Positions 1 to 64,000 of a stretch of DNA of 64,000 nucleotides are shown piece by piece (the first letter of the stretch is position 1; each line of letters starts with the position of its first letter). The notes under the pieces are model-generated. The model did no database searches, was not told the DNA's origin, and worked only from the letters and a program-made list of their open reading frames with translations. The DNA comes from Alphaproteobacteria bacterium. GTDB taxonomy: Bacteria; Pseudomonadota; Alphaproteobacteria; Bin95. The DNA lies in assembly GCA_965205265.1 (NCBI GenBank), contig CBDBGH010000003.1, forward strand, positions 2,368,001-2,432,000, in the 5' to 3' direction. The position numbers were made by a program, and so were the translations under genes.

Positions 1-435
1 ACGGTCTGGCAGGCGCTCAACGACCCCGAAGTGCTGAAGGCCGCGATTCCCGGCTGCCAGGAGCTGGAGAAAACTGCCGACAACGCCTTCGCCGCCACGG
101 TGCAGGCGAAGGTCGGGCCGGTGAAGGCGGTCTTCGCCGGCGCGGTGGAGCTGACCGACATCGTGGCGCCGGAACGCTACCGCATCTCCGGCGAGGGCAC
201 GGGCGGCGCGGCCGGCTTCGCGCGCGGCGGGGCGTGGGTCCGGCTTGCCGAGGACGGCGATGCCACGGTGCTCAGCTACGAGGCGGACGCGCAGGTGGGC
301 GGCAAGCTCGCCCAGATCGGCTCGCGCCTCATCCAGGGCACGGCGCGCAAGCTCGCCGGCCAGTTCTTCGACCGCTTCGCCGAAGCCGTCGGGCAGGACG
401 GCGCCGGGGGCGAAGAGGAAGCGGAGACGAGCTGA
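1..435 (+). CDS. coxG: CoxG/SRPBCC-family protein (carbon monoxide dehydrogenase subunit G-like), 5'-truncated by window edge
   Basis: Frame 1 is open from base 1 (TVWQALNDPEVLKAAIPGC...GGKLAQIGSRLI), which matches typical CoxG motifs. Confidence 0.8.
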   Translation, partial: TVWQALNDPEVLKAAIPGCQELEKTADNAFAATVQAKVGPVKAVFAGAVELTDIVAPERYRISGEGTGGAAGFARGGAWVRLAEDGDATVLSYEADAQVGGKLAQIGSRLIQGTARKLAGQFFDRFAEAVGQDGAGGEEEAETS

Positions 436-454
436 ACGCAGGCGCGGGCCACCC

Positions 455-1207
455 ATGTTCGATCCTGAGTCGGCCGCGCTGATCGCGGCGGTCTTTCTGC
501 TGGCGGGGGCGGTGAAGGGGGTGGTCGGGCTCGGGCTGCCGACGGTGAGCCTCGGCCTCCTGACGGCCGCCTTCGACCTCACCGCGGCCATGGCGCTGAT
601 GGTCGCGCCCTCCTTCGCCACCAACCTGCTGCAGGCGGTCGTAGGCGGCAACGGGCGGGCGCTCATCCGCCGGCTCTGGCCCTTCCTCGCTGCCGCCGCG
701 CTCACCGTGTGGATCGGCGCGGCCGCGCTGGTCAGCATCGACCTCGCGCTGCTCTCCGGCCTGCTCGGCCTGCTGCTCGCCGCCTATGCCGCGCAGGGGC
801 TGGCGGGCGCGGGCATCCGGGTGCCGGCCCGCTGGCAGGCTGTGGCCGGCCCCGTTTTCGGCACGGTGAACGGCGTGCTCACCGGCATGACCGGCTCCTT
901 CGTCGTGCCGGGCGTGCTCTACCTCCAGGCCATCGGCCTCGGGCGCGACGCGCTCGTGCAGGCGATGGGCATGCTGTTCACCGTCTCGACGGTGGCGCTC
1001 GCCGTCTCGCTGGAACGCCACGGCCTGCTCGACGGACCGCTCGGGCTGGCCTCGGCCGCCGCGCTGGTGCCGGCCTTTCTCGGCATGGGGCTCGGGCTGC
1101 TGCTTAGGCGGCGGCTTTCCGAGGCGCGCTTCCGGCGGGTGTTCTTCCTCGCCGTGCTGGCGCTCGGCCTCTACATCATGGCCAACGCCGCCTTCGGGCT
1201 CAGATAG
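455..1207 (+). CDS. Sulfite exporter TauE/SafE family membrane protein
   Basis: ATG at 455; hydrophobic protein with AGAVKGVVGLGLP and GVLTGMTGS motifs. Confidence 0.8.
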   Translation: MFDPESAALIAAVFLLAGAVKGVVGLGLPTVSLGLLTAAFDLTAAMALMVAPSFATNLLQAVVGGNGRALIRRLWPFLAAAALTVWIGAAALVSIDLALLSGLLGLLLAAYAAQGLAGAGIRVPARWQAVAGPVFGTVNGVLTGMTGSFVVPGVLYLQAIGLGRDALVQAMGMLFTVSTVALAVSLERHGLLDGPLGLASAAALVPAFLGMGLGLLLRRRLSEARFRRVFFLAVLALGLYIMANAAFGLR

Positions 1208-1274
1208 CGCTATCCGGCCCGTAGCGGCCCCTGCTACGCTCGGCGCCACCGCAGCCCAGGGAGCCGGAGCCCCC

Positions 1275-2513
1275 GTGTTCGACTATCTGGCGGAACGCGC
1301 CAACGCCAATCCGCATATCGCCCTGCAGCGCGGCTTCGGGCCGCTCGCGCTGGAGTTGCGCGCGGGCGGCGAGACGGCCTTCGTCACCATAGACGCAGGC
1401 GGTGTCCGCTTCGGGCCGCCTGCCTCCGGCGGCGCGGACCTCGTGATGAGCGCCGCCCCGGAAGCCTGGGCCGAGCTTCGCAAGGACGCGCCGGCTCCCG
1501 GCTTCCAGACCGTCGCCACCATGCGCCGCGCGCAGCATCTCATCGTGACGGGCGACATGGCGAAATTCCAGCGCCACCTGCTGCTGCTGGAAATGCTGTT
1601 CTCGCGCCTGGAGGACGGCAGGCCGGCGGCCCGTCCGCCTGCCGCATCGGCAGTGGAACCGGTGACCGGGCGCTATCTCCGGCTCGGCATCGGCGGGCGC
1701 GCGCACCGGCTCTATTTCGAGGAGGCGGGCGCGGGCGTGCCATTGCTCTGCCTGCACACCGCCGGCAGCGACGGGCGGCAATACCGCCATATCCTGAACG
1801 ACCCGGAGGTGACGGCGCGCTTCCGCGTCATCGCCTTCGACCTGCCCTGGCACGGCAAGTCCTCGCCGCCCGAGGGCTTCGGCAAGGAGGTGTACCGGCT
1901 AACCACCGATTCCTATGTCGAGACGGTGATGGCCGTCGCGGACGCGCTCGAACTGGAGCGGCCCGTCGCGATGGGCTGCTCCATCGGCGGCCGCGCCGTG
2001 CTGCATCTGGCGCTCCGGCACGGGCCCCGCTTCCGGGCGGCGATCGGGCTGCAATCGGCGCTCTACGCCGAGGACCGGAGCCTGGGCGACCGCGTGCCGG
2101 ACATGGCGCTCGCCCGCCCGGACATCCATGCGGGCATGGCGGCGGGCGCCTCGATGGCCGGCATGACCGCCCCCGGCTCGCCCGCCGCCGAGCGGTGGGA
2201 GACCATGTGGCACTACATGCAGGGCGGGCCGGGCGTCTTCGCCGGCGACCTGCACTACTATTTCGAGGACGGCGACCTCCGCAACGCCTGCGCGGCGGCG
2301 CTCGCGGCCTCGGACTGCCCGATCTACCTGCTGAGCGGCGAATACGACGTGTCGGCGACACCGGAGATGGGCCGCGAGCTTGCGGACCTCATCGGCGCGG
2401 CGCATTTCGAGGTGATGAAGGATGTCGGCCATTTCCCGATGTCCGAGAACCCGGAAGCCTTCCGCCGCTACCTCCTGCCCGTGCTCGACAGCATTCTCGC
2501 GCTGAAGCCGTGA
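1275..2513 (+). CDS. Alpha/beta-fold hydrolase with N-terminal extension
   Basis: CLHTAG, DLPWHGKS, nucleophile elbow GCSIGG, C-terminal GHFP. Confidence 0.8.
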   Translation: MFDYLAERANANPHIALQRGFGPLALELRAGGETAFVTIDAGGVRFGPPASGGADLVMSAAPEAWAELRKDAPAPGFQTVATMRRAQHLIVTGDMAKFQRHLLLLEMLFSRLEDGRPAARPPAASAVEPVTGRYLRLGIGGRAHRLYFEEAGAGVPLLCLHTAGSDGRQYRHILNDPEVTARFRVIAFDLPWHGKSSPPEGFGKEVYRLTTDSYVETVMAVADALELERPVAMGCSIGGRAVLHLALRHGPRFRAAIGLQSALYAEDRSLGDRVPDMALARPDIHAGMAAGASMAGMTAPGSPAAERWETMWHYMQGGPGVFAGDLHYYFEDGDLRNACAAALAASDCPIYLLSGEYDVSATPEMGRELADLIGAAHFEVMKDVGHFPMSENPEAFRRYLLPVLDSILALKP

Positions 2514-2590
2514 CCGAACGGCGGGTTCCGGGCTAAACTCCGGCCCGGAAGACATAATGGCGTGTCGGGGCATCCCGGCGAGGAGGAGTC

Positions 2591-3427
2591 ATGAACGCAT
2601 TCGCAACCGCTCTGGCCGAGGCCCCTCACGGGCTCGACCTCGCCTGGGACGCGACCGACCCGCGCGAAGTCCGGCGCCATATCCGCACCGGCGACTATCG
2701 CGGCCATACCGGCGCGCTCGCCAAGGGCTATGTGCAGGCCAATCTGGCGATCCTGCCGCAAGACTATGCCGACGAGTTCCTCCGGTTCTGCCACCGCAAC
2801 CCCAAGCCCTGTCCGCTGCTGGCCGTGTCCGAGCCGGGCGACCCCCGCCTGCCGGAGCTGGCGCAGGACCTCGACATCAGGACCGACCTTTCGAGCTACC
2901 GGGTGTTCCGGGACGGCGAATACGACGGCGATGTGGTGAGCATCGAGGACCTCTGGCGGGACGATTTCGTGGTCTTCGCGCTCGGCTGCTCCTTCTCCTT
3001 CGAGGAGCCGCTGGTGGATGCGGGCCTCCGGCTCCGCCACTGGGAGGACGGGAGCGTGTGCCCGATGTTCCTGACCGACATCGACTGCGCGCCCGCCGGC
3101 CGGTTCTCCGGCAAGATGGTCGTGTCCATGCGGCCCTTCACGCCGGCGGATGCGATCAAGGCCGTGCAGATCACCAGCCGCTATCCGCGCGTGCATGGCG
3201 CGCCGGTGCATCTCGGCATGCCGGAGCTCATCGGCATCGAGGATATCGGCCGGGCCTGGCAGGGCGACGACCCCAGGCTTGCCCCGGACCAGATGCCGGT
3301 CTTCTGGGCCTGCGGGGTGACGCCGCAGGTCGCGGTGCGGTCGGCCCGCCCGCCGCTCGCCATCACCCATACGCCCGCGCACATGCTGGTGACGGACCGG
3401 CGCAACGCCTCGCTCGCCGTGGGCTGA
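2591..3427 (+). CDS. Putative hydro-lyase (DUF1445 / D-glutamate cyclase-like)
   Basis: [29 protein letters not shown] and FWACGVTPQ motifs; AGGAGG RBS. Confidence 0.85.
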
Positions 3428-3446
3428 CCGCGCCGGAGAGCGTCCC

Positions 3447-4619
3447 ATGCGCCCCAACGCGCTCCCGCCGTTCGATTTCGGCCTGGGCGAGGATGTCGAT
3501 CTGCTGCGCGCCTCGGTGGAGACCTTCGCGGCGGACGAGATCGCGCCCCGCGCCGACGCCATCGACCGGTCCAACGAGTTCCCGCGCGAGCTCTGGCCGG
3601 AAATGGGCGCGCTCGGCCTGCACGGTATCACCGTGGAGGAGGAGTTCGGCGGCGCGGAGATGGGCTACACCGCCCATGTGGTGGCGATGGAGGAGGTCAG
3701 CCGCGCCTCCGGCGCGGTCGGCCTCTCTTACGGGGCGCATTCCAATCTCTGCGTCAACCAGATCCGCCGCAACGGCACCGAGGCGCAGAAGCGCCGCTAC
3801 CTGCCGAAGCTGATCTCCGGCGAGCATGTCGGCGCGCTCTCCATGAGCGAGCCGGGCGCGGGCTCCGATGTGGTCGCCATGTCCTGCCGGGCGGACAGGC
3901 GCGGCTCCCGATATGTGCTGAACGGCACCAAGATGTGGTGCACCAACGGCCCGGACGCCGATGTGCTGGTCGTCTATGCCAGGACCGCGCCGGACGCCGG
4001 CCCGCACGGCATCTCCGCCTTCCTCGTCGAGAGCGGCTTCCGGGGCTTCCGGCCGGGGCAGAAGCTCGACAAGCTCGGCATGCGCGGCTCCGGCACCAGC
4101 GAGCTCGTCTTCGAGGATTGCGAGGTGCCGGAGGAGAACCTGCTCGGCCGCGAGAACGAGGGCGTGGCCGTGCTGATGAGCGGCCTCGACTACGAGCGCC
4201 TGGTGCTCGCCGGCGGGCCGCTCGGCCTCATGCAGGCGGCGATGGATGCGGCCGTGCCCTATCTGCACGAGCGCCGGCAGTTCGGCCAGCCCATCGGCTC
4301 CTTCCAGCTCATGCAGGGCAAGCTGGCCGACATGTATGTGACCATGAACGCCTGCCGGGCCTATGTGTATGCCGTGGCGCAGGCCTGCGACCGGGGCGAC
4401 ACGACCCGCAAGGACGCCGCCGGCGCCATCCTCTACGCCGCGGAGAAGGCGACCTGGCTGGCGCTTGAGGCGGTCCAGTGCCTGGGCGGCATGGGCTATG
4501 TCAACGAAAGCCCCGTCGGGCGCGTGGTCCGCGACGCCAAGCTCTACGAGATCGGTGCCGGCACCAGCGAAATCCGCCGCTGGCTCATCGGCCGCGAGCT
4601 CATGCAGGAGACGGGGTAG
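3447..4619 (+). CDS. ivd: Isovaleryl-CoA dehydrogenase (acyl-CoA dehydrogenase)
   Basis: [39 protein letters not shown]. Confidence 0.9.
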
Positions 4620-4628
4620 CCGCCCGCC

Positions 4629-5774
4629 ATGCCCGCCATCCCGTCCGCGCTCGACATCGCCAGGGACCTTGTGCGTATGGACACGCGCAACCCGCCCGGA
4701 CGGGAAGCCGAATGCGCGCATTATCTGGGCGACATGCTCGCCGGCGCGGGTCTCGACGTCTCCTATCACGACTTCGCTCCCGGGCGGACGAGCCTCGTCG
4801 CCGTGCTGCGGGGCGGGGACGGCGGACAGGCCGGGAAGAAGAAGCCGCTCTGCTTCGGCGGGCATATCGACGTGGTGCCGCTCGGCGCGAAGGAGTGGTC
4901 GGTCGATCCCTTCGGCGCCGAGATCGTGGACGGCAGGCTCTACGGACGCGGCTCGACCGACATGAAGTCCGGCGTCGCCGCCTTCGTCCACGCCGCGATG
5001 AAGCTCGCGGCCGACGAAAAGCAGGGAAATGCGGACATCGTGCTCGCGATCTGCGCCGGGGAGGAGACCGGCTGCGAAGGCTCCTCCCATCTCGGAAGGA
5101 TCGGCGCGCTCGGCGGGATGGGCGCCATCGTCGTTGCGGAGCCGACGGCGAACTACCCGATCCTCGGCCACAAGGGTGCGCTCTGGCTCAGGGTGGAGAC
5201 GGAAGGCGTCACCGCCCACGGCTCGATGCCGGAGCAGGGCGTAAACGCCATCTACAGGGCGGCGCGCGCGGTGACGAAGCTGGAGGATTTCGACTTCAAT
5301 GCGAAGCCGCACGAACTGCTGGGCCGCGCGACCCTCAATGTCGGCACGATGGAGGGCGGGCAGAACCTCAACTCGGTGCCGGACCGCGCCGCCTTCACCG
5401 TCGATATCCGCACCCTGCCGGGCCAGGACCATGACAGGATCGTCTCCGGCCTGGAGGGCTATCTCGGCGGGGAGAGCCGGATCGCGCGGATCGTCGATGT
5501 GGGCGGCGTCCATACCCCGCACACCCACCCGTGGATCCGGGAGGTCTGGCGGCTGATGGCGCCGATGCTGGGCGAGAGCATCGAGCCGCGCGGCGCGCCC
5601 TATTTCACCGACGCCTCCGCGCTGACGCCGGCCTGCGGCGGCCCGCCGACCGTGATCCTCGGGCCGGGCGAGATGCACATGGCCCACCAGACCGACGAAT
5701 ACTGCCCCGTGGCGCATATCGCACAGGCGGCGGAAGCTTATGAGGCCCTGGCCCGCCGCTGGCGCGACTGCTGA
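4629..5774 (+). CDS. M20 metallopeptidase (ArgE/DapE family)
   Basis: GHIDVVP, GRGSTDMK, GEE, EPT and AHQTDE metal-binding motifs. Confidence 0.9.
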   Translation: MPAIPSALDIARDLVRMDTRNPPGREAECAHYLGDMLAGAGLDVSYHDFAPGRTSLVAVLRGGDGGQAGKKKPLCFGGHIDVVPLGAKEWSVDPFGAEIVDGRLYGRGSTDMKSGVAAFVHAAMKLAADEKQGNADIVLAICAGEETGCEGSSHLGRIGALGGMGAIVVAEPTANYPILGHKGALWLRVETEGVTAHGSMPEQGVNAIYRAARAVTKLEDFDFNAKPHELLGRATLNVGTMEGGQNLNSVPDRAAFTVDIRTLPGQDHDRIVSGLEGYLGGESRIARIVDVGGVHTPHTHPWIREVWRLMAPMLGESIEPRGAPYFTDASALTPACGGPPTVILGPGEMHMAHQTDEYCPVAHIAQAAEAYEALARRWRDC

Positions 5775-5891
5775 GGGGGGCGCGCCCCTTTCGTCGCCCC
5801 GGCCTCCGGACCTACCGGATTCACACATCCCCGTGTGGTGACGTTGCCTTGCATATCCTAACCGTCGCCCCGGTTCTCGCAGCCCCCCCTT

Positions 5892-5979
5892 CGTCATACC
5901 CGGACTTGTTCCGGGTATCCATGCGGCCGTCCGGCGGCAGCGGTGGCGGGAGATACCCGGAACAAGTCCGGGTATGACG
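5892..5979. repeat. Palindromic element with a 28-bp perfect inverted repeat (RPE/REP-like)
   Basis: CGTCATACCCGGACTTGTTCCGGGTATC (5892-5919) is the exact reverse complement of 5952-5979; each arm is also internally palindromic. Confidence 0.85.
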
Positions 5980-6433
5980 GGGAGAGGGCATGATGGGAAA
6001 GGGTCGGGCCGCCGGTTACGGACCGAAACGAGATGTGTGGTAAAAAACAGACGATTTTTCCGCTTTTACCATACCTGATATGGTTGCTATGGACTCCCAT
6101 TTCTTCTCCATGGATACAATCGGTTATCATGCATGTCAAGCATAGATTCTATGGATATTTGACCATAGCATCGAGATTAGAGCTTCAAAGAAATGTTGCA
6201 CCCGTGTGTTGAACCCGATGCACGAAATCGGGGACAAGGACAGGCTGAGTGGAATGAGCATGAAAGCAGCTTACGGTTGCCGATACAATCATGTTATATG
6301 GATAATGGTGTGGAATTGCCGGCGTCCAGGCGATTTCGATGGGGCATATGGGTGAAGCTACTCTGCTGGTGAAGCCAATGCCCCGTTCCATATGGACAGC
6401 GACGACCGGCGCAACCGCTAGGGAGGCGGAAGA

Positions 6434-6628
6434 ATGGCAATAGGGCCCCGGGGAGAGAAGCGCAGACGGCGCTGCGTGATGGCGACCGATTCCGAGTGGA
6501 CGATGATCGGCGAAGATGCCGAGGCGGAGGGGCTGTCGGTCTCCGAATATATCGTGCGGGCAGTGCTCGAATGGCGGGAGACGGTTGGCGCGATGCGCGC
6601 CGGGAGCGAATGGGGTTCAGCCGGATGA
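6434..6628 (+). CDS. Small ribbon-helix-helix (MobC-like) protein
   Basis: TDSEWTMIGEDAEAEGLSVSEYIVRAVL fits an RHH pattern; GGAGG RBS. Confidence 0.6.
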   Translation: MAIGPRGEKRRRRCVMATDSEWTMIGEDAEAEGLSVSEYIVRAVLEWRETVGAMRAGSEWGSAG

Positions 6629-6957
6629 AGCTTTCGAAGCAGCGCTGCATCTACTGCCGGCCGGAGGTGTGGGAGCGCATCCGCAGGCGGGCCAGGAAGT
6701 GGAAGCTGCCGATCTCGCGCTTCGGCTATCTGTGCTGCCGGCGGGCGGCGGGGGAAGGCGAGGGTGAGGCCCCGAAGCCGTCCGGGTATACCCTTGTGCT
6801 GACGGAGGACCGGCAGCGCCGTCTTGGCGAGGACGCCCTGTCCGTCTCGCAGTCCAGCCGGTTCGTCTTTCGCGCCCCGGGAGGCGGAAAGGCGGTCGTC
6901 TCGGTCGGGGAGGCGGCCGGCATTCTGCTTTTCGCCGAAGAGGAACGGTTCTCGTGA
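6625..6957 (+). CDS. RHH-like hypothetical protein
   Basis: ATGA overlap with previous gene; IYCRPEVWERIRRRARKWKLPISRF resembles an RHH N-terminus. Confidence 0.5.
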   Translation: MKLSKQRCIYCRPEVWERIRRRARKWKLPISRFGYLCCRRAAGEGEGEAPKPSGYTLVLTEDRQRRLGEDALSVSQSSRFVFRAPGGGKAVVSVGEAAGILLFAEEERFS

Positions 6958-7493
6958 CCAAGCCGCGCAAGCGCAAGTCCGGCATGAACCATACGGTCTC
7001 CCTGACCGACCAGGATTGGGAGCACATCGGAGCCTGGGCCGCCGGGCGCGGCAAGCGGGCGGGACCCTGGTTCTGCGAATGCGCGCTCAATGTGGACCCG
7101 TTCCCGGAGCAGGTGTCCGCTCGGCCTCTGGTGCTGGACGCAGAGGGGCAGCGCGGCCTCTCCCGAGCCATGGCGGCTGCTGCCGGCGACATGCACGCCG
7201 GCGGCGAGGTGTCCGCCGATCTGGCCGGCGCGATGCGCGCGCTGCTGGAAATGCGCCTCAGGGCGATGGCAGGCGACGGTCGGCGCGGGCAGGCGGTCGA
7301 ACTGCTTCGCCGGGTGCTTGGCGACGAACGCGCCGCCATCGTCGCGGCGGCGGTTCTGCCGGAGACGGAGGAAACGCCGGAATCGCCGGACAGGCCGGCG
7401 GGGCCGGAGTCCGGCAAAGGCCGTGCCGGGACGGGGGCGCCGCAAGCGGACCTGTTCAAGGAGAATGCGGACGATCCGGCCGGCGGCGCTTGA
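6954..7493 (+). CDS. RHH-like hypothetical protein
   Basis: GTGA overlap with previous gene; TVSLTDQDWEHIGAWAAGRGKRAGPWF pattern. Confidence 0.5.
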   Translation: MTKPRKRKSGMNHTVSLTDQDWEHIGAWAAGRGKRAGPWFCECALNVDPFPEQVSARPLVLDAEGQRGLSRAMAAAAGDMHAGGEVSADLAGAMRALLEMRLRAMAGDGRRGQAVELLRRVLGDERAAIVAAAVLPETEETPESPDRPAGPESGKGRAGTGAPQADLFKENADDPAGGA

Positions 7494-7658
7494 CGCCGCG
7501 ACCGTCGATGCGCGAAATGAATTGGTGCGCCCAAGGGGCCATTGCCCCAAGAATTGCAACATCCCAATGGATTGGAAACCGACATTGCGTATTCCCGAAC
7601 CCTTCGATGCAGGTCCGTTGCGGCGTCACGGCGACCGGCAGGCCGGCCCCCGACCGGG

Positions 7659-7994
7659 ATGAGGTCTAATGTGGCAGCCCTTCTGGCGGTAGGGGTAATC
7701 TCGCTCACAGGGTGCAAGACGGTTGTTCCCCTTGCGATTGTTGACCTTCAAACCGACAAGGTGGTCATTCAGGCGGGTGAAGACGAATCTGCCGCGGCGG
7801 TCGCCGACAAGGCCCGGGAAGGATGCTCTATTCACGGGCGAGTCCCTCTCTACCTGAGCGAGAGGAAACAGTGTGGCAGCACGATGTGCTTCACAGGCGC
7901 ATCGTATGTGGTGGGGAACCAGGTTATGGGTGGGAATACGTTCTGCGGACCGGCAGACTGCGCAATGCACCACCTGTTCGCCTGCGTCCGATAA
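7659..7994 (+). CDS. Small Cys-rich lipoprotein, hypothetical
   Basis: Signal peptide MRSNVAALLAVGVISLTG-C (lipobox) followed by six further Cys. Confidence 0.55.
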   Translation: MRSNVAALLAVGVISLTGCKTVVPLAIVDLQTDKVVIQAGEDESAAAVADKAREGCSIHGRVPLYLSERKQCGSTMCFTGASYVVGNQVMGGNTFCGPADCAMHHLFACVR

Positions 7995-8000
7995 CGACCG

Positions 8001-8210
8001 GTGGGATGGATAGCGGCGCTATACGCTTTCTTGGCCCGCCGGGAACTGAAGCGGACAAGAAAAGCGACTGAGGAGATCGTCGCTCGGCTGAGGCCGAAAG
8101 AGGAACCCAAGTCGCTCAAAGAGATGCTGCATGAGTTGCTGGCCGCTATCGTGGTCCTGCTCATCATTGTCGGCATCTTCTACTACTACGGCGATTTTTC
8201 GGACTGGTAG
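8001..8210 (+). CDS. Small membrane protein, hypothetical
   Basis: C-terminal hydrophobic helix LLAAIVVLLIIVGIFYYY. Confidence 0.4.
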   Translation: MGWIAALYAFLARRELKRTRKATEEIVARLRPKEEPKSLKEMLHELLAAIVVLLIIVGIFYYYGDFSDW

Positions 8211-8214
8211 GGCC

Positions 8215-8499
8215 ATGAAGCTACAGGAGAACGCCCGGCGAGGACGGCTTACAGGCACGCCGGACTGCGGCAACCCGGACATTCGGCGGGTCCACGACCA
8301 TTTCAGCAAGCGCGGCTGCGAATTCGGCAGCAGCAAGCGCGGGGAAATTACCGTCCGCACCGAAGACGGCTGCTTCACCGTCTATGTCAGTCGACGGTCG
8401 AACGGGCGATGGCGTGTGAAACGGCGGGCTTCGAATCTGGACGAGGATTTCGCTTCTTTCGACGACATGGCAGCAGCGATGCACGGCTGGGGATTTTAG
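8215..8499 (+). CDS. Hypothetical protein
   Basis: ATG 5 nt after the previous stop; no recognised motif. Confidence 0.35.
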   Translation: MKLQENARRGRLTGTPDCGNPDIRRVHDHFSKRGCEFGSSKRGEITVRTEDGCFTVYVSRRSNGRWRVKRRASNLDEDFASFDDMAAAMHGWGF

Positions 8500-8643
8500 C
8501 GCGTCTCGGCACTTTCCTGCATAATCCCCAACGCATTCCGGAACTGCATTCGTTGAAGACCGGCCGAATCGCGGCGCGCTGTCTGTCCCCGGTTGCGGGA
8601 TCGGGCCCGGCTCGCCCGTCATCGACAGGGTAGGCGGGCGGGA

Positions 8644-10065
8644 TCATTCGCCGGCCGGCGGGCTCCAGCGCCAGACGAGGTCATTGGCGATGTCCTGCGC
8701 GATTCGTTCGCCCTGGCGCTCGATATCGTTGAAGCGCGAGTCGAACTCCGCCGCCTTCATGCGGAACACGCGCCCGATCCTGTGCATGCGGGTGTGCATC
8801 TTCGCCTTCCTGCCCTCGTATCCGGGGTCGCCCAACCCCATGACCTCGACGACGTAGCGCGCTGTGGCGCCGTCGTCCGGAACGCCGGGTTCGCCGTCGG
8901 CTGTTGCAGCCGGCAGGGTGACGGTGAGGACGAAGTCGGGCAGGCAGGGGCCGAGCGCCGTTTCGTAGTTCGTCAGCGGCTTCTCCAGCTGGAGCCGGAC
9001 ACCGGCCCCGAGCGCCCGGCGCAGCGCCATGTCGTCCTCCAGGCAGGCGGCCAGGCGGCGGAGCGTTTTGAAGGCGCGCCGTTCCTGCCCGGAGTCGACC
9101 GGGACCGGCCATTCCGGCGCCACGATCGGCTGGGCCCAGGCGGCGAGGCATTCCCACGGCCCGTCGTCCTCAGGCCGCGCCACGATGCCGAGGAACAGCC
9201 AGGGGCCCGGCACCCTGTTGAGGAACACCTTCGGGCTCATCACGCCCGCCGTGACCTCGACATGGCCCTCCTGCGGGTTCGCCGGGTTGATTTCGCCGTC
9301 GCTCAGGTCGTGGGCAAGCCAGCAGAGCATGGCGTAGGGCTTCCTGCCCTTCTGCCAGCCCGGTTCGGCCTCCTCCAGCCGTTCCGCGACCTCGCCGTCC
9401 GCCCAGCTTGCCGGGTCGGTGAACAGGAACTCGGAAGCCGGCACGTCGTCCGCGATGAAGAACTGCTCGGCCGCGCGCAGGATTTCCGGCAGCCACTCCG
9501 CAGGCGACGAAAACCGTCCGGCGCCGTCGAGCGTGTTCAGCCGCGCGGTCTGCATCAGCGTGCGCAGCATGTTGGCGGCGGTCCTGTGCCGCGAGCCTGC
9601 AGGCAGCCCTGTGAACGCGCGCGGCGTGACCGTCTCCATCGGTCCGTCGGCCCTGGATTTCTTCCGGGCTGGCGCGAACGGGTCGAAGGTATAGTCGTGG
9701 GCGGGCTGCGGCACCCAGCGGCGCGGGGCGGGGCTATCCTCCTCGTCCCCGGTGAGCGCGAAGACGCAGTCCCCGGCATGCGGCAGCGACGCGCCCGGGC
9801 GATTGCTGAGAAACATCCGCTCCGGCGTGTCCACGCGCGGAACGATCACGGGTCCCCTGCCGTCCTCGAACCGGCAGTCGCACATGAACCAGCAGCCGCT
9901 GTCGCGCGCGTGGCCGACGGTGTGCAGATAGAGGGCGCGCATGTCCTCATCGGCCTCGCCGCCGCCCTTTACCGCCCGGAGCGCGGCCTCCTCCTCCGGC
10001 TCCAGCGCCTGGACCCAGTCGTATTCGTCTTCCCCGTCCAGTTTCTCGACGATCCAGAGAACCAC
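8644..10065 (-). CDS. DUF1173-like protein with Cys/His cluster and possible PD-(D/E)xK-type C-terminal domain
   Basis: CDC...HAGDC; C-terminal PDFVL...VVEVMG...Y..RK. Confidence 0.55.
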   Translation of the reverse strand: MVLWIVEKLDGEDEYDWVQALEPEEEAALRAVKGGGEADEDMRALYLHTVGHARDSGCWFMCDCRFEDGRGPVIVPRVDTPERMFLSNRPGASLPHAGDCVFALTGDEEDSPAPRRWVPQPAHDYTFDPFAPARKKSRADGPMETVTPRAFTGLPAGSRHRTAANMLRTLMQTARLNTLDGAGRFSSPAEWLPEILRAAEQFFIADDVPASEFLFTDPASWADGEVAERLEEAEPGWQKGRKPYAMLCWLAHDLSDGEINPANPQEGHVEVTAGVMSPKVFLNRVPGPWLFLGIVARPEDDGPWECLAAWAQPIVAPEWPVPVDSGQERRAFKTLRRLAACLEDDMALRRALGAGVRLQLEKPLTNYETALGPCLPDFVLTVTLPAATADGEPGVPDDGATARYVVEVMGLGDPGYEGRKAKMHTRMHRIGRVFRMKAAEFDSRFNDIERQGERIAQDIANDLVWRWSPPAGE

Positions 10066-10113
10066 GGCCTCACCGCCGATCCATTCGAGGCCGCCGGGCG
10101 GATGGAAGCACCG

Positions 10114-10395
10114 TCATGCGGGTTGCCCGAACGGCGAGGGACGGCGCGGCAGGCCGTAACGGATGACCAGGCCGGGTCCCGCTCCGCCGGGCGGCGTATA
10201 CAGGACCTCGCAGTCACCCTCGGTCGTCTCGACCCACATCACGCCCGAGCAGACGGGATGCCGGTTGCCGTCCGGGCTCACCCGGTCGTGCAGCTCTCCG
10301 CAGCGTATCTCGACCTCGGACCTGCCCGCTTCCGCTTCCCATTCGAAGCGCGCCAGCAAGGCGTCGCGGAACCGGCCCGTCCAAATGCCTGCCAT
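10114..10395 (-). CDS. Conserved-looking small hypothetical protein
   Basis: GELHDRV...RHPVCSGVM...PPGGAGPGLVIRYGLPR; GGAG RBS upstream of ATG 10395. Confidence 0.55.
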   Translation of the reverse strand: MAGIWTGRFRDALLARFEWEAEAGRSEVEIRCGELHDRVSPDGNRHPVCSGVMWVETTEGDCEVLYTPPGGAGPGLVIRYGLPRRPSPFGQPA

Positions 10396-10580
10396 CGGAT
10401 CCCCTCTCCAATACCCAGGACAGACGAAGCTTATCCCCCGGGCATGCCGGGTCAATCGCATCGTCCTGCCAACGACGGATCCGACGTCGCCGTTGCCCGG
10501 TCCCTGCCTTCGCACAAGCCCGGTGCGAGGGGCGCGCCGCGACAACCGGGCCGGCTCATGCATGCTTTCCGCCGCCCGGC

Positions 10581-13500
10581 TCAATCGTCATGCATCGTCA
10601 TGGCGAGATGCAGCGCGCGCACCTGCTCCAGCAGGATCCGCCGCTGCAGCTCGATCTCGCGGGTCTGGACGCGCGCCTGCACCCGGCGTTGCTCCTCCTG
10701 CTCGGGTTCGCGGAGAGGACGCCAGCAGCCGCGTCCGGTCAACTTGCCGAGAGAGAGCCGCCGCTCCCCGAGCGGGCCGTCGTCCGAGCGCCGCGTGACC
10801 TCGACCGTGCAGAGGTCGTGCATCCGGTTGCGTCTCGCCTCCCTGCCCATGAGCCGCCCCTCGAAATGCACGACTTGCGGCAGGCTGTCCGGCCGCCGGC
10901 GCGCCGCATCCGTTCCCTCGTCCCGCGCAGGAACGAGCTCCGCCCAGCGCAGGCGGTCGCCCTTGAAGACCTCGCCCTTGCAGTCGAACTCGAAGATCGC
11001 CGTGGGCTCGCCGCACTGCCGGTCGAGCTCCGCCTGCCTGAGACGCTCATGGCCCCAGTCTGCGATATGCACCCCGCAGTTCCTGAGCACCCGGACGGGG
11101 ATCGTTTCCTGCGTTCCTGCGGCCCTGTGCCCCCGCACCGAGGCAAGCCAGCGGACCGTGACCGTGTCCGCCCGGTAGCGCCCGCCGCTCCAGCCGGAGT
11201 CGACCACCACGGCCTCGTTCTCGTCCCCGTCGCGCCAGCGCCGGAGGCGGAGGCGGTCGCCCTCGACCAGCGGCGTCCTGCCCCGCCAGCGGAGGCTGAA
11301 ATCGTGTTCCGCGTCCGGGTCGCGAAGCCGCGCCGCCGCCGCGCGGGTCATCTCCGCGATGCGCTCGCGGTCGGCCTCGGGAACATGCCGGCGCTCGTTC
11401 GCGGTCTCCATGGCCGTCTCGATGCGTTCGAGGTCCCGGGGACGGCTTCGCCAGTGGCCCCGCGCGCGAAGGCTGCGGTCGGCGAGCGCCGAACGGGCCT
11501 CCTCGACGAACCGGCCGTTCGCATCGCGCCAGCCGGAGGCGCCGTCCAGCAGCGACAGGGGCACGCCCTCCTCCTTCGCCTGCTCCTCCAGCCCATGTCT
11601 CCGCCTCTCCAGCTTCTTCAGATCGCGCAGCAGCGCCCGGACCCTGGCCCACTCCGCGGCGCGGGCGGCCTGCTCGTCGACCGTCTCCTGGAGTCGGCGC
11701 CGGGCCGCCGCTTCCAATGCGCGCTCCTTCGCAAGCCGTCCGGCCTCCGCGACAACCCTGCCATGGCCGGGATCGTGGAACGGCAGCACGTCCCGCGCCT
11801 CGGCGGCGGCGCGCGCCTTCACCAGCCGGCTCTTCACCCCGACGAAGCGGTCGAGCGGATCGTGGGCCTCCAGGCGCTCCAGACCGGCCACGATCCTCGC
11901 CCTTGCATTCGGCACGCGGTCGAGATGGATGGCGTAGGTCTTCCGGTCGTCCCGGATCGCCTCGCCGGTCTTCCGGAGCGCGCGCGCTGTCTCCGACAGC
12001 GGGCCGTAGCCCGAGAGCTCGGCCATGGAGAGGTTCGGGTCGTCTTCCTCCCGCCGCCGGCGTTCCGCCTCGCGCCGGAGGCTATGCCACTGCCTGCCGT
12101 GCCGGCGCGCGTCCGCTAGGAACCCGTCCACCGTGCCGCGCGCCTCGCGGCATTCGCGGTCGTAGTTCAGGATGCGGTCCGCCAGCGCGGCGGCGGCCTC
12201 CGGCAGCTCCTTCCGTTCGGAGAATGCCTCGGCCTCTGCAACGAACGCGGCCCAGCCCTCCAGGTAGAACGGCGGAACGCCTTCGTCTTTGGCTTGCTTC
12301 AGAACCTCCAGGCGCGCCGCCGCCAGGGACGCCCAGGCTTCGTCCCGCTCCCTGAATGCCGCCAGTTCCTCGACGGCGCCCGCGATGGCGTCGTTTTCCT
12401 CCGTGAGCCGGTCGAGATGGGGGCGCCAGGCGCCGGCCTGCATGGCCTTCCAGCGTTCGCCCGCCGCCTGCGAGCGCTCCGCCCAGAACGGCCATTCCTC
12501 CAGCACGGTCGGCGGCTCGCCGCCGGCGCGCGCCTCCAGCTCGCCATGCTCTTCGACCAGCCCGGCCGTCTGCTCGCGGAAGGCGGAGATATCGGCCAGT
12601 CGCTGCTCGCAGGCTACGGCTGCGGCAATGACCTCCTCGACCGACGCCCGTATGCCGGTCGGCAGCAGGCGGTATTCCGAGAGCGCATGCGCGACCTTGA
12701 CAAGCTCGCCATGGCCGTCGGCGTGGAACGGAATCGTGCCGGCCGCTTCCGCCCGGCGGTTCACCTCCGCGCGGACCGGCTCGAAGTTCAGGACGGCATC
12801 GTCGAGGTGGAGCAGCGCGTCGAGGTCCTCCAGGCGCCCACCGATCCGCTGCCCCGCCTCGCCCGCGCGTGCGCCCGCGTCTTCGAGCAGCGCCCTGCCG
12901 TTCGCGGTGAGCCGCCCGGTCCTCTCCCGCCAGGCCGGGTAGTCCTCCAGCTCGGCAAGCGGCCGATCCGTCGCCGCCGCCTCGCGCTCCAGCTCCGTCC
13001 GCCGTCCGGAATGGAGGTCCAGAAGGCCCAGGAACTCGGCCGCGCCGCCGTCGCCCTCGCGGCAGTTGCGGTCATAGGCAAGCAGCCCGTCCGCGACCTC
13101 CCGGATGGAAGCGGGAAGGTCCGGATGTTCTGCAACCAGCACCCGCGTCCGTTCGATCAGGCCGCCGTAGCCTTCCACCCGGAACAGGATCGTGCCTTCG
13201 CTTCGCGCCTTCTCTTCCAGCGCGGTCCACTCCTCGCGCGGCGACCAGGCCGGCAGCAGCCCGGGGATCGACAGGTCCTCCGCATCCGGGCCGATCTCCT
13301 CGCCCACCGCCTCCAGCGCCGTCGCCCGCTCGCCGGTATGCGCTTCCAGCACCTCCACCAGCTGCTCGCAATTATCGGTCAGCACCACCGCACTGTCCCG
13401 CGCCCGGCTGATCTCCACATAGAAGGTCGACTGGTCGGTCAATGCCCCGTGGCCCGAGTCCAGCACCGCGATCACGCCGTCCGCCGTGCTGCCCTGCGCG

Positions 13501-16064
13501 CCATGCACCGTCGAGCTCCAGGCATGGTCGAGATGCCGCAACTGCGGATCGCTGTGCCTGAGCGAGAGCTTCCGCCCGTCGTCCAGGGCGAACCGCACGC
13601 GATCCTTGGTTATCGCCATCACCTCCGCCTGTTCGCCGTTGACGAGCTCCCGCTTCCTGTCGTTGCGGGTCCAGCGGATGCGGTCGCCCGCCCTGATCCC
13701 GATCGGCCGCGTCTCGTACACCTCGATGCGGTAGCGGGTGCGGCCCCGCTCCGGCACGACATGGCGCGGCCTGCCGTCCGGGTGCAGAAGCAGCAGCCGG
13801 TCGCGGTCGATGCCGGTGACCGTCAGTATCTCGTCCTTCCTTACCCGGAAGTTCACCATGTCCTGGTTGAACAGCACGGTGTCGCCTTCGCGGTAGTTGC
13901 GCACGTCCGCCATCTCGGCGCGCGTCATGCCGAGCCCAACCAGGCGCTCGATGCGCAGCGTCCTTCCCCGGAGCGCGCCCTCCGCCGCCAGCGCCTCGCG
14001 CACAGCCGCGTTGATCTCCGCCCTGAGCTCGTGCGTCGGCGCCACCAGCAGGGTCTGCGTCCGCGTATCCGGGTCGAGCGAGAGCCAGGCCTCCGCCGCC
14101 TTCGCTCCCAGTTCGTCCCAGGGGACCTCATGCACGCTGCTACCGAGCAGTTCCATCGCCTCGCCCGGTTCTCCTTCCAGTACCGCATTCACGGCCCCCC
14201 GCAGCTTCGGCTCCCGCTGGCGGAGGATCTCGTTCATCTCCGCCGTCGCCATGCCCGCCTTCTGGAGCAGCCGGAAGGGCTGGCCCGCCTCCACCGCGCG
14301 CAGCTGGCCCCGGTCGCCCACCAGCACGAGGCGCGCGACTTCGAGTTCGTCGGCAATCCGCATAAGGCGCTTCATCTGGTCGGTCGAGACCATCGACGCC
14401 TCGTCCAGAACCAGCACCGCACCCCGGTACTGCTCCTTTAGCCGCTCGATCGCGGGACGGCTGCCTTGCCCGATTCCCGGCCTGTCCCCGCCACCGAGCG
14501 GGGAGTCGGTCTCCACGGACCGGCAGCGGGCGAGGAACCATTGCAGGGTCTCCGTCGCCATGCCCGTCTCGCGCCCCAGCACCCGCGCCGCGGCGGTCGA
14601 GGGCGCCAGGCCCATGACGAGCCGCTTGCCAGCGAGTTCGCGCACATGGCGCAGCATGGTCGTCTTGCCGGTCCCGGCGCGGCCCTGCACGCCGACGACC
14701 CTGTCCGGCGTCAGCAGGATCGTGCGTACCGCCTCCTCCTGCCCCTCCGTGAGGCCGGCGCCCGCCAGATGCGCCGCAACCGCCTTCCCGGCGGCAAGCG
14801 CCGTGCTCTCACGCAAGCCGGCCTTCATCATGGCGATCACCGCGCGTTCCGCCTTCAACGCCCGGTCGGTCACGAACGACCGGTCCGAATTGCGAAGCCG
14901 GGCCTCGACCAGATGCGCGTCCTTCACCAGGCACGAGATCGCCTCGCGCACCTCCTCCAGCGTGTGCCGCCCCGGCGAGTGGCCGAGCGCGAGGGCTTCC
15001 AGATGATGCGCGGCGAACACCGACTGCCGCTCCTCAAGATGCCGCATCGTCCGCCATGCAATCTTCAGCGCCGAGGGAACCGCCGGCAGCGAAACCCGGC
15101 CCCGCGAGCGGCGCACGACCGGAACCTCCCCGAGCTCCTCGGCCCGCGCCGCCCAGATCGTCCGCAGCATCGCGTGTAGCGGCTCCGCCTTGCGCTTCCG
15201 CGTCGCCAGCGCCGCAATATCTGCCGTCGCCTGGCTATGGTCCCAGCCCTGCTCGTCCATATACGCTTTCATCTCCTCGCTGCGGGACGAGAAGGCTGTC
15301 TGGATGCGCCGGTCGTAGCCCGCAATCTCGAAGCTCCGCATGCGCCCCGCCATCGCCGGCAGGACCGAATAGCCCTTCGCGATCAGCCGCCGCGCCAGCT
15401 GGTCACGGTAGTAGGCCCCGAACAATATGGCGTTCCGGTGCAGCTCGGTCGGCTCGACGCTCTTCCACCGGCCCTCGCCGTCGCGCGTCATGTTGGCGAC
15501 CACCGCGTGCGTGTGCAGCTGCGGGTCGAGGTTCCGGCTCGCGATGTGCCGGAACAGCGCCGCCGCCATGCCGTGCCCCTTCACGCGCGGACGCCTGCCG
15601 GTCGCGGGATCGTAGCCCCGCGTCTGGAGCTTCGTCTCCTCGATCCAGTCGAGCGTCGCCTTCACCGCTTCGTCATGGCAGCGCAGCACGCCCCGGTCGC
15701 CGCGCGGATGCTTCCGCGTCGGTAGCAGCGCCGCCAGCGACACCGATTTCGGCGCGGAGAAGGTGATGTCGAAACCCGGACGGTGCTCGTGCTTGCCGTC
15801 GCGCTTTCGGCCGAGGCGGATGTTCGTGCCCAACACATGGCCTCGAAGGATCGTCTCGAACGTGGTCGCCGAGACCTTCTGCCCCTCCTTCAGCCCGAGC
15901 GCCGCCAGGGCCTGCCCGTGCCAGGCGCTCGCAAGCCGGTGCTCCGCCGCCTTCGCGCGCGCCGCCTCCCGGTCGCCGCCTGTCGCCGCGTAGTAGCCGC
16001 CCTCCTCGTGGAAATACTCCGCTGTGGAGGACGACGACGTCAGATTGCGGACCTTCGCGACCAT
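10581..16064 (-). CDS. MOB_F (TrwC/TraI-like) conjugative relaxase-helicase with long C-terminal extension
   Basis: N-terminal Tyr (EYF..GGYY), DITFSAPKSVS, H...DPQLHTHAVVAN, Walker A GRAGTGKT, DEASM, TVHGAQG, YVEISRAR. Confidence 0.9.
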   Translation of the reverse strand: MVAKVRNLTSSSSTAEYFHEEGGYYAATGGDREAARAKAAEHRLASAWHGQALAALGLKEGQKVSATTFETILRGHVLGTNIRLGRKRDGKHEHRPGFDITFSAPKSVSLAALLPTRKHPRGDRGVLRCHDEAVKATLDWIEETKLQTRGYDPATGRRPRVKGHGMAAALFRHIASRNLDPQLHTHAVVANMTRDGEGRWKSVEPTELHRNAILFGAYYRDQLARRLIAKGYSVLPAMAGRMRSFEIAGYDRRIQTAFSSRSEEMKAYMDEQGWDHSQATADIAALATRKRKAEPLHAMLRTIWAARAEELGEVPVVRRSRGRVSLPAVPSALKIAWRTMRHLEERQSVFAAHHLEALALGHSPGRHTLEEVREAISCLVKDAHLVEARLRNSDRSFVTDRALKAERAVIAMMKAGLRESTALAAGKAVAAHLAGAGLTEGQEEAVRTILLTPDRVVGVQGRAGTGKTTMLRHVRELAGKRLVMGLAPSTAAARVLGRETGMATETLQWFLARCRSVETDSPLGGGDRPGIGQGSRPAIERLKEQYRGAVLVLDEASMVSTDQMKRLMRIADELEVARLVLVGDRGQLRAVEAGQPFRLLQKAGMATAEMNEILRQREPKLRGAVNAVLEGEPGEAMELLGSSVHEVPWDELGAKAAEAWLSLDPDTRTQTLLVAPTHELRAEINAAVREALAAEGALRGRTLRIERLVGLGMTRAEMADVRNYREGDTVLFNQDMVNFRVRKDEILTVTGIDRDRLLLLHPDGRPRHVVPERGRTRYRIEVYETRPIGIRAGDRIRWTRNDRKRELVNGEQAEVMAITKDRVRFALDDGRKLSLRHSDPQLRHLDHAWSSTVHGAQGSTADGVIAVLDSGHGALTDQSTFYVEISRARDSAVVLTDNCEQLVEVLEAHTGERATALEAVGEEIGPDAEDLSIPGLLPAWSPREEWTALEEKARSEGTILFRVEGYGGLIERTRVLVAEHPDLPASIREVADGLLAYDRNCREGDGGAAEFLGLLDLHSGRRTELEREAAATDRPLAELEDYPAWRERTGRLTANGRALLEDAGARAGEAGQRIGGRLEDLDALLHLDDAVLNFEPVRAEVNRRAEAAGTIPFHADGHGELVKVAHALSEYRLLPTGIRASVEEVIAAAVACEQRLADISAFREQTAGLVEEHGELEARAGGEPPTVLEEWPFWAERSQAAGERWKAMQAGAWRPHLDRLTEENDAIAGAVEELAAFRERDEAWASLAAARLEVLKQAKDEGVPPFYLEGWAAFVAEAEAFSERKELPEAAAALADRILNYDRECREARGTVDGFLADARRHGRQWHSLRREAERRRREEDDPNLSMAELSGYGPLSETARALRKTGEAIRDDRKTYAIHLDRVPNARARIVAGLERLEAHDPLDRFVGVKSRLVKARAAAEARDVLPFHDPGHGRVVAEAGRLAKERALEAAARRRLQETVDEQAARAAEWARVRALLRDLKKLERRRHGLEEQAKEEGVPLSLLDGASGWRDANGRFVEEARSALADRSLRARGHWRSRPRDLERIETAMETANERRHVPEADRERIAEMTRAAAARLRDPDAEHDFSLRWRGRTPLVEGDRLRLRRWRDGDENEAVVVDSGWSGGRYRADTVTVRWLASVRGHRAAGTQETIPVRVLRNCGVHIADWGHERLRQAELDRQCGEPTAIFEFDCKGEVFKGDRLRWAELVPARDEGTDAARRRPDSLPQVVHFEGRLMGREARRNRMHDLCTVEVTRRSDDGPLGERRLSLGKLTGRGCWRPLREPEQEEQRRVQARVQTREIELQRRILLEQVRALHLAMTMHDD

Positions 16065-16280
16065 GGGCCGGGATCATAGGGGGATTTCCCGCGGCCGGAG
16101 ACGATGCAGACGGGTAGTGGGCCGATTACGACTTCGTGAACGGCCCGTTGTGGATAGCAGGGCGTCTGGCGGTGAATTCCGGTTGATGGCGAAATCCTCG
16201 CTCTCCAGAATCGGCCCTGCGAGGCGCAAGTCTGTCTCGCCTGTTTTTCATGGTCCTGTCCGAATTCCGGAGACAACCCG

Positions 16281-17402
16281 ATGTCGAGGCGTGCCGTCAC
16301 CGAGGCCCGGGTCAGGGCGCTCAGGCCCCGCAAGCGACCGTGCGATATCCGTGACTCGAGACTCACGGGCTTTGGCGTTCGGGTTCTGCCGTCGGGCCGG
16401 AAACGATACTTCATCCAGTGTCAGCATCGCGGAGACCGGATCTGGAAGATCATCGGCGGTCCGGAGACGATGACGGCCGGCGAGGCGCGTTTCCGCGCCG
16501 ACGAAATGCTCGCCTCGGTCCGCAGAGGCGAGGGCCTGCCGTTCAGGCCCGAGGAGACCGTCTTCGAGGCGGTCGCGGAAACCGTGTTCGAGCGCTATTC
16601 GCGGGTCTGGAAGCCGGGAACCCTCGATGTGAACCGGGCCTATCTGAGAAAGCAGCTCCTGTCGCATTTCGCGGGGCGCCAGATCGCCGACATCGACCGG
16701 AAGGACGTCCGAAACTGGTTTGCATTGCTCCACGCAACCCCGGTCGCGGCGGACAGGTCGATGCCGGTGCTTTCCGTGATAATGACGGAAGCGGAGCGGA
16801 TGGGCTTTCGTCCGGAGGGCTCCAACCCGTGCAGGGGAATCCGGCGCTACCGCAGGAAAGGCAGGGAGCGCTTCCTTAGCGACGAAGAGATCCTCCGTCT
16901 TTCGGCAAGGCTGGCGGCTCACGCCAACAAGCGGCCGATGGAGGTTGCCGCCGTCCGGCTTCTTCTCCTCACCGGCTGCCGCAAGAACGAAATCGTGACC
17001 CTGCGCTGGTCGGACTACCGCGACGGCCACCTGTTCCTGCGCGACAGCAAGACGGGGCCCAGAACGGTCTGGTTGTCGCAACCGGCGCGGGCCGTCCTCG
17101 ATACTCTCGGGCGGACGCGAAGCTGGGTTTTTCCGTCGCCTCGAAAGAACCGGCATCAGGGGGAGGGCTGGTTGTTGTATTTCTGGCATCGGGTCCGCGC
17201 CGAGGCCGGCCTGGACGAAGTGCGGCTTCACGACCTGCGCCATACCCATGCCAGCTTTGCCCTCAGGCAGGGAGAAACCGTTCTGACCATAAGCAGGCTA
17301 CTCGGACACCGCAGCGCCGTAACCACCATGAAATACACGCATCCGGCCGATGCGATGATCCGCGAAGCCGCCGAGACGGTCGGCGCCGTGCTGGAGGCTT
17401 GA
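16281..17402 (+). CDS. Tyrosine recombinase with arm-binding N-domain (pair A, gene 1)
   Basis: GFGVRVLPSGRK, LTGCRKNE, HDLRH, LLGH, TMKY. Confidence 0.9.
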   Translation: MSRRAVTEARVRALRPRKRPCDIRDSRLTGFGVRVLPSGRKRYFIQCQHRGDRIWKIIGGPETMTAGEARFRADEMLASVRRGEGLPFRPEETVFEAVAETVFERYSRVWKPGTLDVNRAYLRKQLLSHFAGRQIADIDRKDVRNWFALLHATPVAADRSMPVLSVIMTEAERMGFRPEGSNPCRGIRRYRRKGRERFLSDEEILRLSARLAAHANKRPMEVAAVRLLLLTGCRKNEIVTLRWSDYRDGHLFLRDSKTGPRTVWLSQPARAVLDTLGRTRSWVFPSPRKNRHQGEGWLLYFWHRVRAEAGLDEVRLHDLRHTHASFALRQGETVLTISRLLGHRSAVTTMKYTHPADAMIREAAETVGAVLEA

Positions 17403-17405
17403 CCC

Positions 17406-18671
17406 TTGGCCGGCCGGAAACGCAAGCGGACCCGACTGACCGACAGCGGCATCGCCCGCCTGCGGCCCCGCGAGAGGGAATACACAGTCTGGGACAGCCG
17501 CTTGGAAGGACTTGGGGTAAGGGTCCGGCCTACGGGCGGGCGCAGCTACATCCTGTTCAGGAAGACGAGGGGCCTCTGGCGGCGCGTCTCGCTCGGGCCG
17601 GTCTCGGCCAGGAGCGTCGACGATGTGCGCCGCGAATACCGCATGGAAGGGCAGGAGACGGGGTCGCGCAAGAAAACGGCCGCGCCCAAGGTTCCGCTGT
17701 TCCGGGACTTTGTCTCGGGCGCGTGGAAGGAAGTCCATTTCGACAATTACAAGCCGTCGACCCGAAGACGCGCGCGAATCACGCTCGAACGGCATCTCGG
17801 GCCAGTTTTTGGATCGAAACGGCTCGACCGGATCACTCCGACCGCCGTGAGGCGCTGGTTCGACAGATACAGCAGAAAGGCGCCGGGCGGAGCCAATCAC
17901 GTTCTGGGCACTCTTCGGCAAATCATGAATTTCGCCATTGCATGCGGCCATGTCGAAGCCAACCCAACGCGGCATATCAGGCTCAATCGCCGCCCCCGAC
18001 TCACGCGGTTCCTGTCCCGGGAGGAGATCGGCCGCCTCCACAAGGCCCTGGACGAAAACGACCGCAAGTGCGGCGGCCCGCAGGCGGATATCATCCGGCT
18101 GCTGCTTCTGACCGGATGCCGCAAAAGCGAGATCGTCCAACTGCGCTGGTCGGAAATCGACGATGACATGCTGGTTCTGGCCGATAGCAAGACGGGGCCG
18201 CGAAAGGTTCCTCTCAACCGGCCGGCCCGGCTGATCCTGGAACGGCAGCCCTGGGATGGGAGCGGTTTCGTGTTTCCCTCTCCAGAGGACCCCGGCCGTC
18301 CGCGCGGCTCCGAACTCGGTCTTTGGTACCGGATCAGGCGCGAAGCTGGGATCGTGGATGTCCGTCTTCACGACCTGCGTCACACTTATGCGAGCCATGC
18401 GGTGATGAACGGCGTGCCGGTGCCGGTGGTCTCCCGCCTGCTCGGCCATTCCAATGTCAGCATGACGCTGCGCTATGCCCACCTCGCAGACCGCGAAGTG
18501 GAGGCTGCGGCGGAGCGGGTCGGACAAGCTCTCGGGACCGTCATGGGCCTCGATTGCCTGGGACCTTCCGGCCTGTCGGCTAACGACGTGCCTTGCGACG
18601 AAAGCACCGCCGCACTTCCCTCCGGCGAGACGGGATCGGCAGAGTTATCTGGCGGTCAACCGTCGCTATAG
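17406..18671 (+). CDS. Tyrosine recombinase (pair A, gene 2)
   Basis: VWDSRLEGLGVRV, LTGCRKSE, HDLRH, LLGHS, TLRYAH; TTG start 3 nt after gene 1 stop. Confidence 0.9.
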   Translation: MAGRKRKRTRLTDSGIARLRPREREYTVWDSRLEGLGVRVRPTGGRSYILFRKTRGLWRRVSLGPVSARSVDDVRREYRMEGQETGSRKKTAAPKVPLFRDFVSGAWKEVHFDNYKPSTRRRARITLERHLGPVFGSKRLDRITPTAVRRWFDRYSRKAPGGANHVLGTLRQIMNFAIACGHVEANPTRHIRLNRRPRLTRFLSREEIGRLHKALDENDRKCGGPQADIIRLLLLTGCRKSEIVQLRWSEIDDDMLVLADSKTGPRKVPLNRPARLILERQPWDGSGFVFPSPEDPGRPRGSELGLWYRIRREAGIVDVRLHDLRHTYASHAVMNGVPVPVVSRLLGHSNVSMTLRYAHLADREVEAAAERVGQALGTVMGLDCLGPSGLSANDVPCDESTAALPSGETGSAELSGGQPSL

Positions 18672-19092
18672 CCGGAGCCGGACTTCATCGCATGTCCGCA
18701 CCTCGATCCCGGTCTCGCGTGACTACAGGCTTCGATGGGCGGCCGAATTTCGCCGCGCCGGATCGGCCGCCAACCGCCGCCAACGGCGCCGGTTCCCGAG
18801 CAGCCAGAGAAGCTTCCTGAAGGACCGGCCTCGACAAGGAGCCTCGCGGCCAGGCGGTGCAGGACAGGATCAGCCGGGCGAGTTGGGATAAAGTTGGTCG
18901 GGTTGCCCGGGTATCGGGAATCCCGGGTATTCGCCGGTATGGTCGCGGCGTGAGTGCCCATTCTTGTTGGGGTTGGTGAGAACGCCGTGCGCGGCGCTCT
19001 TGACGGAGCGGCGGACCTCCGTCTCGTGCCAGCGAATGTTGAACGCTGCGTAAGGGAAGCGGCGTAAGCGGTGCGCGAAGGGCACCCGGCTT

Positions 19093-20734
19093 TCAGCTTG
19101 ACGGCGGGATGAAGTTCCAGGGAAGTAGGTCGTCGATGCGGCTGTTGGGGTGGCCCCCCGCCTTCGCAGGGGCAGGCTCCGGCGATTTTCTCCAGCGTGT
19201 CCTTGAGCCAGGCGTAGGGCTCAACGCCGTTCATCTTGCAGGTCTCGATGAGGCTGGCGATGCGGCCCCATGCGCGCGCGCCCTCGTCGTGGCCGGCGAA
19301 CAGTGCGTTTTTCGCGGTGAGCTTGATCGGCCGGATGCGATTTTCGACGAAGTTGCTGTCCATCTCGACGCGCCCGTCGCGCAGGAAGACCAGCAGCCCG
19401 TCCCACTGGTTGGCGATATAGGACAGCTTCTCGCCGAGCCGGGACTTGAGCGAGACGAGCGAGCGCTGCTCGGCGAGCCACAGGCCGAAGGCATTCACCA
19501 GCGGCGCGGTCTCGGTCCAGCGGACGAACTGGCGCGTCGCCGGCGGCTTACCCCGGATCTTCTTCTCGATGGCATAGAGCTGCGCGATGCGGTCCAGTCC
19601 GGCCTTCGCGATCGGCGAGCCATTGCTGTCGAACACCGTCTCGAGGCCCCGCCTGGCATGGACCCAACAGGCAGCCCGCGTCAGCGCCCCGCCCGCCCGG
19701 TTCGGCCGAGCCAGTCGGTTGTGGCCGGAGTAGCCGTCGATCTGCACCGTTCCCCTGAAGCCCTCGAGAAGCCTCTCGCCATGCTTGCCGCTACGCCCGG
19801 GCGCATACTCATACGCCACGCCCGGCGGGTCCGCCCCGGACCAGGCCCGCTGGTCGCGCGCCATCGTCCACAGATAGCCGGTCTTCGTCTTGCCCCGGCC
19901 CGGGTCGAGAACCCGAACCGTGGTCTCGTCCAGACCCAGATTGTTCGACGTCTTCAGCGCCGCCTTCAGGCGGTCATACACGGGCCCGAGGTGGAACGCC
20001 GCCTTGCCGACCCAGCCGGCTAGGATCGAGCGGTCCAGCTCCAGCCCCGAGCGGGCGTAGATCCGGCTCTGACGATAGAGCGGGGTGTGGTCAGCGTATT
20101 TCGAGATCAGAACATGGGCGATGGCGCCTTCAGTCGGCAGCGCGCCCTCGATCAGCCGGGCCGGCGCCGGCGCCTGGGTGACGCCTCCCTCGCAGGTCCG
20201 GCAGGCGTATTTCGGGCGCACGGTGACGATCACCCGCAACTGCGCCGGCACGATGTCGAGCCTCTCGGCGCGATCTTCCCCGATCCGCACCATCTCCCCG
20301 CAGCCGCAGGGGCAGAGCGTGCTCTCCGGCTCGATCACCTGCTCGATCCGGGGCAGGTGTTCCGGCAAATGGCCGAGATTGCGCGCCGGACGAGGCCGCT
20401 TCGCCGAGCGCGCCGGCGACGGGTCTTCCGGCGGCGCCGCGGCCTCCACCTCCGCAGACGCGCCCTCAAGCTCCTCGAACGCCAGCTGGCGTTCGTCCGC
20501 CGACAGCTTCTCCGACCTCTTGCCATACAGAAGCCGGATCAGTTCCAGGTTCAGATGTTCCAGACGGCGGATGCGTTCGGCCTGCGCCTCGTTCTCACCC
20601 GCCAGACAGGCCTTCTCTTCCGCCAGCGTCTCGTTCTCGGCACGCAGCGTCTCCAGCGCCGCAAGCGCCTGCCTCGCGGCCGCCGCCTGTTCGGGCGTCA
20701 GCGTGTCGAGGTCCATCTCCGCAAGCGCAGCCAT
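19093..20734 (-). pseudogene. tnpC: IS66 transposase TnpC, frameshifted near the C-terminus
   Basis: CPCGCG, KYACRTC, LDET, DGYSG, ACWVHARR, ETCKMNGVEP; the canonical HPNSRIDDLLPW tail is out of frame after a ~22-bp insertion within 19153-19180. Confidence 0.8.
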
Positions 20735-20986
20735 GGCTCACCCGATAGCACAGTGTCGCGGAGCCGCAGGCCGCGATCCGTGCGGTGAGTCATTCCGCCT
20801 CGGCCGGCGCCCTGACCGACAGCGCCCGCACGCGACGCCAGTCCAGGCCCGCGAACAAGGCCTCGAACTGCGCATGGTTCAACGTCATCGCCCCGTCCCG
20901 GATCGCCGGCCACACAAAGCCTTGCTCCTCCAGGCGCTTGTAGACCATGACCAGGCCGGTCCCGTCCCAGTAGATCAGCTTCAGCC

Positions 20987-22900
20987 CTGACTTCGACGGT
21001 TGATTCGCATAAGTAGTTGATATTGCCTGGTTCTCATTTCGGCTAGGCACTACATCCGGCATTTCTTCGAGCCGTGCTTCGTCGACGGTCAGGCGAGTTG
21101 ATACGGGGTGATCGTCAGGGGCAGCCCCATGGTTGCGTAAATCTGCTCCGCCGCCGGTGTCGGCTTCGAGGGGATGACGTAGCGGTTGCCCGATTGCCGA
21201 CAGCGCAGCAGGGAGCACTGGCGGTGGACGAGGGCGGAGCGGATGACCTCCGGGGACATCCGCCGCTTCTGGATGGCGACGCGGTACGCAAGGTGTCGAA
21301 CGCAGGCGAAGGCCAGGAAGGCGATGGCGATGTGAGCGCGGATCCGGTCCGGGTTCCAGTGCCAGATGGGACGTATCTTCAGGTCGTGTTTGGTGATCCG
21401 GAAGCTCTCCTCGACCTGCCAGAGCCCCTGGTAGTGAGCCATCACTTCGGTGACGCGCGCGTCGCGCAGATTGGTGATGACGCCGGTGAGCCCGTCCCAT
21501 CGTGCGGCCTCGGCGATCTTCTCCGGGTTCACCGTGAGCCGTGCGTCGCCCTCGACGGCGATGAAGCGCTTCGCCCCGTGATTGGAGAGCAGTTCCCTGG
21601 GATTGTCGCTGCGGGCCAGCCTGTCGAGCAGGCGTTCCACCTGATGGCGGCGCTCGTGCGCGTCCTTGCGTGCGCGCTGGGGGCAGAAGACGACGATCAG
21701 GCGACGGCCCTTGTACTCCCACTCGCCGACCCGGCGGTCCTGTGAGCCCTCCAGCGGGGCATAGGTCCCGGGGTCGAGAACCTGCCCCAGCAGCGCGAGC
21801 GGCAGCTTGCGCAGCCGCGCGCCGACGACATACTCGCCGCCGATGGCGTCCATGGCGTCGAGGTTGTCGGCGCTCAGCATGCCCCGGTCGGCCACGCATA
21901 CCGTGCGCTCCACCTGGTGGCGGCGCTGCATGTCCTGCAGGACCGGGACCATGCTGTGTCCCTCGTAGGTGGCGCCGGGGAAGACCTCGTAGCTGATCGG
22001 CAGCCCTTCGCGCGTCACCATCAGCGCCAGCAGAACCTGCGAGTCCTTGTGTTTGCCGTCCTTGCTGAAGCCGTGCTGGCGAAGCTCGTCCTCGGCGGCC
22101 GTCTCGAAGTAGAGCGTGGTGCAATCGAAGAAGAGGATCGCGACCGGCTCCGGCAGCAGCGACCGGCTCGCCTCGCCGACGCGCGTGCGCAGTCGCTCGA
22201 TCACCGTCGCGTCGAGCTGATCCATCATCCGGTAGACCTTCTCGAGCGGAAGACTCACGCCGAAGTCCTCCTCGAGCCGGCGCACGCTGCCCCGCTTGCT
22301 GTCGGGGTTGGCTACCCGCGCCATCACCACATGGAACAGCGCGTCATGGGAGGCCCGGTAGCGCGAGCGCGGCAGCAGCGCGTCGAGGCCCAGCAGCCGG
22401 TAGATCTCGCCATAGACCTCGTGGATGCCTGTGATCAGGCGCTGCTCCTCTTCAAGCTGCTTGAGGTCGACCGGGAGTTCCTCCTTGCCGTCCCCCCGGC
22501 GGCCGACACGGATCGCCTGCTCAGCGATCTTCTCGGGCGCAAACAATGCCGGCTGACGCTCGTCCTCCAGCTTCGCCTTGACGTACTCGCCGAGCTGCCT
22601 CAGGCGCTCGAGCTCGTCCTCGTCCATGGCCACGCCGACATGGCGGACGATGCGCTGTCGGACCTTGCCGCCGTCGCGCACGGCCTCGACGATCTGGACC
22701 GAGCGTCGCGGGCTGTTGGGGGAGGTCTTGATGCGCACGAACATGGGGGGAGTGTAGCGCGTGGCGGAGGCATTGACAGTCTCAAAGATTTACTAGGCAC
22801 TACAACGCAGCTTGACCGCACCGCAACTGCCAACTCATTGGCTTTACTGAAAACTCCAGACGCGAGATCGGTCAGAAGTCAGCCCAACCGTCGAAGTCAG
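20987..22900 (-). mobile_element. IS1634-family element, copy 1 (~1914 bp)
   Basis: TIRs (C)CTGACTTCGACGGTTG / CAACCGTCGAAGTCAG(G); flanked by a 200-bp direct repeat at 20787-20986 and 22901-23100 (ends ambiguous by 1 bp). Confidence 0.9.
21089..22744 (-). CDS. IS1634-family DDE transposase
   Basis: FFDCTTLYFE, GFSKDGK, VADRGM, YQGLWQVEESFRITK, RPIWH, RIRAHI. Confidence 0.9.
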   Translation of the reverse strand: MFVRIKTSPNSPRRSVQIVEAVRDGGKVRQRIVRHVGVAMDEDELERLRQLGEYVKAKLEDERQPALFAPEKIAEQAIRVGRRGDGKEELPVDLKQLEEEQRLITGIHEVYGEIYRLLGLDALLPRSRYRASHDALFHVVMARVANPDSKRGSVRRLEEDFGVSLPLEKVYRMMDQLDATVIERLRTRVGEASRSLLPEPVAILFFDCTTLYFETAAEDELRQHGFSKDGKHKDSQVLLALMVTREGLPISYEVFPGATYEGHSMVPVLQDMQRRHQVERTVCVADRGMLSADNLDAMDAIGGEYVVGARLRKLPLALLGQVLDPGTYAPLEGSQDRRVGEWEYKGRRLIVVFCPQRARKDAHERRHQVERLLDRLARSDNPRELLSNHGAKRFIAVEGDARLTVNPEKIAEAARWDGLTGVITNLRDARVTEVMAHYQGLWQVEESFRITKHDLKIRPIWHWNPDRIRAHIAIAFLAFACVRHLAYRVAIQKRRMSPEVIRSALVHRQCSLLRCRQSGNRYVIPSKPTPAAEQIYATMGLPLTITPYQLA

Positions 22901-22903
22901 GAG

Positions 22904-23257
22904 TCATTCCGCCTCGGCCGGCGCCCTGACCGACAGCGCCCGCACGCGACGCCAGTCCAGGCCCGCGAACAAGGCCTCGAACTGCGCATGGTTCAACGTC
23001 ATCGCCCCGTCCCGGATCGCCGGCCACACAAAGCCTTGCTCCTCCAGGCGCTTGTAGACCATGACCAGGCCGGTCCCGTCCCAGTAGATCAGCTTCAGCC
23101 TGTCGCTGCGCTTCGCCCGGAACACGAACACCGTGCCCGTGAACGGGTCACGGCGCAGCGCGCTCTTCACATAGGCCACAAGACCGTCGTGCTGCTTCCT
23201 GAAGTCGACGGGCTTCGTCGCGACCATGATCCGCACCCGGTTCGAGGGGAAGATCAT
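22904..23257 (-). CDS. tnpB: IS66 accessory protein TnpB (intact)
   Basis: PVDFRK, VFVFRAKRSDRLKLIYWDGTG, KRLE. Confidence 0.9.
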   Translation of the reverse strand: MIFPSNRVRIMVATKPVDFRKQHDGLVAYVKSALRRDPFTGTVFVFRAKRSDRLKLIYWDGTGLVMVYKRLEEQGFVWPAIRDGAMTLNHAQFEALFAGLDWRRVRALSVRAPAEAE

Positions 23258-23676
23258 GACGACGCGTTCAGCGCAGAGACGATCTCCGCCAGCCGGACCG
23301 CCGGCACCGCCGCGTCCAGACGGACCGTAACCCGGTCCAGGACCACTTCCACACGCGCGCCGCTCACCTCGGCACCGCCGCGCCCTTCAGCCCGCACCAC
23401 AAGCGGCGCAAACTCCACGCCCGCTTCCGCCGCAGGCAAAACAAGACGCCCATCCCGCGCCAGACGCCCATCCCGCGCCAGGCGCCGCCACCCCGTCACC
23501 TGGTTCGAATGAATATCGTATCGCCGCGCAACGGCGCGAACCGTCGCCCCAGGCTCCAGCGTCTCCGCAACAATCCGAGCCTTCACTTCGTCCGGCCAGC
23601 GACGACGACCGCCACGCGCCGGAAGCACTTCTACCGTCCTGTGTGTCTCAACTGAGCCCAACAATGTGAAACTCAC
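23254..23676 (-). CDS. tnpA: IS66 TnpA (HTH)
   Basis: RRRWPDEVKARIVAETLEPGATVRAVARRY. Confidence 0.85.
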   Translation of the reverse strand: MSFTLLGSVETHRTVEVLPARGGRRRWPDEVKARIVAETLEPGATVRAVARRYDIHSNQVTGWRRLARDGRLARDGRLVLPAAEAGVEFAPLVVRAEGRGGAEVSGARVEVVLDRVTVRLDAAVPAVRLAEIVSALNASS

Positions 23677-23749
23677 CTCCTGCCCAACTCGCAGGCGTGA
23701 ATCTCAAATCAGAACCGAACCTGGAAGGTGCCCCGCTCGCCCCGCTTAC

Positions 23750-25307
23750 GACGGGCAGCATCGACACGCTGCTGGTGCTGAGCGCGATGGTCGTGGCGGC
23801 GCTGATGGTGTTCGGCGCGCTGGACGCGTTGCGGGCGCGCGTGCTGGTCCGCGTGGGAGCGTGGCTGGATCGCGTCCTGAGCGGCGAGGTGCTGAGCGGT
23901 GCCGTGGCGGAGGCGCTGCGCTCCGGCGGGGCGGTGTCCGCGCAGGGGCTCCGTGATCTGGGGACGGTACGGGGCTATCTGGGTGCCGGCGCCGTGCTGC
24001 CATTGTTCGATGCCCCCTGGGCACCCGTGTTCCCGGGGATCGTGTTTCTGATCCATCCGGTCCTCGGCTGGATCGCTTTGGGGGGCGCGCTGGCACTGTT
24101 CGGTTGCGCGGTTCTGAACGATCTCGCCACCCGGAGGCGCATTTCGGCGGCGAATGCATCAGGGGCGTCGGCACTGAATGCGGCGGACGCGGCGGTGCGC
24201 AACGCAGACGCCATCATGGCGATGGGCATGCTCCCGGACGTGGCGCGCCGCTGGCAGGAGACGACTGCGCACGGGCTGGGCTTGCAGACCGCGGCCAGCA
24301 GCGCGTCCGGAAGCATTGCGGCACTGGCGAAGTTCCTGCGCCTCGGTCTCCAGGTCTCGATACTCGGGACGGGCGCGTATCTCGTGGTGCTGGGGCAGAT
24401 GACAGCAGGCGGGATGATTGCGGCGTCGATCATCGGGGCGCGCGGCCTGGCGCCGATGGAGCAGCTCATCACCGCGTGGCGCGCGATGATCACGGCGCGG
24501 GCGGCGCACGGGCGGGTACGCGCCGTGATCTCGCAGGGCGAGCATGGGGCGGGGGGGACGTCATTGCCCCGACCGAAGGGGCGTGTGGACCTCGAAGGGG
24601 TGAGCTACGTGCCGCCGGGGATGCGCCGCCCGGTGGTGCGCTCAGCGAGCTTCCGGCTCGAGGCGGGTCAGGTCCTGGGGATTGTCGGGCCTTCGGGCGC
24701 AGGGAAGACGACGCTGGTGCGCCTCATCGTGGGCTCGCTGGCGCCGACGGCGGGGCATGTCCGCCTCGACGGTGCGGACGTGGCGGCATGGGGATCGGCG
24801 GACCGCGGCCGCCACGTGGGCTATCTCCCGCAGACCATCGAGCTGTTCGCAGGGACGGTCCGCGACAACATCGCCCGGCTGGGCCGCGCGTCCGACGATG
24901 CCGTGGTGGCCGCGGGACAGCTTGCCGAGGCGCACGAGACGATCCTCGGGCTTTCCGCAGGCTACGACACGCTGATCGGTGAAGGCGGGCTTCCCGTGTC
25001 GGGCGGGCAGCGCCAGCGCATCGGGCTGGCGCGGGCGGTGTACGGCGACCCGGCGCTGGTGGTGCTCGACGAACCAAATGCACATCTGGACGCGGAGGGG
25101 GAGCAGGCCCTGATCCGGACCATCGCACGGCTGCGCGAACGGGGGACGACCGTGGTGCTGATCGCGCAGCGCACGGGGACGATGGCGCAGGCGGATTGGA
25201 TCCTGGTGCTGCAGGAGGGGAGGATTACGTCGTTCGGACAGCGCGAAACCGTGCTGGATGCCGTGGGTACTGCGCGCCGAGCGCCGCGGTCCGCGCCGGC
25301 GTCATGA
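23750..25307 (+). pseudogene. Type I secretion permease/ATPase (PrtD/AprD family), 5'-truncated by IS66
   Basis: TGSIDTLLVL begins directly at the IS end; DAPW, GPSGAGKTT, SGGQRQR, LDEPNAHLD. Confidence 0.8.
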
Positions 25308-26665
25308 GCCGGGAGCTCGCGCCGGCACGCAGCCCATTGCCCCTCCGGCTGCAGGAGAGCCCGACCCTTGAAGCGCCGTCCTTTGGCGAGCGCCGCCCGA
25401 ATGTCGGCCGGCTCATGGCCTTTGGGGGAATGCTGATCGCAGTGTTCATCGGTGGCTTCGCGCTGTGGGCGGCCCTGGCGCCCCTGGAGAGCGCGGCGAT
25501 CGCCGCCGGCGTGGTGGGCGTGAGCGGCGAGCGCAAGACGGTGCAGCACCTCGAAGGGGGGATCGTGGCCGCGATTCCCGTTTCTGAAGGCGACCAGGTC
25601 GCCGCCGGGGACATGGTGCTGCTGCTGGACGATACGAATCCGAGGACCTCGCTGTCTCTCCTTGAGATGCAATACCACTCGGCGCTGGCGCTGGAGGCGC
25701 GCCTGCAAGCGGAGCGGGACGGCTTGGCCGCGATTCGCTGGCCGGAGACCCTGCTGGCCGGCACGGCTTGGGAGGAGGTACTCGCGACCCAGGAGCGGAT
25801 CTTCGAGGCGCGCAGGGGCTCGCTTGCGAACGAGACGGCGATCTACAAACAGCGGATTGGCCAGCTTCGTCGGCAGGCCGAAGGACTTGAGGACCACATC
25901 GAGTCCCAGGACCGCCAGCTTGCGCTGCTGGCCGAGGAGGAGGAAGCCGCGCGTACGCTGTTCGAGGAAGGCTACGAGCGGAAGCCGCGTCTGCTGGCCG
26001 TGCAGCGGCGGCTGGCGGAGGTTGCCGGGGAACGGGCCCGCAATGCTGCGGAAATTGCGCGGATCGACGAGCGCATCGGCGAAACCCGGCTCATGATGGC
26101 GCAGAGCGGGACGGAACGACACACCGAAGTGACGACGCAGTTGCGGGAGGTCGAGACTCGGCTCTCGGATGTACGAGAGCGATTGATCGCTGCCCGCGAC
26201 GTGCTTGCCCGCACGCGGGTGGTTGCGCCGGTATCCGGGACGATCATGGGCCTCCAAGTGTTCACCGTGGGAGGGGTCATCGCACCGGGACAAGAGCTGA
26301 TGGACATCGTCCCAGAGGACGATTCACTGGTCGTCGAGGCTCGGGTGGCGCCGACCGACATCGACTCGGTGGCGATTGGCCTGCCCGCACAGGTTCGCCT
26401 CACGGCGTTCTCGCTGCTTACCACACCGCCACTCGACGGTAAGGTGATTCGCATCTCGGCCGACCGGTTTACGGATCGGGAGAGCGGAGCCTCGTGGTAC
26501 GAGGCGCGGGTCGCGCTCGATCCAGGCCAGCCGGAACTTGCGGATCTGGAGCTGCTGCCCGGTATGCCGGCGGAGGTGATGATCCTCACCGGCGCGAGCA
26601 GTCCGATCGAATACCTGCTCAAGCCAATCTTGGCCAGTTTCAGGCGCGCGCTCCGCGAGCAGTGA
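25304..26665 (+). CDS. HlyD-family type I secretion membrane fusion protein
   Basis: WAALAPLESA, VQHLEGGIV, APVSGTI, PGMPAEV, YLLKP; ATGA overlap with the ABC gene. Confidence 0.9.
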   Translation: MSRELAPARSPLPLRLQESPTLEAPSFGERRPNVGRLMAFGGMLIAVFIGGFALWAALAPLESAAIAAGVVGVSGERKTVQHLEGGIVAAIPVSEGDQVAAGDMVLLLDDTNPRTSLSLLEMQYHSALALEARLQAERDGLAAIRWPETLLAGTAWEEVLATQERIFEARRGSLANETAIYKQRIGQLRRQAEGLEDHIESQDRQLALLAEEEEAARTLFEEGYERKPRLLAVQRRLAEVAGERARNAAEIARIDERIGETRLMMAQSGTERHTEVTTQLREVETRLSDVRERLIAARDVLARTRVVAPVSGTIMGLQVFTVGGVIAPGQELMDIVPEDDSLVVEARVAPTDIDSVAIGLPAQVRLTAFSLLTTPPLDGKVIRISADRFTDRESGASWYEARVALDPGQPELADLELLPGMPAEVMILTGASSPIEYLLKPILASFRRALREQ

Positions 26666-26738
26666 GGTTCCGCGTTCCTGCCGCCGCGCAGCGAATCTCG
26701 CTTGCACTCGTCGCCGCGAACGGGACAAGAAATGCGGG

Positions 26739-27168
26739 CAGACCCAGAGTGCTCGACGTCTTCAGCGCCGCCTTCAGGCAGTCATACACGGGGCGCAAGT
26801 GGAACGCCGCCTTGCCGACCCAGTCGGCCAGAGTCGAGCGGTCCAGCTCCAGTCCCGAACGCGCGTAGATCCGGCTCTGACGGTACAACGGACAATGGTC
26901 AGCGTATTTCGAGATTAGCACATGCGCAATGGCGCCTTCGGTCGGCAGCGCGCCCTCGATCAGCCGGGCCGGCGCCGGCGCCTGGGTGACGCCTCCCTCG
27001 CAGGTCCGGCAGGCGTATTTCGGGCGCACGGTCACGATCACCCGCAACTGCGCCGGCACGATGTCGAGCCTCTCGGCGCGATCCTCGCCGATCCGCACCA
27101 TCTCCCCGCAGCCGCAGGGGCAGAGCGTACTCTCCGGCTCGATCACCTGCTCGATCCGGGGCAGGTGT
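26739..27168 (-). pseudogene. Internal fragment of a second IS66 tnpC
   Basis: HLPRIEQVIEPESTLCPCGCG...LKTSS, near-identical to part of the tnpC at ~19.9-20.4 kb. Confidence 0.85.
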
Positions 27169-27422
27169 GCCGGCTGGGCACCCGTACAGAAGCATGGCCC
27201 GGACCGCGATCGGCTTCTGTCACTGATGGCGCGGCTTGCCGACAAGCGCCAATGGGCGATCTGCGGCGCGTCGATCAAGGTCAGACTCGGCGACAATCAG
27301 GGTGAGACGGGAGCCGGCGACCGGGATCCGATATTCTCGCACAATGCCGATTACGGGCAAACGGTCCCAATGGCCACGCCCGCGAAGACGTGGGGTTGGC
27401 TATTGGTCCTGTCGCGGGGAGA

Positions 27423-27606
27423 CTACCTTCCATTGCCGTCTATGTTCATGATGGCCTGGATAGCGTGCCCGATCCGTTCGGCGGCGGCTTCAATGTCGCG
27501 GTCCACAGGGTGTGCGTATCGGAGTGTCATCTGCACGTTCGAATGACCGAGCGGCCGGGAGACCACCGGCACCGGCACGCCATTCATGACCGCATGGCTC
27601 GCATAG
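27423..27606 (-). pseudogene. C-terminal relic of a third gene-2-type tyrosine recombinase
   Basis: YASHAVMNGVPVPVVSRPLGHSNVQMTLRYAH. Confidence 0.8.
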
Positions 27607-28067
27607 GTCTTCCATCGCACCGCCGAGCGGGTCCGGGCCCATGTCCTAATCTGCATGCTGGCGTACTACGTCGAGTGGCATATGCGCCGGAAGCTCCGGG
27701 CGCTGCTGTTCGACGACGAGGAGCCTGAGGTCGCCGAGGCCCGGCGCCCATCCGTCGTCGCGCCGACCCGGCGCTCCCGCCGCGCAGAGCACAAGGCACG
27801 GACCCGGCGCACCGCCGACGGCGAGCCGGTGCACAGCTTCCGCACCCTGCTCCAGGACCTCGCCACCGTCTGCCGGAACACCATCGCGCCCCGGTTGCCG
27901 GGGGCCGAGCCCTTCGACGTCGTCACCCGGCCCATCCCGATCTAGGAGAAAGCCTTCAAGCTGCTCGGCGTGCGGTTGACGTGTAGCCAGTGGCGCGCGG
28001 TCGAAAAATCATGATTGCCCGCTGGATCAGGCACTTACCTCTTCCACTTTCTGGAACTTGAGGTTAA
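27607..28067 (+). pseudogene. 3' relic of a different IS1634-like transposase with probable IS end
   Basis: HRTAERVRAHVLICMLAYYVEWHMR; premature TAG before EKAFKLLG; end-like sequence GGAACTTGAGGTTAA. Confidence 0.7.
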
Positions 28068-28658
28068 TCGGAACTCGTAGGATACTTTTCTAACTGTGCC
28101 CGTCTTGTGATCTTCGATCAGTTGAGCCATGACGCATCTTGCTGCTTCAACACCATATTGCTCATTATATCGGTAAACTTGATTAAGCATAGTAAGCCAA
28201 TCCCCGCCGGATACTCCATCTGGTCGAGCAAATCCCAACTCTCCTAATCTACGCAACGTTATTGCAAAGTCAGCACCTAATTGTGTACCTTCGTGGTGCT
28301 CCAGTTCATCTGGCGTATCCAGCTGTTCCAAAAGATGTTTTGTGCCAGTTCGTAACAACCTCAATATTAGATCTCGTACTTCGTTGGCTTGTCGGTACAA
28401 AAGTTCAGCTTTCTTATATCTGTGACGTTTCTTAATTTCAACACACCAAATAATGTATGGCCAATTGAAATACAGAAAACTACCAATTCCAACAATAATC
28501 AAACCCACATATATGGATTGAATGTCTATAATTGCCTCAAACAATTCTTTGGCTTTTTCCGAAGGACCGGAGAAAAACTGTTGGGTAACGGCTCCAACCC
28601 ATCCCGCGCTCACTATACTGCCAGCCGCGCGAGCCGCATTCTTTCGCTTCGTGTCCAT
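28035..28658 (-). CDS. Low-GC hypothetical membrane protein
   Basis: AT-rich ORF with hydrophobic segments; its 3' end runs into the IS relic. Confidence 0.55.
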   Translation of the reverse strand: MDTKRKNAARAAGSIVSAGWVGAVTQQFFSGPSEKAKELFEAIIDIQSIYVGLIIVGIGSFLYFNWPYIIWCVEIKKRHRYKKAELLYRQANEVRDLILRLLRTGTKHLLEQLDTPDELEHHEGTQLGADFAITLRRLGELGFARPDGVSGGDWLTMLNQVYRYNEQYGVEAARCVMAQLIEDHKTGTVRKVSYEFRLTSSSRKWKR

Positions 28659-28738
28659 ATATGAATATTACAGTTTTTGTCTGAAATTGCAACACATCCT
28701 TACTTCAGACTCTGTAGAAACTTTGGTACCATAATCAT

Positions 28739-29263
28739 TAGCAGGCTGCGGAAGAACGTCCTGAGTGGGGGATTTTGTAGGCGCTTGTGGGCGTGATCGT
28801 GGTGATCGGCTCGATTTGTTCGAAGGGAAAAGTCGGCCGAGGCGGCGCAGCGGTGCAGCACTGCGGACCCCCGCCTTCGCGAGGGCAGACGGGAAGCCTT
28901 GTCGGGCGCGGCGTCGGCGTGACGGAGCGCGCAACGGCGGCCCTGCGCCGGGTCCCGGCGGTCATGGGGCAGCCTTTAAGAGCTTCGGCAGGCGGATCAG
29001 GTCGTAGGCTGCAAGCGCCAGGGTGAACTGCCAGTCCACCCGGGCCAGGCCGCGATGCCGGGTCTTCGAGAGGCGCGCCACCGTCTTCACCCAGACGAAG
29101 ACCTCCTCGATCCGTTTGCGGTGAACCTGGCTCGCTTGATACCCCTCGCTCGCCGCCATCTCCTCGCCGATATTCGAGCGCCGGCCCGCGGTGTTGCGCG
29201 CCGCATGCGCCTCAGCGCCGAAGGCTTTGCAGGTCCTGACGAACTCCGCCGTGTCATAGGCAT
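28739..29263 (-). pseudogene. IS5-family transposase C-terminal relic with IS end
   Basis: YDTAEFV...RKRIEEVFVWVK...RHRG...AAYDLIRL (stop 28962); end TTCCGCAGCCTGCTA. Confidence 0.7.
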
Positions 29264-29345
29264 ACAGGGGGGCTTCCGCTTCCCGGTCCCTGCGAGCAGG
29301 CTGGCGCCGGTCCCGAATGAGCGTCGACGAGAAACGGAGGACACG

Positions 29346-30083
29346 ATGACCGAATCTGAAGACCGAACCGCGAATCGGCCAGGTTTCTGGAACAGGCTCC
29401 ACAGGGCCGTCGTCGCGATTGAGCCTTGGAGCATCCTGGTGGCCGTTGTTGCGCTTCTCCTCACCGTCCTGCAGTTCTGGATCGAGTATCGGGATCGCGT
29501 GAACGAGCGGGTGGTGCGGGCTTGGACTCTTGTCACCACTGCTGCGCCCGGTAGCAGCGGCAAGAAGGAGGCGCTCGAATACCTGAACAGACAGGACGGA
29601 TGGCTTTGCTTCGAGGAGCAGCCGTGGGAGGGCTGTGCCGTCCTCCTGAAGTCGCGCTCCCCACTCGTCGGGATCAATCTGTCCGAGAAGCACCTCGGGG
29701 AAGGCGGAGCATTTCTCGGCGAGATCAACCTTCCAGAGGCTAACCTATTCGAGACCAATTTCTCAGGAGCGAATCTTGTCAGGGCAAACTTCTCAGGAGC
29801 GAACCTCCTCAGGGCAAACTTCTCAGGAGCGAGCCTCATCGGGGCGAACTTGTCAGAGGCACGCCTCCGTTCGGCGATTCTCCTAGGGGCGAACCTCTCA
29901 GGGGCGAACCTCTCAGGGGCGAACCTCCTAGGGGCGATCTTCTCAGGGGCGGACCTCTCAGGGGCGAACCTCTCAAGGGCGAACCAACTTTCTCAGCGGC
30001 AAATTGCTGCGGCTTGCGCGTTGCCAGATAACCCTCCGTCCCTGCCTCTATCGTTGACTTGGAACGAACGCCCGTGTCGATGA
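29346..30083 (+). CDS. Membrane-anchored pentapeptide repeat protein
   Basis: TM helix followed by A(N/D)(L/F)xx repeats; GGAGG RBS; 15-bp DNA repeat units AACCTCTCAGGGGCG. Confidence 0.85.
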   Translation: MTESEDRTANRPGFWNRLHRAVVAIEPWSILVAVVALLLTVLQFWIEYRDRVNERVVRAWTLVTTAAPGSSGKKEALEYLNRQDGWLCFEEQPWEGCAVLLKSRSPLVGINLSEKHLGEGGAFLGEINLPEANLFETNFSGANLVRANFSGANLLRANFSGASLIGANLSEARLRSAILLGANLSGANLSGANLLGAIFSGADLSGANLSRANQLSQRQIAAACALPDNPPSLPLSLTWNERPCR

Positions 30084-30307
30084 CACGAAATCCAAATAGT
30101 GTCTCAATCCGGGACGCACTCCAGTTCTTGGCGGGGCGTAATGGGTGTCGTTAAGCACCGAGCTCTGACCCTTCATGATCGAATGCGATCAATCGCTTAT
30201 GGCGTTGATCGGCGTCCAAGCATAGCGCCGGGCAACACGTTATGGGCCATAGTTGGTGGTGTTGTGGGCGTGGTATGCGGTCATCTCACGGCGCTTCGTC
30301 GGCGCAG

Positions 30308-31462
30308 TCAGGATCGACCTCCGGCCATGACATCCGCGATTCTATCGCCGACCCTTTCGGCTGCCGCCTCTATGTCACGGTCTGCAAGGTGGGCATAGCG
30401 CAGCGTCATTTGCACATTGGAATGGCCGAGCAAACGGGAGACCACCGGGACCGGCACCCCGTTCATGACCGCATGGCTCGCCATCGTGTGCCGCAGGTCG
30501 TGAAGGCGCACATCCTCGATACCGGCTTCCCGCCGAGCGCGGTACCAGAGCGGGAGAGTGACGCCGCGATGCCGCGAGGGATCGAGCGGCGACGGAAAGA
30601 CAAAGTCACTTTCTCCCCGAGGTTGGCGGTCGAGAATGCGCCGGGCTTGGCTGTTCAACGGAACCTGCCTCGGACCCGTCTTGCTGTCCGCAAGGACGAG
30701 CACGTCGGGATGAACCTCCGACCAGCGCAGGCAAACGATCTCGCCCTTGCGGCACCCGGTCAGAAGGAGAAGCCGGATGATGTCGGCCTGCTGGCGGCAT
30801 TCCTTCCGAGTCTGCGCGTCGAGGACCCGGTGAAGACGACCGACCTCCTCAAGGGACAGGAACCGCGTCAGCGTGGCACGCCGGTTCTTTCTCACGTCGC
30901 GCGCCGGATTCGTGTCGATATGGCCGCTGGCAACGGCGAAATTCATGATTTGCTGCAACACCTCGAGAGCACGATTGGAGCCGCCTGGGGCCGTTCGGCT
31001 GTAACGTTCGAACCATTGCCTGACATGCGCTGGAGTTATGCGGTCCAGAGGTTTCGTTCCGAATGCCGGAAGCAACCGGGTGTTGAGACGATAGGAGTCG
31101 GAACGCTGGGTTGATTGCTTGTAGCGGTCGAAATGGGTTTTCTTCCAAGGCCCTGCAACGAAGTCCCGGAACTGGGGAACCGTGCGCTGTGGCTTCCCTG
31201 TCTTCTCCAACTCCGGATTCGCCTTGCGCGCGTGGCATTCCCGACGAGCCTCGACGACCGTCCTCGCCGAAACCAGACCGAGCGAGAGGCGTCGCGAACG
31301 GCCGCCAATCTCCAGCAGCAGGACGTAGCTCTTTCCACCGGAGGGCCGGACGCGGACCCCCAGGCCCGTCATGCGGCTGTCCCAGACCGTGAATTCCTGT
31401 TCGCGGGGACGGAGACGGGCAATGGCCGCCTCGGTCAATTTCATCCTCTCTCTTGCTGCCAC
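30308..31462 (-). CDS. Tyrosine recombinase (pair B, gene 2)
   Basis: Same motifs as 17406-18671; HDLRH, TLRYAH. Confidence 0.9.
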   Translation of the reverse strand: MAARERMKLTEAAIARLRPREQEFTVWDSRMTGLGVRVRPSGGKSYVLLLEIGGRSRRLSLGLVSARTVVEARRECHARKANPELEKTGKPQRTVPQFRDFVAGPWKKTHFDRYKQSTQRSDSYRLNTRLLPAFGTKPLDRITPAHVRQWFERYSRTAPGGSNRALEVLQQIMNFAVASGHIDTNPARDVRKNRRATLTRFLSLEEVGRLHRVLDAQTRKECRQQADIIRLLLLTGCRKGEIVCLRWSEVHPDVLVLADSKTGPRQVPLNSQARRILDRQPRGESDFVFPSPLDPSRHRGVTLPLWYRARREAGIEDVRLHDLRHTMASHAVMNGVPVPVVSRLLGHSNVQMTLRYAHLADRDIEAAAERVGDRIADVMAGGRS

Positions 31463-31465
31463 CGC

Positions 31466-32587
31466 TCAGCCCTCCAGAACGGAGCCAACCGTTTCGACGG
31501 CGTCCCGAACCATCGCGTCGGCAAAATGGGTGTATTTGAGCGTCGTCTCCGCTTTGCGGTGGCCGAGGAGCCGTCCGATGGCGAGAACGGTCTCGCCCTG
31601 TTTCAGGGCAAGGGTCGCATGCGAGTGGCGCAGATCGTGAAGGCGCGCATCGCGCAATTCCGCTTCCTCGCGAACCTTCAGCCAGAACCGGTAGAGCCAC
31701 TCGCCACGCCGCGGACCGCCCGAGCGCGCTGCCGGGAATATCCAGGGGCTCGTCCGTTTGAGTGAGTCGAAAATGTTCCGGGCCGGCTGCGATAGCCATA
31801 CCGTTCGGGGACCGGTCTTGCTGTCGCGGAGAAAGAGATTGCCGTCCCGGTAGTCCGACCATCGCAGAGTAAGTACCTCGCTCTTCCGGCATCCCGTGAG
31901 CAAGAGGAGCCGGATGACGGCTACCTGAAGCGGATACCGCTTGGCGCGTGCCGACAACCTCACCGACAGGCGGCGGATTTCGTCCTCGGACAGGAACCGT
32001 TCGCGCCCTTTCCGGCGATACCGCTTGATACCCCGGCACGGGTTTGAGCCTTCCGGACGCAGACCCATCTTCTCCGCCTCCCTCATGATGACGGAAAGTA
32101 TCGGCATGGACCTGTCGGCCGCGGATGGCGTGGCGCGCAGCGAGGCGAACCAGTTCTGGACGTCCCGCCGGGCGATGTCACCAATTTCGCAGGTCGCGAA
32201 ATAGGGCATGATCTGATTCTTCAAATAGTGCCGGTTCGCATAAAGCGTTCCGGGCTTCCAGACCCGTTCGTAGCTCTGGAACACGGCCTCGGCGACGCTT
32301 TCGAAGAGCGACTCGTCGGGCCTGCCGGGTGCTTCCTCTCCGCGCCGAACTGCTGCGAGAACTTCGCTCGCCGAGGCCCGCGCCTCCTTCACGCTCATCG
32401 ACCCGCCATCGCCGACGATCTTCCAGACGCGCTCTCCTCGATGCTGACACTGGATGAAGTAGCGTTTCCGGCCGGAGGGTAGCACCCGGACGCCGAAACC
32501 CCTGAGTTTGCCATCGCGGACGTCGCGGACCGTCTTGCGGGGTTGAAGCGCCTTGACGCGCGCTTCGGTGAGAGTGACATTCGCCAT
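31466..32587 (-). CDS. Tyrosine recombinase (pair B, gene 1)
   Basis: 373-aa paralogue of 16281-17402; HDLRH, TLKY. Confidence 0.9.
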   Translation of the reverse strand: MANVTLTEARVKALQPRKTVRDVRDGKLRGFGVRVLPSGRKRYFIQCQHRGERVWKIVGDGGSMSVKEARASASEVLAAVRRGEEAPGRPDESLFESVAEAVFQSYERVWKPGTLYANRHYLKNQIMPYFATCEIGDIARRDVQNWFASLRATPSAADRSMPILSVIMREAEKMGLRPEGSNPCRGIKRYRRKGRERFLSEDEIRRLSVRLSARAKRYPLQVAVIRLLLLTGCRKSEVLTLRWSDYRDGNLFLRDSKTGPRTVWLSQPARNIFDSLKRTSPWIFPAARSGGPRRGEWLYRFWLKVREEAELRDARLHDLRHSHATLALKQGETVLAIGRLLGHRKAETTLKYTHFADAMVRDAVETVGSVLEG

Positions 32588-32713
32588 ACGTTGTCTCCCG
32601 GCTCCTGTTGCAGCCGGGGAAGCGCCGGTGGCAGTATTCGTTCCCCAGTTGCAAATTTTTAGGAGAAAAAACGACGCTATTTCAGATAGTTAGCACCCGC
32701 CGGTGCGAGGCCG

Positions 32714-33475
32714 GTGTCTAGGCTCCGCGTCCTGATCCTGGGCGGGACCGGAGAAGGAGCCGCAATCGCGCGCGCCCTGGAGGGAAAGGCCTCGATCGTG
32801 AGTTCCCTTGCGGGCCGGACGCGGCGTCCGGCTGCGCTTGCGGGCGCAGTCAGGACCGGCGGCTTCGGCGGCGCCGAGGGCCTTGCGCGCTATCTCCGCG
32901 AGCAGCGCATCGACCGGCTGATAGACGCAACGCACCCCTTTGCCGCGCGCATCTCCGCCAATGCGCGCGAGGCGGCGGAGCGGGCGGGCGTGCCCCGGCT
33001 TGCAGTCGAGCGGCCGATGTGGCGGCGGCAGCCGGGAGACCGCTGGATCTGCGTGGCCGACGCGGCGGCGGCCGCCCGGGCGCTGGCGGACCTGCCGGAC
33101 GCGGTGTTCCTGACGCTCGGCCCCGGCGACCTCGACGCCTTTGCGGGCCTGCGCGACCGGCAGTTCGTGCTGCGCCGCATCGACCCCGGCCCCTCGCCGC
33201 TCAAGGGTGCGGAGGTGGTGCTGGCGCGCGGCCCCTTCGGTCTCGCGGGGGAACGCAGGCTATTCGCGGACTACGGCGTGGGCGCGCTGGTGACGCGGGC
33301 TTCCGGCGGCCCGGCGACGGAAGCCAAGATCGCCGTGGCGCGCGAACGCGGCGTTCCGGTCGTGATGATTCGCCGCCCGCCGCCGGAACCGGGCCCGCGC
33401 GTTTCCGGTATCGAGGAGGCTGTCGCCTGGGCGCTTTCGGGGGCGCTCAGCAACGCCGGCAGCGGATCTTCCTGA
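32714..33475 (+). CDS. cobK: Precorrin-6A/cobalt-precorrin-6A reductase
   Basis: LILGGT, SLAGRT, GGFGGAEGL, DATHPFA. Confidence 0.9.
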   Translation: MSRLRVLILGGTGEGAAIARALEGKASIVSSLAGRTRRPAALAGAVRTGGFGGAEGLARYLREQRIDRLIDATHPFAARISANAREAAERAGVPRLAVERPMWRRQPGDRWICVADAAAAARALADLPDAVFLTLGPGDLDAFAGLRDRQFVLRRIDPGPSPLKGAEVVLARGPFGLAGERRLFADYGVGALVTRASGGPATEAKIAVARERGVPVVMIRRPPPEPGPRVSGIEEAVAWALSGALSNAGSGSS

Positions 33476-33632
33476 ACACCTGGTCGCGGTCGCCGTCCGC
33501 GGCCAGCCAGTCCAGCAGGCAGCGCAGCGCCTTGCCGCGGTCCGGCAGCCGGTAGTCCTTCACCACATCGTCGAGCAGCGCGAGCATGTCGGGGTTCAGC
33601 TCGACCTCGACCGTCACCTTGTCACCGGCCAT
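33447..33632 (-). CDS. Small RHH-like protein ending in CxxC
   Basis: LPDRGKALRCLLD...IRCRRC; GGAG RBS. Confidence 0.6.
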   Translation of the reverse strand: MAGDKVTVEVELNPDMLALLDDVVKDYRLPDRGKALRCLLDWLAADGDRDQVFRKIRCRRC

Positions 33633-33647
33633 CGCCTGTCCTCCCCG

Positions 33648-33779
33648 CTACAGAAGCGTTGCCGCCAGAATGACCAGCAGGAGGATCACCCCGCCGGTGG
33701 ACCAGCCGAGGAACCTGCAGAAACCGACCCAGATATGCTGGTGGCGCGCCTCTTCGGCCGCTGCATTGTATTCCGCCAT
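33648..33779 (-). CDS. aa3-type cytochrome c oxidase subunit IV-like small membrane protein (43 aa, below the ORF-track cutoff)
   Basis: MAEYNAAAEEARHQHIWVGFCRFLGWSTGGVILLLVILAATLL; GGAGG RBS. Confidence 0.6.
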   Translation of the reverse strand: MAEYNAAAEEARHQHIWVGFCRFLGWSTGGVILLLVILAATLL

Positions 33780-33839
33780 CGGACGCAAACCTCCCCCGCG
33801 AGACAAGCCGTCGGCACTATAGCCGCACGCCTGTTGCCC

Positions 33840-34463
33840 TCACTGCGACGGATTGACCGGCGAACGGTCCGGATCGACCGCCACGACCCGCTCGTTCTCC
33901 ACTCTCACGCGGCCTTCCGCAATCCAGCCGACCGCCAGCGGCAGCACATGGTGCTCGCGCGCAAGCACGCGGGCGGCCAACGTTTCTTCCGTGTCGTCCG
34001 GGCGCACCGGCACCGCCGCCTGGAGGATAATCGGCCCGGCGTCCAGCTCCGCGCGGACGAAATGCACCGTGCAGCCATGCCAGCGCACACCGGCCTCCAG
34101 AGCGCGCCTGTGCGTATCGAGGCCCCGGAACGCCGGCAGCAGCGAGGGGTGGATATTGACGGACCGGTCGCGCCAGCGATCCACGAACCCCGCCCCGAGC
34201 ACGCGCATGAAGCCCGCCAGCACGACGAGCTCCGCCCCCGCCGCCCGAAGCCCGGCATCCAGCGCATCCTCGAACGCCTCGCGGCCGGCGAAATCGCCGT
34301 GCGGCAGGGTCAATGCGGGCACGCCTGCCGCCTCAGCCCTCGCGAGGCCCTGTGCTCCTGCAACATTGGAAATCGCCACGGCGACCTTCCAGGAGGCCGC
34401 GCGCGCATCCAGCAGCGCCTGGAGGTTGCTGCCCCTGCCGGACAGCAGCACACCGACCTTCAC
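33840..34463 (-). CDS. purN: Phosphoribosylglycinamide formyltransferase
   Basis: [31 protein letters not shown]; GTGA overlap with purM. Confidence 0.95.
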
Positions 34464-35506
34464 CGCCGCCACCCTTCCAGGCCGTCGAGCGTGACGCCCT
34501 CGCCTTCCACGACCTCGCCGATGCGGAAGACCGTCTCGCCCGCCGCCTCGAAACATGCCGCCAGCGCGTCGGCCCGCTCCGCTTCGACCGCAACGGTCAT
34601 GCCGATGCCGCAATTGAAGGTGCGGGCGAGCTCCGCCGGCGCGACACGGCCCGCAAGCCACGCGAAGACGGGCGGCAGGGGCCAGGCGGCGCCGTCGATC
34701 CGCATGGCGAGGCCCGGCGGCAGGCCGCGCGGCGGGTTCTCCACCAGGCCGCCGCCGGTGATATGCGCCAGCGCCCGGACCCCGCCTTCGGCGAGCGCCG
34801 CCAGCACGGGGCGGACATAGATGCGCGTCGGCCGGAGCAGCGCCTCGCCGAGCGGCGTGTCCTGGAAGGGCGACGGATCCCCGAGGTCGAGGCCTTCCCG
34901 CTCGACGATGCGGCGGACGAGCGAGAAGCCGTTGGCGTGCAGGCCGTCCGAGGCGAGGCCCAGAACGGCGTCTCCCGGCCGGGCCCCGGGCCGTTCCATC
35001 CGTTCGCGCTCGACCGCGCCGACGGCGAAACCCGCGAGGTCGTAGCGCCCGTCGGGATAGAAGCCCGGCATTTCCGCCGTCTCGCCGCCGATGAGCGCGC
35101 AGCCGGCGGCAATGCAGCCCTCCGCAATGCCTTCCACCACTGCCGCCGCCGCATCCGCGTCCAGCGCGCCGGTCGCGAAATAGTCGAGAAAAAACAGCGG
35201 CTCCGCCCCCTGCGCGGCGAGGTCGTTGACGCACATCGCCACGAGATCGATGCCGACGCCGCGATGGCGGCCGAGCGCCTGGGCGACCTCCAGCTTGGTG
35301 CCGACCCCGTCGGTTGCGGCCACCAGCACGGGATCGCGGAACCCGGCCGCGCGGAGGTCGAAGAAGCCGCCGAAACCGCCGAGCCGCGCATCCGCGCCCG
35401 GCCGCGCCGTTCGCGCCGCTGCTGGCGCGATGCGGCGCACCAGCGCTTCTCCGGCGTCGATATCGACGCCGGCCGTCTTGTAGGTCGTGCCTTCGCTGCT
35501 CGCCAT
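34460..35506 (-). CDS. purM: Phosphoribosylformylglycinamidine cyclo-ligase
   Basis: [36 protein letters not shown]. Confidence 0.95.
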
Positions 35507-35563
35507 GTTCCCTCGGGGGCGGTATAGTCCGGGCCGACAATATCCATCGGGCGAAGAGGCGCA

Positions 35564-36757
35564 ATGCGAGCGTTGTTCGGGCCGGCGGCGGCGACGACGC
35601 CGCCATCCCTGAGATTCGCCGCGTTGCGCGCGGCGGCGGCGATGACGCCGCCATCCCTGCAAACTGCCGCGTTGCACGCGGCGGCGATCCTTGCATCGCT
35701 TGCGGTCCTGTTGCCGGGCGGGCCGGCCGCCGCGAAGGTCGATCTCTATACGGTGCAGGGTATTTCCGTGGATGAGTCGGCGCCCTCGACCGCCCAGGCG
35801 AAGCGGGCCGCCATGGCCGAGGCCCGCGCGGAAGCCTTCGACACCCTCCTGCGCCGCCTGACGCTTCGCAGCGACCATGACCGGCTGCCGAACGCGGACC
35901 CCGAAGCTGCAGCGGCGGCGATGCGCAGCGTGCAGGTTCTGGATGAGCGCCAGTCGCCAGTGCGCTATATCGCGCGCGTCTCCATCGGCTTCCACCCCGA
36001 GCCGGTGCGCGCGCTGCTGCGGGAGGCCGGCATCCCGTTTTCGGAGGCCGTAAGCGGTCCCGTGGCGGTCTTTCCCGTCTATGACTGGGGGCCGCTGCGC
36101 CTCCTGTTCGAGGACGCCAACCCCTGGCGCGCGGCCTGGGCGCAGCGCCCGGCGGCGAACGAGCCGGTGCCGCTGGCGCTGCCGGCGCCCGGCGACCCCG
36201 CCATGCCTGCGGCGGACAGCGCGGCAGAGGGCGACCGCGCCCGCCTGTTGCAGGCGGCCGTCCGCATGGGCGCCCGGCGCGCGCTGGTCGCCCATGCCGT
36301 TTATCGCCTGGACGGACAGAGCCCCCGCCCGGTGCTGGAGGTCGCGCTCAGGCGCTTCGGGGCGGGCGAGGCGGCGGCGGCCGGGATGCTGCGCATCGAA
36401 GGCCGGCCCGGGGAAACGGTGGAGAGCCTCTGCGCGCGCGCCGCGGCCGCGGCGGCGACGCAAATCCAGGAAAGCTGGAAGCGCGCCAATCTGGTCGCAG
36501 CCGACACGCCGGCGGAGCCGTTCGAGGCGACGGCATCGCTCGGCGGGCTCGGCGACCTCATCGCGGTGAAGGATGCGCTCAAGGCGGCCGGCGGCGTGCG
36601 GCAGGTCCGGCTCGTCGAACTCGCCCGCAGCCGGGCGGTCTTCCGGTTCCGCTTCGCGGGCGGTGCGGAGCGCCTCGGCGGCGTGCTGGAACGACAGGGC
36701 CTCGCGCTCGAACGGGGCGGCGGCAATGCCTGGACGCTCCGCCCGCTGGACCGCTGA
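35564..36757 (+). CDS. DUF2066-family exported protein
   Basis: [10 protein letters not shown]...A...A; lies divergent from purM, the usual position; start codon uncertain. Confidence 0.7.
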
Positions 36758-36775
36758 GGCCGGCGCGACCGGGCG

Positions 36776-37333
36776 ATGACCTGGCCGAACGCGATCACGC
36801 TTGCCCGCTTGCTGGCGGTGCCGCTGGCCGTCTGGCTGGTAGTGCGCGGCTGGTACGAGGCGGCGCTCTGGCTGTTCCTGCTCGCCGGCCTTTCCGACGC
36901 CGTGGACGGCTGGCTGGCGCGACGGCTCGGGCAGGTGTCCCGCCTCGGCAGCCTGCTCGACCCGGTCGCCGACAAGGCGCTGCTGGTCTCGGTCTTCATC
37001 TCCCTCGGCGTCCGCGACCTGCTGCCCGCCTGGCTCGTGATCCTGGTGGTGTTCCGCGACGCGCTGATCGTCTCCGGCTGGCTGCTCGGCCAGATGCTCA
37101 TGCCGTCCGCCCAGCCGGTGCGGCCGCACTGGACGAGCAAGCTGAACACCTGCGTGCAGCTTGCCTTCGCCGCGGGCGTGCTCGCCATGCTGGCCTGGCA
37201 GTTCCATATCCCGGTCGCCCTGGAGGCCGCCTGCGCCGTCGTCGGCGTGACGACGGCCGTGTCCGGCGGGGTCTATGTCGTCACCTGGATGCGCGGCATG
37301 ATGCGGCTCGAACGCGGAGGCGGTGCGGCGTGA
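36776..37333 (+). CDS. CDP-alcohol phosphatidyltransferase
   Basis: [15 protein letters not shown]...G.LLDPVADK. Confidence 0.9.
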
Positions 37334-38394
37334 GTCCTGCGAAGCAAACCGGAGTCTGGCTTCTTGTCGCGCTCGGGGCGGTGCTCTTCCTCGCGCTTTT
37401 CCAGGACATATTGCTGCCCTTCGTCGCCGGCATCGCCATCGCCTATTTCCTCGATCCGCTTGTTGACCGGCTGGAGCGGCGCGGCGTCGGGCGGACGGTC
37501 GGGGCCCTGCTCGTGCTCGCCGGCTTCGCAGTGGCGAGCTTCGGCATGCTGCTGCTGCTCGTGCCGGTGGTGAACGCCCAGCTCGGCGGTCTCGCCGCCG
37601 CGCTGCCCGGCTATATCGAGACCCTGGAGCAGGCCGTCTCGCGGGTGACGGCGCGGCTGCAGGCGGAGTTCTCGCCGGAGGACATGGAGGGCATCCGCCG
37701 GGCGCTGGCCGGCCATGTCGCCACCGCCGCCGGCTGGGCGGGCGAGATCGCCGGGCGCGTGCTGGGCAGCGGGCTCGCGATCGTCAACCTGCTCGGCCTC
37801 GCGATCGTCACGCCCGTCGTCGCCTTCTACCTGCTGCGCGACTGGGACCGGATCGTCTCCGCCATGGACGGCCTGCTGCCGCGCCGGAGCGCGCCCGTCA
37901 TCCGCAAGCAGGCGGCGCTGATCGACGCCACGCTTGCCGGCTTCGTGCGCGGCCAGGCCACGGTCTGCATCCTGCTCGGCCTCGGCTACGGGTGCCTGCT
38001 GATGCTCGCCGGGCTCGATTTCGGCTTCATCGTCGGCATCTTCTCGGGCCTGGTTTCCTTCATCCCCTATGTCGGCAGCGTGCTGGGCGGGTTGATTTCC
38101 ATCGGGCTCGCGCTCGATCAGTTCGAGTCGCTCTGGCGGGTGGCGCTGGTCGCCGCGATCTTCGTCGCCGGGCAGGCCGTCGAGGGCAACTATCTCACCC
38201 CGAAGCTGGTGGGAGACCGGGTGGGCCTGCATCCGGTCTGGGTGATCTTCGCGCTGTTTGCCGGCGGGTCGCTGCTGGGCTTCGTCGGCATGCTGGTCGC
38301 CCTGCCGGCGGCTGCGGCCATCGGGGTGCTGGCGCGCTTCGCCATCGAGCAATACCGGGAGAGCCGCCTTTATGGCTCCGATGACGCGCCTTAG
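37330..38394 (+). CDS. AI-2E family transporter (PerM-like)
   Basis: [31 protein letters not shown]. Confidence 0.9.
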
Positions 38395-38659
38395 CCCGCA
38401 TTTCTCACCAGGGTCATGGTCTGCGCGGCGCTGTCGGGCCGGCAGGGTAGGAGAGCCGCGCCGCGCGATGCGGGGCATCGGGCAAGCGGCTCGACGCAGC
38501 CTGCCGGCCCGACAGCGCCGCCTTTCGGGTCGTGCCCAGGCGTCCGCCCGCGGCGTCGCGGCCCTCAAGCGTAGGCTCCGCTACGCTTTTCGGCCCACTC
38601 CTTGCGGAGCGAACGCCTGGACAGCGACGCAGGCCGTGACCCTGGTGAGAAATGCGGGC
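38394..38659. mobile_element. MITE (266 bp) with 23-bp TIRs and TA duplication
   Basis: TA-GCCCGCATTTCTCACCAGGGTCA ... TGACCCTGGTGAGAAATGCGGGC-TA. Confidence 0.85.
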
Positions 38660-39365
38660 TAGTCGGCAATTCGTCCTGCATCTCGGCCACCGCGCGGCCA
38701 TGGGCGCCGAGGACTTTCTGGTCGCCGACAGCAATGCCGAAGCGGTGTCCTGGATCGACCGCTGGCCGGACTGGCCGGCCCCGGCGCTGACGGTCTGGGG
38801 GCCGGCGGGTTCGGGCAAGACGCATCTCGCCCATGTCTGGCGCGCAAGGAGCGGCGCCGTCACGGTCCCGCCGGCGGCGCTGGCGGAGGCCAATCCGGTC
38901 AACCTGCTCGGCGGGCGCGAGCATCTCGTCATCGACGGGGCGGACGGCGCGGTGGACGAGCTTGCCCTGCTGCATCTCTACAACCTGCTGGCGGGACGGG
39001 GCGGCTCGCTGCTGTTGACGGCGGCCGCGCCGCCCTCGCGCTGGGAACTCAGGACCGCGGACCTCGCCTCGCGCCTCGCGGCCGGCCCGGCCGTCGCCAT
39101 CCGCCCGCCCGACGACCGCCTGCTCGAAGCCGTGCTCGCCAAGCAATTCGCCGACCGGCAGATCGGGATCGGCCAGGAGGTGCTCGACCTGCTGCTTCGG
39201 CGCATCGAGCGCAGTTTCGCCGCGGCGCGTCGTGCGGTAGATATTCTGGACCGCGCCGCACTGGCCGGCCGGCGCCGCATCACCGCGGGCCTCGTGCGGG
39301 AACTGCTTGCCGAAGGGGCATTCGAACAGGGGGAGGACAGTCATGGATCTCGGAATCGCGGGTAA
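38652..39365 (+). CDS. hda: DnaA regulatory inactivator Hda-like ATPase
   Basis: DFLVADSN, GPAGSGKTHL, DLASRL, IERS. Confidence 0.8.
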   Translation: MRASRQFVLHLGHRAAMGAEDFLVADSNAEAVSWIDRWPDWPAPALTVWGPAGSGKTHLAHVWRARSGAVTVPPAALAEANPVNLLGGREHLVIDGADGAVDELALLHLYNLLAGRGGSLLLTAAAPPSRWELRTADLASRLAAGPAVAIRPPDDRLLEAVLAKQFADRQIGIGQEVLDLLLRRIERSFAAARRAVDILDRAALAGRRRITAGLVRELLAEGAFEQGEDSHGSRNRG

Positions 39366-40122
39366 GCGGGCCATTGTCGGCGCCGCCAGCAAGGGGCTCG
39401 GCAAGGGCTGCGCCATGGCGCTCGCCGAGGAGGGCGTGCATCTGGTCATCAACGCCCGCACGGCCTCGGAACTCGAGGCGACGGCGGAGGAAATCCGCGC
39501 CGCCGCCGGCGTCGAGGTGAAGGCCGTCGCCGGCGACATCACGCAGCCCGAGGTCCGGCAGGCGATCCTCGCCGCTTGCCCCGAACCGGACATACTGGTG
39601 ACCAATGCCGGCGGCCCGGCGCCCGGCAATTTCCGCACCGACACGCGCGAGCGCTGGCTCGCGGCGCTGGAGGCCCAGCTTCTCGGCCATGCCGAGATGA
39701 TTACCGCTGTGGTGGACGGCATGGCCGAGCGCGGCTTCGGGCGGATCGTCAACATCACCTCGCAATCGACCAAGATGCCGGTGCCCAATCTCGGCCTCTC
39801 GACATCGGCGCGCCTGGCGCTCCAGGGCTTCTGCAACACCATCTGCCGCGAGGTCGTGGACCGCAATGTCGTCATCAACAACCTGCTGCCGGGGCCGTTC
39901 GACACCGACCGGCTGCAAAGCGGCATCGTCCATGCAGCAAAGCAGGCCGGCATCGACGTGGACGCAGCGCGCAAGCAGCGCATGGCCGCAACGCCGGCCG
40001 GGCGTTTCGGCACGGCCGAGGAGTTCGGCAAGGTCTGCGCCTTTCTCTGCAGCGAGCATGTCGGCTTCATGACCGCCAACAGCGTGCTGATGGACGGCGG
40101 GCTCTATCCGGGGACCTTCTGA
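39343..40122 (+). CDS. SDR-family oxidoreductase
   Basis: AASKGLG, TNAGGP, GRIVNITS, DGG. Confidence 0.9.
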   Translation: MDLGIAGKRAIVGAASKGLGKGCAMALAEEGVHLVINARTASELEATAEEIRAAAGVEVKAVAGDITQPEVRQAILAACPEPDILVTNAGGPAPGNFRTDTRERWLAALEAQLLGHAEMITAVVDGMAERGFGRIVNITSQSTKMPVPNLGLSTSARLALQGFCNTICREVVDRNVVINNLLPGPFDTDRLQSGIVHAAKQAGIDVDAARKQRMAATPAGRFGTAEEFGKVCAFLCSEHVGFMTANSVLMDGGLYPGTF

Positions 40123-40193
40123 GCCGTGCGCGGCGCGGCCATTCGCGCTCCGCAGCGCAGAGGCGGCGCGGCGGCGCGGGAAGCGGGACGGAT

Positions 40194-40796
40194 ATGCTGA
40201 GAGCGGGCGATCTCGACCATTTCGTGCACGCGCTCGGCCGTGCGGTGCGAGAGGCGGTGCCGCCGGGCGGGCCGGAAGCGGCGCTTGCGGCGCGCATATT
40301 CGATGCGCTGGAGACGCCGGGAGAACTGCCGCCCGACGGTCTGAAGCCGAGCCGCCCCGCCCCGGCCGAGGCGCTGGACGCGGCATTCGCGCTCGCGGCG
40401 CAGGGGCCGGAGCCGGTGCAGCATGCGGCGGGCGCGCTCCGGGCGATGGACCCCCGGCTGGCATGGGGGCCGAGGCTCGGCAGCGAGGACGACCCGGCCT
40501 TCCGCAAGGCCCATGCCAACGCCGTGCTGACGGGCGCGGACGGTCTCGAACGGCGCGAGGATGTCCGCGTCGGGGTAAGTCTTGTGGCGCCGCACACCGA
40601 CTATCCGAGGCACAACCACCCGCCGGAGGAGCTCTATTTCGTGCTCGCGCCCGGCGACTGGTGGCGCGAGGACCTGGGCTGGCGGGCGCGGCCGGCGGGC
40701 AGCATCCAGCACAACCCGCCCCATGCCTGGCACGCCATGCGCACGGGCGAAACGCCGCTGCTCGCCGTCTGGTGCCTCTGGACGGCGGACGCCTGA
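40194..40796 (+). CDS. Cupin of the DMSP-lyase-like family
   Basis: YPRHNHPPEELY...HNPPHAWHAMRT...PLLAVW. Confidence 0.65.
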   Translation: MLRAGDLDHFVHALGRAVREAVPPGGPEAALAARIFDALETPGELPPDGLKPSRPAPAEALDAAFALAAQGPEPVQHAAGALRAMDPRLAWGPRLGSEDDPAFRKAHANAVLTGADGLERREDVRVGVSLVAPHTDYPRHNHPPEELYFVLAPGDWWREDLGWRARPAGSIQHNPPHAWHAMRTGETPLLAVWCLWTADA

Positions 40797-40860
40797 CGCC
40801 CGCGGCGAGAGGCGGGCATGGCGGTTCCGGCCATGACCGCTCAGTGAAATCCGGGCTAGA

Positions 40861-42126
40861 ATGGCCGCAATGCAGCGTTATTCGATCTTTTCGCTTCTGA
40901 GGGGCGCGCTCTCCGGGCATCGGGACTGGAAGCCGGCCTGGCGCGCGCCGGCGCCGAAACCCTCCTACGACGTCGTCATCGTCGGCGGCGGGGGACACGG
41001 CCTCGCCACCGCCTACTACCTCGCCCGCAACCACGGCATCGCGAATGTCGCCGTGCTGGAGCGCGGCTGGATCGGCGGCGGCAATACCGGTCGCAACACC
41101 ACCATCGTACGGTCCAACTACCTGCTGCCGGAAAACCAGCGTTTCTACGAACATTCGCTGAAGCTCTGGGAAGGGCTGAGCCGCGACCTCAACTACAATG
41201 TGATGTTCTCGCCACGCGGCGTCATCAACGTCTTCCACACCGACGCCCAGCGCGATTACTGGGTGCGCCGGCACAACGGCATGCGCTACGCCGGCATAGA
41301 CGCGGAACTGCTGACCCGTGCCGACCTGGCGCGGCTCGTCCCGGCGCTCAACCTCTCGCCGGACATCCGCCATCCCATCGTCGGCGGCGTGATGCAGCCG
41401 CGCGGCGGCGTCGCCCGCCACGACGCCGTCGCGTGGGGCTATGCGCGCGCCGCAGACGCGCTCGGGGTGGACATCATCCAGGACTGCGAGGTGACCGGCA
41501 TCGACATCCAGTCCGGCAGGGTGGCGGGGCTGCAGACCAGCCGCGGACCCATCGGGGCCGGCCGGGTCGGCCTTGCCGTCGCCGGGCATTCCTCGCGCCT
41601 TGCGGAAATGGCGGGCATCCGCCTGCCCATCGAGACGCATCTGCTGACCGCGACGGTCTCGGAGCCGGTCAAACCCTTTATCGACACCGTCGTCTCGATC
41701 GCCGCAACGCATGCCTATGTGAGCCAGACCGACAAGGGCGAAGTGCTGATCGGCGGCAGCCTGGACGGCTACAATTCCTGGTCGCAGCGCGGCAGCCCGG
41801 CGCGCCTGGAGGACATACTGGCGTCGGTCTCGGAATATTTCCCGCGCGTCTCGCGCCTGCGCCAGCTACGGCACTGGGCAGGCGTCATGGACATGAGCAT
41901 GGACGGGAGTCCCATCATCGCCAAACTGCCGGTGGAGGGCCTCGCCATGACCGGCGGCTGGTGCTACGGCGGCTTCAAGGCCACGCCCGCCTCCGGCTGG
42001 TGCCTCGCCTGGACGCTCGCCAACGACGCCCCGCATGCGCTGAATGCGCCGTTCTCGCTCGAGCGCTTCCGCACCGGCGCCGTGCTGGACGAGAACGGCG
42101 CCGGACCCGTGGCGTGGGGACATTGA
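40861..42126 (+). CDS. soxB: Sarcosine oxidase beta subunit
   Basis: GGGGHGLATAYYLA, GGNTGRNTTIVRSNY, GGFKATP. Confidence 0.9.
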   Translation: MAAMQRYSIFSLLRGALSGHRDWKPAWRAPAPKPSYDVVIVGGGGHGLATAYYLARNHGIANVAVLERGWIGGGNTGRNTTIVRSNYLLPENQRFYEHSLKLWEGLSRDLNYNVMFSPRGVINVFHTDAQRDYWVRRHNGMRYAGIDAELLTRADLARLVPALNLSPDIRHPIVGGVMQPRGGVARHDAVAWGYARAADALGVDIIQDCEVTGIDIQSGRVAGLQTSRGPIGAGRVGLAVAGHSSRLAEMAGIRLPIETHLLTATVSEPVKPFIDTVVSIAATHAYVSQTDKGEVLIGGSLDGYNSWSQRGSPARLEDILASVSEYFPRVSRLRQLRHWAGVMDMSMDGSPIIAKLPVEGLAMTGGWCYGGFKATPASGWCLAWTLANDAPHALNAPFSLERFRTGAVLDENGAGPVAWGH

Positions 42127-42139
42127 GGGGACGCGGACC

Positions 42140-42400
42140 ATGCTTCTGATACCCTGCCCTTTCTGCGGTGCGCGCGACGAGACGGAGTTCGCCTATGGCG
42201 GCGAAGCCGGAATCGAGCGCCCGGCGGACCCCGAGGCCGCAACCGACGAGGCCTGGACGGACTATCTCTGCTTCCACGACAACCCGAAGGGTCCGCATCG
42301 CGAGCTCTGGTTCCACCGCGACGGCTGCCGGCGCTGGCTGGAGGTCGAACGCGACACCTACAGCTACGATCTGGGCGCGGTGCGGCTGAGCCGGCCATGA
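42140..42400 (+). CDS. soxD: Sarcosine oxidase delta subunit
   Basis: CPFCGAR..EF.YGG, ELWFHRDGCRRW. Confidence 0.9.
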   Translation: MLLIPCPFCGARDETEFAYGGEAGIERPADPEAATDEAWTDYLCFHDNPKGPHRELWFHRDGCRRWLEVERDTYSYDLGAVRLSRP

Positions 42401-45348
42401 AGCGCCAGCCCTTCCGCGCGGCCGAGGGCGGTCATCTCATCGACCGCTCGGAACCGCTCAGATTCGACTTCGACGGCCACCGCCACGAGGGCTACCGGGG
42501 CGACAGCCTGGTCTCCGGCCTGCTGGCGGCGGGCGTGCGGATCGTGGCGCGGAGCTTCAAATACCACCGCCCGCGCGGCGTCTGGGGCTTCGGCCCGGAA
42601 GAGCCGAACGCCATGGTGACGACAGGCGTGCGCGGGGAGGCCCGGCCGAACCTGAAGGCGACCGAGGTCCCGCTCTCGGAGGGGCTGGAGGCCTTCGGGC
42701 AGAACGCCTGGCCCTCGGTTTCCTGGGACCTGGGCGGCGCGTTCGGCCTGGCCGGCGGGCTGATGCCGGCGGGCTTCTACTACAAGACTTTCATGGCGCC
42801 GGCGCGCTGGTGGCATGCGTTTTATGAGCCGCTGATCCGGCGCATGGCGGGCTTCGGGCCGGCGCCGCGCACACCGGATGACGCCTTCTACGCCAAGCGG
42901 CGCATCCACACCGACGTGCTGGTAGCGGGCGGCGGGCCGGCGGGCGTGGCGGCGGCGCTGGCGGCGGCGCGCGCCGGGGCCCGGGTGGTGCTCGCCGACG
43001 AGAATGTCCGCTTCGGCGGCGACCTGCTGCGCGCGCCCGGCGAGATCGGGGACAGCGACGGGCTTGCCTGGGTCGATGCCGCGACCGCCGAACTGGAGGC
43101 GATGAGTCATGTCCGCCTGCTGCGCCGCGCCACCGTCGCCGGCTATTACGACCACAACCTGCTGACGGTCGCCGAGCGGGCCGGACAGGAGGAGGGCGCG
43201 CCCGGCGCGCCGGCAATGCGGCTCTGGTTCGTGCGGGCCCGCGAGGTCGTGATTGCCGCCGGCGCGCATGAGCGTCCGCTGCTCTTCGACGGGAACGACC
43301 GGCCGGGCGTCATGTCGGCCTCAGCGGCCGGCGGCTATGCCCATGCCTATGGCGTGCTGGCCGGGCGGCAGGCTGTCGTCGCCGGCAACAATGACAGCAT
43401 CTACAGAGTGGCGCGGCTGTTGCGGAGCGCGGGCGTCGGCATCGCCGCCGTGGCCGACACCCGGTCCGGCGGCGATGTGCGCGACCTGCCCTGCCGCGCG
43501 GGCGAAGCTGTCGATCGGGTTCTGGGCAGCCGCCGGGTGCGCGGCGTCCTGCTCCGCCGGGCCGACGGCAGGGCCGGAGGCAAGGGCGAGCGAATCGCCT
43601 GCGACCTGGTGGCCGTTTCCGGCGGCTGGAGCCCGGCGGTGCATCTGCACGCCCAGGCGCGCGGCAGCTTCTGCTACGACGAGGAACGGGGATTGATCCT
43701 GCCCGACCGGCCGGGCGGCGCAAACCGGAGCGCGGGCGCAGCCGCCGGGCGTTTCGACCTCGACGGCTGTCTTGAAGAAGGCTGGGCCGCAGGCGCCGCC
43801 GCTGCGGCCTCCTCGGGGCACGAACGGGCCGCCGGCGAGCCGCCGCGCTCGCCCGACCGCAACGCCGGCGAGGCGCCCGTCTTCTGGCAGCCGGGCGGCG
43901 GCAAGCGCTTCGTCGATCTGCAATACGACGTAACCGCAGCGGATGTGGACCTCGCCGCCCGCGAGGGCTACCGCTCGGTCGAGCATGTGAAGCGCTATAC
44001 CGCGCTCGGCATGGGCACCGACCAGGGTAAGACCTCGGGCATGGCGGGCCTCGTTCTCCTCTCCGAAGCGCTCGGGCGGCCGGTGGCGCAAACCGGGACG
44101 ACGACCTTCCGCCCGCCCTATACGCCCGTACCGATAGCGGCCATGGCGTCGGGCCTCATCGGCGAGGGACGGGACGCGCTGCGCCGCACGGCGGCCGATG
44201 ACTGGCACGAGGCGCGCGGCGCTCCCTTCACCGCCGCCGGCCACTGGCGCCGGCCCCGCTATTATCCGCGCGAGGGCATGAGCGAGGAGGAAGCCATCGC
44301 CGCAGAAGTGCGCGAGACCCGCGCCGGCGTCGGCATCGTCGACGTCGGCACGCTCGGCAAGGTCGATATCCAGGGGCGGGACGCCGCGGCCTTCCTCGAC
44401 CTCGTTTATGCGAACCGGATGTCGAGCCTGAAGACGGGGCGCGGCCGCTACGGGCTGATGCTGCGCGAGGACGGGCGGGTATTCGACGACGGCGTCTGCA
44501 TGCGGCTTGGCGAAAACCACTTCTACCTGACGACTACGACCGCCCATCAGCACGAGGCGATGCAGCATATCGAACTGCTGCTTCAGACCGTCTGGCCGGA
44601 GCTGGAGGTCTATGCCACGGATGTCACCGAGCACTGGTTCGCGGCTGCGCTTGCCGGCCCCGGCTCGCGGGCGCTGCTGGAGCGGGCTGCGCCGGAGCTC
44701 GACCTTTCGGACGACGCCTTCCCGATGATGGCGGTGCGCGCGGCGACCGTCGCAGGCCTCTCGGCGCTCGTATTCCGGATGAGCTTCTCGGGCGAACTCT
44801 CCTATGAGATCGCCGTGCCCGCCGATCACGGGCTCGCGCTGTGGACGCGGCTCCTGACCGAGGGACGTGAGGACGGGCTCACGCCCTACGGCACCGAGGC
44901 GATGGGCGTCATGCGCATCGAGAAGGGCCATGTGACCCACGCCGAAGCGGATGGCCGCACGACGCCGGACGATCTGGGCCTCGGGCGCATGGTCAGGGCG
45001 GAAGGCCCCGGCATCGGCAAGCGCTCGCTCGACCTGCCCGCGCTCCGCCGGAACGGCCGCCAGCAGCTTGTCGGCCTCTCCGTCATCGACGCGCAAGCCC
45101 GCATCCCGCCCGGATGCCAGGTGGTGGAGAGCGACGACATGAAGCCCGCGCCGCCGCTCGGCCATGTCACCTCCTTCTGCTACAGCCCGACGCTCGGCCG
45201 GGCGCTGGCGCTCGCGCTGGTCGAGAACGGACGGGCGCGAACCGGCCAGACGGTCTATATCGCCTCGCCGGTCATCGACCTCTCCATGGCGGCGGAGATC
45301 GTCTCGCCGGTCTTCTACGACCCGCAAGGGACGCGGCTCAATGGCTGA
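42397..45348 (+). CDS. soxA: Sarcosine oxidase alpha subunit
   Basis: RSFKYHRPRG, GFYYKTF, KRYT.LGMG.DQGK, GcvT-like C-terminal half. Confidence 0.9.
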   Translation: MKRQPFRAAEGGHLIDRSEPLRFDFDGHRHEGYRGDSLVSGLLAAGVRIVARSFKYHRPRGVWGFGPEEPNAMVTTGVRGEARPNLKATEVPLSEGLEAFGQNAWPSVSWDLGGAFGLAGGLMPAGFYYKTFMAPARWWHAFYEPLIRRMAGFGPAPRTPDDAFYAKRRIHTDVLVAGGGPAGVAAALAAARAGARVVLADENVRFGGDLLRAPGEIGDSDGLAWVDAATAELEAMSHVRLLRRATVAGYYDHNLLTVAERAGQEEGAPGAPAMRLWFVRAREVVIAAGAHERPLLFDGNDRPGVMSASAAGGYAHAYGVLAGRQAVVAGNNDSIYRVARLLRSAGVGIAAVADTRSGGDVRDLPCRAGEAVDRVLGSRRVRGVLLRRADGRAGGKGERIACDLVAVSGGWSPAVHLHAQARGSFCYDEERGLILPDRPGGANRSAGAAAGRFDLDGCLEEGWAAGAAAAASSGHERAAGEPPRSPDRNAGEAPVFWQPGGGKRFVDLQYDVTAADVDLAAREGYRSVEHVKRYTALGMGTDQGKTSGMAGLVLLSEALGRPVAQTGTTTFRPPYTPVPIAAMASGLIGEGRDALRRTAADDWHEARGAPFTAAGHWRRPRYYPREGMSEEEAIAAEVRETRAGVGIVDVGTLGKVDIQGRDAAAFLDLVYANRMSSLKTGRGRYGLMLREDGRVFDDGVCMRLGENHFYLTTTTAHQHEAMQHIELLLQTVWPELEVYATDVTEHWFAAALAGPGSRALLERAAPELDLSDDAFPMMAVRAATVAGLSALVFRMSFSGELSYEIAVPADHGLALWTRLLTEGREDGLTPYGTEAMGVMRIEKGHVTHAEADGRTTPDDLGLGRMVRAEGPGIGKRSLDLPALRRNGRQQLVGLSVIDAQARIPPGCQVVESDDMKPAPPLGHVTSFCYSPTLGRALALALVENGRARTGQTVYIASPVIDLSMAAEIVSPVFYDPQGTRLNG

Positions 45349-45946
45349 CGAACCCGCCGATATCCGGCGCAGCGCCCTTGCCGGGCTCGACCTCGGCTCG
45401 CGCGCCGGCGGGGCGGGCGGCGTGCTGCTGGCCGAGGGCGCGGCGCGCGAGGGTTTCGTGCTGCGCGGCCCGGCCGGCGACGCGGGGTTCGTGCAGGCCG
45501 TCGAGGCAGCTTTGGGAGCCGCCCTGCCGCTGGAGCCGGGCGAGGCGGCCGAGAACGGGGCCGGCGCCCTGCTCATCCGCCTCGGCCCGGACGAATGGCG
45601 GCTCATCGCGCCGCTCTCGGACGGTGGCCGGCTCGCGGCCCGCCTCGCCTCGGGGCTCGGCAGCGGTCCCGGCGCGCTGGTGAACGTCTCCTCCGCCGAG
45701 ACCGTCATCGCCGTCGCCGGCGAGCGGGCGGCGGACCTGCTGGCGACCGGCACCGGCATCGACCTCGACCCGGCTGCCTTCCCTCCGGGGCGGGCCGTCC
45801 GCACCCGCATCGGCAACGCCCAGGCGCTTGTCCACCGCAAGGCGGAGGATGCGTTCGACCTCCATGTCCCGCGCAGCTACGCCCGCTCCTTCTGGGAATG
45901 GCTGGAAGAGCGCGGCCGCGAGTTCGACGCCGCCGTCGCGCTGTGA
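45341..45946 (+). CDS. soxG: Sarcosine oxidase gamma subunit
   Basis: [21 protein letters not shown]. Confidence 0.85.
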
Positions 45947-45968
45947 CGCGGAAGGAAAGGAAAGCCTC

Positions 45969-46499
45969 GTGGCAGAAAGCATCCTCCGGGTCGAGCCGCT
46001 GACCCGCGTCGCGTTCGAGCCTTTCGGCGATGCGATCGAGGCGGACGGCGCACAGCATTTCAAGATCAACAACGGCTCGACGACCCGCTTCCACGACCTC
46101 GCCCGCGTCGATGTCGCGGCGGAAGGCGGGCATACGCTTGTCAACATCTTCCGCGCCCGTCCGCTGCCCATGCCGCTCACCATCGCCATGGTGGAGAAGC
46201 ACCCGCTCGGCTCGCAGGCTTTCGTCCCGCTGGAGGCCGCACCCTTCCTGGTGGTCGTCGCGCCGCCCGGAGACACCGTTAGGCCGGCAGACCTCCGCGC
46301 CTTCCTCGCGCGCGGCGGCCAGGGCGTCAACTACGCGCCCGGCGTCTGGCACCATCCCGTCATCGCGCTCGGCCGCGAAACCGACTTCCTCGTCATCGAC
46401 CGCGGCGGCCCCGGCGACAACCTCGCCGAGTTCTTCTTCGATGAGGGCGAACAGCGCGTCGTAGAGGTCATTCCACAGCCGGTGGCGGCAACGCCCTGA
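45969..46499 (+). CDS. allA: Ureidoglycolate lyase
   Basis: [36 protein letters not shown]. Confidence 0.9.
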
Positions 46500-48273
46500 G
46501 CGCCTCCAGAAACGCATCCCCGTAGCTGTGGAGCTTTGCGGCGCCGACGCCGGGGACTTCGGCCATCTCCTCCAGCGTGGCCGGGCGACGGTCCAGCATG
46601 GCGATGAGCACGCTGTCGTGGAACACGACATAGGGCGGCTTGCCCTGCGCCAGTTCCCGCCGGAGCGCGCGGAGCGCCTCGAAGCCTTTCCTGTCGCCTG
46701 ACGCGAGCGCGCGGGCTCCCTGTTCCTTTCGCTGCCGGGCCGGGCGGGGCTCCCGCTTCTCCAGCCGCAACTGCACCTTGCGCTCGCCGCGCAGCACGGC
46801 GCGCGCATCCGGCCCGAGGCGGAGCACGCTGAACCTGTCTAACGGTTCTGCGACCGCAAGCTCCGCCGCCATCAGTTGGCGGACGATCGAGCGCCATTCC
46901 GTCTCGCTGCGCGCCCTGCCGATGCCGAAGGTCGGCAGCCGGTCGTGCCGGAGCCTCTGGACCCGCTCGGTCTCGCGCCCAAGCAGCACATCGACGATAT
47001 GCCCGCCGCCGAAGCGCTGGCCCGTCCGGTAGATCGCGGAGAGCGCCATCTGCGCCGCCTCCGTGCCGTCGAAGGTCTCCGGCGGGTCGAGGCAGATATC
47101 GCAATTGCCGCAGGGCTCGCACTCGTCGCCGAAATAACCCAGCAGTATCTGCCGCCGGCAGGTCCCCGCCTCCGCATAGCCGACAATTGCGTCCAGCTTG
47201 GCCCGCTCGACGCGCTTCTGCTCGTCGGAGGCCTCCGACCCTTCGATGAAGCGCCTCAATTGCGCCGCATCGCCCGGGCCGTAGAGCATCCAGGCTTCCG
47301 CCGGCAGGCCGTCGCGCCCGGTTCGGCCCGTCTCCTGGTAATAGGCTTCGAGGCTCTTCGGCAGATCGAGATGGGCAACGAAGCGCACATCCGGCTTGTC
47401 GATGCCCATGCCGAAGGCGATCGTCGCCACCATCACCGCGTCATCCGAGGCGACGAAGCGGGTCTGCCGCTCCGTCCGCTCGGCGGCTTCCAGTCCGGCA
47501 TGGTAGGCGAGCGCCGGGACGCTGGCCCCGTTCAGCGCGGCAGCGACCTCCTCGACCCGCTTGCGCGTCATGCAATAGACGATGCCGGCCTCGCCCCGCC
47601 GTCCGGCGAGGAAGGCCAGCAATTGGCGGATGCGCTCGCGGCGCGGCTTGACCGTATAGCGGATGTTCGGCCGGTCGAAGCCGGAGACGAAACGCTGCGC
47701 CTCCTCCAGCCGGAGCTCGCGGGCGATGTCGGTGCGCGTCTCGGCGTCGGCCGTCGCCGTGAGCGCAATGCGGGGCACGCCCGGAAAGCGCTCTGCCAGC
47801 ACGGCGAGGCGCCGGTAGTCCGGGCGGAAATCGTGACCCCACTGGCTGACGCAATGCGCCTCGTCTATGGCGAACAGCGCGAGCGGCACCTTGTCGAGAA
47901 AGTCCAGGAAGCCCGGTGCGGCGAAGCGCTCCGGCGAAACATAGACGAGGTCGAGCCGGCCCTCGCGCATCGTCCGCTCGACCTGCCCGCGCTCCCGCCC
48001 GTCCAACGCCGAGTTGAGGGCGGCCGCGCGGACGCCGTTCTGGACGAGCGCAGCCACCTGGTCCTGCATCAGCGCGATCAGCGGCGAGACGACGACGGCC
48101 GCGCCCGGCCGGACCAGCGCCGGCACCTGGTAGCAAAGCGACTTGCCCGCGCCTGTCGGCATCAGCACCAGCGCGTCCTCGCCCTGGACCACCGCGTCGA
48201 TGGCCGCGCGCTGGTGGCCGCGGAACGCCTCGAAGCCGAAAACCCGCCGGAGAACCTCCAGCGGGTCCGGCAC
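46468..48273 (-). CDS. recQ: ATP-dependent DNA helicase RecQ
   Basis: [35 protein letters not shown] and HRDC domains. Confidence 0.95.
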
Positions 48274-48299
48274 GGTCCGCGAGCTGTTTTTAGGGGGCG

Positions 48300-49004
48300 T
48301 CAGCCTTTCAGCGCCTTCTCGAACAACGCGGCCGTGCGCCCGTTGGCGAGCGCGGCGTTCTCCTCGTCATAGGGCTGGCCGCCGATGCGCGCGAAGGCGT
48401 GGTCCATGCCTGGATAGGAATGCACTTGCGTGTGGGCGTGGCCGGCAAGCCCTTCCCTGACCGCCGCCTGCGCCTCCTTCGGCACGAAGCCGTCCTCCTC
48501 CGCGATATGCAGCATCAGCGGGGCGGAGATGTTCGCCGCCTCGTCCAGCATCTCCTCGATGCCGACGCCGTAATAGCCGACATTGGCGTCGAGGTCCGCC
48601 CGGCAGGCCAGCATGTAGGCGAGCTTGCCGCCGAGGCAGAAGCCGACCGAGCCGATCTTGCCGGTGCAGCCCGCCATGGCGCGCATGTGAGCGGCCGTCG
48701 CCTTCAGGTCGTCGATGCCCTTGTCCACGTCGAAGCCCCCGTAAAGCTCGAACGCCTTCGCCCATTCCTCGTCGGTCCGGTCCGTGATATCGACACCCGG
48801 CTCCTGCCGCCAGAAGAGGTCGGGCGCCACGGCGATGTAGCCCTGGCCCGCCCAGTATTCGGCGATGTCGCGCATGGCGTGGTTCACACCGAAGACCTCC
48901 TGGATGCAAAGCACGCCGGGCCCGGAGCCCGAAGCCGGCATGGCGCAATAGGCGGTGAACTCTCCCGAGCCGTCGCTGGCCCGGATGGTGATGGTCTCGG
49001 CCAT
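48300..49004 (-). CDS. Dienelactone hydrolase family protein
   Basis: QEVFGVN, APDLFWR, GFCLGG, YPGMDHAF. Confidence 0.9.
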   Translation of the reverse strand: MAETITIRASDGSGEFTAYCAMPASGSGPGVLCIQEVFGVNHAMRDIAEYWAGQGYIAVAPDLFWRQEPGVDITDRTDEEWAKAFELYGGFDVDKGIDDLKATAAHMRAMAGCTGKIGSVGFCLGGKLAYMLACRADLDANVGYYGVGIEEMLDEAANISAPLMLHIAEEDGFVPKEAQAAVREGLAGHAHTQVHSYPGMDHAFARIGGQPYDEENAALANGRTAALFEKALKG

Positions 49005-49239
49005 GTCCGGCCTCCCTCTCGAACTGCCGGGCCCGCCCGCCGGGCCCATGAACCGGTGCCGGCCGGCACTCTCCCAAGGGCTGCCGGACCGCATCCTCTC
49101 CGCCACCATAGCCGCGCGCTCCGCCGCCGCACAAGCCAAGCGGCGGCGGAAGCCGGGCCGCACACCTGCCGGGAGTGTCATGAAGGCAAATCATGCACTT
49201 TAAGCATCGTATCGATAGCAATTTCGGTATCATGCCGGA

Positions 49240-50271
49240 ATGGTGGAGATGTTCTCTAAACGCGCGAGTTCCCGCTCGCTCGCGAACCTTGCCCCGGGCG
49301 AGGTAAAGTCCGTGGTCGAGGGATACAACGCGATTTACGACGCCGGCGAGCAGGGCAGGAGAGAGCAATACCGCTCGCTCGTAAATCACTACTATGACCT
49401 GGTTACCGACTTCTACGAGTTCGGCTGGGGCCAGTCTTTCCACTTCGCGCCCCGGCGGCGCGGCGAGAGCTTCAAGGCGTCGCTGCTCAGGCACCAGCAT
49501 TTTCTCGCCGACCGGCTGGCCCTGAAGCCGGGGATGCAAGTGCTCGATGTAGGATGCGGGGTCGGCGGGCCGATGGGCAACCTGGCGCGCTATGCCGGCG
49601 CCGGCTTTGTCGGCATCAACAACAATACCTACCAGATCGAACGCGCGAAACATCATACCCGGGATGTGCGCTCGTTGTGCCGCTTCATCCACGGCGACTA
49701 CATGCGGATTCCCGAAGGCGACGATCGCTACGATGCCGCGTTCGCCATCGAGTCCATGCCCCACGCGCCGGACAAGACGGGGGCGTTCCGCGAAATCCTG
49801 CGCGTCCTGCGCCCGGGCGCCTGTTTTGCGGGTTACGAGTGGTGCCTCACCGATGATTTCGACCCCGCAAACGCGGAGCACCAGTGGATCAAGAACGAAA
49901 TCATGGTGGGGGATGCGCTACCGGAGATCGCGTCCATGCCGGAGATTTGCGACGCCTTGCGCACGGCCGGGTTCGAGCTTCTGGAAGCCGGGGACCGCGC
50001 GCCCGAATCGGATCCCGGGACGCCATGGTACCGCGCCCTGCAGGGCCGCGACCTCACTCTTTCGAGCATTCCGCGCACGCCTTTCGGTCGGGCTCTCACC
50101 AATCTGACGCTGCGGGCGGGGGAGAGGCTGCGGCTGTTCCCGAAAGGCTCCCGCGCAGTCAGCACGCTGCTGAACGCGGCGGCGGATGCGCTGGTCGAAG
50201 GCGGCAGGACGGGCATCTTCACGCCGATGTATTTCTTCCTGGCCCGCAAGCCTCAGCGCCCCGGCGGCTGA
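49240..50271 (+). CDS. smt: Sterol 24-C-methyltransferase (SMT/ERG6-like)
   Basis: YYDLVTDFYEFGWGQSFHFA, LDVGCGVGGP, AIESMPHAP, LRPG..F..YEW, GIFTPMY. Confidence 0.9.
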   Translation: MVEMFSKRASSRSLANLAPGEVKSVVEGYNAIYDAGEQGRREQYRSLVNHYYDLVTDFYEFGWGQSFHFAPRRRGESFKASLLRHQHFLADRLALKPGMQVLDVGCGVGGPMGNLARYAGAGFVGINNNTYQIERAKHHTRDVRSLCRFIHGDYMRIPEGDDRYDAAFAIESMPHAPDKTGAFREILRVLRPGACFAGYEWCLTDDFDPANAEHQWIKNEIMVGDALPEIASMPEICDALRTAGFELLEAGDRAPESDPGTPWYRALQGRDLTLSSIPRTPFGRALTNLTLRAGERLRLFPKGSRAVSTLLNAAADALVEGGRTGIFTPMYFFLARKPQRPGG

Positions 50272-53223
50272 ACGCGGCGCGTCCCCGGCCGCAGGGCCAC
50301 CGGCGCTCAGGAAAGGGAACGGGCGGAAACCGCCTCCGGCAAGGGCGGCGCCGACCCGCCGGTGCAGGCAGCAGGAGCGGCGAGGTCCACCCGGTTCCGG
50401 CGGCGGCGCTCATAGAGGCCGAGCGCGTGCAGCGGGAAATACTGCCGGTAGAGCACGTAATCCAGAAGCGCCGTGCGGAAGAACACGCCGGCCATGTCCT
50501 GTTTGGGCCATGCCCCTTCGCCGTCCTGCGTGTCGAGCAGGAACCGGGCGCCCCGCGAAATCGCGGTCCAGTCCGGGTCTCCCGCCTCGAGGAGCGCGAT
50601 CAGGGCCCAGGCGGTCTGGATGACCTGGCTCTCCTCGTGCGGGACATAGCGGCCGGTCAGGCAGCCGCTGTGGTGCTCGCCCCATCCTCCGTCTTCACGC
50701 TGGCGCTCCAGCAGCCAGCGGCAGGCCGAACGCAGCGCGGGATCGCCGGGACGGGCCCCGGCGGCAAGCAGGCCCCTGATGCCGAACAGGGTGCCGTAGA
50801 TGAACTGGACGCCCCATACGCCGCGCCATGACCCATCGATCTCCTGGGCCCGGCGCAAACAGGTCTCGGCCCTCGAAACGGCCTCCGTCACCGCCCCATC
50901 CGCAATTTCGGGAAACCGCTCCCTGCAGGCGGCCAGCGCGGCGAGGCAGGAAGCGGTGCACTCCACGAAGGAATGCTCGGTCATCGAATCGCCGAACATC
51001 TCGGCCGGATTCAACCATTCCAGACCGAAAACCGAACGCTGCGCCTCATAGCTGCCGAATCCGCCGTCGCGGTTCTGGCCGCGCAGCATGAAGGCGACCG
51101 CATCGCCGAGCGCCGCCCAGTCCGCACCGCCGGCCGCGATGAGTCCGAGCACCGCTTCCGCCGTGCAGTCGCTCACCGGCCAGCCATGCCAGCCGCCCGC
51201 AAAGCACCAGCCGCCTCTGGGGTCGGTCCGGTAGGCCTCGCGAAACCCCTCGAAGCTCCTATCGATCTGCTCACCCAGCAGGAAACCGGCGCCGCGCCCG
51301 AGCGCCTCCTCGATCCCGGCGGGTTCGGGCAGCGCCGCCAGCGCCTGCAGCGCGAACCCCGTGTCCCAGGAGGCGCTTCTCGCGCCGGTGACGCGCGCGC
51401 CTTCGTCCTCGTCTTCCCAGATCCACCCGTCCAGCTGCTCGAGTGCCTGCTCGCAATCGGCATCATCCGGATCGTGCAGCCATAGCGCCAGAATGTTGAG
51501 GAGGCCGCTGACCGGGGAGATGCTCGTGTGGCTGGTGGTTTGCAGTTCCCATTTGATGCGCCCGACAAGCGCCTCCGTGCATCTTGCGCGAAGGCGCCTG
51601 GCGTGGAACCGCTCGAACAGCCGCGCCAGCCCGTATCCGGCCCTGAGCCAGAGGCTCGGCCACCGATAGAGGTCGGCCACCCGCAGGCGATTTCGGGCGG
51701 CAGAGAAATCGACACTGGCAAAGCCTTGCGGGAACAGCTCCTCCCGCAGCGACTCGGTCAGTGGCGTAACGGGCGCCTGGAACCGGCGCGCGTAAATCGC
51801 CGCCATCGCCATGTAGATGAGCCGGGTATGGCAGTACCAGTTCGAGGGGTGCAGCGGCAACCGGCGCGGCAGACTCCAGAGTTCCGGCAGAACCGCGTTC
51901 ACCCCGCGCCAGTCATAGAGGTTGAGGAGCGCCAGCCAGAATTTTCCCCAGCTCGGAATGCCCAGAACCCCTTCGGCCTGAAGGAACCGCCGGGCCGGCT
52001 CGACCAGGGGATCGTCCCGCCCGACGCCCAGCAATCTCGCCGCGACATAGACGAGCGCGGTGACGAACAGGTGGGGCGGCGAGTGCTCGTGCAGGCCCCA
52101 TGCGCCGCCTTCGAGACGGGTCCGCTCGAAGGAGCGCAGCACGCGCCGGCGGCGGCCCGGTTCCAGCGGCCGTCCGACAATGTGATGCAGCAGCGCATAT
52201 TGCGCGGTGAGCATGGGGCACCAGACCATCTCGCCTTCCCAGGCGCCGTCCTCTCTCTGGAGGCTCAGCAGGCGCGCGGCCGCGCTTTTCAACGCCGGCC
52301 CGGCATCGGGCGGTTCGACCTCCCTTGAGCGCGCGGGCCTGGAGGGTTCGCCCCCGGAAGGCATGGAGTACAGGAAGGCGCGGGCAAGGGCGTCGCGGGT
52401 TTGCCTGTTTTCTTCCCGGCCCTCGCGACTCGCCTTCCGCAACTGCCGAACGCCGCGCTGGAGCCACCAGATGCGAACGGCGAGCGCACTGAAGACGGCC
52501 CGCGCCCGATGCGAGGCGAAGCGGCGGAACGAGAACGGATTCTCCCGGGTCAACGCCCGGGTCACCGTGCCGCAAAATGCGAGTGTCATGCCGATCGCGG
52601 ACCGGTCCTCGCAGGCGAGTATCCGCGTGGTCCGGTCGCGGTAGGCCGAATTCGCCCGCCAGCCTCGGTAGATCGCGGATCTGAGGGCCATCGACTCGAT
52701 GCGGTAATCGGCGAAGACCTCATAGAGCCCCATTGCCAGGAACTCGGGAATACGGGTCGCCCGGAAGCGTTCGGCGGTGAAGTCCCGGAAGCGCTCGTTC
52801 TCGGCGAGCGTCAGCGCATCGCCGAAACCGAGCGTCATGCCGACCGCCGTCATGGGATGGTAGTGCCCGGCCGCGTCGCCGATCAGCACCCGGCGCGGGC
52901 TGCCGTACGTGACGCGCGGCCTCAGCCGATTGGCCGCCGCATGGAATTGGCCCGCCCGCAGCGCCTCGACGAAGGCCGGCCCGAGAGCCCCCGGCAGCAG
53001 CCCGGCACAGGATTCCGACAGGAAGGCGACCCGGTCCCGGGGCGTCCAGCGGTCCAGCGGCAGATCGACGATGATCCGGACGCAACCGCCCGCCAGACCG
53101 TATATGAGGATCGGACCGGGCCCGCCCAGCACCACATGCCCGTAGCCTTCGAAGGGCAGGTCCGCCCCGCCTATCGTCACTCCCAGCATCCGCGAGCAGA
53201 GCATCGGGTCCGTGGAGAGCCCC

Positions 53224-55137
53224 CTGACTTCGACGGTTGATTCGCATAAGTAGTTGATATTGCCTGGTTCTCATTTCGGCTAGGCACTACATCCGGCATT
53301 TCTTCGAGCCGTGCTTCGTCGACGGTCAGGCGAGTTGATACGGGGTGATCGTCAGGGGCAGCCCCATGGTTGCGTAAATCTGCTCCGCCGCCGGTGTCGG
53401 CTTCGAGGGGATGACGTAGCGGTTGCCCGATTGCCGACAGCGCAGCAGGGAGCACTGGCGGTGGACGAGGGCGGAGCGGATGACCTCCGGGGACATCCGC
53501 CGCTTCTGGATGGCGACGCGGTACGCAAGGTGTCGAACGCAGGCGAAGGCCAGGAAGGCGATGGCGATGTGAGCGCGGATCCGGTCCGGGTTCCAGTGCC
53601 AGATGGGACGTATCTTCAGGTCGTGTTTGGTGATCCGGAAGCTCTCCTCGACCTGCCAGAGCCCCTGGTAGTGAGCCATCACTTCGGTGACGCGCGCGTC
53701 GCGCAGATTGGTGATGACGCCGGTGAGCCCGTCCCATCGTGCGGCCTCGGCGATCTTCTCCGGGTTCACCGTGAGCCGTGCGTCGCCCTCGACGGCGATG
53801 AAGCGCTTCGCCCCGTGATTGGAGAGCAGTTCCCTGGGATTGTCGCTGCGGGCCAGCCTGTCGAGCAGGCGTTCCACCTGATGGCGGCGCTCGTGCGCGT
53901 CCTTGCGTGCGCGCTGGGGGCAGAAGACGACGATCAGGCGACGGCCCTTGTACTCCCACTCGCCGACCCGGCGGTCCTGTGAGCCCTCCAGCGGGGCATA
54001 GGTCCCGGGGTCGAGAACCTGCCCCAGCAGCGCGAGCGGCAGCTTGCGCAGCCGCGCGCCGACGACATACTCGCCGCCGATGGCGTCCATGGCGTCGAGG
54101 TTGTCGGCGCTCAGCATGCCCCGGTCGGCCACGCATACCGTGCGCTCCACCTGGTGGCGGCGCTGCATGTCCTGCAGGACCGGGACCATGCTGTGTCCCT
54201 CGTAGGTGGCGCCGGGGAAGACCTCGTAGCTGATCGGCAGCCCTTCGCGCGTCACCATCAGCGCCAGCAGAACCTGCGAGTCCTTGTGTTTGCCGTCCTT
54301 GCTGAAGCCGTGCTGGCGAAGCTCGTCCTCGGCGGCCGTCTCGAAGTAGAGCGTGGTGCAATCGAAGAAGAGGATCGCGACCGGCTCCGGCAGCAGCGAC
54401 CGGCTCGCCTCGCCGACGCGCGTGCGCAGTCGCTCGATCACCGTCGCGTCGAGCTGATCCATCATCCGGTAGACCTTCTCGAGCGGAAGACTCACGCCGA
54501 AGTCCTCCTCGAGCCGGCGCACGCTGCCCCGCTTGCTGTCGGGGTTGGCTACCCGCGCCATCACCACATGGAACAGCGCGTCATGGGAGGCCCGGTAGCG
54601 CGAGCGCGGCAGCAGCGCGTCGAGGCCCAGCAGCCGGTAGATCTCGCCATAGACCTCGTGGATGCCTGTGATCAGGCGCTGCTCCTCTTCAAGCTGCTTG
54701 AGGTCGACCGGGAGTTCCTCCTTGCCGTCCCCCCGGCGGCCGACACGGATCGCCTGCTCAGCGATCTTCTCGGGCGCAAACAATGCCGGCTGACGCTCGT
54801 CCTCCAGCTTCGCCTTGACGTACTCGCCGAGCTGCCTCAGGCGCTCGAGCTCGTCCTCGTCCATGGCCACGCCGACATGGCGGACGATGCGCTGTCGGAC
54901 CTTGCCGCCGTCGCGCACGGCCTCGACGATCTGGACCGAGCGTCGCGGGCTGTTGGGGGAGGTCTTGATGCGCACGAACATGGGGGGAGTGTAGCGCGTG
55001 GCGGAGGCATTGACAGTCTCAAAGATTTACTAGGCACTACAACGCAGCTTGACCGCACCGCAACTGCCAACTCATTGGCTTTACTGAAAACTCCAGACGC
55101 GAGATCGGTCAGAAGTCAGCCCAACCGTCGAAGTCAG
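53224..55137 (-). mobile_element. IS1634-family element, copy 2 (~1914 bp)
   Basis: Same TIRs and identical translated transposase as copy 1; 118-bp direct repeat at 53106-53223 and 55138-55255. Confidence 0.9.
53326..54981 (-). CDS. IS1634-family DDE transposase
   Basis: 551 aa, identical to 21089-22744. Confidence 0.9.
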   Translation of the reverse strand: MFVRIKTSPNSPRRSVQIVEAVRDGGKVRQRIVRHVGVAMDEDELERLRQLGEYVKAKLEDERQPALFAPEKIAEQAIRVGRRGDGKEELPVDLKQLEEEQRLITGIHEVYGEIYRLLGLDALLPRSRYRASHDALFHVVMARVANPDSKRGSVRRLEEDFGVSLPLEKVYRMMDQLDATVIERLRTRVGEASRSLLPEPVAILFFDCTTLYFETAAEDELRQHGFSKDGKHKDSQVLLALMVTREGLPISYEVFPGATYEGHSMVPVLQDMQRRHQVERTVCVADRGMLSADNLDAMDAIGGEYVVGARLRKLPLALLGQVLDPGTYAPLEGSQDRRVGEWEYKGRRLIVVFCPQRARKDAHERRHQVERLLDRLARSDNPRELLSNHGAKRFIAVEGDARLTVNPEKIAEAARWDGLTGVITNLRDARVTEVMAHYQGLWQVEESFRITKHDLKIRPIWHWNPDRIRAHIAIAFLAFACVRHLAYRVAIQKRRMSPEVIRSALVHRQCSLLRCRQSGNRYVIPSKPTPAAEQIYATMGLPLTITPYQLA

Positions 55138-55754
55138 GAGGATCGGACCGGGCCCGCCCAGCACCACATGCCCGTAGCCTTCGAAGGGCAGGTCCGCCCC
55201 GCCTATCGTCACTCCCAGCATCCGCGAGCAGAGCATCGGGTCCGTGGAGAGCCCCAGCGACCGGCGCACGATCGAGGCCCGGCCGTCGGCGCCGACGATG
55301 CGCGCGGCGGTTACGGCGCGCTCGTCGCCGCCTACGGAAAAGGCGACCTGCCCGTCATCGACCGCCTTGACCCGTGCGTGGGAAATGAAATCGACACCGG
55401 CCTCCTCCTCGATCGCTTCGCGGAGGCTCGAGACAAGCAAGGCGTGGTCGCACGCCAGACCGCGGGACCCGTCCGGGTAAGGAAGCAGGATCGGCTCCGA
55501 GCCGTCCTCCGGAAACACCGCGAATCCGTTGCCCGGGGTGCTGCGGGGCAGCGCGTCGATGTCTATCCCGACCTCGCGCAATATCCTGACGGCCGGCGGA
55601 TGCAGCCATTCGCCGGCCAGGCGCCCCGACGCCCTGGGATTGGCTTCCAGCAGGGCCACGCGGGCGCCCCGGCGCGCATGGGCGAGCGCGCACAGGCTCC
55701 CCACCGGGCCCGCGCCGACAATGGCTACGTCGTAAGGCCGCCCCGCGGCGGCGC

Positions 55755-57164
55755 TCATCGGAAAACGCTCGGCTCCGCGCGGCGGCGGTAGCGGACCCGG
55801 CACGGGGCCTCGGGCCCCGTCACCCAGCTGCCGTAATTCGGGCGCGGGAACCTCGAGTCGGCAGTGAAGTCGAAGCGGTCGAGCAGAACCGTCCAGATCG
55901 CCTTGAGCTGCATATAGGCGAAGTTCTTGCCCATGCATGCATGTTTGCCGCCGCCGAAGCCGATCAGGGCGTAATGGTGCTGCCTGTCCTCGCTGGCGGG
56001 GGGCGCGAAACGGTCGGGGAAGAACCGCTCCGGGTCGGCGAAGACATGGGGCAGGCGGTGGGAGACCGCCGGCGACACCATGGCCATGGTGCCGGCAGGC
56101 ACGACACTGCCCCTGTAGCGGAGCGGTTCGAGCACCTTCCGGATCAGCAATATCAGCGGCGGGTGCAACCGCTCGCATTCTCGCACGGCGTTTTCCATCG
56201 CCGGCTGGCGCTGGAGGCTGTCGAGGCTTATGGACCCCGCTTCGCGGTAAACCTCCCGCATCTCCTCCCTCAATCGCGCCAGGTAGGAGGGCGCCCTGAA
56301 GAGCTCAAGGCCGGTCCAGGTCGCAAGCACCGCGCTGGTGTGCTGGCCCGCGAACAGCACCGTCAGCAGAATCCCCGTGATCTCGTCGTCGCTGAGAGCG
56401 CGGCCATCCTTGTAACGGGCATTCATGAGCGTCTGCATGAAGTCGTCGGGGCCGCCCCCTGCATGGCGGCGCGCCGCCATGATCCCGCCGAAGATCTCCG
56501 CCACCTTCCGCCGGGCCCGGTCACGGCTTCTGTGCGCGGGGGTGGGAAGTCTCGGAAGGAAGAACCCGAGCGTGTTAATACCCTTCTGCAGGTCGTGGTA
56601 GGCCTCGGCGAATCCGGTGTCCACCCGGTCGCGGACCTCCTGCCCGATCAGGCAGCGGCTGGCGATCCTGACGGTGAGCTCGTTCATCGCATGCGGCAGG
56701 TCGATGTTCCCCTCCTCGCCGAGGGCGTCGGCGAAAGCGCTCGCCTCCTCGAACATGATGAGGGCGAATTTCCGCATGGCGGCCTCGCGGAGCGCGGGAA
56801 ACAGGAATCCCAGCTGCTCCGCCATGATTTCCGGCGAGGTGTCATAGGCCACGCCGCGCCCGAAGACGGGCACGGTGAAGCGGTAGACCGCCTTGGCGTT
56901 CAGCTGGGTCTCCGGCGCCCTGAAATAGAAGTCGTGGGCTTCGGGCCCGGCGAAGAGGACGAAATCGCGGACACCCAGCCTGAAGCGGAAGAGGTCGCCA
57001 TGCTCGCGCCAGCCGCGGCTCAGCATGGCGACCGGGTCCCGCTGGAATTCCCTGAGATGGCCGATCAGCGGCCAGCTGCCCGCCAGTTCCGGAACGGGCT
57101 CTTCCGGCCGCGGCGGGGGGTCCGCGGCATGCAGGGTCGCCATGCTGTGAGACCGGTTCGCCAT
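55755..57164 (-). CDS. cyp51: Sterol 14-alpha-demethylase cytochrome P450 (CYP51)
   Basis: YRFTVPVFGRGVAYD, AGQHTS, ECERLHPP, FGGGKHACMG. Confidence 0.9.
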   Translation of the reverse strand: MANRSHSMATLHAADPPPRPEEPVPELAGSWPLIGHLREFQRDPVAMLSRGWREHGDLFRFRLGVRDFVLFAGPEAHDFYFRAPETQLNAKAVYRFTVPVFGRGVAYDTSPEIMAEQLGFLFPALREAAMRKFALIMFEEASAFADALGEEGNIDLPHAMNELTVRIASRCLIGQEVRDRVDTGFAEAYHDLQKGINTLGFFLPRLPTPAHRSRDRARRKVAEIFGGIMAARRHAGGGPDDFMQTLMNARYKDGRALSDDEITGILLTVLFAGQHTSAVLATWTGLELFRAPSYLARLREEMREVYREAGSISLDSLQRQPAMENAVRECERLHPPLILLIRKVLEPLRYRGSVVPAGTMAMVSPAVSHRLPHVFADPERFFPDRFAPPASEDRQHHYALIGFGGGKHACMGKNFAYMQLKAIWTVLLDRFDFTADSRFPRPNYGSWVTGPEAPCRVRYRRRAEPSVFR

Positions 57165-57172
57165 CCCCGCCC

Positions 57173-58273
57173 TCAATGGATGAACGGCAGCATCGAGAAA
57201 CGCGCCTGCTGCGTGTAGCGTTCCCACAGCTCGCCGTATTTGGCCCGGCAGCGGCGCTCGTCGCGTATCGAGCGGTGCCACAGGAGACCCGCCAGCCATG
57301 CCGGCAGCAGGTAGGGGACCCAGGATGCGAACCCGGTCGTCAGCGCGAAAGCGAGATAGATGCAGATCTCGCCGGTATAGTTGAGATGCCGCCCGATTCC
57401 CCAGAATCCGGAGACCAGGAGTCGCCCGTCCAGGGTCCGGGCGGGCTGCCCCCAGATCGTGACATCGGGGTCGCGCTTGAAGCCGTGCTTCTGCTGGTTT
57501 GCTCCGCGGAAGAGCCAGAAGCCGAAGGCGAACAACAGGACGACGGCCATGGCGGCGGCCGGAGACAGCGGGTCCGGCGCGTGAACCAGCCACCAGCCGG
57601 GCAGGCAATAGAAGAACGGCACCAGCACATAGTCGCCCCAGACCAGCATCCATCCGAAGCGCTCGCTGATGATGTCCCAAGTGTGGATCATGCCGTGCTC
57701 GAACTGGAAGTAGTTGAGCACGTAGAGGAAGGTGAACGCCTGATAGAGCGCCATCGCCAGGGTAAGCTCGCCATAGGTTTCCCACTGCACGACGGCGAAG
57801 GAGGCGTTGAAGAGCGCCAGGCCGATGAGGGAGGGGCGGTAGCTGAACAGCTTCAGGTCCAGCCCGAACCGGACCGGGCCGGCATCGACGCCGCCGAAAT
57901 AGCCCCGCCAGAATCCCGGCGGAGCGCCGGGCGCCCGCGCGCCCCGCAGATACAGCCAGCCCGCAAGCGCGAAGGCGAAGGCGTTCGCCGCCACGAACAG
58001 GGCGGCGAAGTGGGTGTAAAGCGCCGAAAGGGAGAACCAGCCGAAGAACTGGGCGAGGCCCGCCGCGAACGCGGCGATCAGGAAAAGCGCGAGGCCGTTC
58101 AGCTTGTAGATGCGCTCATTGCCCTCGGCGTCCGGCCCCGCGATGCGGCGGCCGGGAAGGACAATCGAACCCAGGAAGAGCAGCGCGACGAACACCAGCG
58201 CCATTGCCGCCGCTTCGAGCAACGCCCCGCCCGACAGCGCGGACGACAGGGGGGACGCTTCAGGCAGGGACAC
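57173..58273 (-). CDS. ERG4/ERG24-family sterol reductase (probably Delta-14)
   Basis: YKLNG, DLKLF...RP, DIISERFGWMLVWGD, LLVSGFWG..RH.NYTGE, RDERRC..KYG. Confidence 0.88.
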   Translation of the reverse strand: MSLPEASPLSSALSGGALLEAAAMALVFVALLFLGSIVLPGRRIAGPDAEGNERIYKLNGLALFLIAAFAAGLAQFFGWFSLSALYTHFAALFVAANAFAFALAGWLYLRGARAPGAPPGFWRGYFGGVDAGPVRFGLDLKLFSYRPSLIGLALFNASFAVVQWETYGELTLAMALYQAFTFLYVLNYFQFEHGMIHTWDIISERFGWMLVWGDYVLVPFFYCLPGWWLVHAPDPLSPAAAMAVVLLFAFGFWLFRGANQQKHGFKRDPDVTIWGQPARTLDGRLLVSGFWGIGRHLNYTGEICIYLAFALTTGFASWVPYLLPAWLAGLLWHRSIRDERRCRAKYGELWERYTQQARFSMLPFIH

Positions 58274-59345
58274 CGCCGTCCCCCGACCCGCGGGCCAGAG
58301 TTTCCCGCCATTTGCGCACCGTGACTTCCTGAAAGGCCTTGACCACCGGATTGAACTCGACGGGCCGCGCGTCCCAGTGTTTCTCGTAACCCTCCTGTTC
58401 CGCTTCGAGCGCAAACCGGTCCTGGTCGAGCAGGGGGGCGATGAGCGCGCGGTTGGAGATTTTCATCACCGCAGTCATGGCGAAACGCGGAATGCGCACC
58501 GGCAGGAACGGTATTTTCAGAGACTTGAAATAGAACAGGAAGAACACCCGGGTGGTGCGTTCGTCCATGGGCAGCACGAACAGCCAGTGCTTGATCTCGT
58601 CATCGGTGTTCGACCACTGGTAGGGATATTCGTAGCAGAGCTCCATACGGTTGGTGTTGAGCCGCTCATGGTCCACGAACAGCCCCGAGATGCGCCCGCG
58701 CCCGACGCGCGTGTCATAGGCGAGATGCACATTGTCGCCGACGGTTTCGCAGGAGGCGAGCTCGGCTCCGTCGAAGGGCCGGTAGCGGCGGTGCAGATGC
58801 GCATGGGTGAAGTCGCTCACATTGTCGATCACCATCGAGTGGTGCGCCGCCCATGTGAAGCGCAGCGGCACGCAGGTCCAGCGGCCGGGCCCCTCCAGCT
58901 CGGGAATCTCCGGGATCCCGCGCTGCTCCGCCTGCTCCGGGTCGCCCGGGAAGAGCCAGACCAAGCCGTAGCGGACCTTCACCGGATAGGTCTTGAGCGC
59001 AAGCCGCGGGAAGCTTCGCCCGTTGCCGTCATAAGGGACCCCGGCAGGACGCTCCCTGCCGCCATATTCCCAGCCGTGATAGGCGCACACCAGCCGGCAT
59101 CCCTCCACATGACCGATGGAGAGCTTGAGCTGGCGGTGCGCGCAGCGGTTCTCGATCGCCTGGAAAGAACCGTCCGTTCCCCGGAACAGCGCAATCGAGT
59201 GCTTCCAGAAAACGACCTCGACCACCGTTCCCGGCTTGACCCGGCGCACTTCCTCCACCGCATACCAGTAATTCGGGTCCATGCCCGCGGCGCGCGCCTG
59301 CTGGCGGAGCGTGCCGGCCTCCTCGAAGCAGGGCGGCGGCCTCAT
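58260..59345 (-). CDS. Rieske oxygenase, SdmA-like candidate sterol C-4 methyl oxidase
   Basis: CAHR...CAYHGW Rieske ligands; DNVSDFTHAHLH mononuclear Fe motif; sterol-cluster context. Confidence 0.75.
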   Translation of the reverse strand: MRPPPCFEEAGTLRQQARAAGMDPNYWYAVEEVRRVKPGTVVEVVFWKHSIALFRGTDGSFQAIENRCAHRQLKLSIGHVEGCRLVCAYHGWEYGGRERPAGVPYDGNGRSFPRLALKTYPVKVRYGLVWLFPGDPEQAEQRGIPEIPELEGPGRWTCVPLRFTWAAHHSMVIDNVSDFTHAHLHRRYRPFDGAELASCETVGDNVHLAYDTRVGRGRISGLFVDHERLNTNRMELCYEYPYQWSNTDDEIKHWLFVLPMDERTTRVFFLFYFKSLKIPFLPVRIPRFAMTAVMKISNRALIAPLLDQDRFALEAEQEGYEKHWDARPVEFNPVVKAFQEVTVRKWRETLARGSGDGGVPA

Positions 59346-60502
59346 GTCGCGCTCCCGCCCGGCATCGCCTGGAGGCCCGGGTGCGGCGCGGGATTTTCCG
59401 CCCCTCCCGCGGCGCGCTGATCCGGGACGTCGGCGCGCGGCGGTTTTGCGGACGGATTCACGATTGCGTTGCGGGCGAAGTGAAATGCGTAGGCTTCATG
59501 AACCGCGTCGCGGATGCCGGTCGGCCGGTAGCCGAGCTCGCGTTGCGCCTTGCCGGTGTCGGCATGGCGGCGCTTTTTCAGCAGGCGGATGGCGCCGGGC
59601 GTGAAGCGCTGGGGAAAGTCCGGATGGAACCGGCTCAGGTAAGAGCTCGCCACTTCCGAAAAGGCGAGCATCAGGGGGGCGGGAATCCGCCGGCGCGGCC
59701 TCGGGACGCCCGAGACCTCCTCATACAGACCCACGATCTCCGAGATGGTCTTGTACTCGCTGCTGAAGATGTATTTTTCGCCCGAGCGGCCGCGGCGCAT
59801 GCACAGCAGGTGCCCCTCGACAATGTCGCGCGCCGCGACGAACTCGAACCCGCCGTCGATATAGGCATGAAGCTTGCCATTGGTGTAGTCGCAGAGCGTC
59901 CTTCCCAGCCGCGAGGGCAGATAGTCGGCGCCTCCCACCACTGCGCAACAGGTCGCGACCACGACATCCTGCCCTGTGGCCGCCGCGCGCCAGCATTCCT
60001 GCTCGACCAGCGACTTGCTGCGCTCATAGGGCATCGTGCGTTCCATGGGATAGAACGGCATTGTCTCGTCGCTGGGCGCGGACGGATCGTCCAGATCGTA
60101 GCCGACCGCGCTGAAGGAGCCGGTCACGACCACACGGCCGGCCTCGGCTTCCCGCGCCGCCTGCAGCACGTTGCGGGTGCCGCGAACATTGCACTCGAAC
60201 ACCTCCCGGCGATGGGCCCGGTTGCCCTCGATGGTCGATATCTTGGCCGCGACATGATAGACGCCCCGGCAGCCGGCGAGCGCCTGCCTCGTGGCATTCA
60301 AATCCCGGATGTCGCCGAACACGCGCTCCACATCGAGGCCTTCCAGCCCCTCATTGTTGTCCTCGCACCTCAGCAACACCCGGACCCGCACGCCGTCGCC
60401 GAGCAACCGGCGCACGAGATTGGCGCCGACATGCCCGGCCGAACCGGTAACGAAAACGGGCGGCGTCGGCGAACCCGCCGGCATGCTCGATGGAGACGTC
60501 AT
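59342..60502 (-). CDS. NAD(P)-dependent epimerase/3-beta-HSD family, SdmB-like candidate
   Basis: VTGSAGHVG, GDIRD, YERSK; ATGA overlap with the Rieske gene. Confidence 0.75.
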   Translation of the reverse strand: MTSPSSMPAGSPTPPVFVTGSAGHVGANLVRRLLGDGVRVRVLLRCEDNNEGLEGLDVERVFGDIRDLNATRQALAGCRGVYHVAAKISTIEGNRAHRREVFECNVRGTRNVLQAAREAEAGRVVVTGSFSAVGYDLDDPSAPSDETMPFYPMERTMPYERSKSLVEQECWRAAATGQDVVVATCCAVVGGADYLPSRLGRTLCDYTNGKLHAYIDGGFEFVAARDIVEGHLLCMRRGRSGEKYIFSSEYKTISEIVGLYEEVSGVPRPRRRIPAPLMLAFSEVASSYLSRFHPDFPQRFTPGAIRLLKKRRHADTGKAQRELGYRPTGIRDAVHEAYAFHFARNAIVNPSAKPPRADVPDQRAAGGAENPAPHPGLQAMPGGSAT

Positions 60503-61121
60503 CGTAGCCGCTTTCCGCTAAAGGGAGCGGGGAGCCAATCCAGTTCCGTGAGATGGGGACAAAGTCTTGCCGACAACACCGTTCACTCACCGGCCGGCAT
60601 CGCAACGGCAGGTGCATTGAAGCGAATCCACGCCTGTTTGCGCCATGAGATATCGCAAATTCTTCATGCCTGTGCCTCCATCTCCGGGAAGGCTGCGGTA
60701 CCGGCGGGCCGGCATGAAACCGAACGGCATAGAGGGTATACAAAAAGGCTTATTTGTCAAATACAACACGCCCGTAGCGCTCTCGCTTCGTCCGGAAAGC
60801 GAATGCCCCACCCGGGAAAAAGACCCCTTGCGTCATCCCGGTTTTCTTCCGCCCCGGTGACGCCGCAGCCGGTGGAGAGGAGGCCGAAGCGGCGAGGTCG
60901 TCATGGCAGGCCGAAGACTTCGACCGCAGCCATGACGGCTCCGGCACTCGAGCCAAGAAGGGAACCTCTGTTGGACCGGTTGGACAAGACCGAATTTTCT
61001 TCTTTATTTTCAACGCCTCGGTTCGAGACGGTTGGACACTTTATGTCCTTGACCTTACTGCAAAAATAGATTTCCGTTGGGGTCACCACGCGGCACAGTC
61101 CCCGCCAGGAGGCGCAACCCC

Positions 61122-61343
61122 ATGTCCGAGCGGACCCTGTCCATCGAATATTGCGTGGCTTGAAACTACGAGCCGCGCGCCCTCCGTGCGAGGGACATCC
61201 TGCAGGCGAATACCGGCCTTGCCGTGAACCTGGTCAAGGGCGGCGGCGGCGTCTTCGAAATCCGGCGGGACGGCGAGATGCTGTTCTCCAAGAAGGCGAC
61301 GGGGCGCTTCCCGACCGACGAGGAATTGCACGCGCTGCAATAG
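61122..61343 (+). CDS. SelT/SelW/Rdx-family selenoprotein (in-frame TGA read as Sec)
   Basis: AGGAGG RBS; MSERTLSIEYCVA-U-NYEPRA...GGGGVFEI..DGEMLFSKKATGRFP; hairpin 3' of the TGA. Confidence 0.85.
61180..61194 (+). promoter_or_regulatory. Candidate bacterial SECIS apical hairpin
   Basis: CCCTC-CGTGC-GAGGG starting 16 nt after TGA 61161-61163. Confidence 0.55.
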
Positions 61344-61348
61344 CCCGC

Positions 61349-62767
61349 ATGCGCCGCCCGACATTCCTTGCATGGCTTCTGGCGGCGCTGCTGCTGGCCT
61401 TCCAGCCGGCGCATGCCCATGAGCCCCGCGCGGCCGTTCCCGATTCGGCCGAGCAGCTGCGGCTCTCCTTCGCCCCTGTGGTGCGCGCCGTCCGGCCTGC
61501 CGTGGTCAATATCTTCACGACCGGGCGCAGGGTCGAGCGCCGGTCGCCCTTTTCCGGCTTCCCTTTCCTCGACGACCCCTTCTTCCGCCGTTTCTTCGAT
61601 CCGGGCGACCGGCGGCGGCAACGGGCGCAGAATTCGCTCGGCTCCGGCGTGGTCGTCGGCGCGGACGGGCTGATCGTGACCAACCACCATGTCATCGAGA
61701 ATGCCGGCGCCATCAAGGTGGTGCTCGCCGACCGGCGCGAGTTTCCGGCAAAGGTCGCAGCCTCCGACGAGCGCAGCGACCTCGCCCTGCTCCGGGCCGA
61801 GCTCGACGGCGCGACGCTCCAGCCAGCGGTGCTCGGCGACTCGGACGGCCTCGAAGTCGGCGACCTCGTGCTGGCGATCGGCAATCCCTTCGGCGTCGGC
61901 CAGACGGTGACCTCCGGCATCGTCTCGGCGCTGGCGCGCACCGGCCCTTCGGCCCGCGGCCCCGGCTATTTCATCCAGACCGACGCCGCCATCAATCCCG
62001 GCAATTCGGGCGGTGCCCTGGTCAATCTGGCCGGCGAGGTTATCGGCGTGAACACCGCGATCTTCTCCCGCAGCGGCGGCTCGCACGGCGTCGGCTTCGC
62101 CATCCCGTCCAACCTCGTGCGGGTCATGGTCGAGACCGCCCGGAGCGGCGGGCGCGTCGTGCGCCCCTGGCTCGGCGTCGAGAGCCAGCCGGTGACGCCG
62201 GACCTTGCGGACGCGCTCGGCCTTGCCCGGCCCGGCGGCCTTCTGGTGCGGGCCGTGCGCGACGACGGGCCGTTCGCGCGCGCCGGCGGGGCGCGGGGCG
62301 ATGTCATCCTGTCCGTGAACGGGCATCCTGTGCTGGACCGGACGGCGCTGCGCTTCCGCATGACGACGCTCCGGCCGGGCGAGGAGGCCGAGTTAGGAAT
62401 CCTCCGGCACGGCGAGGAGGCCATGCTCTTCGTTCCGGTAGAGCTGCCGCCGGAAGTGCCGCCGCGCGACCGCAGGCAGCTGCGGGGGTCGCATCCACTC
62501 GCCGGCGCCGAAATCGTCAATCTCTCGCCGGCGGTGATTGAGGAGTTCGCCTTCAGCGGGCGCGACACGGGCGTGCTGATCGCCGATGTGGCGCGCGGTT
62601 CGCCCGCCCGGCGTCACGGCTTCCGGCCGGGAGACCTGCTGCACAGCATAAACGGGCAGGAGATGGCCGACACGGCCGGGACCGAGGCCGTCCTCCGGGC
62701 CGGCGAGCGTCCATGGCGCATTTCCATCTGGCGCGGCGGGCGTTCGCTAACGACAATCTTCCGATGA
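61349..62767 (+). CDS. Do/DegP/DegQ periplasmic serine protease with two PDZ domains
   Basis: Signal peptide; SLGSGV, TNHHV, DLALL, QTDAAINPGNSGG. Confidence 0.92.
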   Translation: MRRPTFLAWLLAALLLAFQPAHAHEPRAAVPDSAEQLRLSFAPVVRAVRPAVVNIFTTGRRVERRSPFSGFPFLDDPFFRRFFDPGDRRRQRAQNSLGSGVVVGADGLIVTNHHVIENAGAIKVVLADRREFPAKVAASDERSDLALLRAELDGATLQPAVLGDSDGLEVGDLVLAIGNPFGVGQTVTSGIVSALARTGPSARGPGYFIQTDAAINPGNSGGALVNLAGEVIGVNTAIFSRSGGSHGVGFAIPSNLVRVMVETARSGGRVVRPWLGVESQPVTPDLADALGLARPGGLLVRAVRDDGPFARAGGARGDVILSVNGHPVLDRTALRFRMTTLRPGEEAELGILRHGEEAMLFVPVELPPEVPPRDRRQLRGSHPLAGAEIVNLSPAVIEEFAFSGRDTGVLIADVARGSPARRHGFRPGDLLHSINGQEMADTAGTEAVLRAGERPWRISIWRGGRSLTTIFR

Positions 62768-64000
62768 CCGACTCGCTGTTTCAGGCCGCAGGGCTCGCGG
62801 ACGAAGCGCCGCGCCCGCTCGCCGACCGGCTGCGTCCGGCGTCGCTGGACGAGGTCGTCGGGCAGGACCATGTGCTCGGGCCGGACGGGCCGGTGGGGCG
62901 GATGCTGGCGGCCGGGCGGCTCGCCTCCATCGTCTTCTGGGGGCCGCCCGGCTGCGGCAAGACCACCATTGCGCGCCTGCTGGCGGGCGCGGCCAACCTG
63001 CATTTCACGGCGCTCTCGGCCGTCTTCTCGGGCGTGGCCGACCTGCGCAAGGTCTTCGCCGAGGCCGAAAGCCGGCGCGAGGCCGGCCGCGGCACCATGC
63101 TGTTCGTGGACGAGATCCACCGCTTCAACCGCGCCCAGCAGGACGGGTTCCTGCCCTGGGTCGAGAACGGCACGGTGGTGCTGGTCGGCGCGACGACGGA
63201 GAACCCCTCCTTCGAGCTGAACGCCGCCCTGCTCTCCCGCGCCCAGGTGCTGGTGCTGCGCAGGCTCGACGAGGACGGTCTGGAAACGCTGCTCAAGCGC
63301 GCCGAGGCGAGCCTGGGCGCGCCGCTGCCGCTCGACGAAGGCGCGCGCACGGCGCTCAAGGCGCTGGCGGACGGCGACGGGCGCTACCTGCTCAATCTCG
63401 CCGAGGAGATAACGGGCGGGCCGGTGCTCGACGCGGCCGGGCTCGCGCGCGTCGCGCAGCGCCGGGCACCGGTTTACGACAAGGACCGGGAGGGCCATTA
63501 CAACCTCATCAGCGCACTGCACAAGTCGCTGCGCGGCTCGGACCCGGACGCCGCGCTCTACTGGCTCGCGCGGATGCTCGACGGCGGCGAGGACCCGCGC
63601 TACATCGCCCGCCGCCTGGTCCGTTTCGCTTCGGAGGATGTCGGGCTGGCGGACCCGGCGGCCCTGCCCGCCGCGCTCGCCGGCTGGGAGGCCTATGAGC
63701 GGCTCGGCAGCCCCGAGGGCGAACTCGCGCTTGCCCAGACCGTGCTGTATCTTGCCACCGCGCCCAAGTCCAACGCCGCCTATGCCGCCTTCGAAGAGGC
63801 CATACGCTCGGCGCGCGAGACCGGCTCGCTCATGCCCCCGATGCACAGCCTGAACGCGCCCACCCGGCTGATGAAGGACCTCGGCTACGGCGAGGGCTAC
63901 GCCTATGACCACAACGCCCCCGACGCCTTCGCCGGCGTCAGCTACTTCCCGGACGGCATGGCGCGGCAGCAATTCTACCGGCCCGACGGGCGCGGCGCCG
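62764..64000 (+). CDS. rarA: Replication-associated recombination protein A (RarA/MgsA), 3'-truncated by window edge
   Basis: ATGA overlap at 62764; PLADRLRP, WGPPGCGKTT, VDEIHRFN, GATTENPSF, SALHKSLRGSD. Confidence 0.92.
   Translation, partial: MTDSLFQAAGLADEAPRPLADRLRPASLDEVVGQDHVLGPDGPVGRMLAAGRLASIVFWGPPGCGKTTIARLLAGAANLHFTALSAVFSGVADLRKVFAEAESRREAGRGTMLFVDEIHRFNRAQQDGFLPWVENGTVVLVGATTENPSFELNAALLSRAQVLVLRRLDEDGLETLLKRAEASLGAPLPLDEGARTALKALADGDGRYLLNLAEEITGGPVLDAAGLARVAQRRAPVYDKDREGHYNLISALHKSLRGSDPDAALYWLARMLDGGEDPRYIARRLVRFASEDVGLADPAALPAALAGWEAYERLGSPEGELALAQTVLYLATAPKSNAAYAAFEEAIRSARETGSLMPPMHSLNAPTRLMKDLGYGEGYAYDHNAPDAFAGVSYFPDGMARQQFYRPDGRGA

Follow-up and report, generated by a model that had tools for sequence, protein, structure and literature searches.

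A bacterial sterol-biosynthesis operon whose fused squalene epoxidase-cyclase gene is split, probably recently, by an IS1634-family element

A stretch of 64,000 nucleotides from an assembly labelled Alphaproteobacteria bacterium (GCA_965205265.1, contig CBDBGH010000003.1; hereafter the window) carries a compact set of genes resembling those of sterol biosynthesis. The question raised by this locus is which steps from squalene to sterol it encodes, and whether, as it stands, it can perform them.

Gene content and layout of the cluster

Five genes lie on the minus strand, encoding an SdmB-like short-chain dehydrogenase/reductase (SDR), an SdmA-like Rieske oxygenase, an ERG24-type delta-14 reductase, CYP51 and a fused squalene epoxidase-oxidosqualene cyclase (SE::OSC), and are opposed by a C-24 sterol methyltransferase (SMT). 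All six identities had been proposed by a sequence-only reading and were confirmed, coordinates included, by Pfam, NCBIfam and PDB matches; the contig showed no sign of being chimeric. Judged by its predicted proteins, the locus is a real bacterial cluster for sterol synthesis and side-chain methylation, of the msb/CSG type. Its features are as follows.

49152..61074, no strand: cluster-specific segment (approximate extent), between flanks conserved in cluster-less congeners
49240..50271, plus: C-24 sterol methyltransferase (SMT/ERG6-like, msbF-like), 343 aa, convergent with the operon
50307..53105, minus: SE::OSC 3′ part, C-terminal half of squalene epoxidase plus complete oxidosqualene (lanosterol-type) cyclase
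53106..53223, no strand: target-site duplication copy 1, 118 bp, 100% identical to copy 2
53224..55137, minus: insertion sequence of the IS1634 family, 1914 bp, carrying a transposase between perfect 16-nt terminal inverted repeats
53326..54981, minus: transposase ORF of the insertion sequence, 551 aa, co-oriented with the operon
55138..55255, no strand: target-site duplication copy 2, 118 bp
55138..55758, minus: SE::OSC 5′ part, N-terminal, FAD-binding segment of squalene epoxidase, 207 aa
55755..57164, minus: CYP51 sterol 14-alpha-demethylase, 469 aa, ATG start at 57164
57173..58273, minus: ERG24-type sterol delta-14 reductase, 366 aa, GTG start at 58273
58260..59345, minus: SdmA-like Rieske oxygenase (C-4 methyl oxidation), 361 aa
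59342..60502, minus: SdmB-like NAD(P)-dependent SDR (C-4 decarboxylation / 3-keto reduction), 386 aa

Three of the four junctions overlap, as previously claimed: sdmB/sdmA and cyp51/SE by 4 nt each (ATGA) and sdmA/erg24 by 14 nt, provided that the GTG at 58273 is the start, while erg24 and cyp51 are separated by 8 nt. The 413-aa ORF of erg24 from 58414 is probably too long, and the 366-aa form is favoured: a 363-aa ortholog (in locus L038) backs the short form, and in all four checked loci that lack sdmA upstream of erg24, it is the end of sdmA, not erg24, to which the additional N-terminal residues correspond.

The SMT matches Pfam Sterol_MT_C (81.5 bits; cut-off 21.7) and Methyltransf_11, carries the motifs YEFGWG and LDVGCGVG, shares 79-95% amino-acid identity with cluster-linked SMTs of relatives and is the sole true SMT of the genome (tblastn). 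The P450 carries GQHTS and FGGGKHACMG motifs, and CYP51/sterol 14-alpha-demethylases make up the top 56 of the 60 PDB matches listed; the best, 6mcw (355.5 bits; a 551-residue chain, ‘Cytochrome P450 51'), is presumably from Methylococcus capsulatus. The reductase matches Pfam ERG4_ERG24 (226.7 bits) and, as its best PDB match, the delta-14 sterol reductase 4quv (223.5 bits).

The Rieske protein has Rieske and VanA_C domains and a CxH...CxxH motif, and its best NCBIfam match by far is SdmA (NF052579; 399.9 bits, under the curated equivalog cut-off of 600). The SDR, with Epimerase and 3Beta_HSD domains and GSAGHVG and YERSK motifs, matches SdmB best (NF052578; 285.7 bits, under the cut-off of 600), followed by HpnA at 234.8 bits. 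That both scores lie under their cut-offs is a point against the pathway assignment. Both models were built on the system of Methylococcus capsulatus, for which Lee et al. in 2018 reportedly described SdmA/SdmB, a separate squalene monooxygenase and OSC, and a CYP51-ferredoxin fusion. The present cluster differs in these sub-cut-off scores, in its fused SE and OSC, in a CYP51 without a ferredoxin domain and in the presence of an SMT.

An insertion sequence splits the epoxidase domain

The epoxidase-cyclase fusion had been taken for one gene, with the insertion sequence (IS) beside it. In fact the 1914-bp element sits inside the epoxidase domain, which it splits, flanked by the 118-bp duplication. 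The 5′ part starts at an ATG at 55758 that overlaps the CYP51 stop, contains the GAGPVG dinucleotide-binding motif, matches FAD_binding_3 profile positions 2-193 and reads on into the IS to a stop at 55081. The 3′ part matches Pfam SE profile positions 28-163 plus SQHop_cyclase_N and _C; its longest ORF (50307-53204; 965 aa) starts at an ATG within the duplicated segment and includes the whole cyclase. The break falls within the FAD-binding fold (FAD_binding_3 profile positions about 193-237), and the two epoxidase fragments overlap by 39 duplicated residues. The cyclase is an oxidosqualene cyclase: it scores 739 bits with TIGR03463 versus 265 bits for hopene cyclase, and 451 bits with human lanosterol synthase (1w6k) versus 181 bits for SHC, and has a DCTAE motif and Val at the human-453 position.

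When the IS and one repeat copy were deleted by script, a single open frame of 1139 codons was restored from the ATG at 55758. Of 80 related loci examined, 79 have both halves, and 78 of these carry them contiguously and in the same frame. Three congeners (G005, G010 and G016) have intact clusters with no IS at the locus; nucleotide alignments to them break at 53223 and restart at 55138, and both 118-bp copies map onto one segment of the intact genes; in the whole genome the segment occurs only as these two copies.

The transposase scores 341 bits with the IS1634-family model NF033559 (cut-off 100) and has a DDE_Tnp_1 domain. The type element of the family is from Mycoplasma mycoides, and long, variable target duplications are characteristic of it. 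The present element resembles the family in its transposase score, terminal inverted repeats and duplications of that kind (exact flanking repeats of 35-575 bp at 22 of the 55 full-length copies in the genome), yet its host is high-GC and its burst unusually large and uniform, 53 of the 55 copies being 100% identical and at least 14 further copies being partial.

Read evidence for the insertion

In run X1, which may be the sample from which the genome was assembled, short unitigs span each of the two IS/repeat junctions; their depths are 19.3 and 28 (flanks, 20.2 and 30.6), and they have just 23-30 letters per side, under the 31-letter rule for bridging. A unitig exactly equal to the 118-bp repeat has a depth of 49.2, about twice that of the flanks, and the IS unitig reaches 1743. 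In run X3, a 1436-nt contig extends from the cyclase 25 nt into the IS with no mismatch. X1, X3 and X4 yielded no contig of the empty site; Logan contigs drop rare variants, and X1 may hold a minority of empty-site cells. Run X5 comes from another study; there, a single 479-nt contig links 53105 to 55138 and so represents the empty site, in a strain about 1.5% divergent over those 479 letters.

Comparison with known sterol clusters

Side-chain alkylation at C-24, described by the sequence-only reading as classically a eukaryotic biomarker trait, is no longer surprising in bacteria, since both it and this exact cluster have been published (PMC10070321, PMC9531527, PMC7074536); by these accounts the cluster type is known from sponge-associated bacteria and is not new. 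As described, a gammaproteobacterium living in symbiosis with the sponge Melophlus sarasinorum carries the msb locus (msbA-F), with the same six genes in the same order and squalene synthase elsewhere in its genome: an SDR gene (msbA) overlaps that of a Rieske oxygenase (msbB), and the others encode a sterol reductase (msbC), a lanosterol 14-demethylase (msbD), a protein that is both squalene epoxidase and sterol cyclase and bears the lanosterol-type valine (msbE), and an SMT (msbF) (Mohanty et al. 2020, Mar Drugs 18:124, PMC7074536). The present locus differs in its alphaproteobacterial label and in its IS1634-split msbE homologue.

In Ircinia sponge-microbiome MAGs, ‘clusters of steroid genes' (CSGs) were described from 10 phyla, evolving under purifying selection and moving by horizontal transfer (Kelly et al. 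2022, Microbiome 10:164, PMC9531527). There, a ‘DFR' (equivalent to the SdmB-like protein) and a ‘hypothetical protein' (SdmA-like) precede an ERG24-CYP51-LSS core, and SMT or FDFT1 is encoded on the other strand; the parts of that paper drawn on here describe no IS-interrupted copy. Sterol clusters with functional SMTs were further described from Aplysina aerophoba symbionts and other uncultured bacteria, sharing sdmA, sdmB, OSC and SMT with the present one and including ‘Fused SMO/OSC homologs' in the Methods (Brown et al. 2023, Nat Commun 14:1859, PMC10070321). Their SMTs yielded 24-methyl, 24-ethyl and, in three cases, 24-isopropyl sterols in vitro; the SMT here, predicted from sequence, may methylate once or several times.

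Functional state of the pathway

In its intact form, the cluster would make lanosterol from squalene with one fused SE::OSC protein, which would catalyse both epoxidation and cyclization. CYP51 would then remove the C-14 methyl group, the ERG24-type reductase would reduce the delta-14 bond, the SdmA/SdmB pair would demethylate C-4 and the SMT would methylate C-24; the identity of the final sterol is a prediction. Squalene may be supplied by an unlinked squalene-synthase-like gene 1.73 Mb away, the window itself lacking a squalene synthase, as noted earlier. In the present genome, a recently multiplied IS1634-family element (at least 55 copies) has entered the epoxidase domain and duplicated 118 bp of target. 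What is left of the gene is an N-terminal epoxidase stub of 207 residues and, without a promoter, a C-terminal fragment with the rest of the epoxidase and the cyclase. Contrary to the earlier proposal, the locus as it stands does not encode the route from squalene to sterol, the IS having split the gene that covers steps one and two. Since the genome holds no second squalene epoxidase or cyclase (one cyclase and one squalene-epoxidase-family match, both SE::OSC), de novo sterol synthesis is probably blocked. One fatty-acid-hydroxylase-family gene lies elsewhere in the genome, and such a gene is also present in three of five cluster-less congeners; some eukaryotes have an alternative squalene epoxidase from this superfamily.

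The knock-out is probably recent, as the other five genes align full length with orthologues and appear free of relaxed constraint (dN/dS of 0.04-0.28 in pairs including the present genome versus 0.085-0.235 in pairs without); the near-uniformity of the IS copies likewise speaks for recency. The reading we favour with good confidence is that an msb/CSG-type sterol operon has recently had its SE::OSC knocked out by an IS1634-family element, switching off de novo sterol synthesis.

It is unlikely that the pathway still works, whether because many cells of a mixed population keep the gene intact or because read-through from the co-oriented transposase gene yields a C-terminal epoxidase-cyclase that complements the stub. 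Such read-through could still yield a cyclase-containing protein, given the orientation and the in-frame ATG at 53204, and the 39-residue overlap, the lack of relaxed constraint on the remaining genes and the empty-site allele of the related strain in X5 all fit a working pathway. However, no good ribosome-binding site precedes that ATG, the break lies inside the FAD-binding fold, X1 junction depth equals flank depth with no empty-site contig in X1, X3 or X4, and a very recent insertion would equally leave dN/dS unchanged. That the assembler misplaced a repeat copy is very improbable. Assemblies classically go wrong at highly repeated identical elements, of which this genome has more than 55 copies, and its estimated contamination is 7.28%; yet a precise 118-bp duplication at the exact IS ends is the signature of real IS1634-type transposition and has counterparts at other copies, and the junction and doubled repeat unitigs of X1 and the mismatch-free contig of X3 point the same way.

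It is also unlikely that the intact cluster supplies a specialized triterpenoid, such as the 30-nor-lanostane aglycone of sponge saponins, rather than a membrane sterol, in which case the present genome would have lost a secondary metabolite. The identical msbA-F architecture was proposed as the source of the sarasinoside sterol core (Mohanty et al. 2020, PMC7074536), but no glycosyltransferase or other tailoring genes adjoin the cluster in the present genome. Moreover, occurrence in 115 of 537 MAGs from 10 phyla under purifying selection, as described, better fits a general membrane role (Kelly et al. 2022, PMC9531527), and SMTs of such clusters are described as giving ordinary 24-alkyl sterols in vitro (Brown et al. 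2023, PMC10070321).

Distribution and origin of the cluster

The alphaproteobacterial label, put forward as probable in the earlier reading, fits: the two same-genus loci that represent the same DNA as named records (at least 98% identity over about 4.9 kb) match records titled Alphaproteobacteria bacterium. In five of five cluster-less same-genus genomes, homology to the left flank (RecQ and dienelactone hydrolase) stops near 49151 and that to the right flank (DegP-like and onward) begins near 61074; both flanks are kept there, non-adjacent and 80 kb to 2.8 Mb apart. The cluster is found in 9 of 16 congeners and in none of eight genomes of two sister genera, and is placed in different genomic contexts within the genus. 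Horizontal acquisition, suggested by the sequence-only reading, is plausible on this pattern. Within the genus it has also decayed independently in one relative. More widely, relatives at 58-92% amino-acid identity carry labels of eight phyla.

Gene content and layout of the sterol cluster

The window has a GC content of ~70% and lies on a contig of 5.46 Mb in a three-contig genome of 5.70 Mb, for which the alphaproteobacterial label was judged right. The cluster at 49240–60502 consists of five minus-strand genes facing a plus-strand gene, one of the five being interrupted:

49240–50271, plus strand: SMT, C-24 sterol methyltransferase; Pfam PF08498 (Sterol_MT_C) at 81.5 bits (cut-off, 21.7); SAM-methyltransferase domains
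50307–53204, minus strand: ORF of 965 aa, opened by the C-terminal half of a squalene epoxidase (Pfam) and carrying the cyclase
Between the two epoxidase halves: DDE transposase ORF of 551 aa
ORF ending at 55081, minus strand: N-terminal FAD-binding half of the epoxidase (Pfam)
Minus strand: P450 (cyp51); every one of the 56 top-ranked PDB matches is a CYP51 (355.5 to 197.7 bits); the P450 ranked after them scores 136
Minus strand: ERG4/ERG24 reductase (erg24); PF01222 at 226.7 bits; top PDB match 4quv (delta-14 sterol reductase) at 223.5 bits
58260–59345, minus strand: Rieske/VanA_C oxygenase (sdmA); top NCBIfam model SdmA at 399.9 bits, under its cut-off of 600
59342–60502, minus strand: SDR (sdmB) with Epimerase and 3-beta-HSD domains; top NCBIfam model SdmB at 285.7 bits, under its cut-off of 600 (HpnA, 234.8 bits)

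The enzyme identities proposed in the sequence-only reading were borne out for every named gene by family searches. By domain and motif criteria, the product of 49240–50271 is a predicted sterol C-24 methyltransferase, with YEFGWG at residue 59 in a region that we take to be an SMT signature. The neighbouring, overlapping Rieske and SDR genes within a sterol operon fit an SdmA/SdmB pair for C-4 demethylation, and the ERG4/ERG24 protein is predicted from its family and nearest solved structure to be a delta-14-type sterol reductase. The P450 is a predicted CYP51, given its full-length closeness to sterol 14-alpha-demethylases and its heme-thiolate motif; a motif scan located GQHTS and FGGGKHACMG, which presumably represent the CYP51/heme-thiolate motifs.

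Squalene-epoxidase sequence (Pfam SE) precedes the cyclase in the same frame, and the fusion gene is referred to as SE::OSC. Profile comparison placed the cyclase on the side of the oxidosqualene cyclases, as had been proposed: it scored 739.4 bits with TIGR03463 (oxidosqualene cyclase), which falls under the subfamily cut-off of 851, versus 265.4 bits with TIGR01507 (hopene cyclase), and among PDB profile matches human lanosterol synthase reached 451 bits versus 182 for squalene-hopene cyclase (SHC). Its VSDCTAE lines up with the human VSDCTAE containing the catalytic Asp, and Val occupies the position of human V453, where valine goes with lanosterol and isoleucine with cycloartenol according to Wei et al. 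(2016); positions 381 and 449, at Ala and His, differ from the eukaryotic lanosterol pattern. The cyclase is accordingly classed, as a sequence-level prediction, as an oxidosqualene cyclase of the lanosterol synthase type rather than an SHC.

With the most plausible starts, overlaps of 4, 14 and 4 nt were found at the sdmB/sdmA, sdmA/erg24 and cyp51/SE junctions, respectively, and a gap of 8 nt at erg24/cyp51. The erg24 start is likely the GTG at 58273. A longer alternative, a 413-aa ORF from TTG 58414 that would overlap sdmA by 155 nt, was rejected even though its frame is open and conserved-looking in 63 of 63 loci. In all four checked loci without sdmA upstream of erg24, the 47 additional N-terminal residues are similar not to erg24 but to the sdmA 3′ end read in its other frame, and the erg24 ortholog of locus L038 is a 363-aa ORF. 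As the open frame at 58260–58414 stays with sdmA in loci where erg24 is elsewhere, it is explained as a side effect of sdmA being conserved in DNA rich in GC. A promoter and terminator scan of 49000–61200 returned one promoter-like and eight terminator-like sites, no excess over the 1.2 and 7.7 found in shuffles.

An IS1634-family element splits SE::OSC

The epoxidase–cyclase fusion, earlier read as intact, is split by a 1914-bp insertion sequence (IS) with a 118-bp duplication: a repeat search showed that a perfect direct repeat (53106–53223 and 55138–55255) brackets the element. Deletion of the element plus one repeat copy in silico restored a single open frame of 1139 codons from ATG 55758, and the ancestral state of the gene is therefore taken to be fused. 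In its present form, the 5′ piece comprises 207 epoxidase residues and then reads into the IS, and the sole start of its own in the 3′ piece is an ATG within the duplicated segment.

The element is terminated by 16-nt perfect inverted repeats, and its transposase scores 341.3 bits with NF033559, the model of the IS1634 family (cut-off, 100). Long and variable target duplications are a hallmark of this family. BLAST detected 55 full-length copies in the genome, of which 53 are 100% identical and two 99.95% identical to the element, as well as at least 14 partial copies. Exact direct repeats of 35–575 bp flank 22 of the 55; for the other 33, a search out to 600 bp turned up no exact repeat. For example, a second identical copy in the window (20987–22900, that is, C3:2388987–2390900 on the contig of the window) carries an exact 200-bp direct repeat, and a further copy just left of the window (C3:2360201–2362114) carries one of 328 bp. 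The DDE transposase, terminal inverted repeats and long variable target duplications thus identify it as an IS1634-family member.

Evidence from relatives and sequencing runs

Three genomes of the same genus (G005, G010 and G016) have the whole cluster and lack the element in it; at the nucleotide level, alignment with the window breaks at 53223 and restarts at 55138, with both repeat copies mapping to one segment. Furthermore, both SE::OSC halves were found in 79 of 80 related loci in a species-representative collection, and were contiguous and in frame in 78 of those 79.

Among public sequencing runs, X1 accounts for 0.99 of the words sampled and could be the sample from which the genome was assembled. 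Short unitigs in this run cross the two junctions between IS and repeat at depths of 19.3 and 28 (unique flanks, 20.2 and 30.6), yet they reach 23–30 letters per side, less than the 31-letter bridging rule, and so count as supporting evidence rather than proof. In the same run, the 118-bp repeat forms a unitig of exactly its own extent at a depth of 49.2, and the IS unitig has a depth of 1743. None of X1, X3 and X4 showed a contig of the empty site; the X3 contig enters the IS by just 25 nt, and X4 is without cover at the junctions. Run X5, from a different study, holds one 479-nt contig (depth 5; seven differing letters) that joins 53105 straight to 55138, and IS depth in this run is almost nil; a closely related strain thus has the intact gene and is free of the burst. 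The RNA runs X19 and X20 contained 0.17 and 0.07 of the words, and runs labelled ‘sponge metagenome’ only 0.21–0.26.

Consequences for sterol synthesis

As SE::OSC is broken, the locus as it stands does not encode a pathway from squalene, which the sequence-only reading had attributed to it. Genome-wide, one cyclase-family and one squalene-epoxidase-family match were found, both within the split gene, and tblastn detected no second CYP51, SMT, SdmA or SdmB. With the single epoxidase–cyclase gene split, epoxidation and cyclisation, and hence de novo sterol synthesis, have most likely been lost. Synthesis may nevertheless persist by several routes. Read-through from the transposase gene, which is co-oriented with the operon, complementation between the fragments or an intact allele in a minority of cells may sustain the function. 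Another possible source is an unlinked FA_hydroxylase-family gene in the genome, but this gene is also present in three of five congeners that lack the cluster.

The loss of SE::OSC function, to which we give preference, looks recent: there is identity among the IS copies, full-length alignment of the remaining five genes with their orthologues, and no change in the dN/dS of these genes; pairwise values were 0.04–0.28 in pairs including this genome and 0.085–0.235 among the three intact congeners, with no difference between the two sets. A further-reaching interpretation, which we consider rather unlikely, is that a symbiont lineage has been caught abandoning de novo sterol synthesis, the IS burst having hit the sole epoxidase–cyclase gene while the five tailoring genes, the C-24 methyltransferase among them, stayed intact and apparently constrained. 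If the tailoring genes were still in use, the bacterium would modify sterols or intermediates from its host or neighbours, for example by alkylating imported sterols at C-24 or demethylating them at C-4. Were this so, ‘sponge biomarker’ sterols would be made jointly by partners, and the genus would offer a natural knock-out series for bacterial sterol function.

Where the cluster is intact, its product would be expected to be a 4-demethylated, 14-demethylated, 24-methyl(ene) delta-8-type sterol. A squalene-synthase-like gene is located elsewhere on the contig (C3:688239–689453; L085 8239–9453), with TIGR01559 as its top model at 114 bits, under the cut-off, and with 68% identity to a gene adjoining the cluster in the related locus L059. 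It is also found at 81–87% identity in four of five same-genus genomes without an OSC/SHC match (in one with an in-frame TGA), and is thus not bound to the cluster. A disrupted IS copy lies ~0.8 kb upstream of it in this genome. A second ERG4/ERG24-family reductase of 377 aa (L084 7612–8745; C3:3038612–3039745) is 32% identical to the cluster copy; it is unlinked to the cluster, and its neighbours are TauD-family dioxygenase genes.

Distribution, possible transfer and decay among relatives

The cyclase part has 284 relatives, the best 80 of which share 58–92% amino-acid identity with it and carry eight phylum labels: Pseudomonadota (alpha and gamma), Binatia, Thermodesulfobacteriota, Acidobacteriota, Gemmatimonadota, Chloroflexota, Nitrospirota and Verrucomicrobiota. 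Several titles of related loci name sponges (Spongia_Bin9, lac_sponge). Among these 80 loci, six operon parts were found in 59, all seven parts within the fetched DNA in 45, and the exact order of the window with a convergent SMT in 31, many loci being cut by contig ends.

Horizontal acquisition, as suggested earlier for this locus, was judged plausible, given a patchy presence in the genus, absence from sister genera and a synteny break at the locus. A cyclase match was found in nine of 16 other species of the genus (seven complete, one truncated where its contig ends, and one a fragment) and in none of the remaining seven, nor in any of eight genomes of two sister genera. RecQ and the dienelactone hydrolase of the window's flanks adjoin the cluster in none of the 80 related loci, DegP does so in one (39% identity), and in four same-genus loci the flank genes are missing next to the cluster as well. 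All five cluster-less congeners examined for the flanks keep both of them (78–88% nucleotide identity), yet at 80 kb to 2.8 Mb from each other, which delimits a cluster-specific segment of about 49152–61074 at a synteny break. Moreover, when the window was compared with the congeneric loci L092, L093 and L094, dS between G010 and G016 was 0.07 in CYP51, 0.05 in the epoxidase part and 0.57 in SMT, a mosaic pointing to recombination, or to exchange piece by piece, inside the cluster.

Decay takes another form in the complete genome of the congener G008 (L095, G008:C1:2340000–2359500), where the fused SE::OSC is kept as an 1165-aa ORF. There, CYP51 and SMT are present genome-wide only as fragments and ERG24 in L095 only as a stub; the former operon holds an inserted MMPL transporter gene with a weak sterol-sensing-domain match, together with a GPP34 domain joined to a C-terminal P450 fragment. 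This decay is a second event, independent of the IS insertion in the genome under study.

Relation to known clusters

Gene content and order are the same as in msbA–F, a sponge-symbiont sterol locus (SDR, Rieske, ERG24-type reductase, CYP51, SE::OSC and convergent SMT), whose squalene synthase lies on a separate scaffold, as described by Mohanty et al. (2020; PMC7074536). The same cluster corresponds to the ‘clusters of steroid genes’ (CSG) that Kelly et al. (2022) report from 115 of 537 Ircinia MAGs spread over 10 phyla, with purifying selection and horizontal transfer. Brown et al. (2023) showed in vitro C-24 alkylation by SMTs of clusters of this kind, extending to an isopropyl side chain, and name ‘fused SMO/OSC homologs’ in their Methods. 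The novelty earlier attached to C-24 alkylation in a bacterial cluster does not hold any more. The SE/OSC fusion goes unmentioned in the accessible portions of PMC12324236 and PMC8237579, full-text searches on it brought up nothing more, and no description of an IS-interrupted copy was found in the accessible portions of the Mohanty, Kelly and Brown studies.

By descent the locus is a member of the msb/CSG type, now broken, in which epoxidase and cyclase no longer form one uninterrupted polypeptide. The cluster type is already known; the worth of this example comes from its natural knock-out, from the IS1634 burst and from the range of states, intact, decayed or absent, that the cluster takes within the genus. 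Clusters of this type bear on the reading of 24-alkylated steranes in old rocks as biomarkers of animals or eukaryotes, a point already made experimentally by Brown et al. (2023). The present genome contributes an assembly of high quality, in three contigs, where a transposon burst of very recent date has disrupted the committed step of the pathway in nature. Presence, placement and decay of the cluster all vary within one genus, which calls for caution in counting ‘sterol producers’ from marker genes in metagenomes. The genus also provides matched natural variants (intact, cyclase-broken, tailoring-broken and absent) for testing the role of bacterial sterols.

A low-GC stretch in the window

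The stretch 28000–32600 has a GC content of 0.56–0.62, as against about 0.70. Besides a DDE transposase fragment, it contains:

29055–30083: pentapeptide-repeat protein
30308–31462, minus strand: phage-type integrase
31466–32587, minus strand: phage-type integrase, in tandem with the preceding gene

The stretch resembles the remains of an integrated element.

Follow-up and report, generated by a model that had tools for sequence, protein, structure and literature searches.

An IS1634-family insertion in a predicted MsbE-type squalene epoxidase–oxidosqualene cyclase fusion gene of an alphaproteobacterial sterol cluster

The sterol gene cluster and its interrupted gene

The window, i.e., the whole 64,000-nucleotide stretch of DNA that was analyzed and to which all positions refer, carries six sterol genes in the order sdmB-sdmA-erg24-cyp51-(SE-OSC)-smt, which is the same as the published msb order. 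On the minus strand lie the genes for an SdmB-like NAD(P)-dependent dehydrogenase/decarboxylase (59342..60502; msbA equivalent), an SdmA-like C-4 methyl oxygenase with Rieske and VanA_C domains (58260..59345; msbB equivalent), an ERG24-type sterol C-14 reductase (57173..58273; PF01222; msbC equivalent) and a CYP51-like sterol 14-alpha-demethylase (55755..57164; PF00067; msbD equivalent), the last two with predicted start codons. The SdmB-like and SdmA-like proteins scored 286 bits on NF052578 and 400 bits on NF052579, respectively, both below the cut-off of 600. The gene for a sterol C-24 methyltransferase (49240..50271, plus strand; PF08498 and Methyltransf_11; msbF equivalent) is convergent on the fusion gene. 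All these five genes have open frames, as does the squalene synthase gene located elsewhere in the genome.

The sixth gene, encoding a squalene epoxidase (SE) fused to an oxidosqualene cyclase (OSC), is present as two pieces on the minus strand, and its ATG overlaps the stop codon of CYP51 (ATGA). The N-terminal piece (55081..55758; 225 aa) comprises residues 1-207 followed by 18 IS-encoded residues up to a stop, and contains an FAD Rossmann fold with GxGxxG at 15-20, GEWLHP and GADG. The C-terminal piece (50307..53204) is a 965-aa ORF, the ATG of which corresponds to residue 175 of the rebuilt protein; it contains the remaining SE half, the linker and the complete OSC half, and lacks the GxGxxG and DG FAD motifs.

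Joining 55758-55138 to 53105-50307, which deletes the insertion sequence (IS) and one copy of its flanking repeat, reproduced the 1139-aa frame of the original prediction (3420 nt, sole stop at the end). The rebuilt protein has an FAD squalene epoxidase half, a stop-free linker of ~25 aa (52305..52380, minus strand; about residues 450-475) and an oxidosqualene cyclase half, with GAGPVG at 15-20 and DCTAE at 853, and GC3 is 0.80-0.87 along the whole frame. The predicted FAD monooxygenase N-terminal half, running without a stop into the cyclase, was borne out by the Pfam domains: FAD_binding_3 in the N-terminal piece, then SE (PF08491), SQHop_cyclase_N and SQHop_cyclase_C without an intervening stop in the C-terminal piece. 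This arrangement in one frame is true of the rebuilt frame, and not of the IS-interrupted gene as it stands. The 320-nt rebuilt junction matched all seven same-genus loci compared without gaps and without an IS (86-94% identity over 318 nt), which excludes a frame arising by chance; together with the one-ORF homologues described below, it also rules out two separate genes.

The insertion is an IS1634-family element (53223..55138, minus strand) of 1916 bp with 17-bp perfect terminal inverted repeats, encoding a 551-aa DDE transposase (53326..54981, minus strand; PF01609; NF033559, 341 bits vs. a cut-off of 100). The predicted 118-bp repeat does exist as an exact 118-nt direct repeat (53106-53223 and 55138-55255), but the target-site duplication proper measures 116 bp, with identical copies at 55139..55254 and 53107..53222 (both minus strand; 118 bp counting the terminal IS bases). 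Among the 55 full-length near-identical IS copies in the genome, the base before a 1914-bp element was always C and the base after it always G, and moving each end outward by 1 base raised the number of copies with exact flanking repeats from 22 to 48. Therefore, an element of 1916 bp with a 116-bp duplication replaced our initial delimitation of 1914 and 118 bp; the rebuilt protein is unchanged by this choice. The direct repeats at these 48 copies are 6-573 bp long (median 136 bp).

The length of the element (within 1.5-2.0 kb), inverted repeats starting with C and flanking direct repeats are all traits of the IS1634 family. The direct repeats of IS1634 and IS1549 are long and variable (8-514 bp), and no mechanism for them had been proposed as of 2008 (PMC2266710). 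Like the element described here, IS1634 of Mycoplasma mycoides and IS1549 of Mycobacterium smegmatis have a length of 1.9 kb and long variable direct repeats; unlike them, ours occurs in a high-GC alphaproteobacterial host, in 55 near-identical full copies.

Family assignment and predicted product of the two halves

The SE half matched PF08491 with 65.7 bits (cut-off 20.1), and the key residues of its FAD motifs GxGxxG, DG and GD were invariant in all 71 intact homologues. In a model of the intact homologue L002, this half showed the full SQLE fold, C-terminal helices included, and aligned with the human SQLE structures 6C6N, 6C6P and 6C6R over 440-444 columns at a by-target TM of 0.80-0.81; these structures ranked ahead of all other flavoproteins. 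Human SQLE (6C6N) is the best solved match by both sequence (E 2e-24) and fold, but it is a stand-alone protein with an identity of only 23-24%. The N-terminal half is accordingly a predicted squalene epoxidase.

For the cyclase half, the best solved sequence relative was human lanosterol synthase (LSS; E 3e-132; 36% identity), and the L002 model matched its fold with TM 0.78-0.79 by target (Foldseek). The 2,3-oxidosqualene cyclase family TIGR03463 gave 739 bits, below its cut-off of 851, as it did for the intact L002 protein (731); it was still the best family, the squalene-hopene cyclase (SHC) family TIGR01507 reaching only 265, and the broader TIGR01787 was passed (498 vs. 322.7). These scores and the alignment to 1W6K ruled out an SHC-type cyclase. 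In agreement with the predicted OSC-type DCTAE in place of the SHC-type DxDD, DCTAE is present at 853-857, with D853, C854, T855 and E857 invariant in 71/71 homologues and A856 in 70/71, and the single D-x-D-D string of the rebuilt protein, DPDD at residue 752, lies away from the catalytic position. According to the alignment to 1W6K and the conservation analysis, the OSC cavity residues (human H232, W387, F444, Y503, W581 and F696) are present, and H633, W787, F842, V851, D853, W971 and F1082 are invariant in all 71 intact homologues.

The active-site segment VSDCTAE (51156..51176, minus strand) places V851 and D853 at human V453 and D455. According to Wei 2016, V453 tracked lanosterol among the bacterial cyclases tested, and only position 453 was conserved. 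The equivalent valine is present in 71/71 intact homologues, so the product of the intact protein is likely lanosterol. Human positions 381 and 449 correspond to A782 and H847 in 71/71, the eukaryotic pattern of T381 with C/Q449 being absent, and for this reason parkeol or a mixture may also be formed. Compared with human lanosterol synthase (1W6K), a stand-alone protein, positions 98, 230, 381, 449 and 697 are M, Y, A, H and F. The pattern at 230/381/449/697 recurs in bacterial cyclases from the sister clades, which are unfused, and these unusual residues therefore do not support a new product specific to the fusion.

Distribution of the fusion and the question of channeling

The prediction of a single ancestral polypeptide was supported, since SE-OSC is one unbroken ORF in 72 of 80 related loci (59-91% identity). 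Among the matches listed, all of the top 120 had 1098-1184 aa with SE and both cyclase domains. Of the non-intact loci, two end at a contig edge, the cyclase is interrupted by a stop codon in three and by a frameshift in one, and another lacks the first 354 residues; only one (L050) is split in the linker, where an in-frame ATG could start a separate OSC. The intact L002 protein is 91% identical to the rebuilt one, and exactly this protein is encoded in a same-genus genome. Against six same-genus genes, dN/dS was 0.15-0.25 for the SE and 0.12-0.16 for the OSC half, showing that the gene is under purifying selection. No copy was seen in seven of 16 same-genus genomes, five of which are 100% complete in 1-5 contigs.

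The fusion is real and common in marine-sponge bacteria, but it had already been described in 2020 and 2023, and calling it a discovery is not supported. Its likeness in architecture and gene order is to MsbE, which is encoded in the msbA-F locus of a gammaproteobacterium living in symbiosis with the sponge Melophlus sarasinorum (Mohanty et al., 2020; PMC7074536); unlike MsbE, the gene studied here is cut by an IS and belongs to an alphaproteobacterial genus. In the passages available, Brown et al. (2023; PMC10070321) mention in their Methods the trimming of fused SMO/OSC proteins in SMT-bearing clusters, and report assays of the methyltransferases and none of a fusion; in their Supplementary Data 1, a single gene id of a metagenomic cluster from Aplysina aerophoba is matched by both the ERG1 and the ERG7 query. 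For Ircinia symbionts, Kelly et al. (2022; PMC9531527) described clusters of steroid genes (CSGs), present in 115 of the 537 MAGs and spread over 10 phyla, in which an ERG24-CYP51-LSS operon under purifying selection is flanked by a convergent SMT1 and by two further genes, one DFR-like and one hypothetical; the long CSG gene is annotated as lanosterol synthase only, and "fused" or "fusion" does not occur in the main text. Passages searched in Wei 2016, Hoshino 2021, Santana-Molina 2020, the nannosterol paper and a cyclase preprint of 2025 contained no mention of this fusion, and our literature search retrieved no biochemical assay of any SE-OSC fusion. As a discovery, the present fusion and cluster carry little weight, being published and common; the intact homologues might still serve as a one-gene squalene-to-sterol module, a candidate for triterpenoid engineering.

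The intact polypeptide would be membrane-associated. Its SE half would epoxidize squalene with FAD, O2 and reducing equivalents, the DCTAE aspartate of the cyclase half would protonate the epoxide, leading to cyclization, most likely to lanosterol, and the resulting sterol would be further modified by CYP51, ERG24, SdmA/SdmB and SMT. It is possible, but in our view doubtful, that the two halves also form a docked machine in which 2,3-oxidosqualene made at the SE site reaches the OSC site unreleased. A 1140-aa two-domain model (whole-chain pTM 0.84) hints at a preferred relative placement of the domains, and the linker is 24-25 aa long in 67 of 71 intact homologues and split in just the one locus of 80; however, its pLDDT drops below 50 at 460-469, and in sequence it ranks with the least conserved parts of the protein (about 0.57). 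In the cyclase tree, comprising 26 rows chosen from 96, all 12 fused cyclases fell in one clade (100/100), but four cyclases that are unfused or fragmentary also branched inside it. These, and the ATG for a separate OSC in L050, make the tether look dispensable. The tree did not establish a single origin of the fusion: the fused state required 4-5 changes on it and formed one clade in 0% of 200 bootstrap trees, although certain rows labelled "unfused" could be fragments. Since SE and OSC both draw their lipid substrates out of the membrane, proximity alone might account for any gain, with no tunnel needed; a fusion of adjacent genes through loss of a stop codon, aided by transfer as one unit, fits the data equally well. 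Should channeling be true, the fusion would provide the first natural case of a channeled entry step in sterol/triterpene synthesis and a one-gene module helping to explain the spread of sterol synthesis across many sponge-symbiont phyla, and the IS-broken copy would be its natural knockout.

Probable inactivation of the gene and its alternatives

The IS interrupts the SE half, at codons 169-207; a full FAD site is present in neither gene piece. The rebuilt gene differs from its homologues at only three highly conserved columns (0-41 in intact homologues), and this, with the identity of the two repeats, indicates that the break is recent; as assembled, the copy is a recently broken gene. The single PF08491 match and the single PF13243 match in the genome both fall in it. 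With no full FAD site in either piece, de novo sterol synthesis is most likely beyond this strain. Taken as a whole, we read the locus, with a probability of about 88%, as a copy of the MsbE-type SE-OSC fusion known from sponge symbionts that lies in a six-gene sterol cluster and was recently inactivated by the IS; the IS1634 element would have jumped into the SE half, duplicating 116 bp and cutting the gene. The locus would then capture the loss of a symbiont's sterol pathway amid an IS burst, with implications for the need for symbiont sterols and for the reading of sponge sterane biomarkers.

A partial loss, in which the 965-aa piece is still translated as a stand-alone cyclase acting on host-derived or alternatively made oxidosqualene, appears improbable. 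The ATG at 53204 opens a frame that covers the OSC half in full, and a search of the IS found no terminator-like site; the same search found no promoter-like site, however, and the piece would drag along about 280 residues of the broken SE half. The alternative eukaryotic squalene epoxidase belongs to the fatty-acid-hydroxylase superfamily, and the genome does contain one gene of this family (PF04116), but about 0.9 Mb away.

The open frames of the other cluster genes and of squalene synthase, the TIGR03463 score below its cut-off and the low identity to SQLE were counted against the overall reading, as were the residues at human positions 381 and 449 and the PF04116 protein as a possible alternative epoxidase.

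We regard as very unlikely a reversible off-switch, in which recombination between the 116-bp repeats excises the IS precisely, so that some cells of the population regain the gene. Long identical direct repeats would in principle permit exact excision, the remaining cluster genes have open frames, and the site is empty in a close relative (RNA run X19) and in the seven same-genus loci; however, these empty sites come from strains other than this one, with identities of about 95% and 86-94%, respectively, and the long repeat is generic, occurring at 48 of the 55 IS copies genome-wide. In sample X1, the repeat-to-IS junction has the depth of its flanks (19.3 vs. 17.7-20.2), and the empty allele is therefore uncommon in that sample; contigs drop rare variants, and rare excision may still occur. 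Plain loss of the gene is also tolerated, given the seven same-genus genomes that show no copy.

The repeat-to-IS junction was found in contigs of two samples, X1 and X3, of which X1 may be the source sample and hence not independent. In the short-read contigs of X1, the 118-nt repeat forms a separate piece with about double depth (49 vs. 18-20). In X3, one 1436-nt contig runs from the gene into the IS with zero differences; the repeat is not a separate contig there, cover is very uneven and the upstream side might be missing, and X4 is barely covered at 52.7-53.3 kb and so says nothing about the site. Despite the 55 near-identical IS copies and a genome contamination of 7.3%, an assembly artefact, with a multi-copy IS pasted into a repeat, is hardly credible in view of the double-depth repeat piece and IS junction in X1, the difference-free spanning contig in X3 and the recurrence of long flanking repeats at 48 of 55 copies. 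These 48 insertions of similar date, with their duplications of widely varying length, constitute a clean data set on the long-repeat behavior of IS1634 elements.

The interrupted reading frame and its IS1634 element

Joining 55758-55138 to 53105-50307 yields a frame of 1139 aa with its sole stop at the end, which carries GAGPVG at residue 15 and DCTAE at residue 853. Pfam assigned FAD_binding_3 to the N-terminal piece and SE, SQHop_cyclase_N and SQHop_cyclase_C to the C-terminal piece. The hidden fusion of squalene epoxidase (SE) and oxidosqualene cyclase (OSC) is therefore borne out, as in silico rebuilding and the domain search gave one frame with an FAD half followed by a cyclase half. In the ORF list, the minus strand holds the C-terminal piece (965 aa, 53204-50307) and a transposase frame of 551 aa (54981-53326).

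The transposase scored 341 bits against the IS1634 model, above the cut-off of 100, and the genome contains 55 full-length copies of the element (53 identical, two with one change), all of which (55/55) have a C immediately before them and a G immediately after. Moving the ends outward by 1 base raised the number of copies with an exact flanking repeat from 22/55 to 48/55; therefore, the element measures 1916 bp (53223-55138) and the duplication at the fusion gene 116 bp. The original prediction was correct in that an exact 118-nt repeat is present (53106-53223 and 55138-55255), which takes in terminal bases of the element besides the duplication. Flanking repeats of the 48 copies span 6-573 bp (median 136); for IS1634 and IS1549, long and variable repeats of 8-514 bp have been reported (PMC2266710). 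The base preceding the repeat is G in 30/48 copies, and the base after it is C in 33/48.

The insertion is supported by short-read contigs at its downstream junction. In sequencing run X1, from which the assembly possibly derives, the repeat forms a separate contig with a depth of 49, and the depth of the downstream repeat-to-IS junction is 19.3 versus 17.7-20.2 in the flanks. In X3, from another sample of the same study, a contig runs from 51813 into the element with zero differences.

The N-terminal piece ends in a stop after 225 aa, and the C-terminal piece starts at residue 175, without the GxGxxG and DG motifs. No second match to PF08491 or PF13243 was found in the genome-wide domain search. 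Since the repeats are identical and this copy has only three changes at highly conserved columns, the break is recent. Among 16 genomes of the same genus, seven have the full unbroken gene, two a partial one and seven no match (five of these seven are 100% complete in 1-5 contigs), and loss is therefore tolerated in the genus. The simplest reading is a recent knockout in the course of an IS burst.

Genome-wide (G000:C3), partial copies are present besides the 55 full ones, some broken up by other elements. The copies at 4892941 and 5202994 have exchanged flanks, the arrangement expected after inversion between two copies. A second identical copy lies in the window at 20986-22901, with a 198-bp duplication, beside an IS66 transposase frame (18656-20734).

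Distribution of the fusion and its genomic context

The SE-OSC fusion is real and common. The contig scan confirmed 284 stretches, and in 72 of the best 80 loci one unbroken ORF covers both halves (59-91% identity; one is cut by the contig start), so that homologues are not invariably two genes and the uninterrupted forms sought are present. The best 120 of 1596 protein matches all measure 1098-1184 aa and have both domain sets, in a search blind to split forms below 627 aa. Scanning 26 of 150 listed 50%-identity representatives revealed nine further, more distant fused clusters. Record titles name Alpha- and Gammaproteobacteria, Binatia, Nitrospirales, Gemmatimonadota and others, and some mention sponges. 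In a sponge metatranscriptome run, whose library may contain DNA, contigs of a relative with ~95% identity run gap-free through both the empty site and the linker.

The fusion itself was known already, and the present copy is a newly found, IS-broken member. Its published counterpart is MsbE of the sponge-symbiont msbA-F locus (Mohanty et al., 2020); of the 537 Ircinia MAGs of Kelly et al. (2022), 115 carry the cluster (PMC9531527), and Brown et al. (2023) trimmed "fused SMO/OSC homologs," with ERG1 and ERG7 mapping to one gene (PMC10070321).

The gene is the fifth in a tight, partly overlapping minus-strand run (SdmB-like, SdmA-like, ERG24, CYP51, SE-OSC), on which a sterol methyltransferase gene converges. 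Across the best 80 of the 284 loci, several of which are cut by contig ends, ERG24 occurs in 64, SdmA in 64, SdmB in 63, the methyltransferase in 51, including one weak match, and CYP51 in 71, of which five are weak P450 matches (22-26%). Within the fetched flanks, some loci, among them L011, L012, L014, L030, L032 and L041, have the fusion without other sterol genes. An open frame resembling a squalene synthase gene is found at another place in the genome.

The genome has one fatty-acid-hydroxylase-family gene (G000:C3:1499006-1499419), a candidate for a sterol desaturase or for an alternative epoxidase. To the left of the sterol cluster is an integrated mobile element, with a TrwC relaxase-helicase of 1827 aa and two adjacent tyrosine integrases (10581-16064 and 30308-32587) and a low-GC stretch at 28-29 kb. 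At 39576-45946, genes for sarcosine-oxidase-like subunits come after one with a DMSP lyase domain, consistent with a marine host.

Predicted chemistry and coupling of the two halves

The intact same-genus protein of locus L002 (91% identical) matched human LSS with an E-value of 3e-132 and human SQLE with 2e-24. Its structural model (mean pLDDT 80.5, pTM 0.84, alignment of 51 sequences) aligned with human OSC at a TM by target of 0.78-0.79 and with human SQLE over 440-444 columns at 0.80-0.81, above other flavoproteins. In 71/71 intact homologues, no variation occurs at the key FAD-motif residues or, in the cyclase, at H633, W787, F842, V851, D853, W971 and F1082. The dN/dS values against six same-genus genes (0.15-0.25 for the SE half and 0.12-0.16 for the OSC half) show that purifying selection acted on both. 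The intact protein would most likely convert squalene through 2,3-oxidosqualene to lanosterol; V at human position 453 accompanied lanosterol in the bacteria assayed (Wei, 2016), whereas the TIGR03463 score of 739, below the cut-off of 851, and A and H at human positions 381 and 449 count against this reading. No biochemical test of the fusion was found in a search of listings and the openings of abstracts, with subscription papers mostly outside its coverage.

The evidence on the suggestion that the fusion channels 2,3-oxidosqualene from SE to OSC points both ways, and channeling is perhaps less likely than not. The high whole-chain pTM of the L002 model, a linker of 24-25 aa in 67/71 intact homologues and the rarity of splitting are consistent with it; however, the linker is poorly conserved and modeled with low confidence, four unfused or fragmentary cyclases fall inside the fused clade of the tree, and locus L050, the only one of the best 80 of 284 split in the linker, is a possible natural split. 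At L050:8640-8960 a stop terminates the SE frame, and a separate ATG lies upstream in the cyclase frame; this represents either natural fission or an assembly frameshift. With 57%, the SE half of L050 has diverged further than its cyclase (77%).

Other architectures occurred among the protein matches. A different fusion family comprises P0199, P0204, P0211, P0213, P0216, P0221, P0223, P0225, P0244, P0245, P0257 and P0258 (1078-1200 aa) and the shorter P0246 and P0269. These polypeptides combine an N-terminal SE, 39-44% identical to that of the present gene, with a middle part of ~400 aa and a C-terminal squalene/phytoene synthase domain. The middle part includes a weak cyclase-like stretch (PF13243, E-values of 8e-8 in P0211 and 1e-7 in P0225), and the family may represent a fusion of synthase and epoxidase whose cyclase is degenerate or unusual. 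P0186 (1022 aa), placed apart from the SE-OSC clade, unites a squalene synthase domain and a full triterpene cyclase in one protein.
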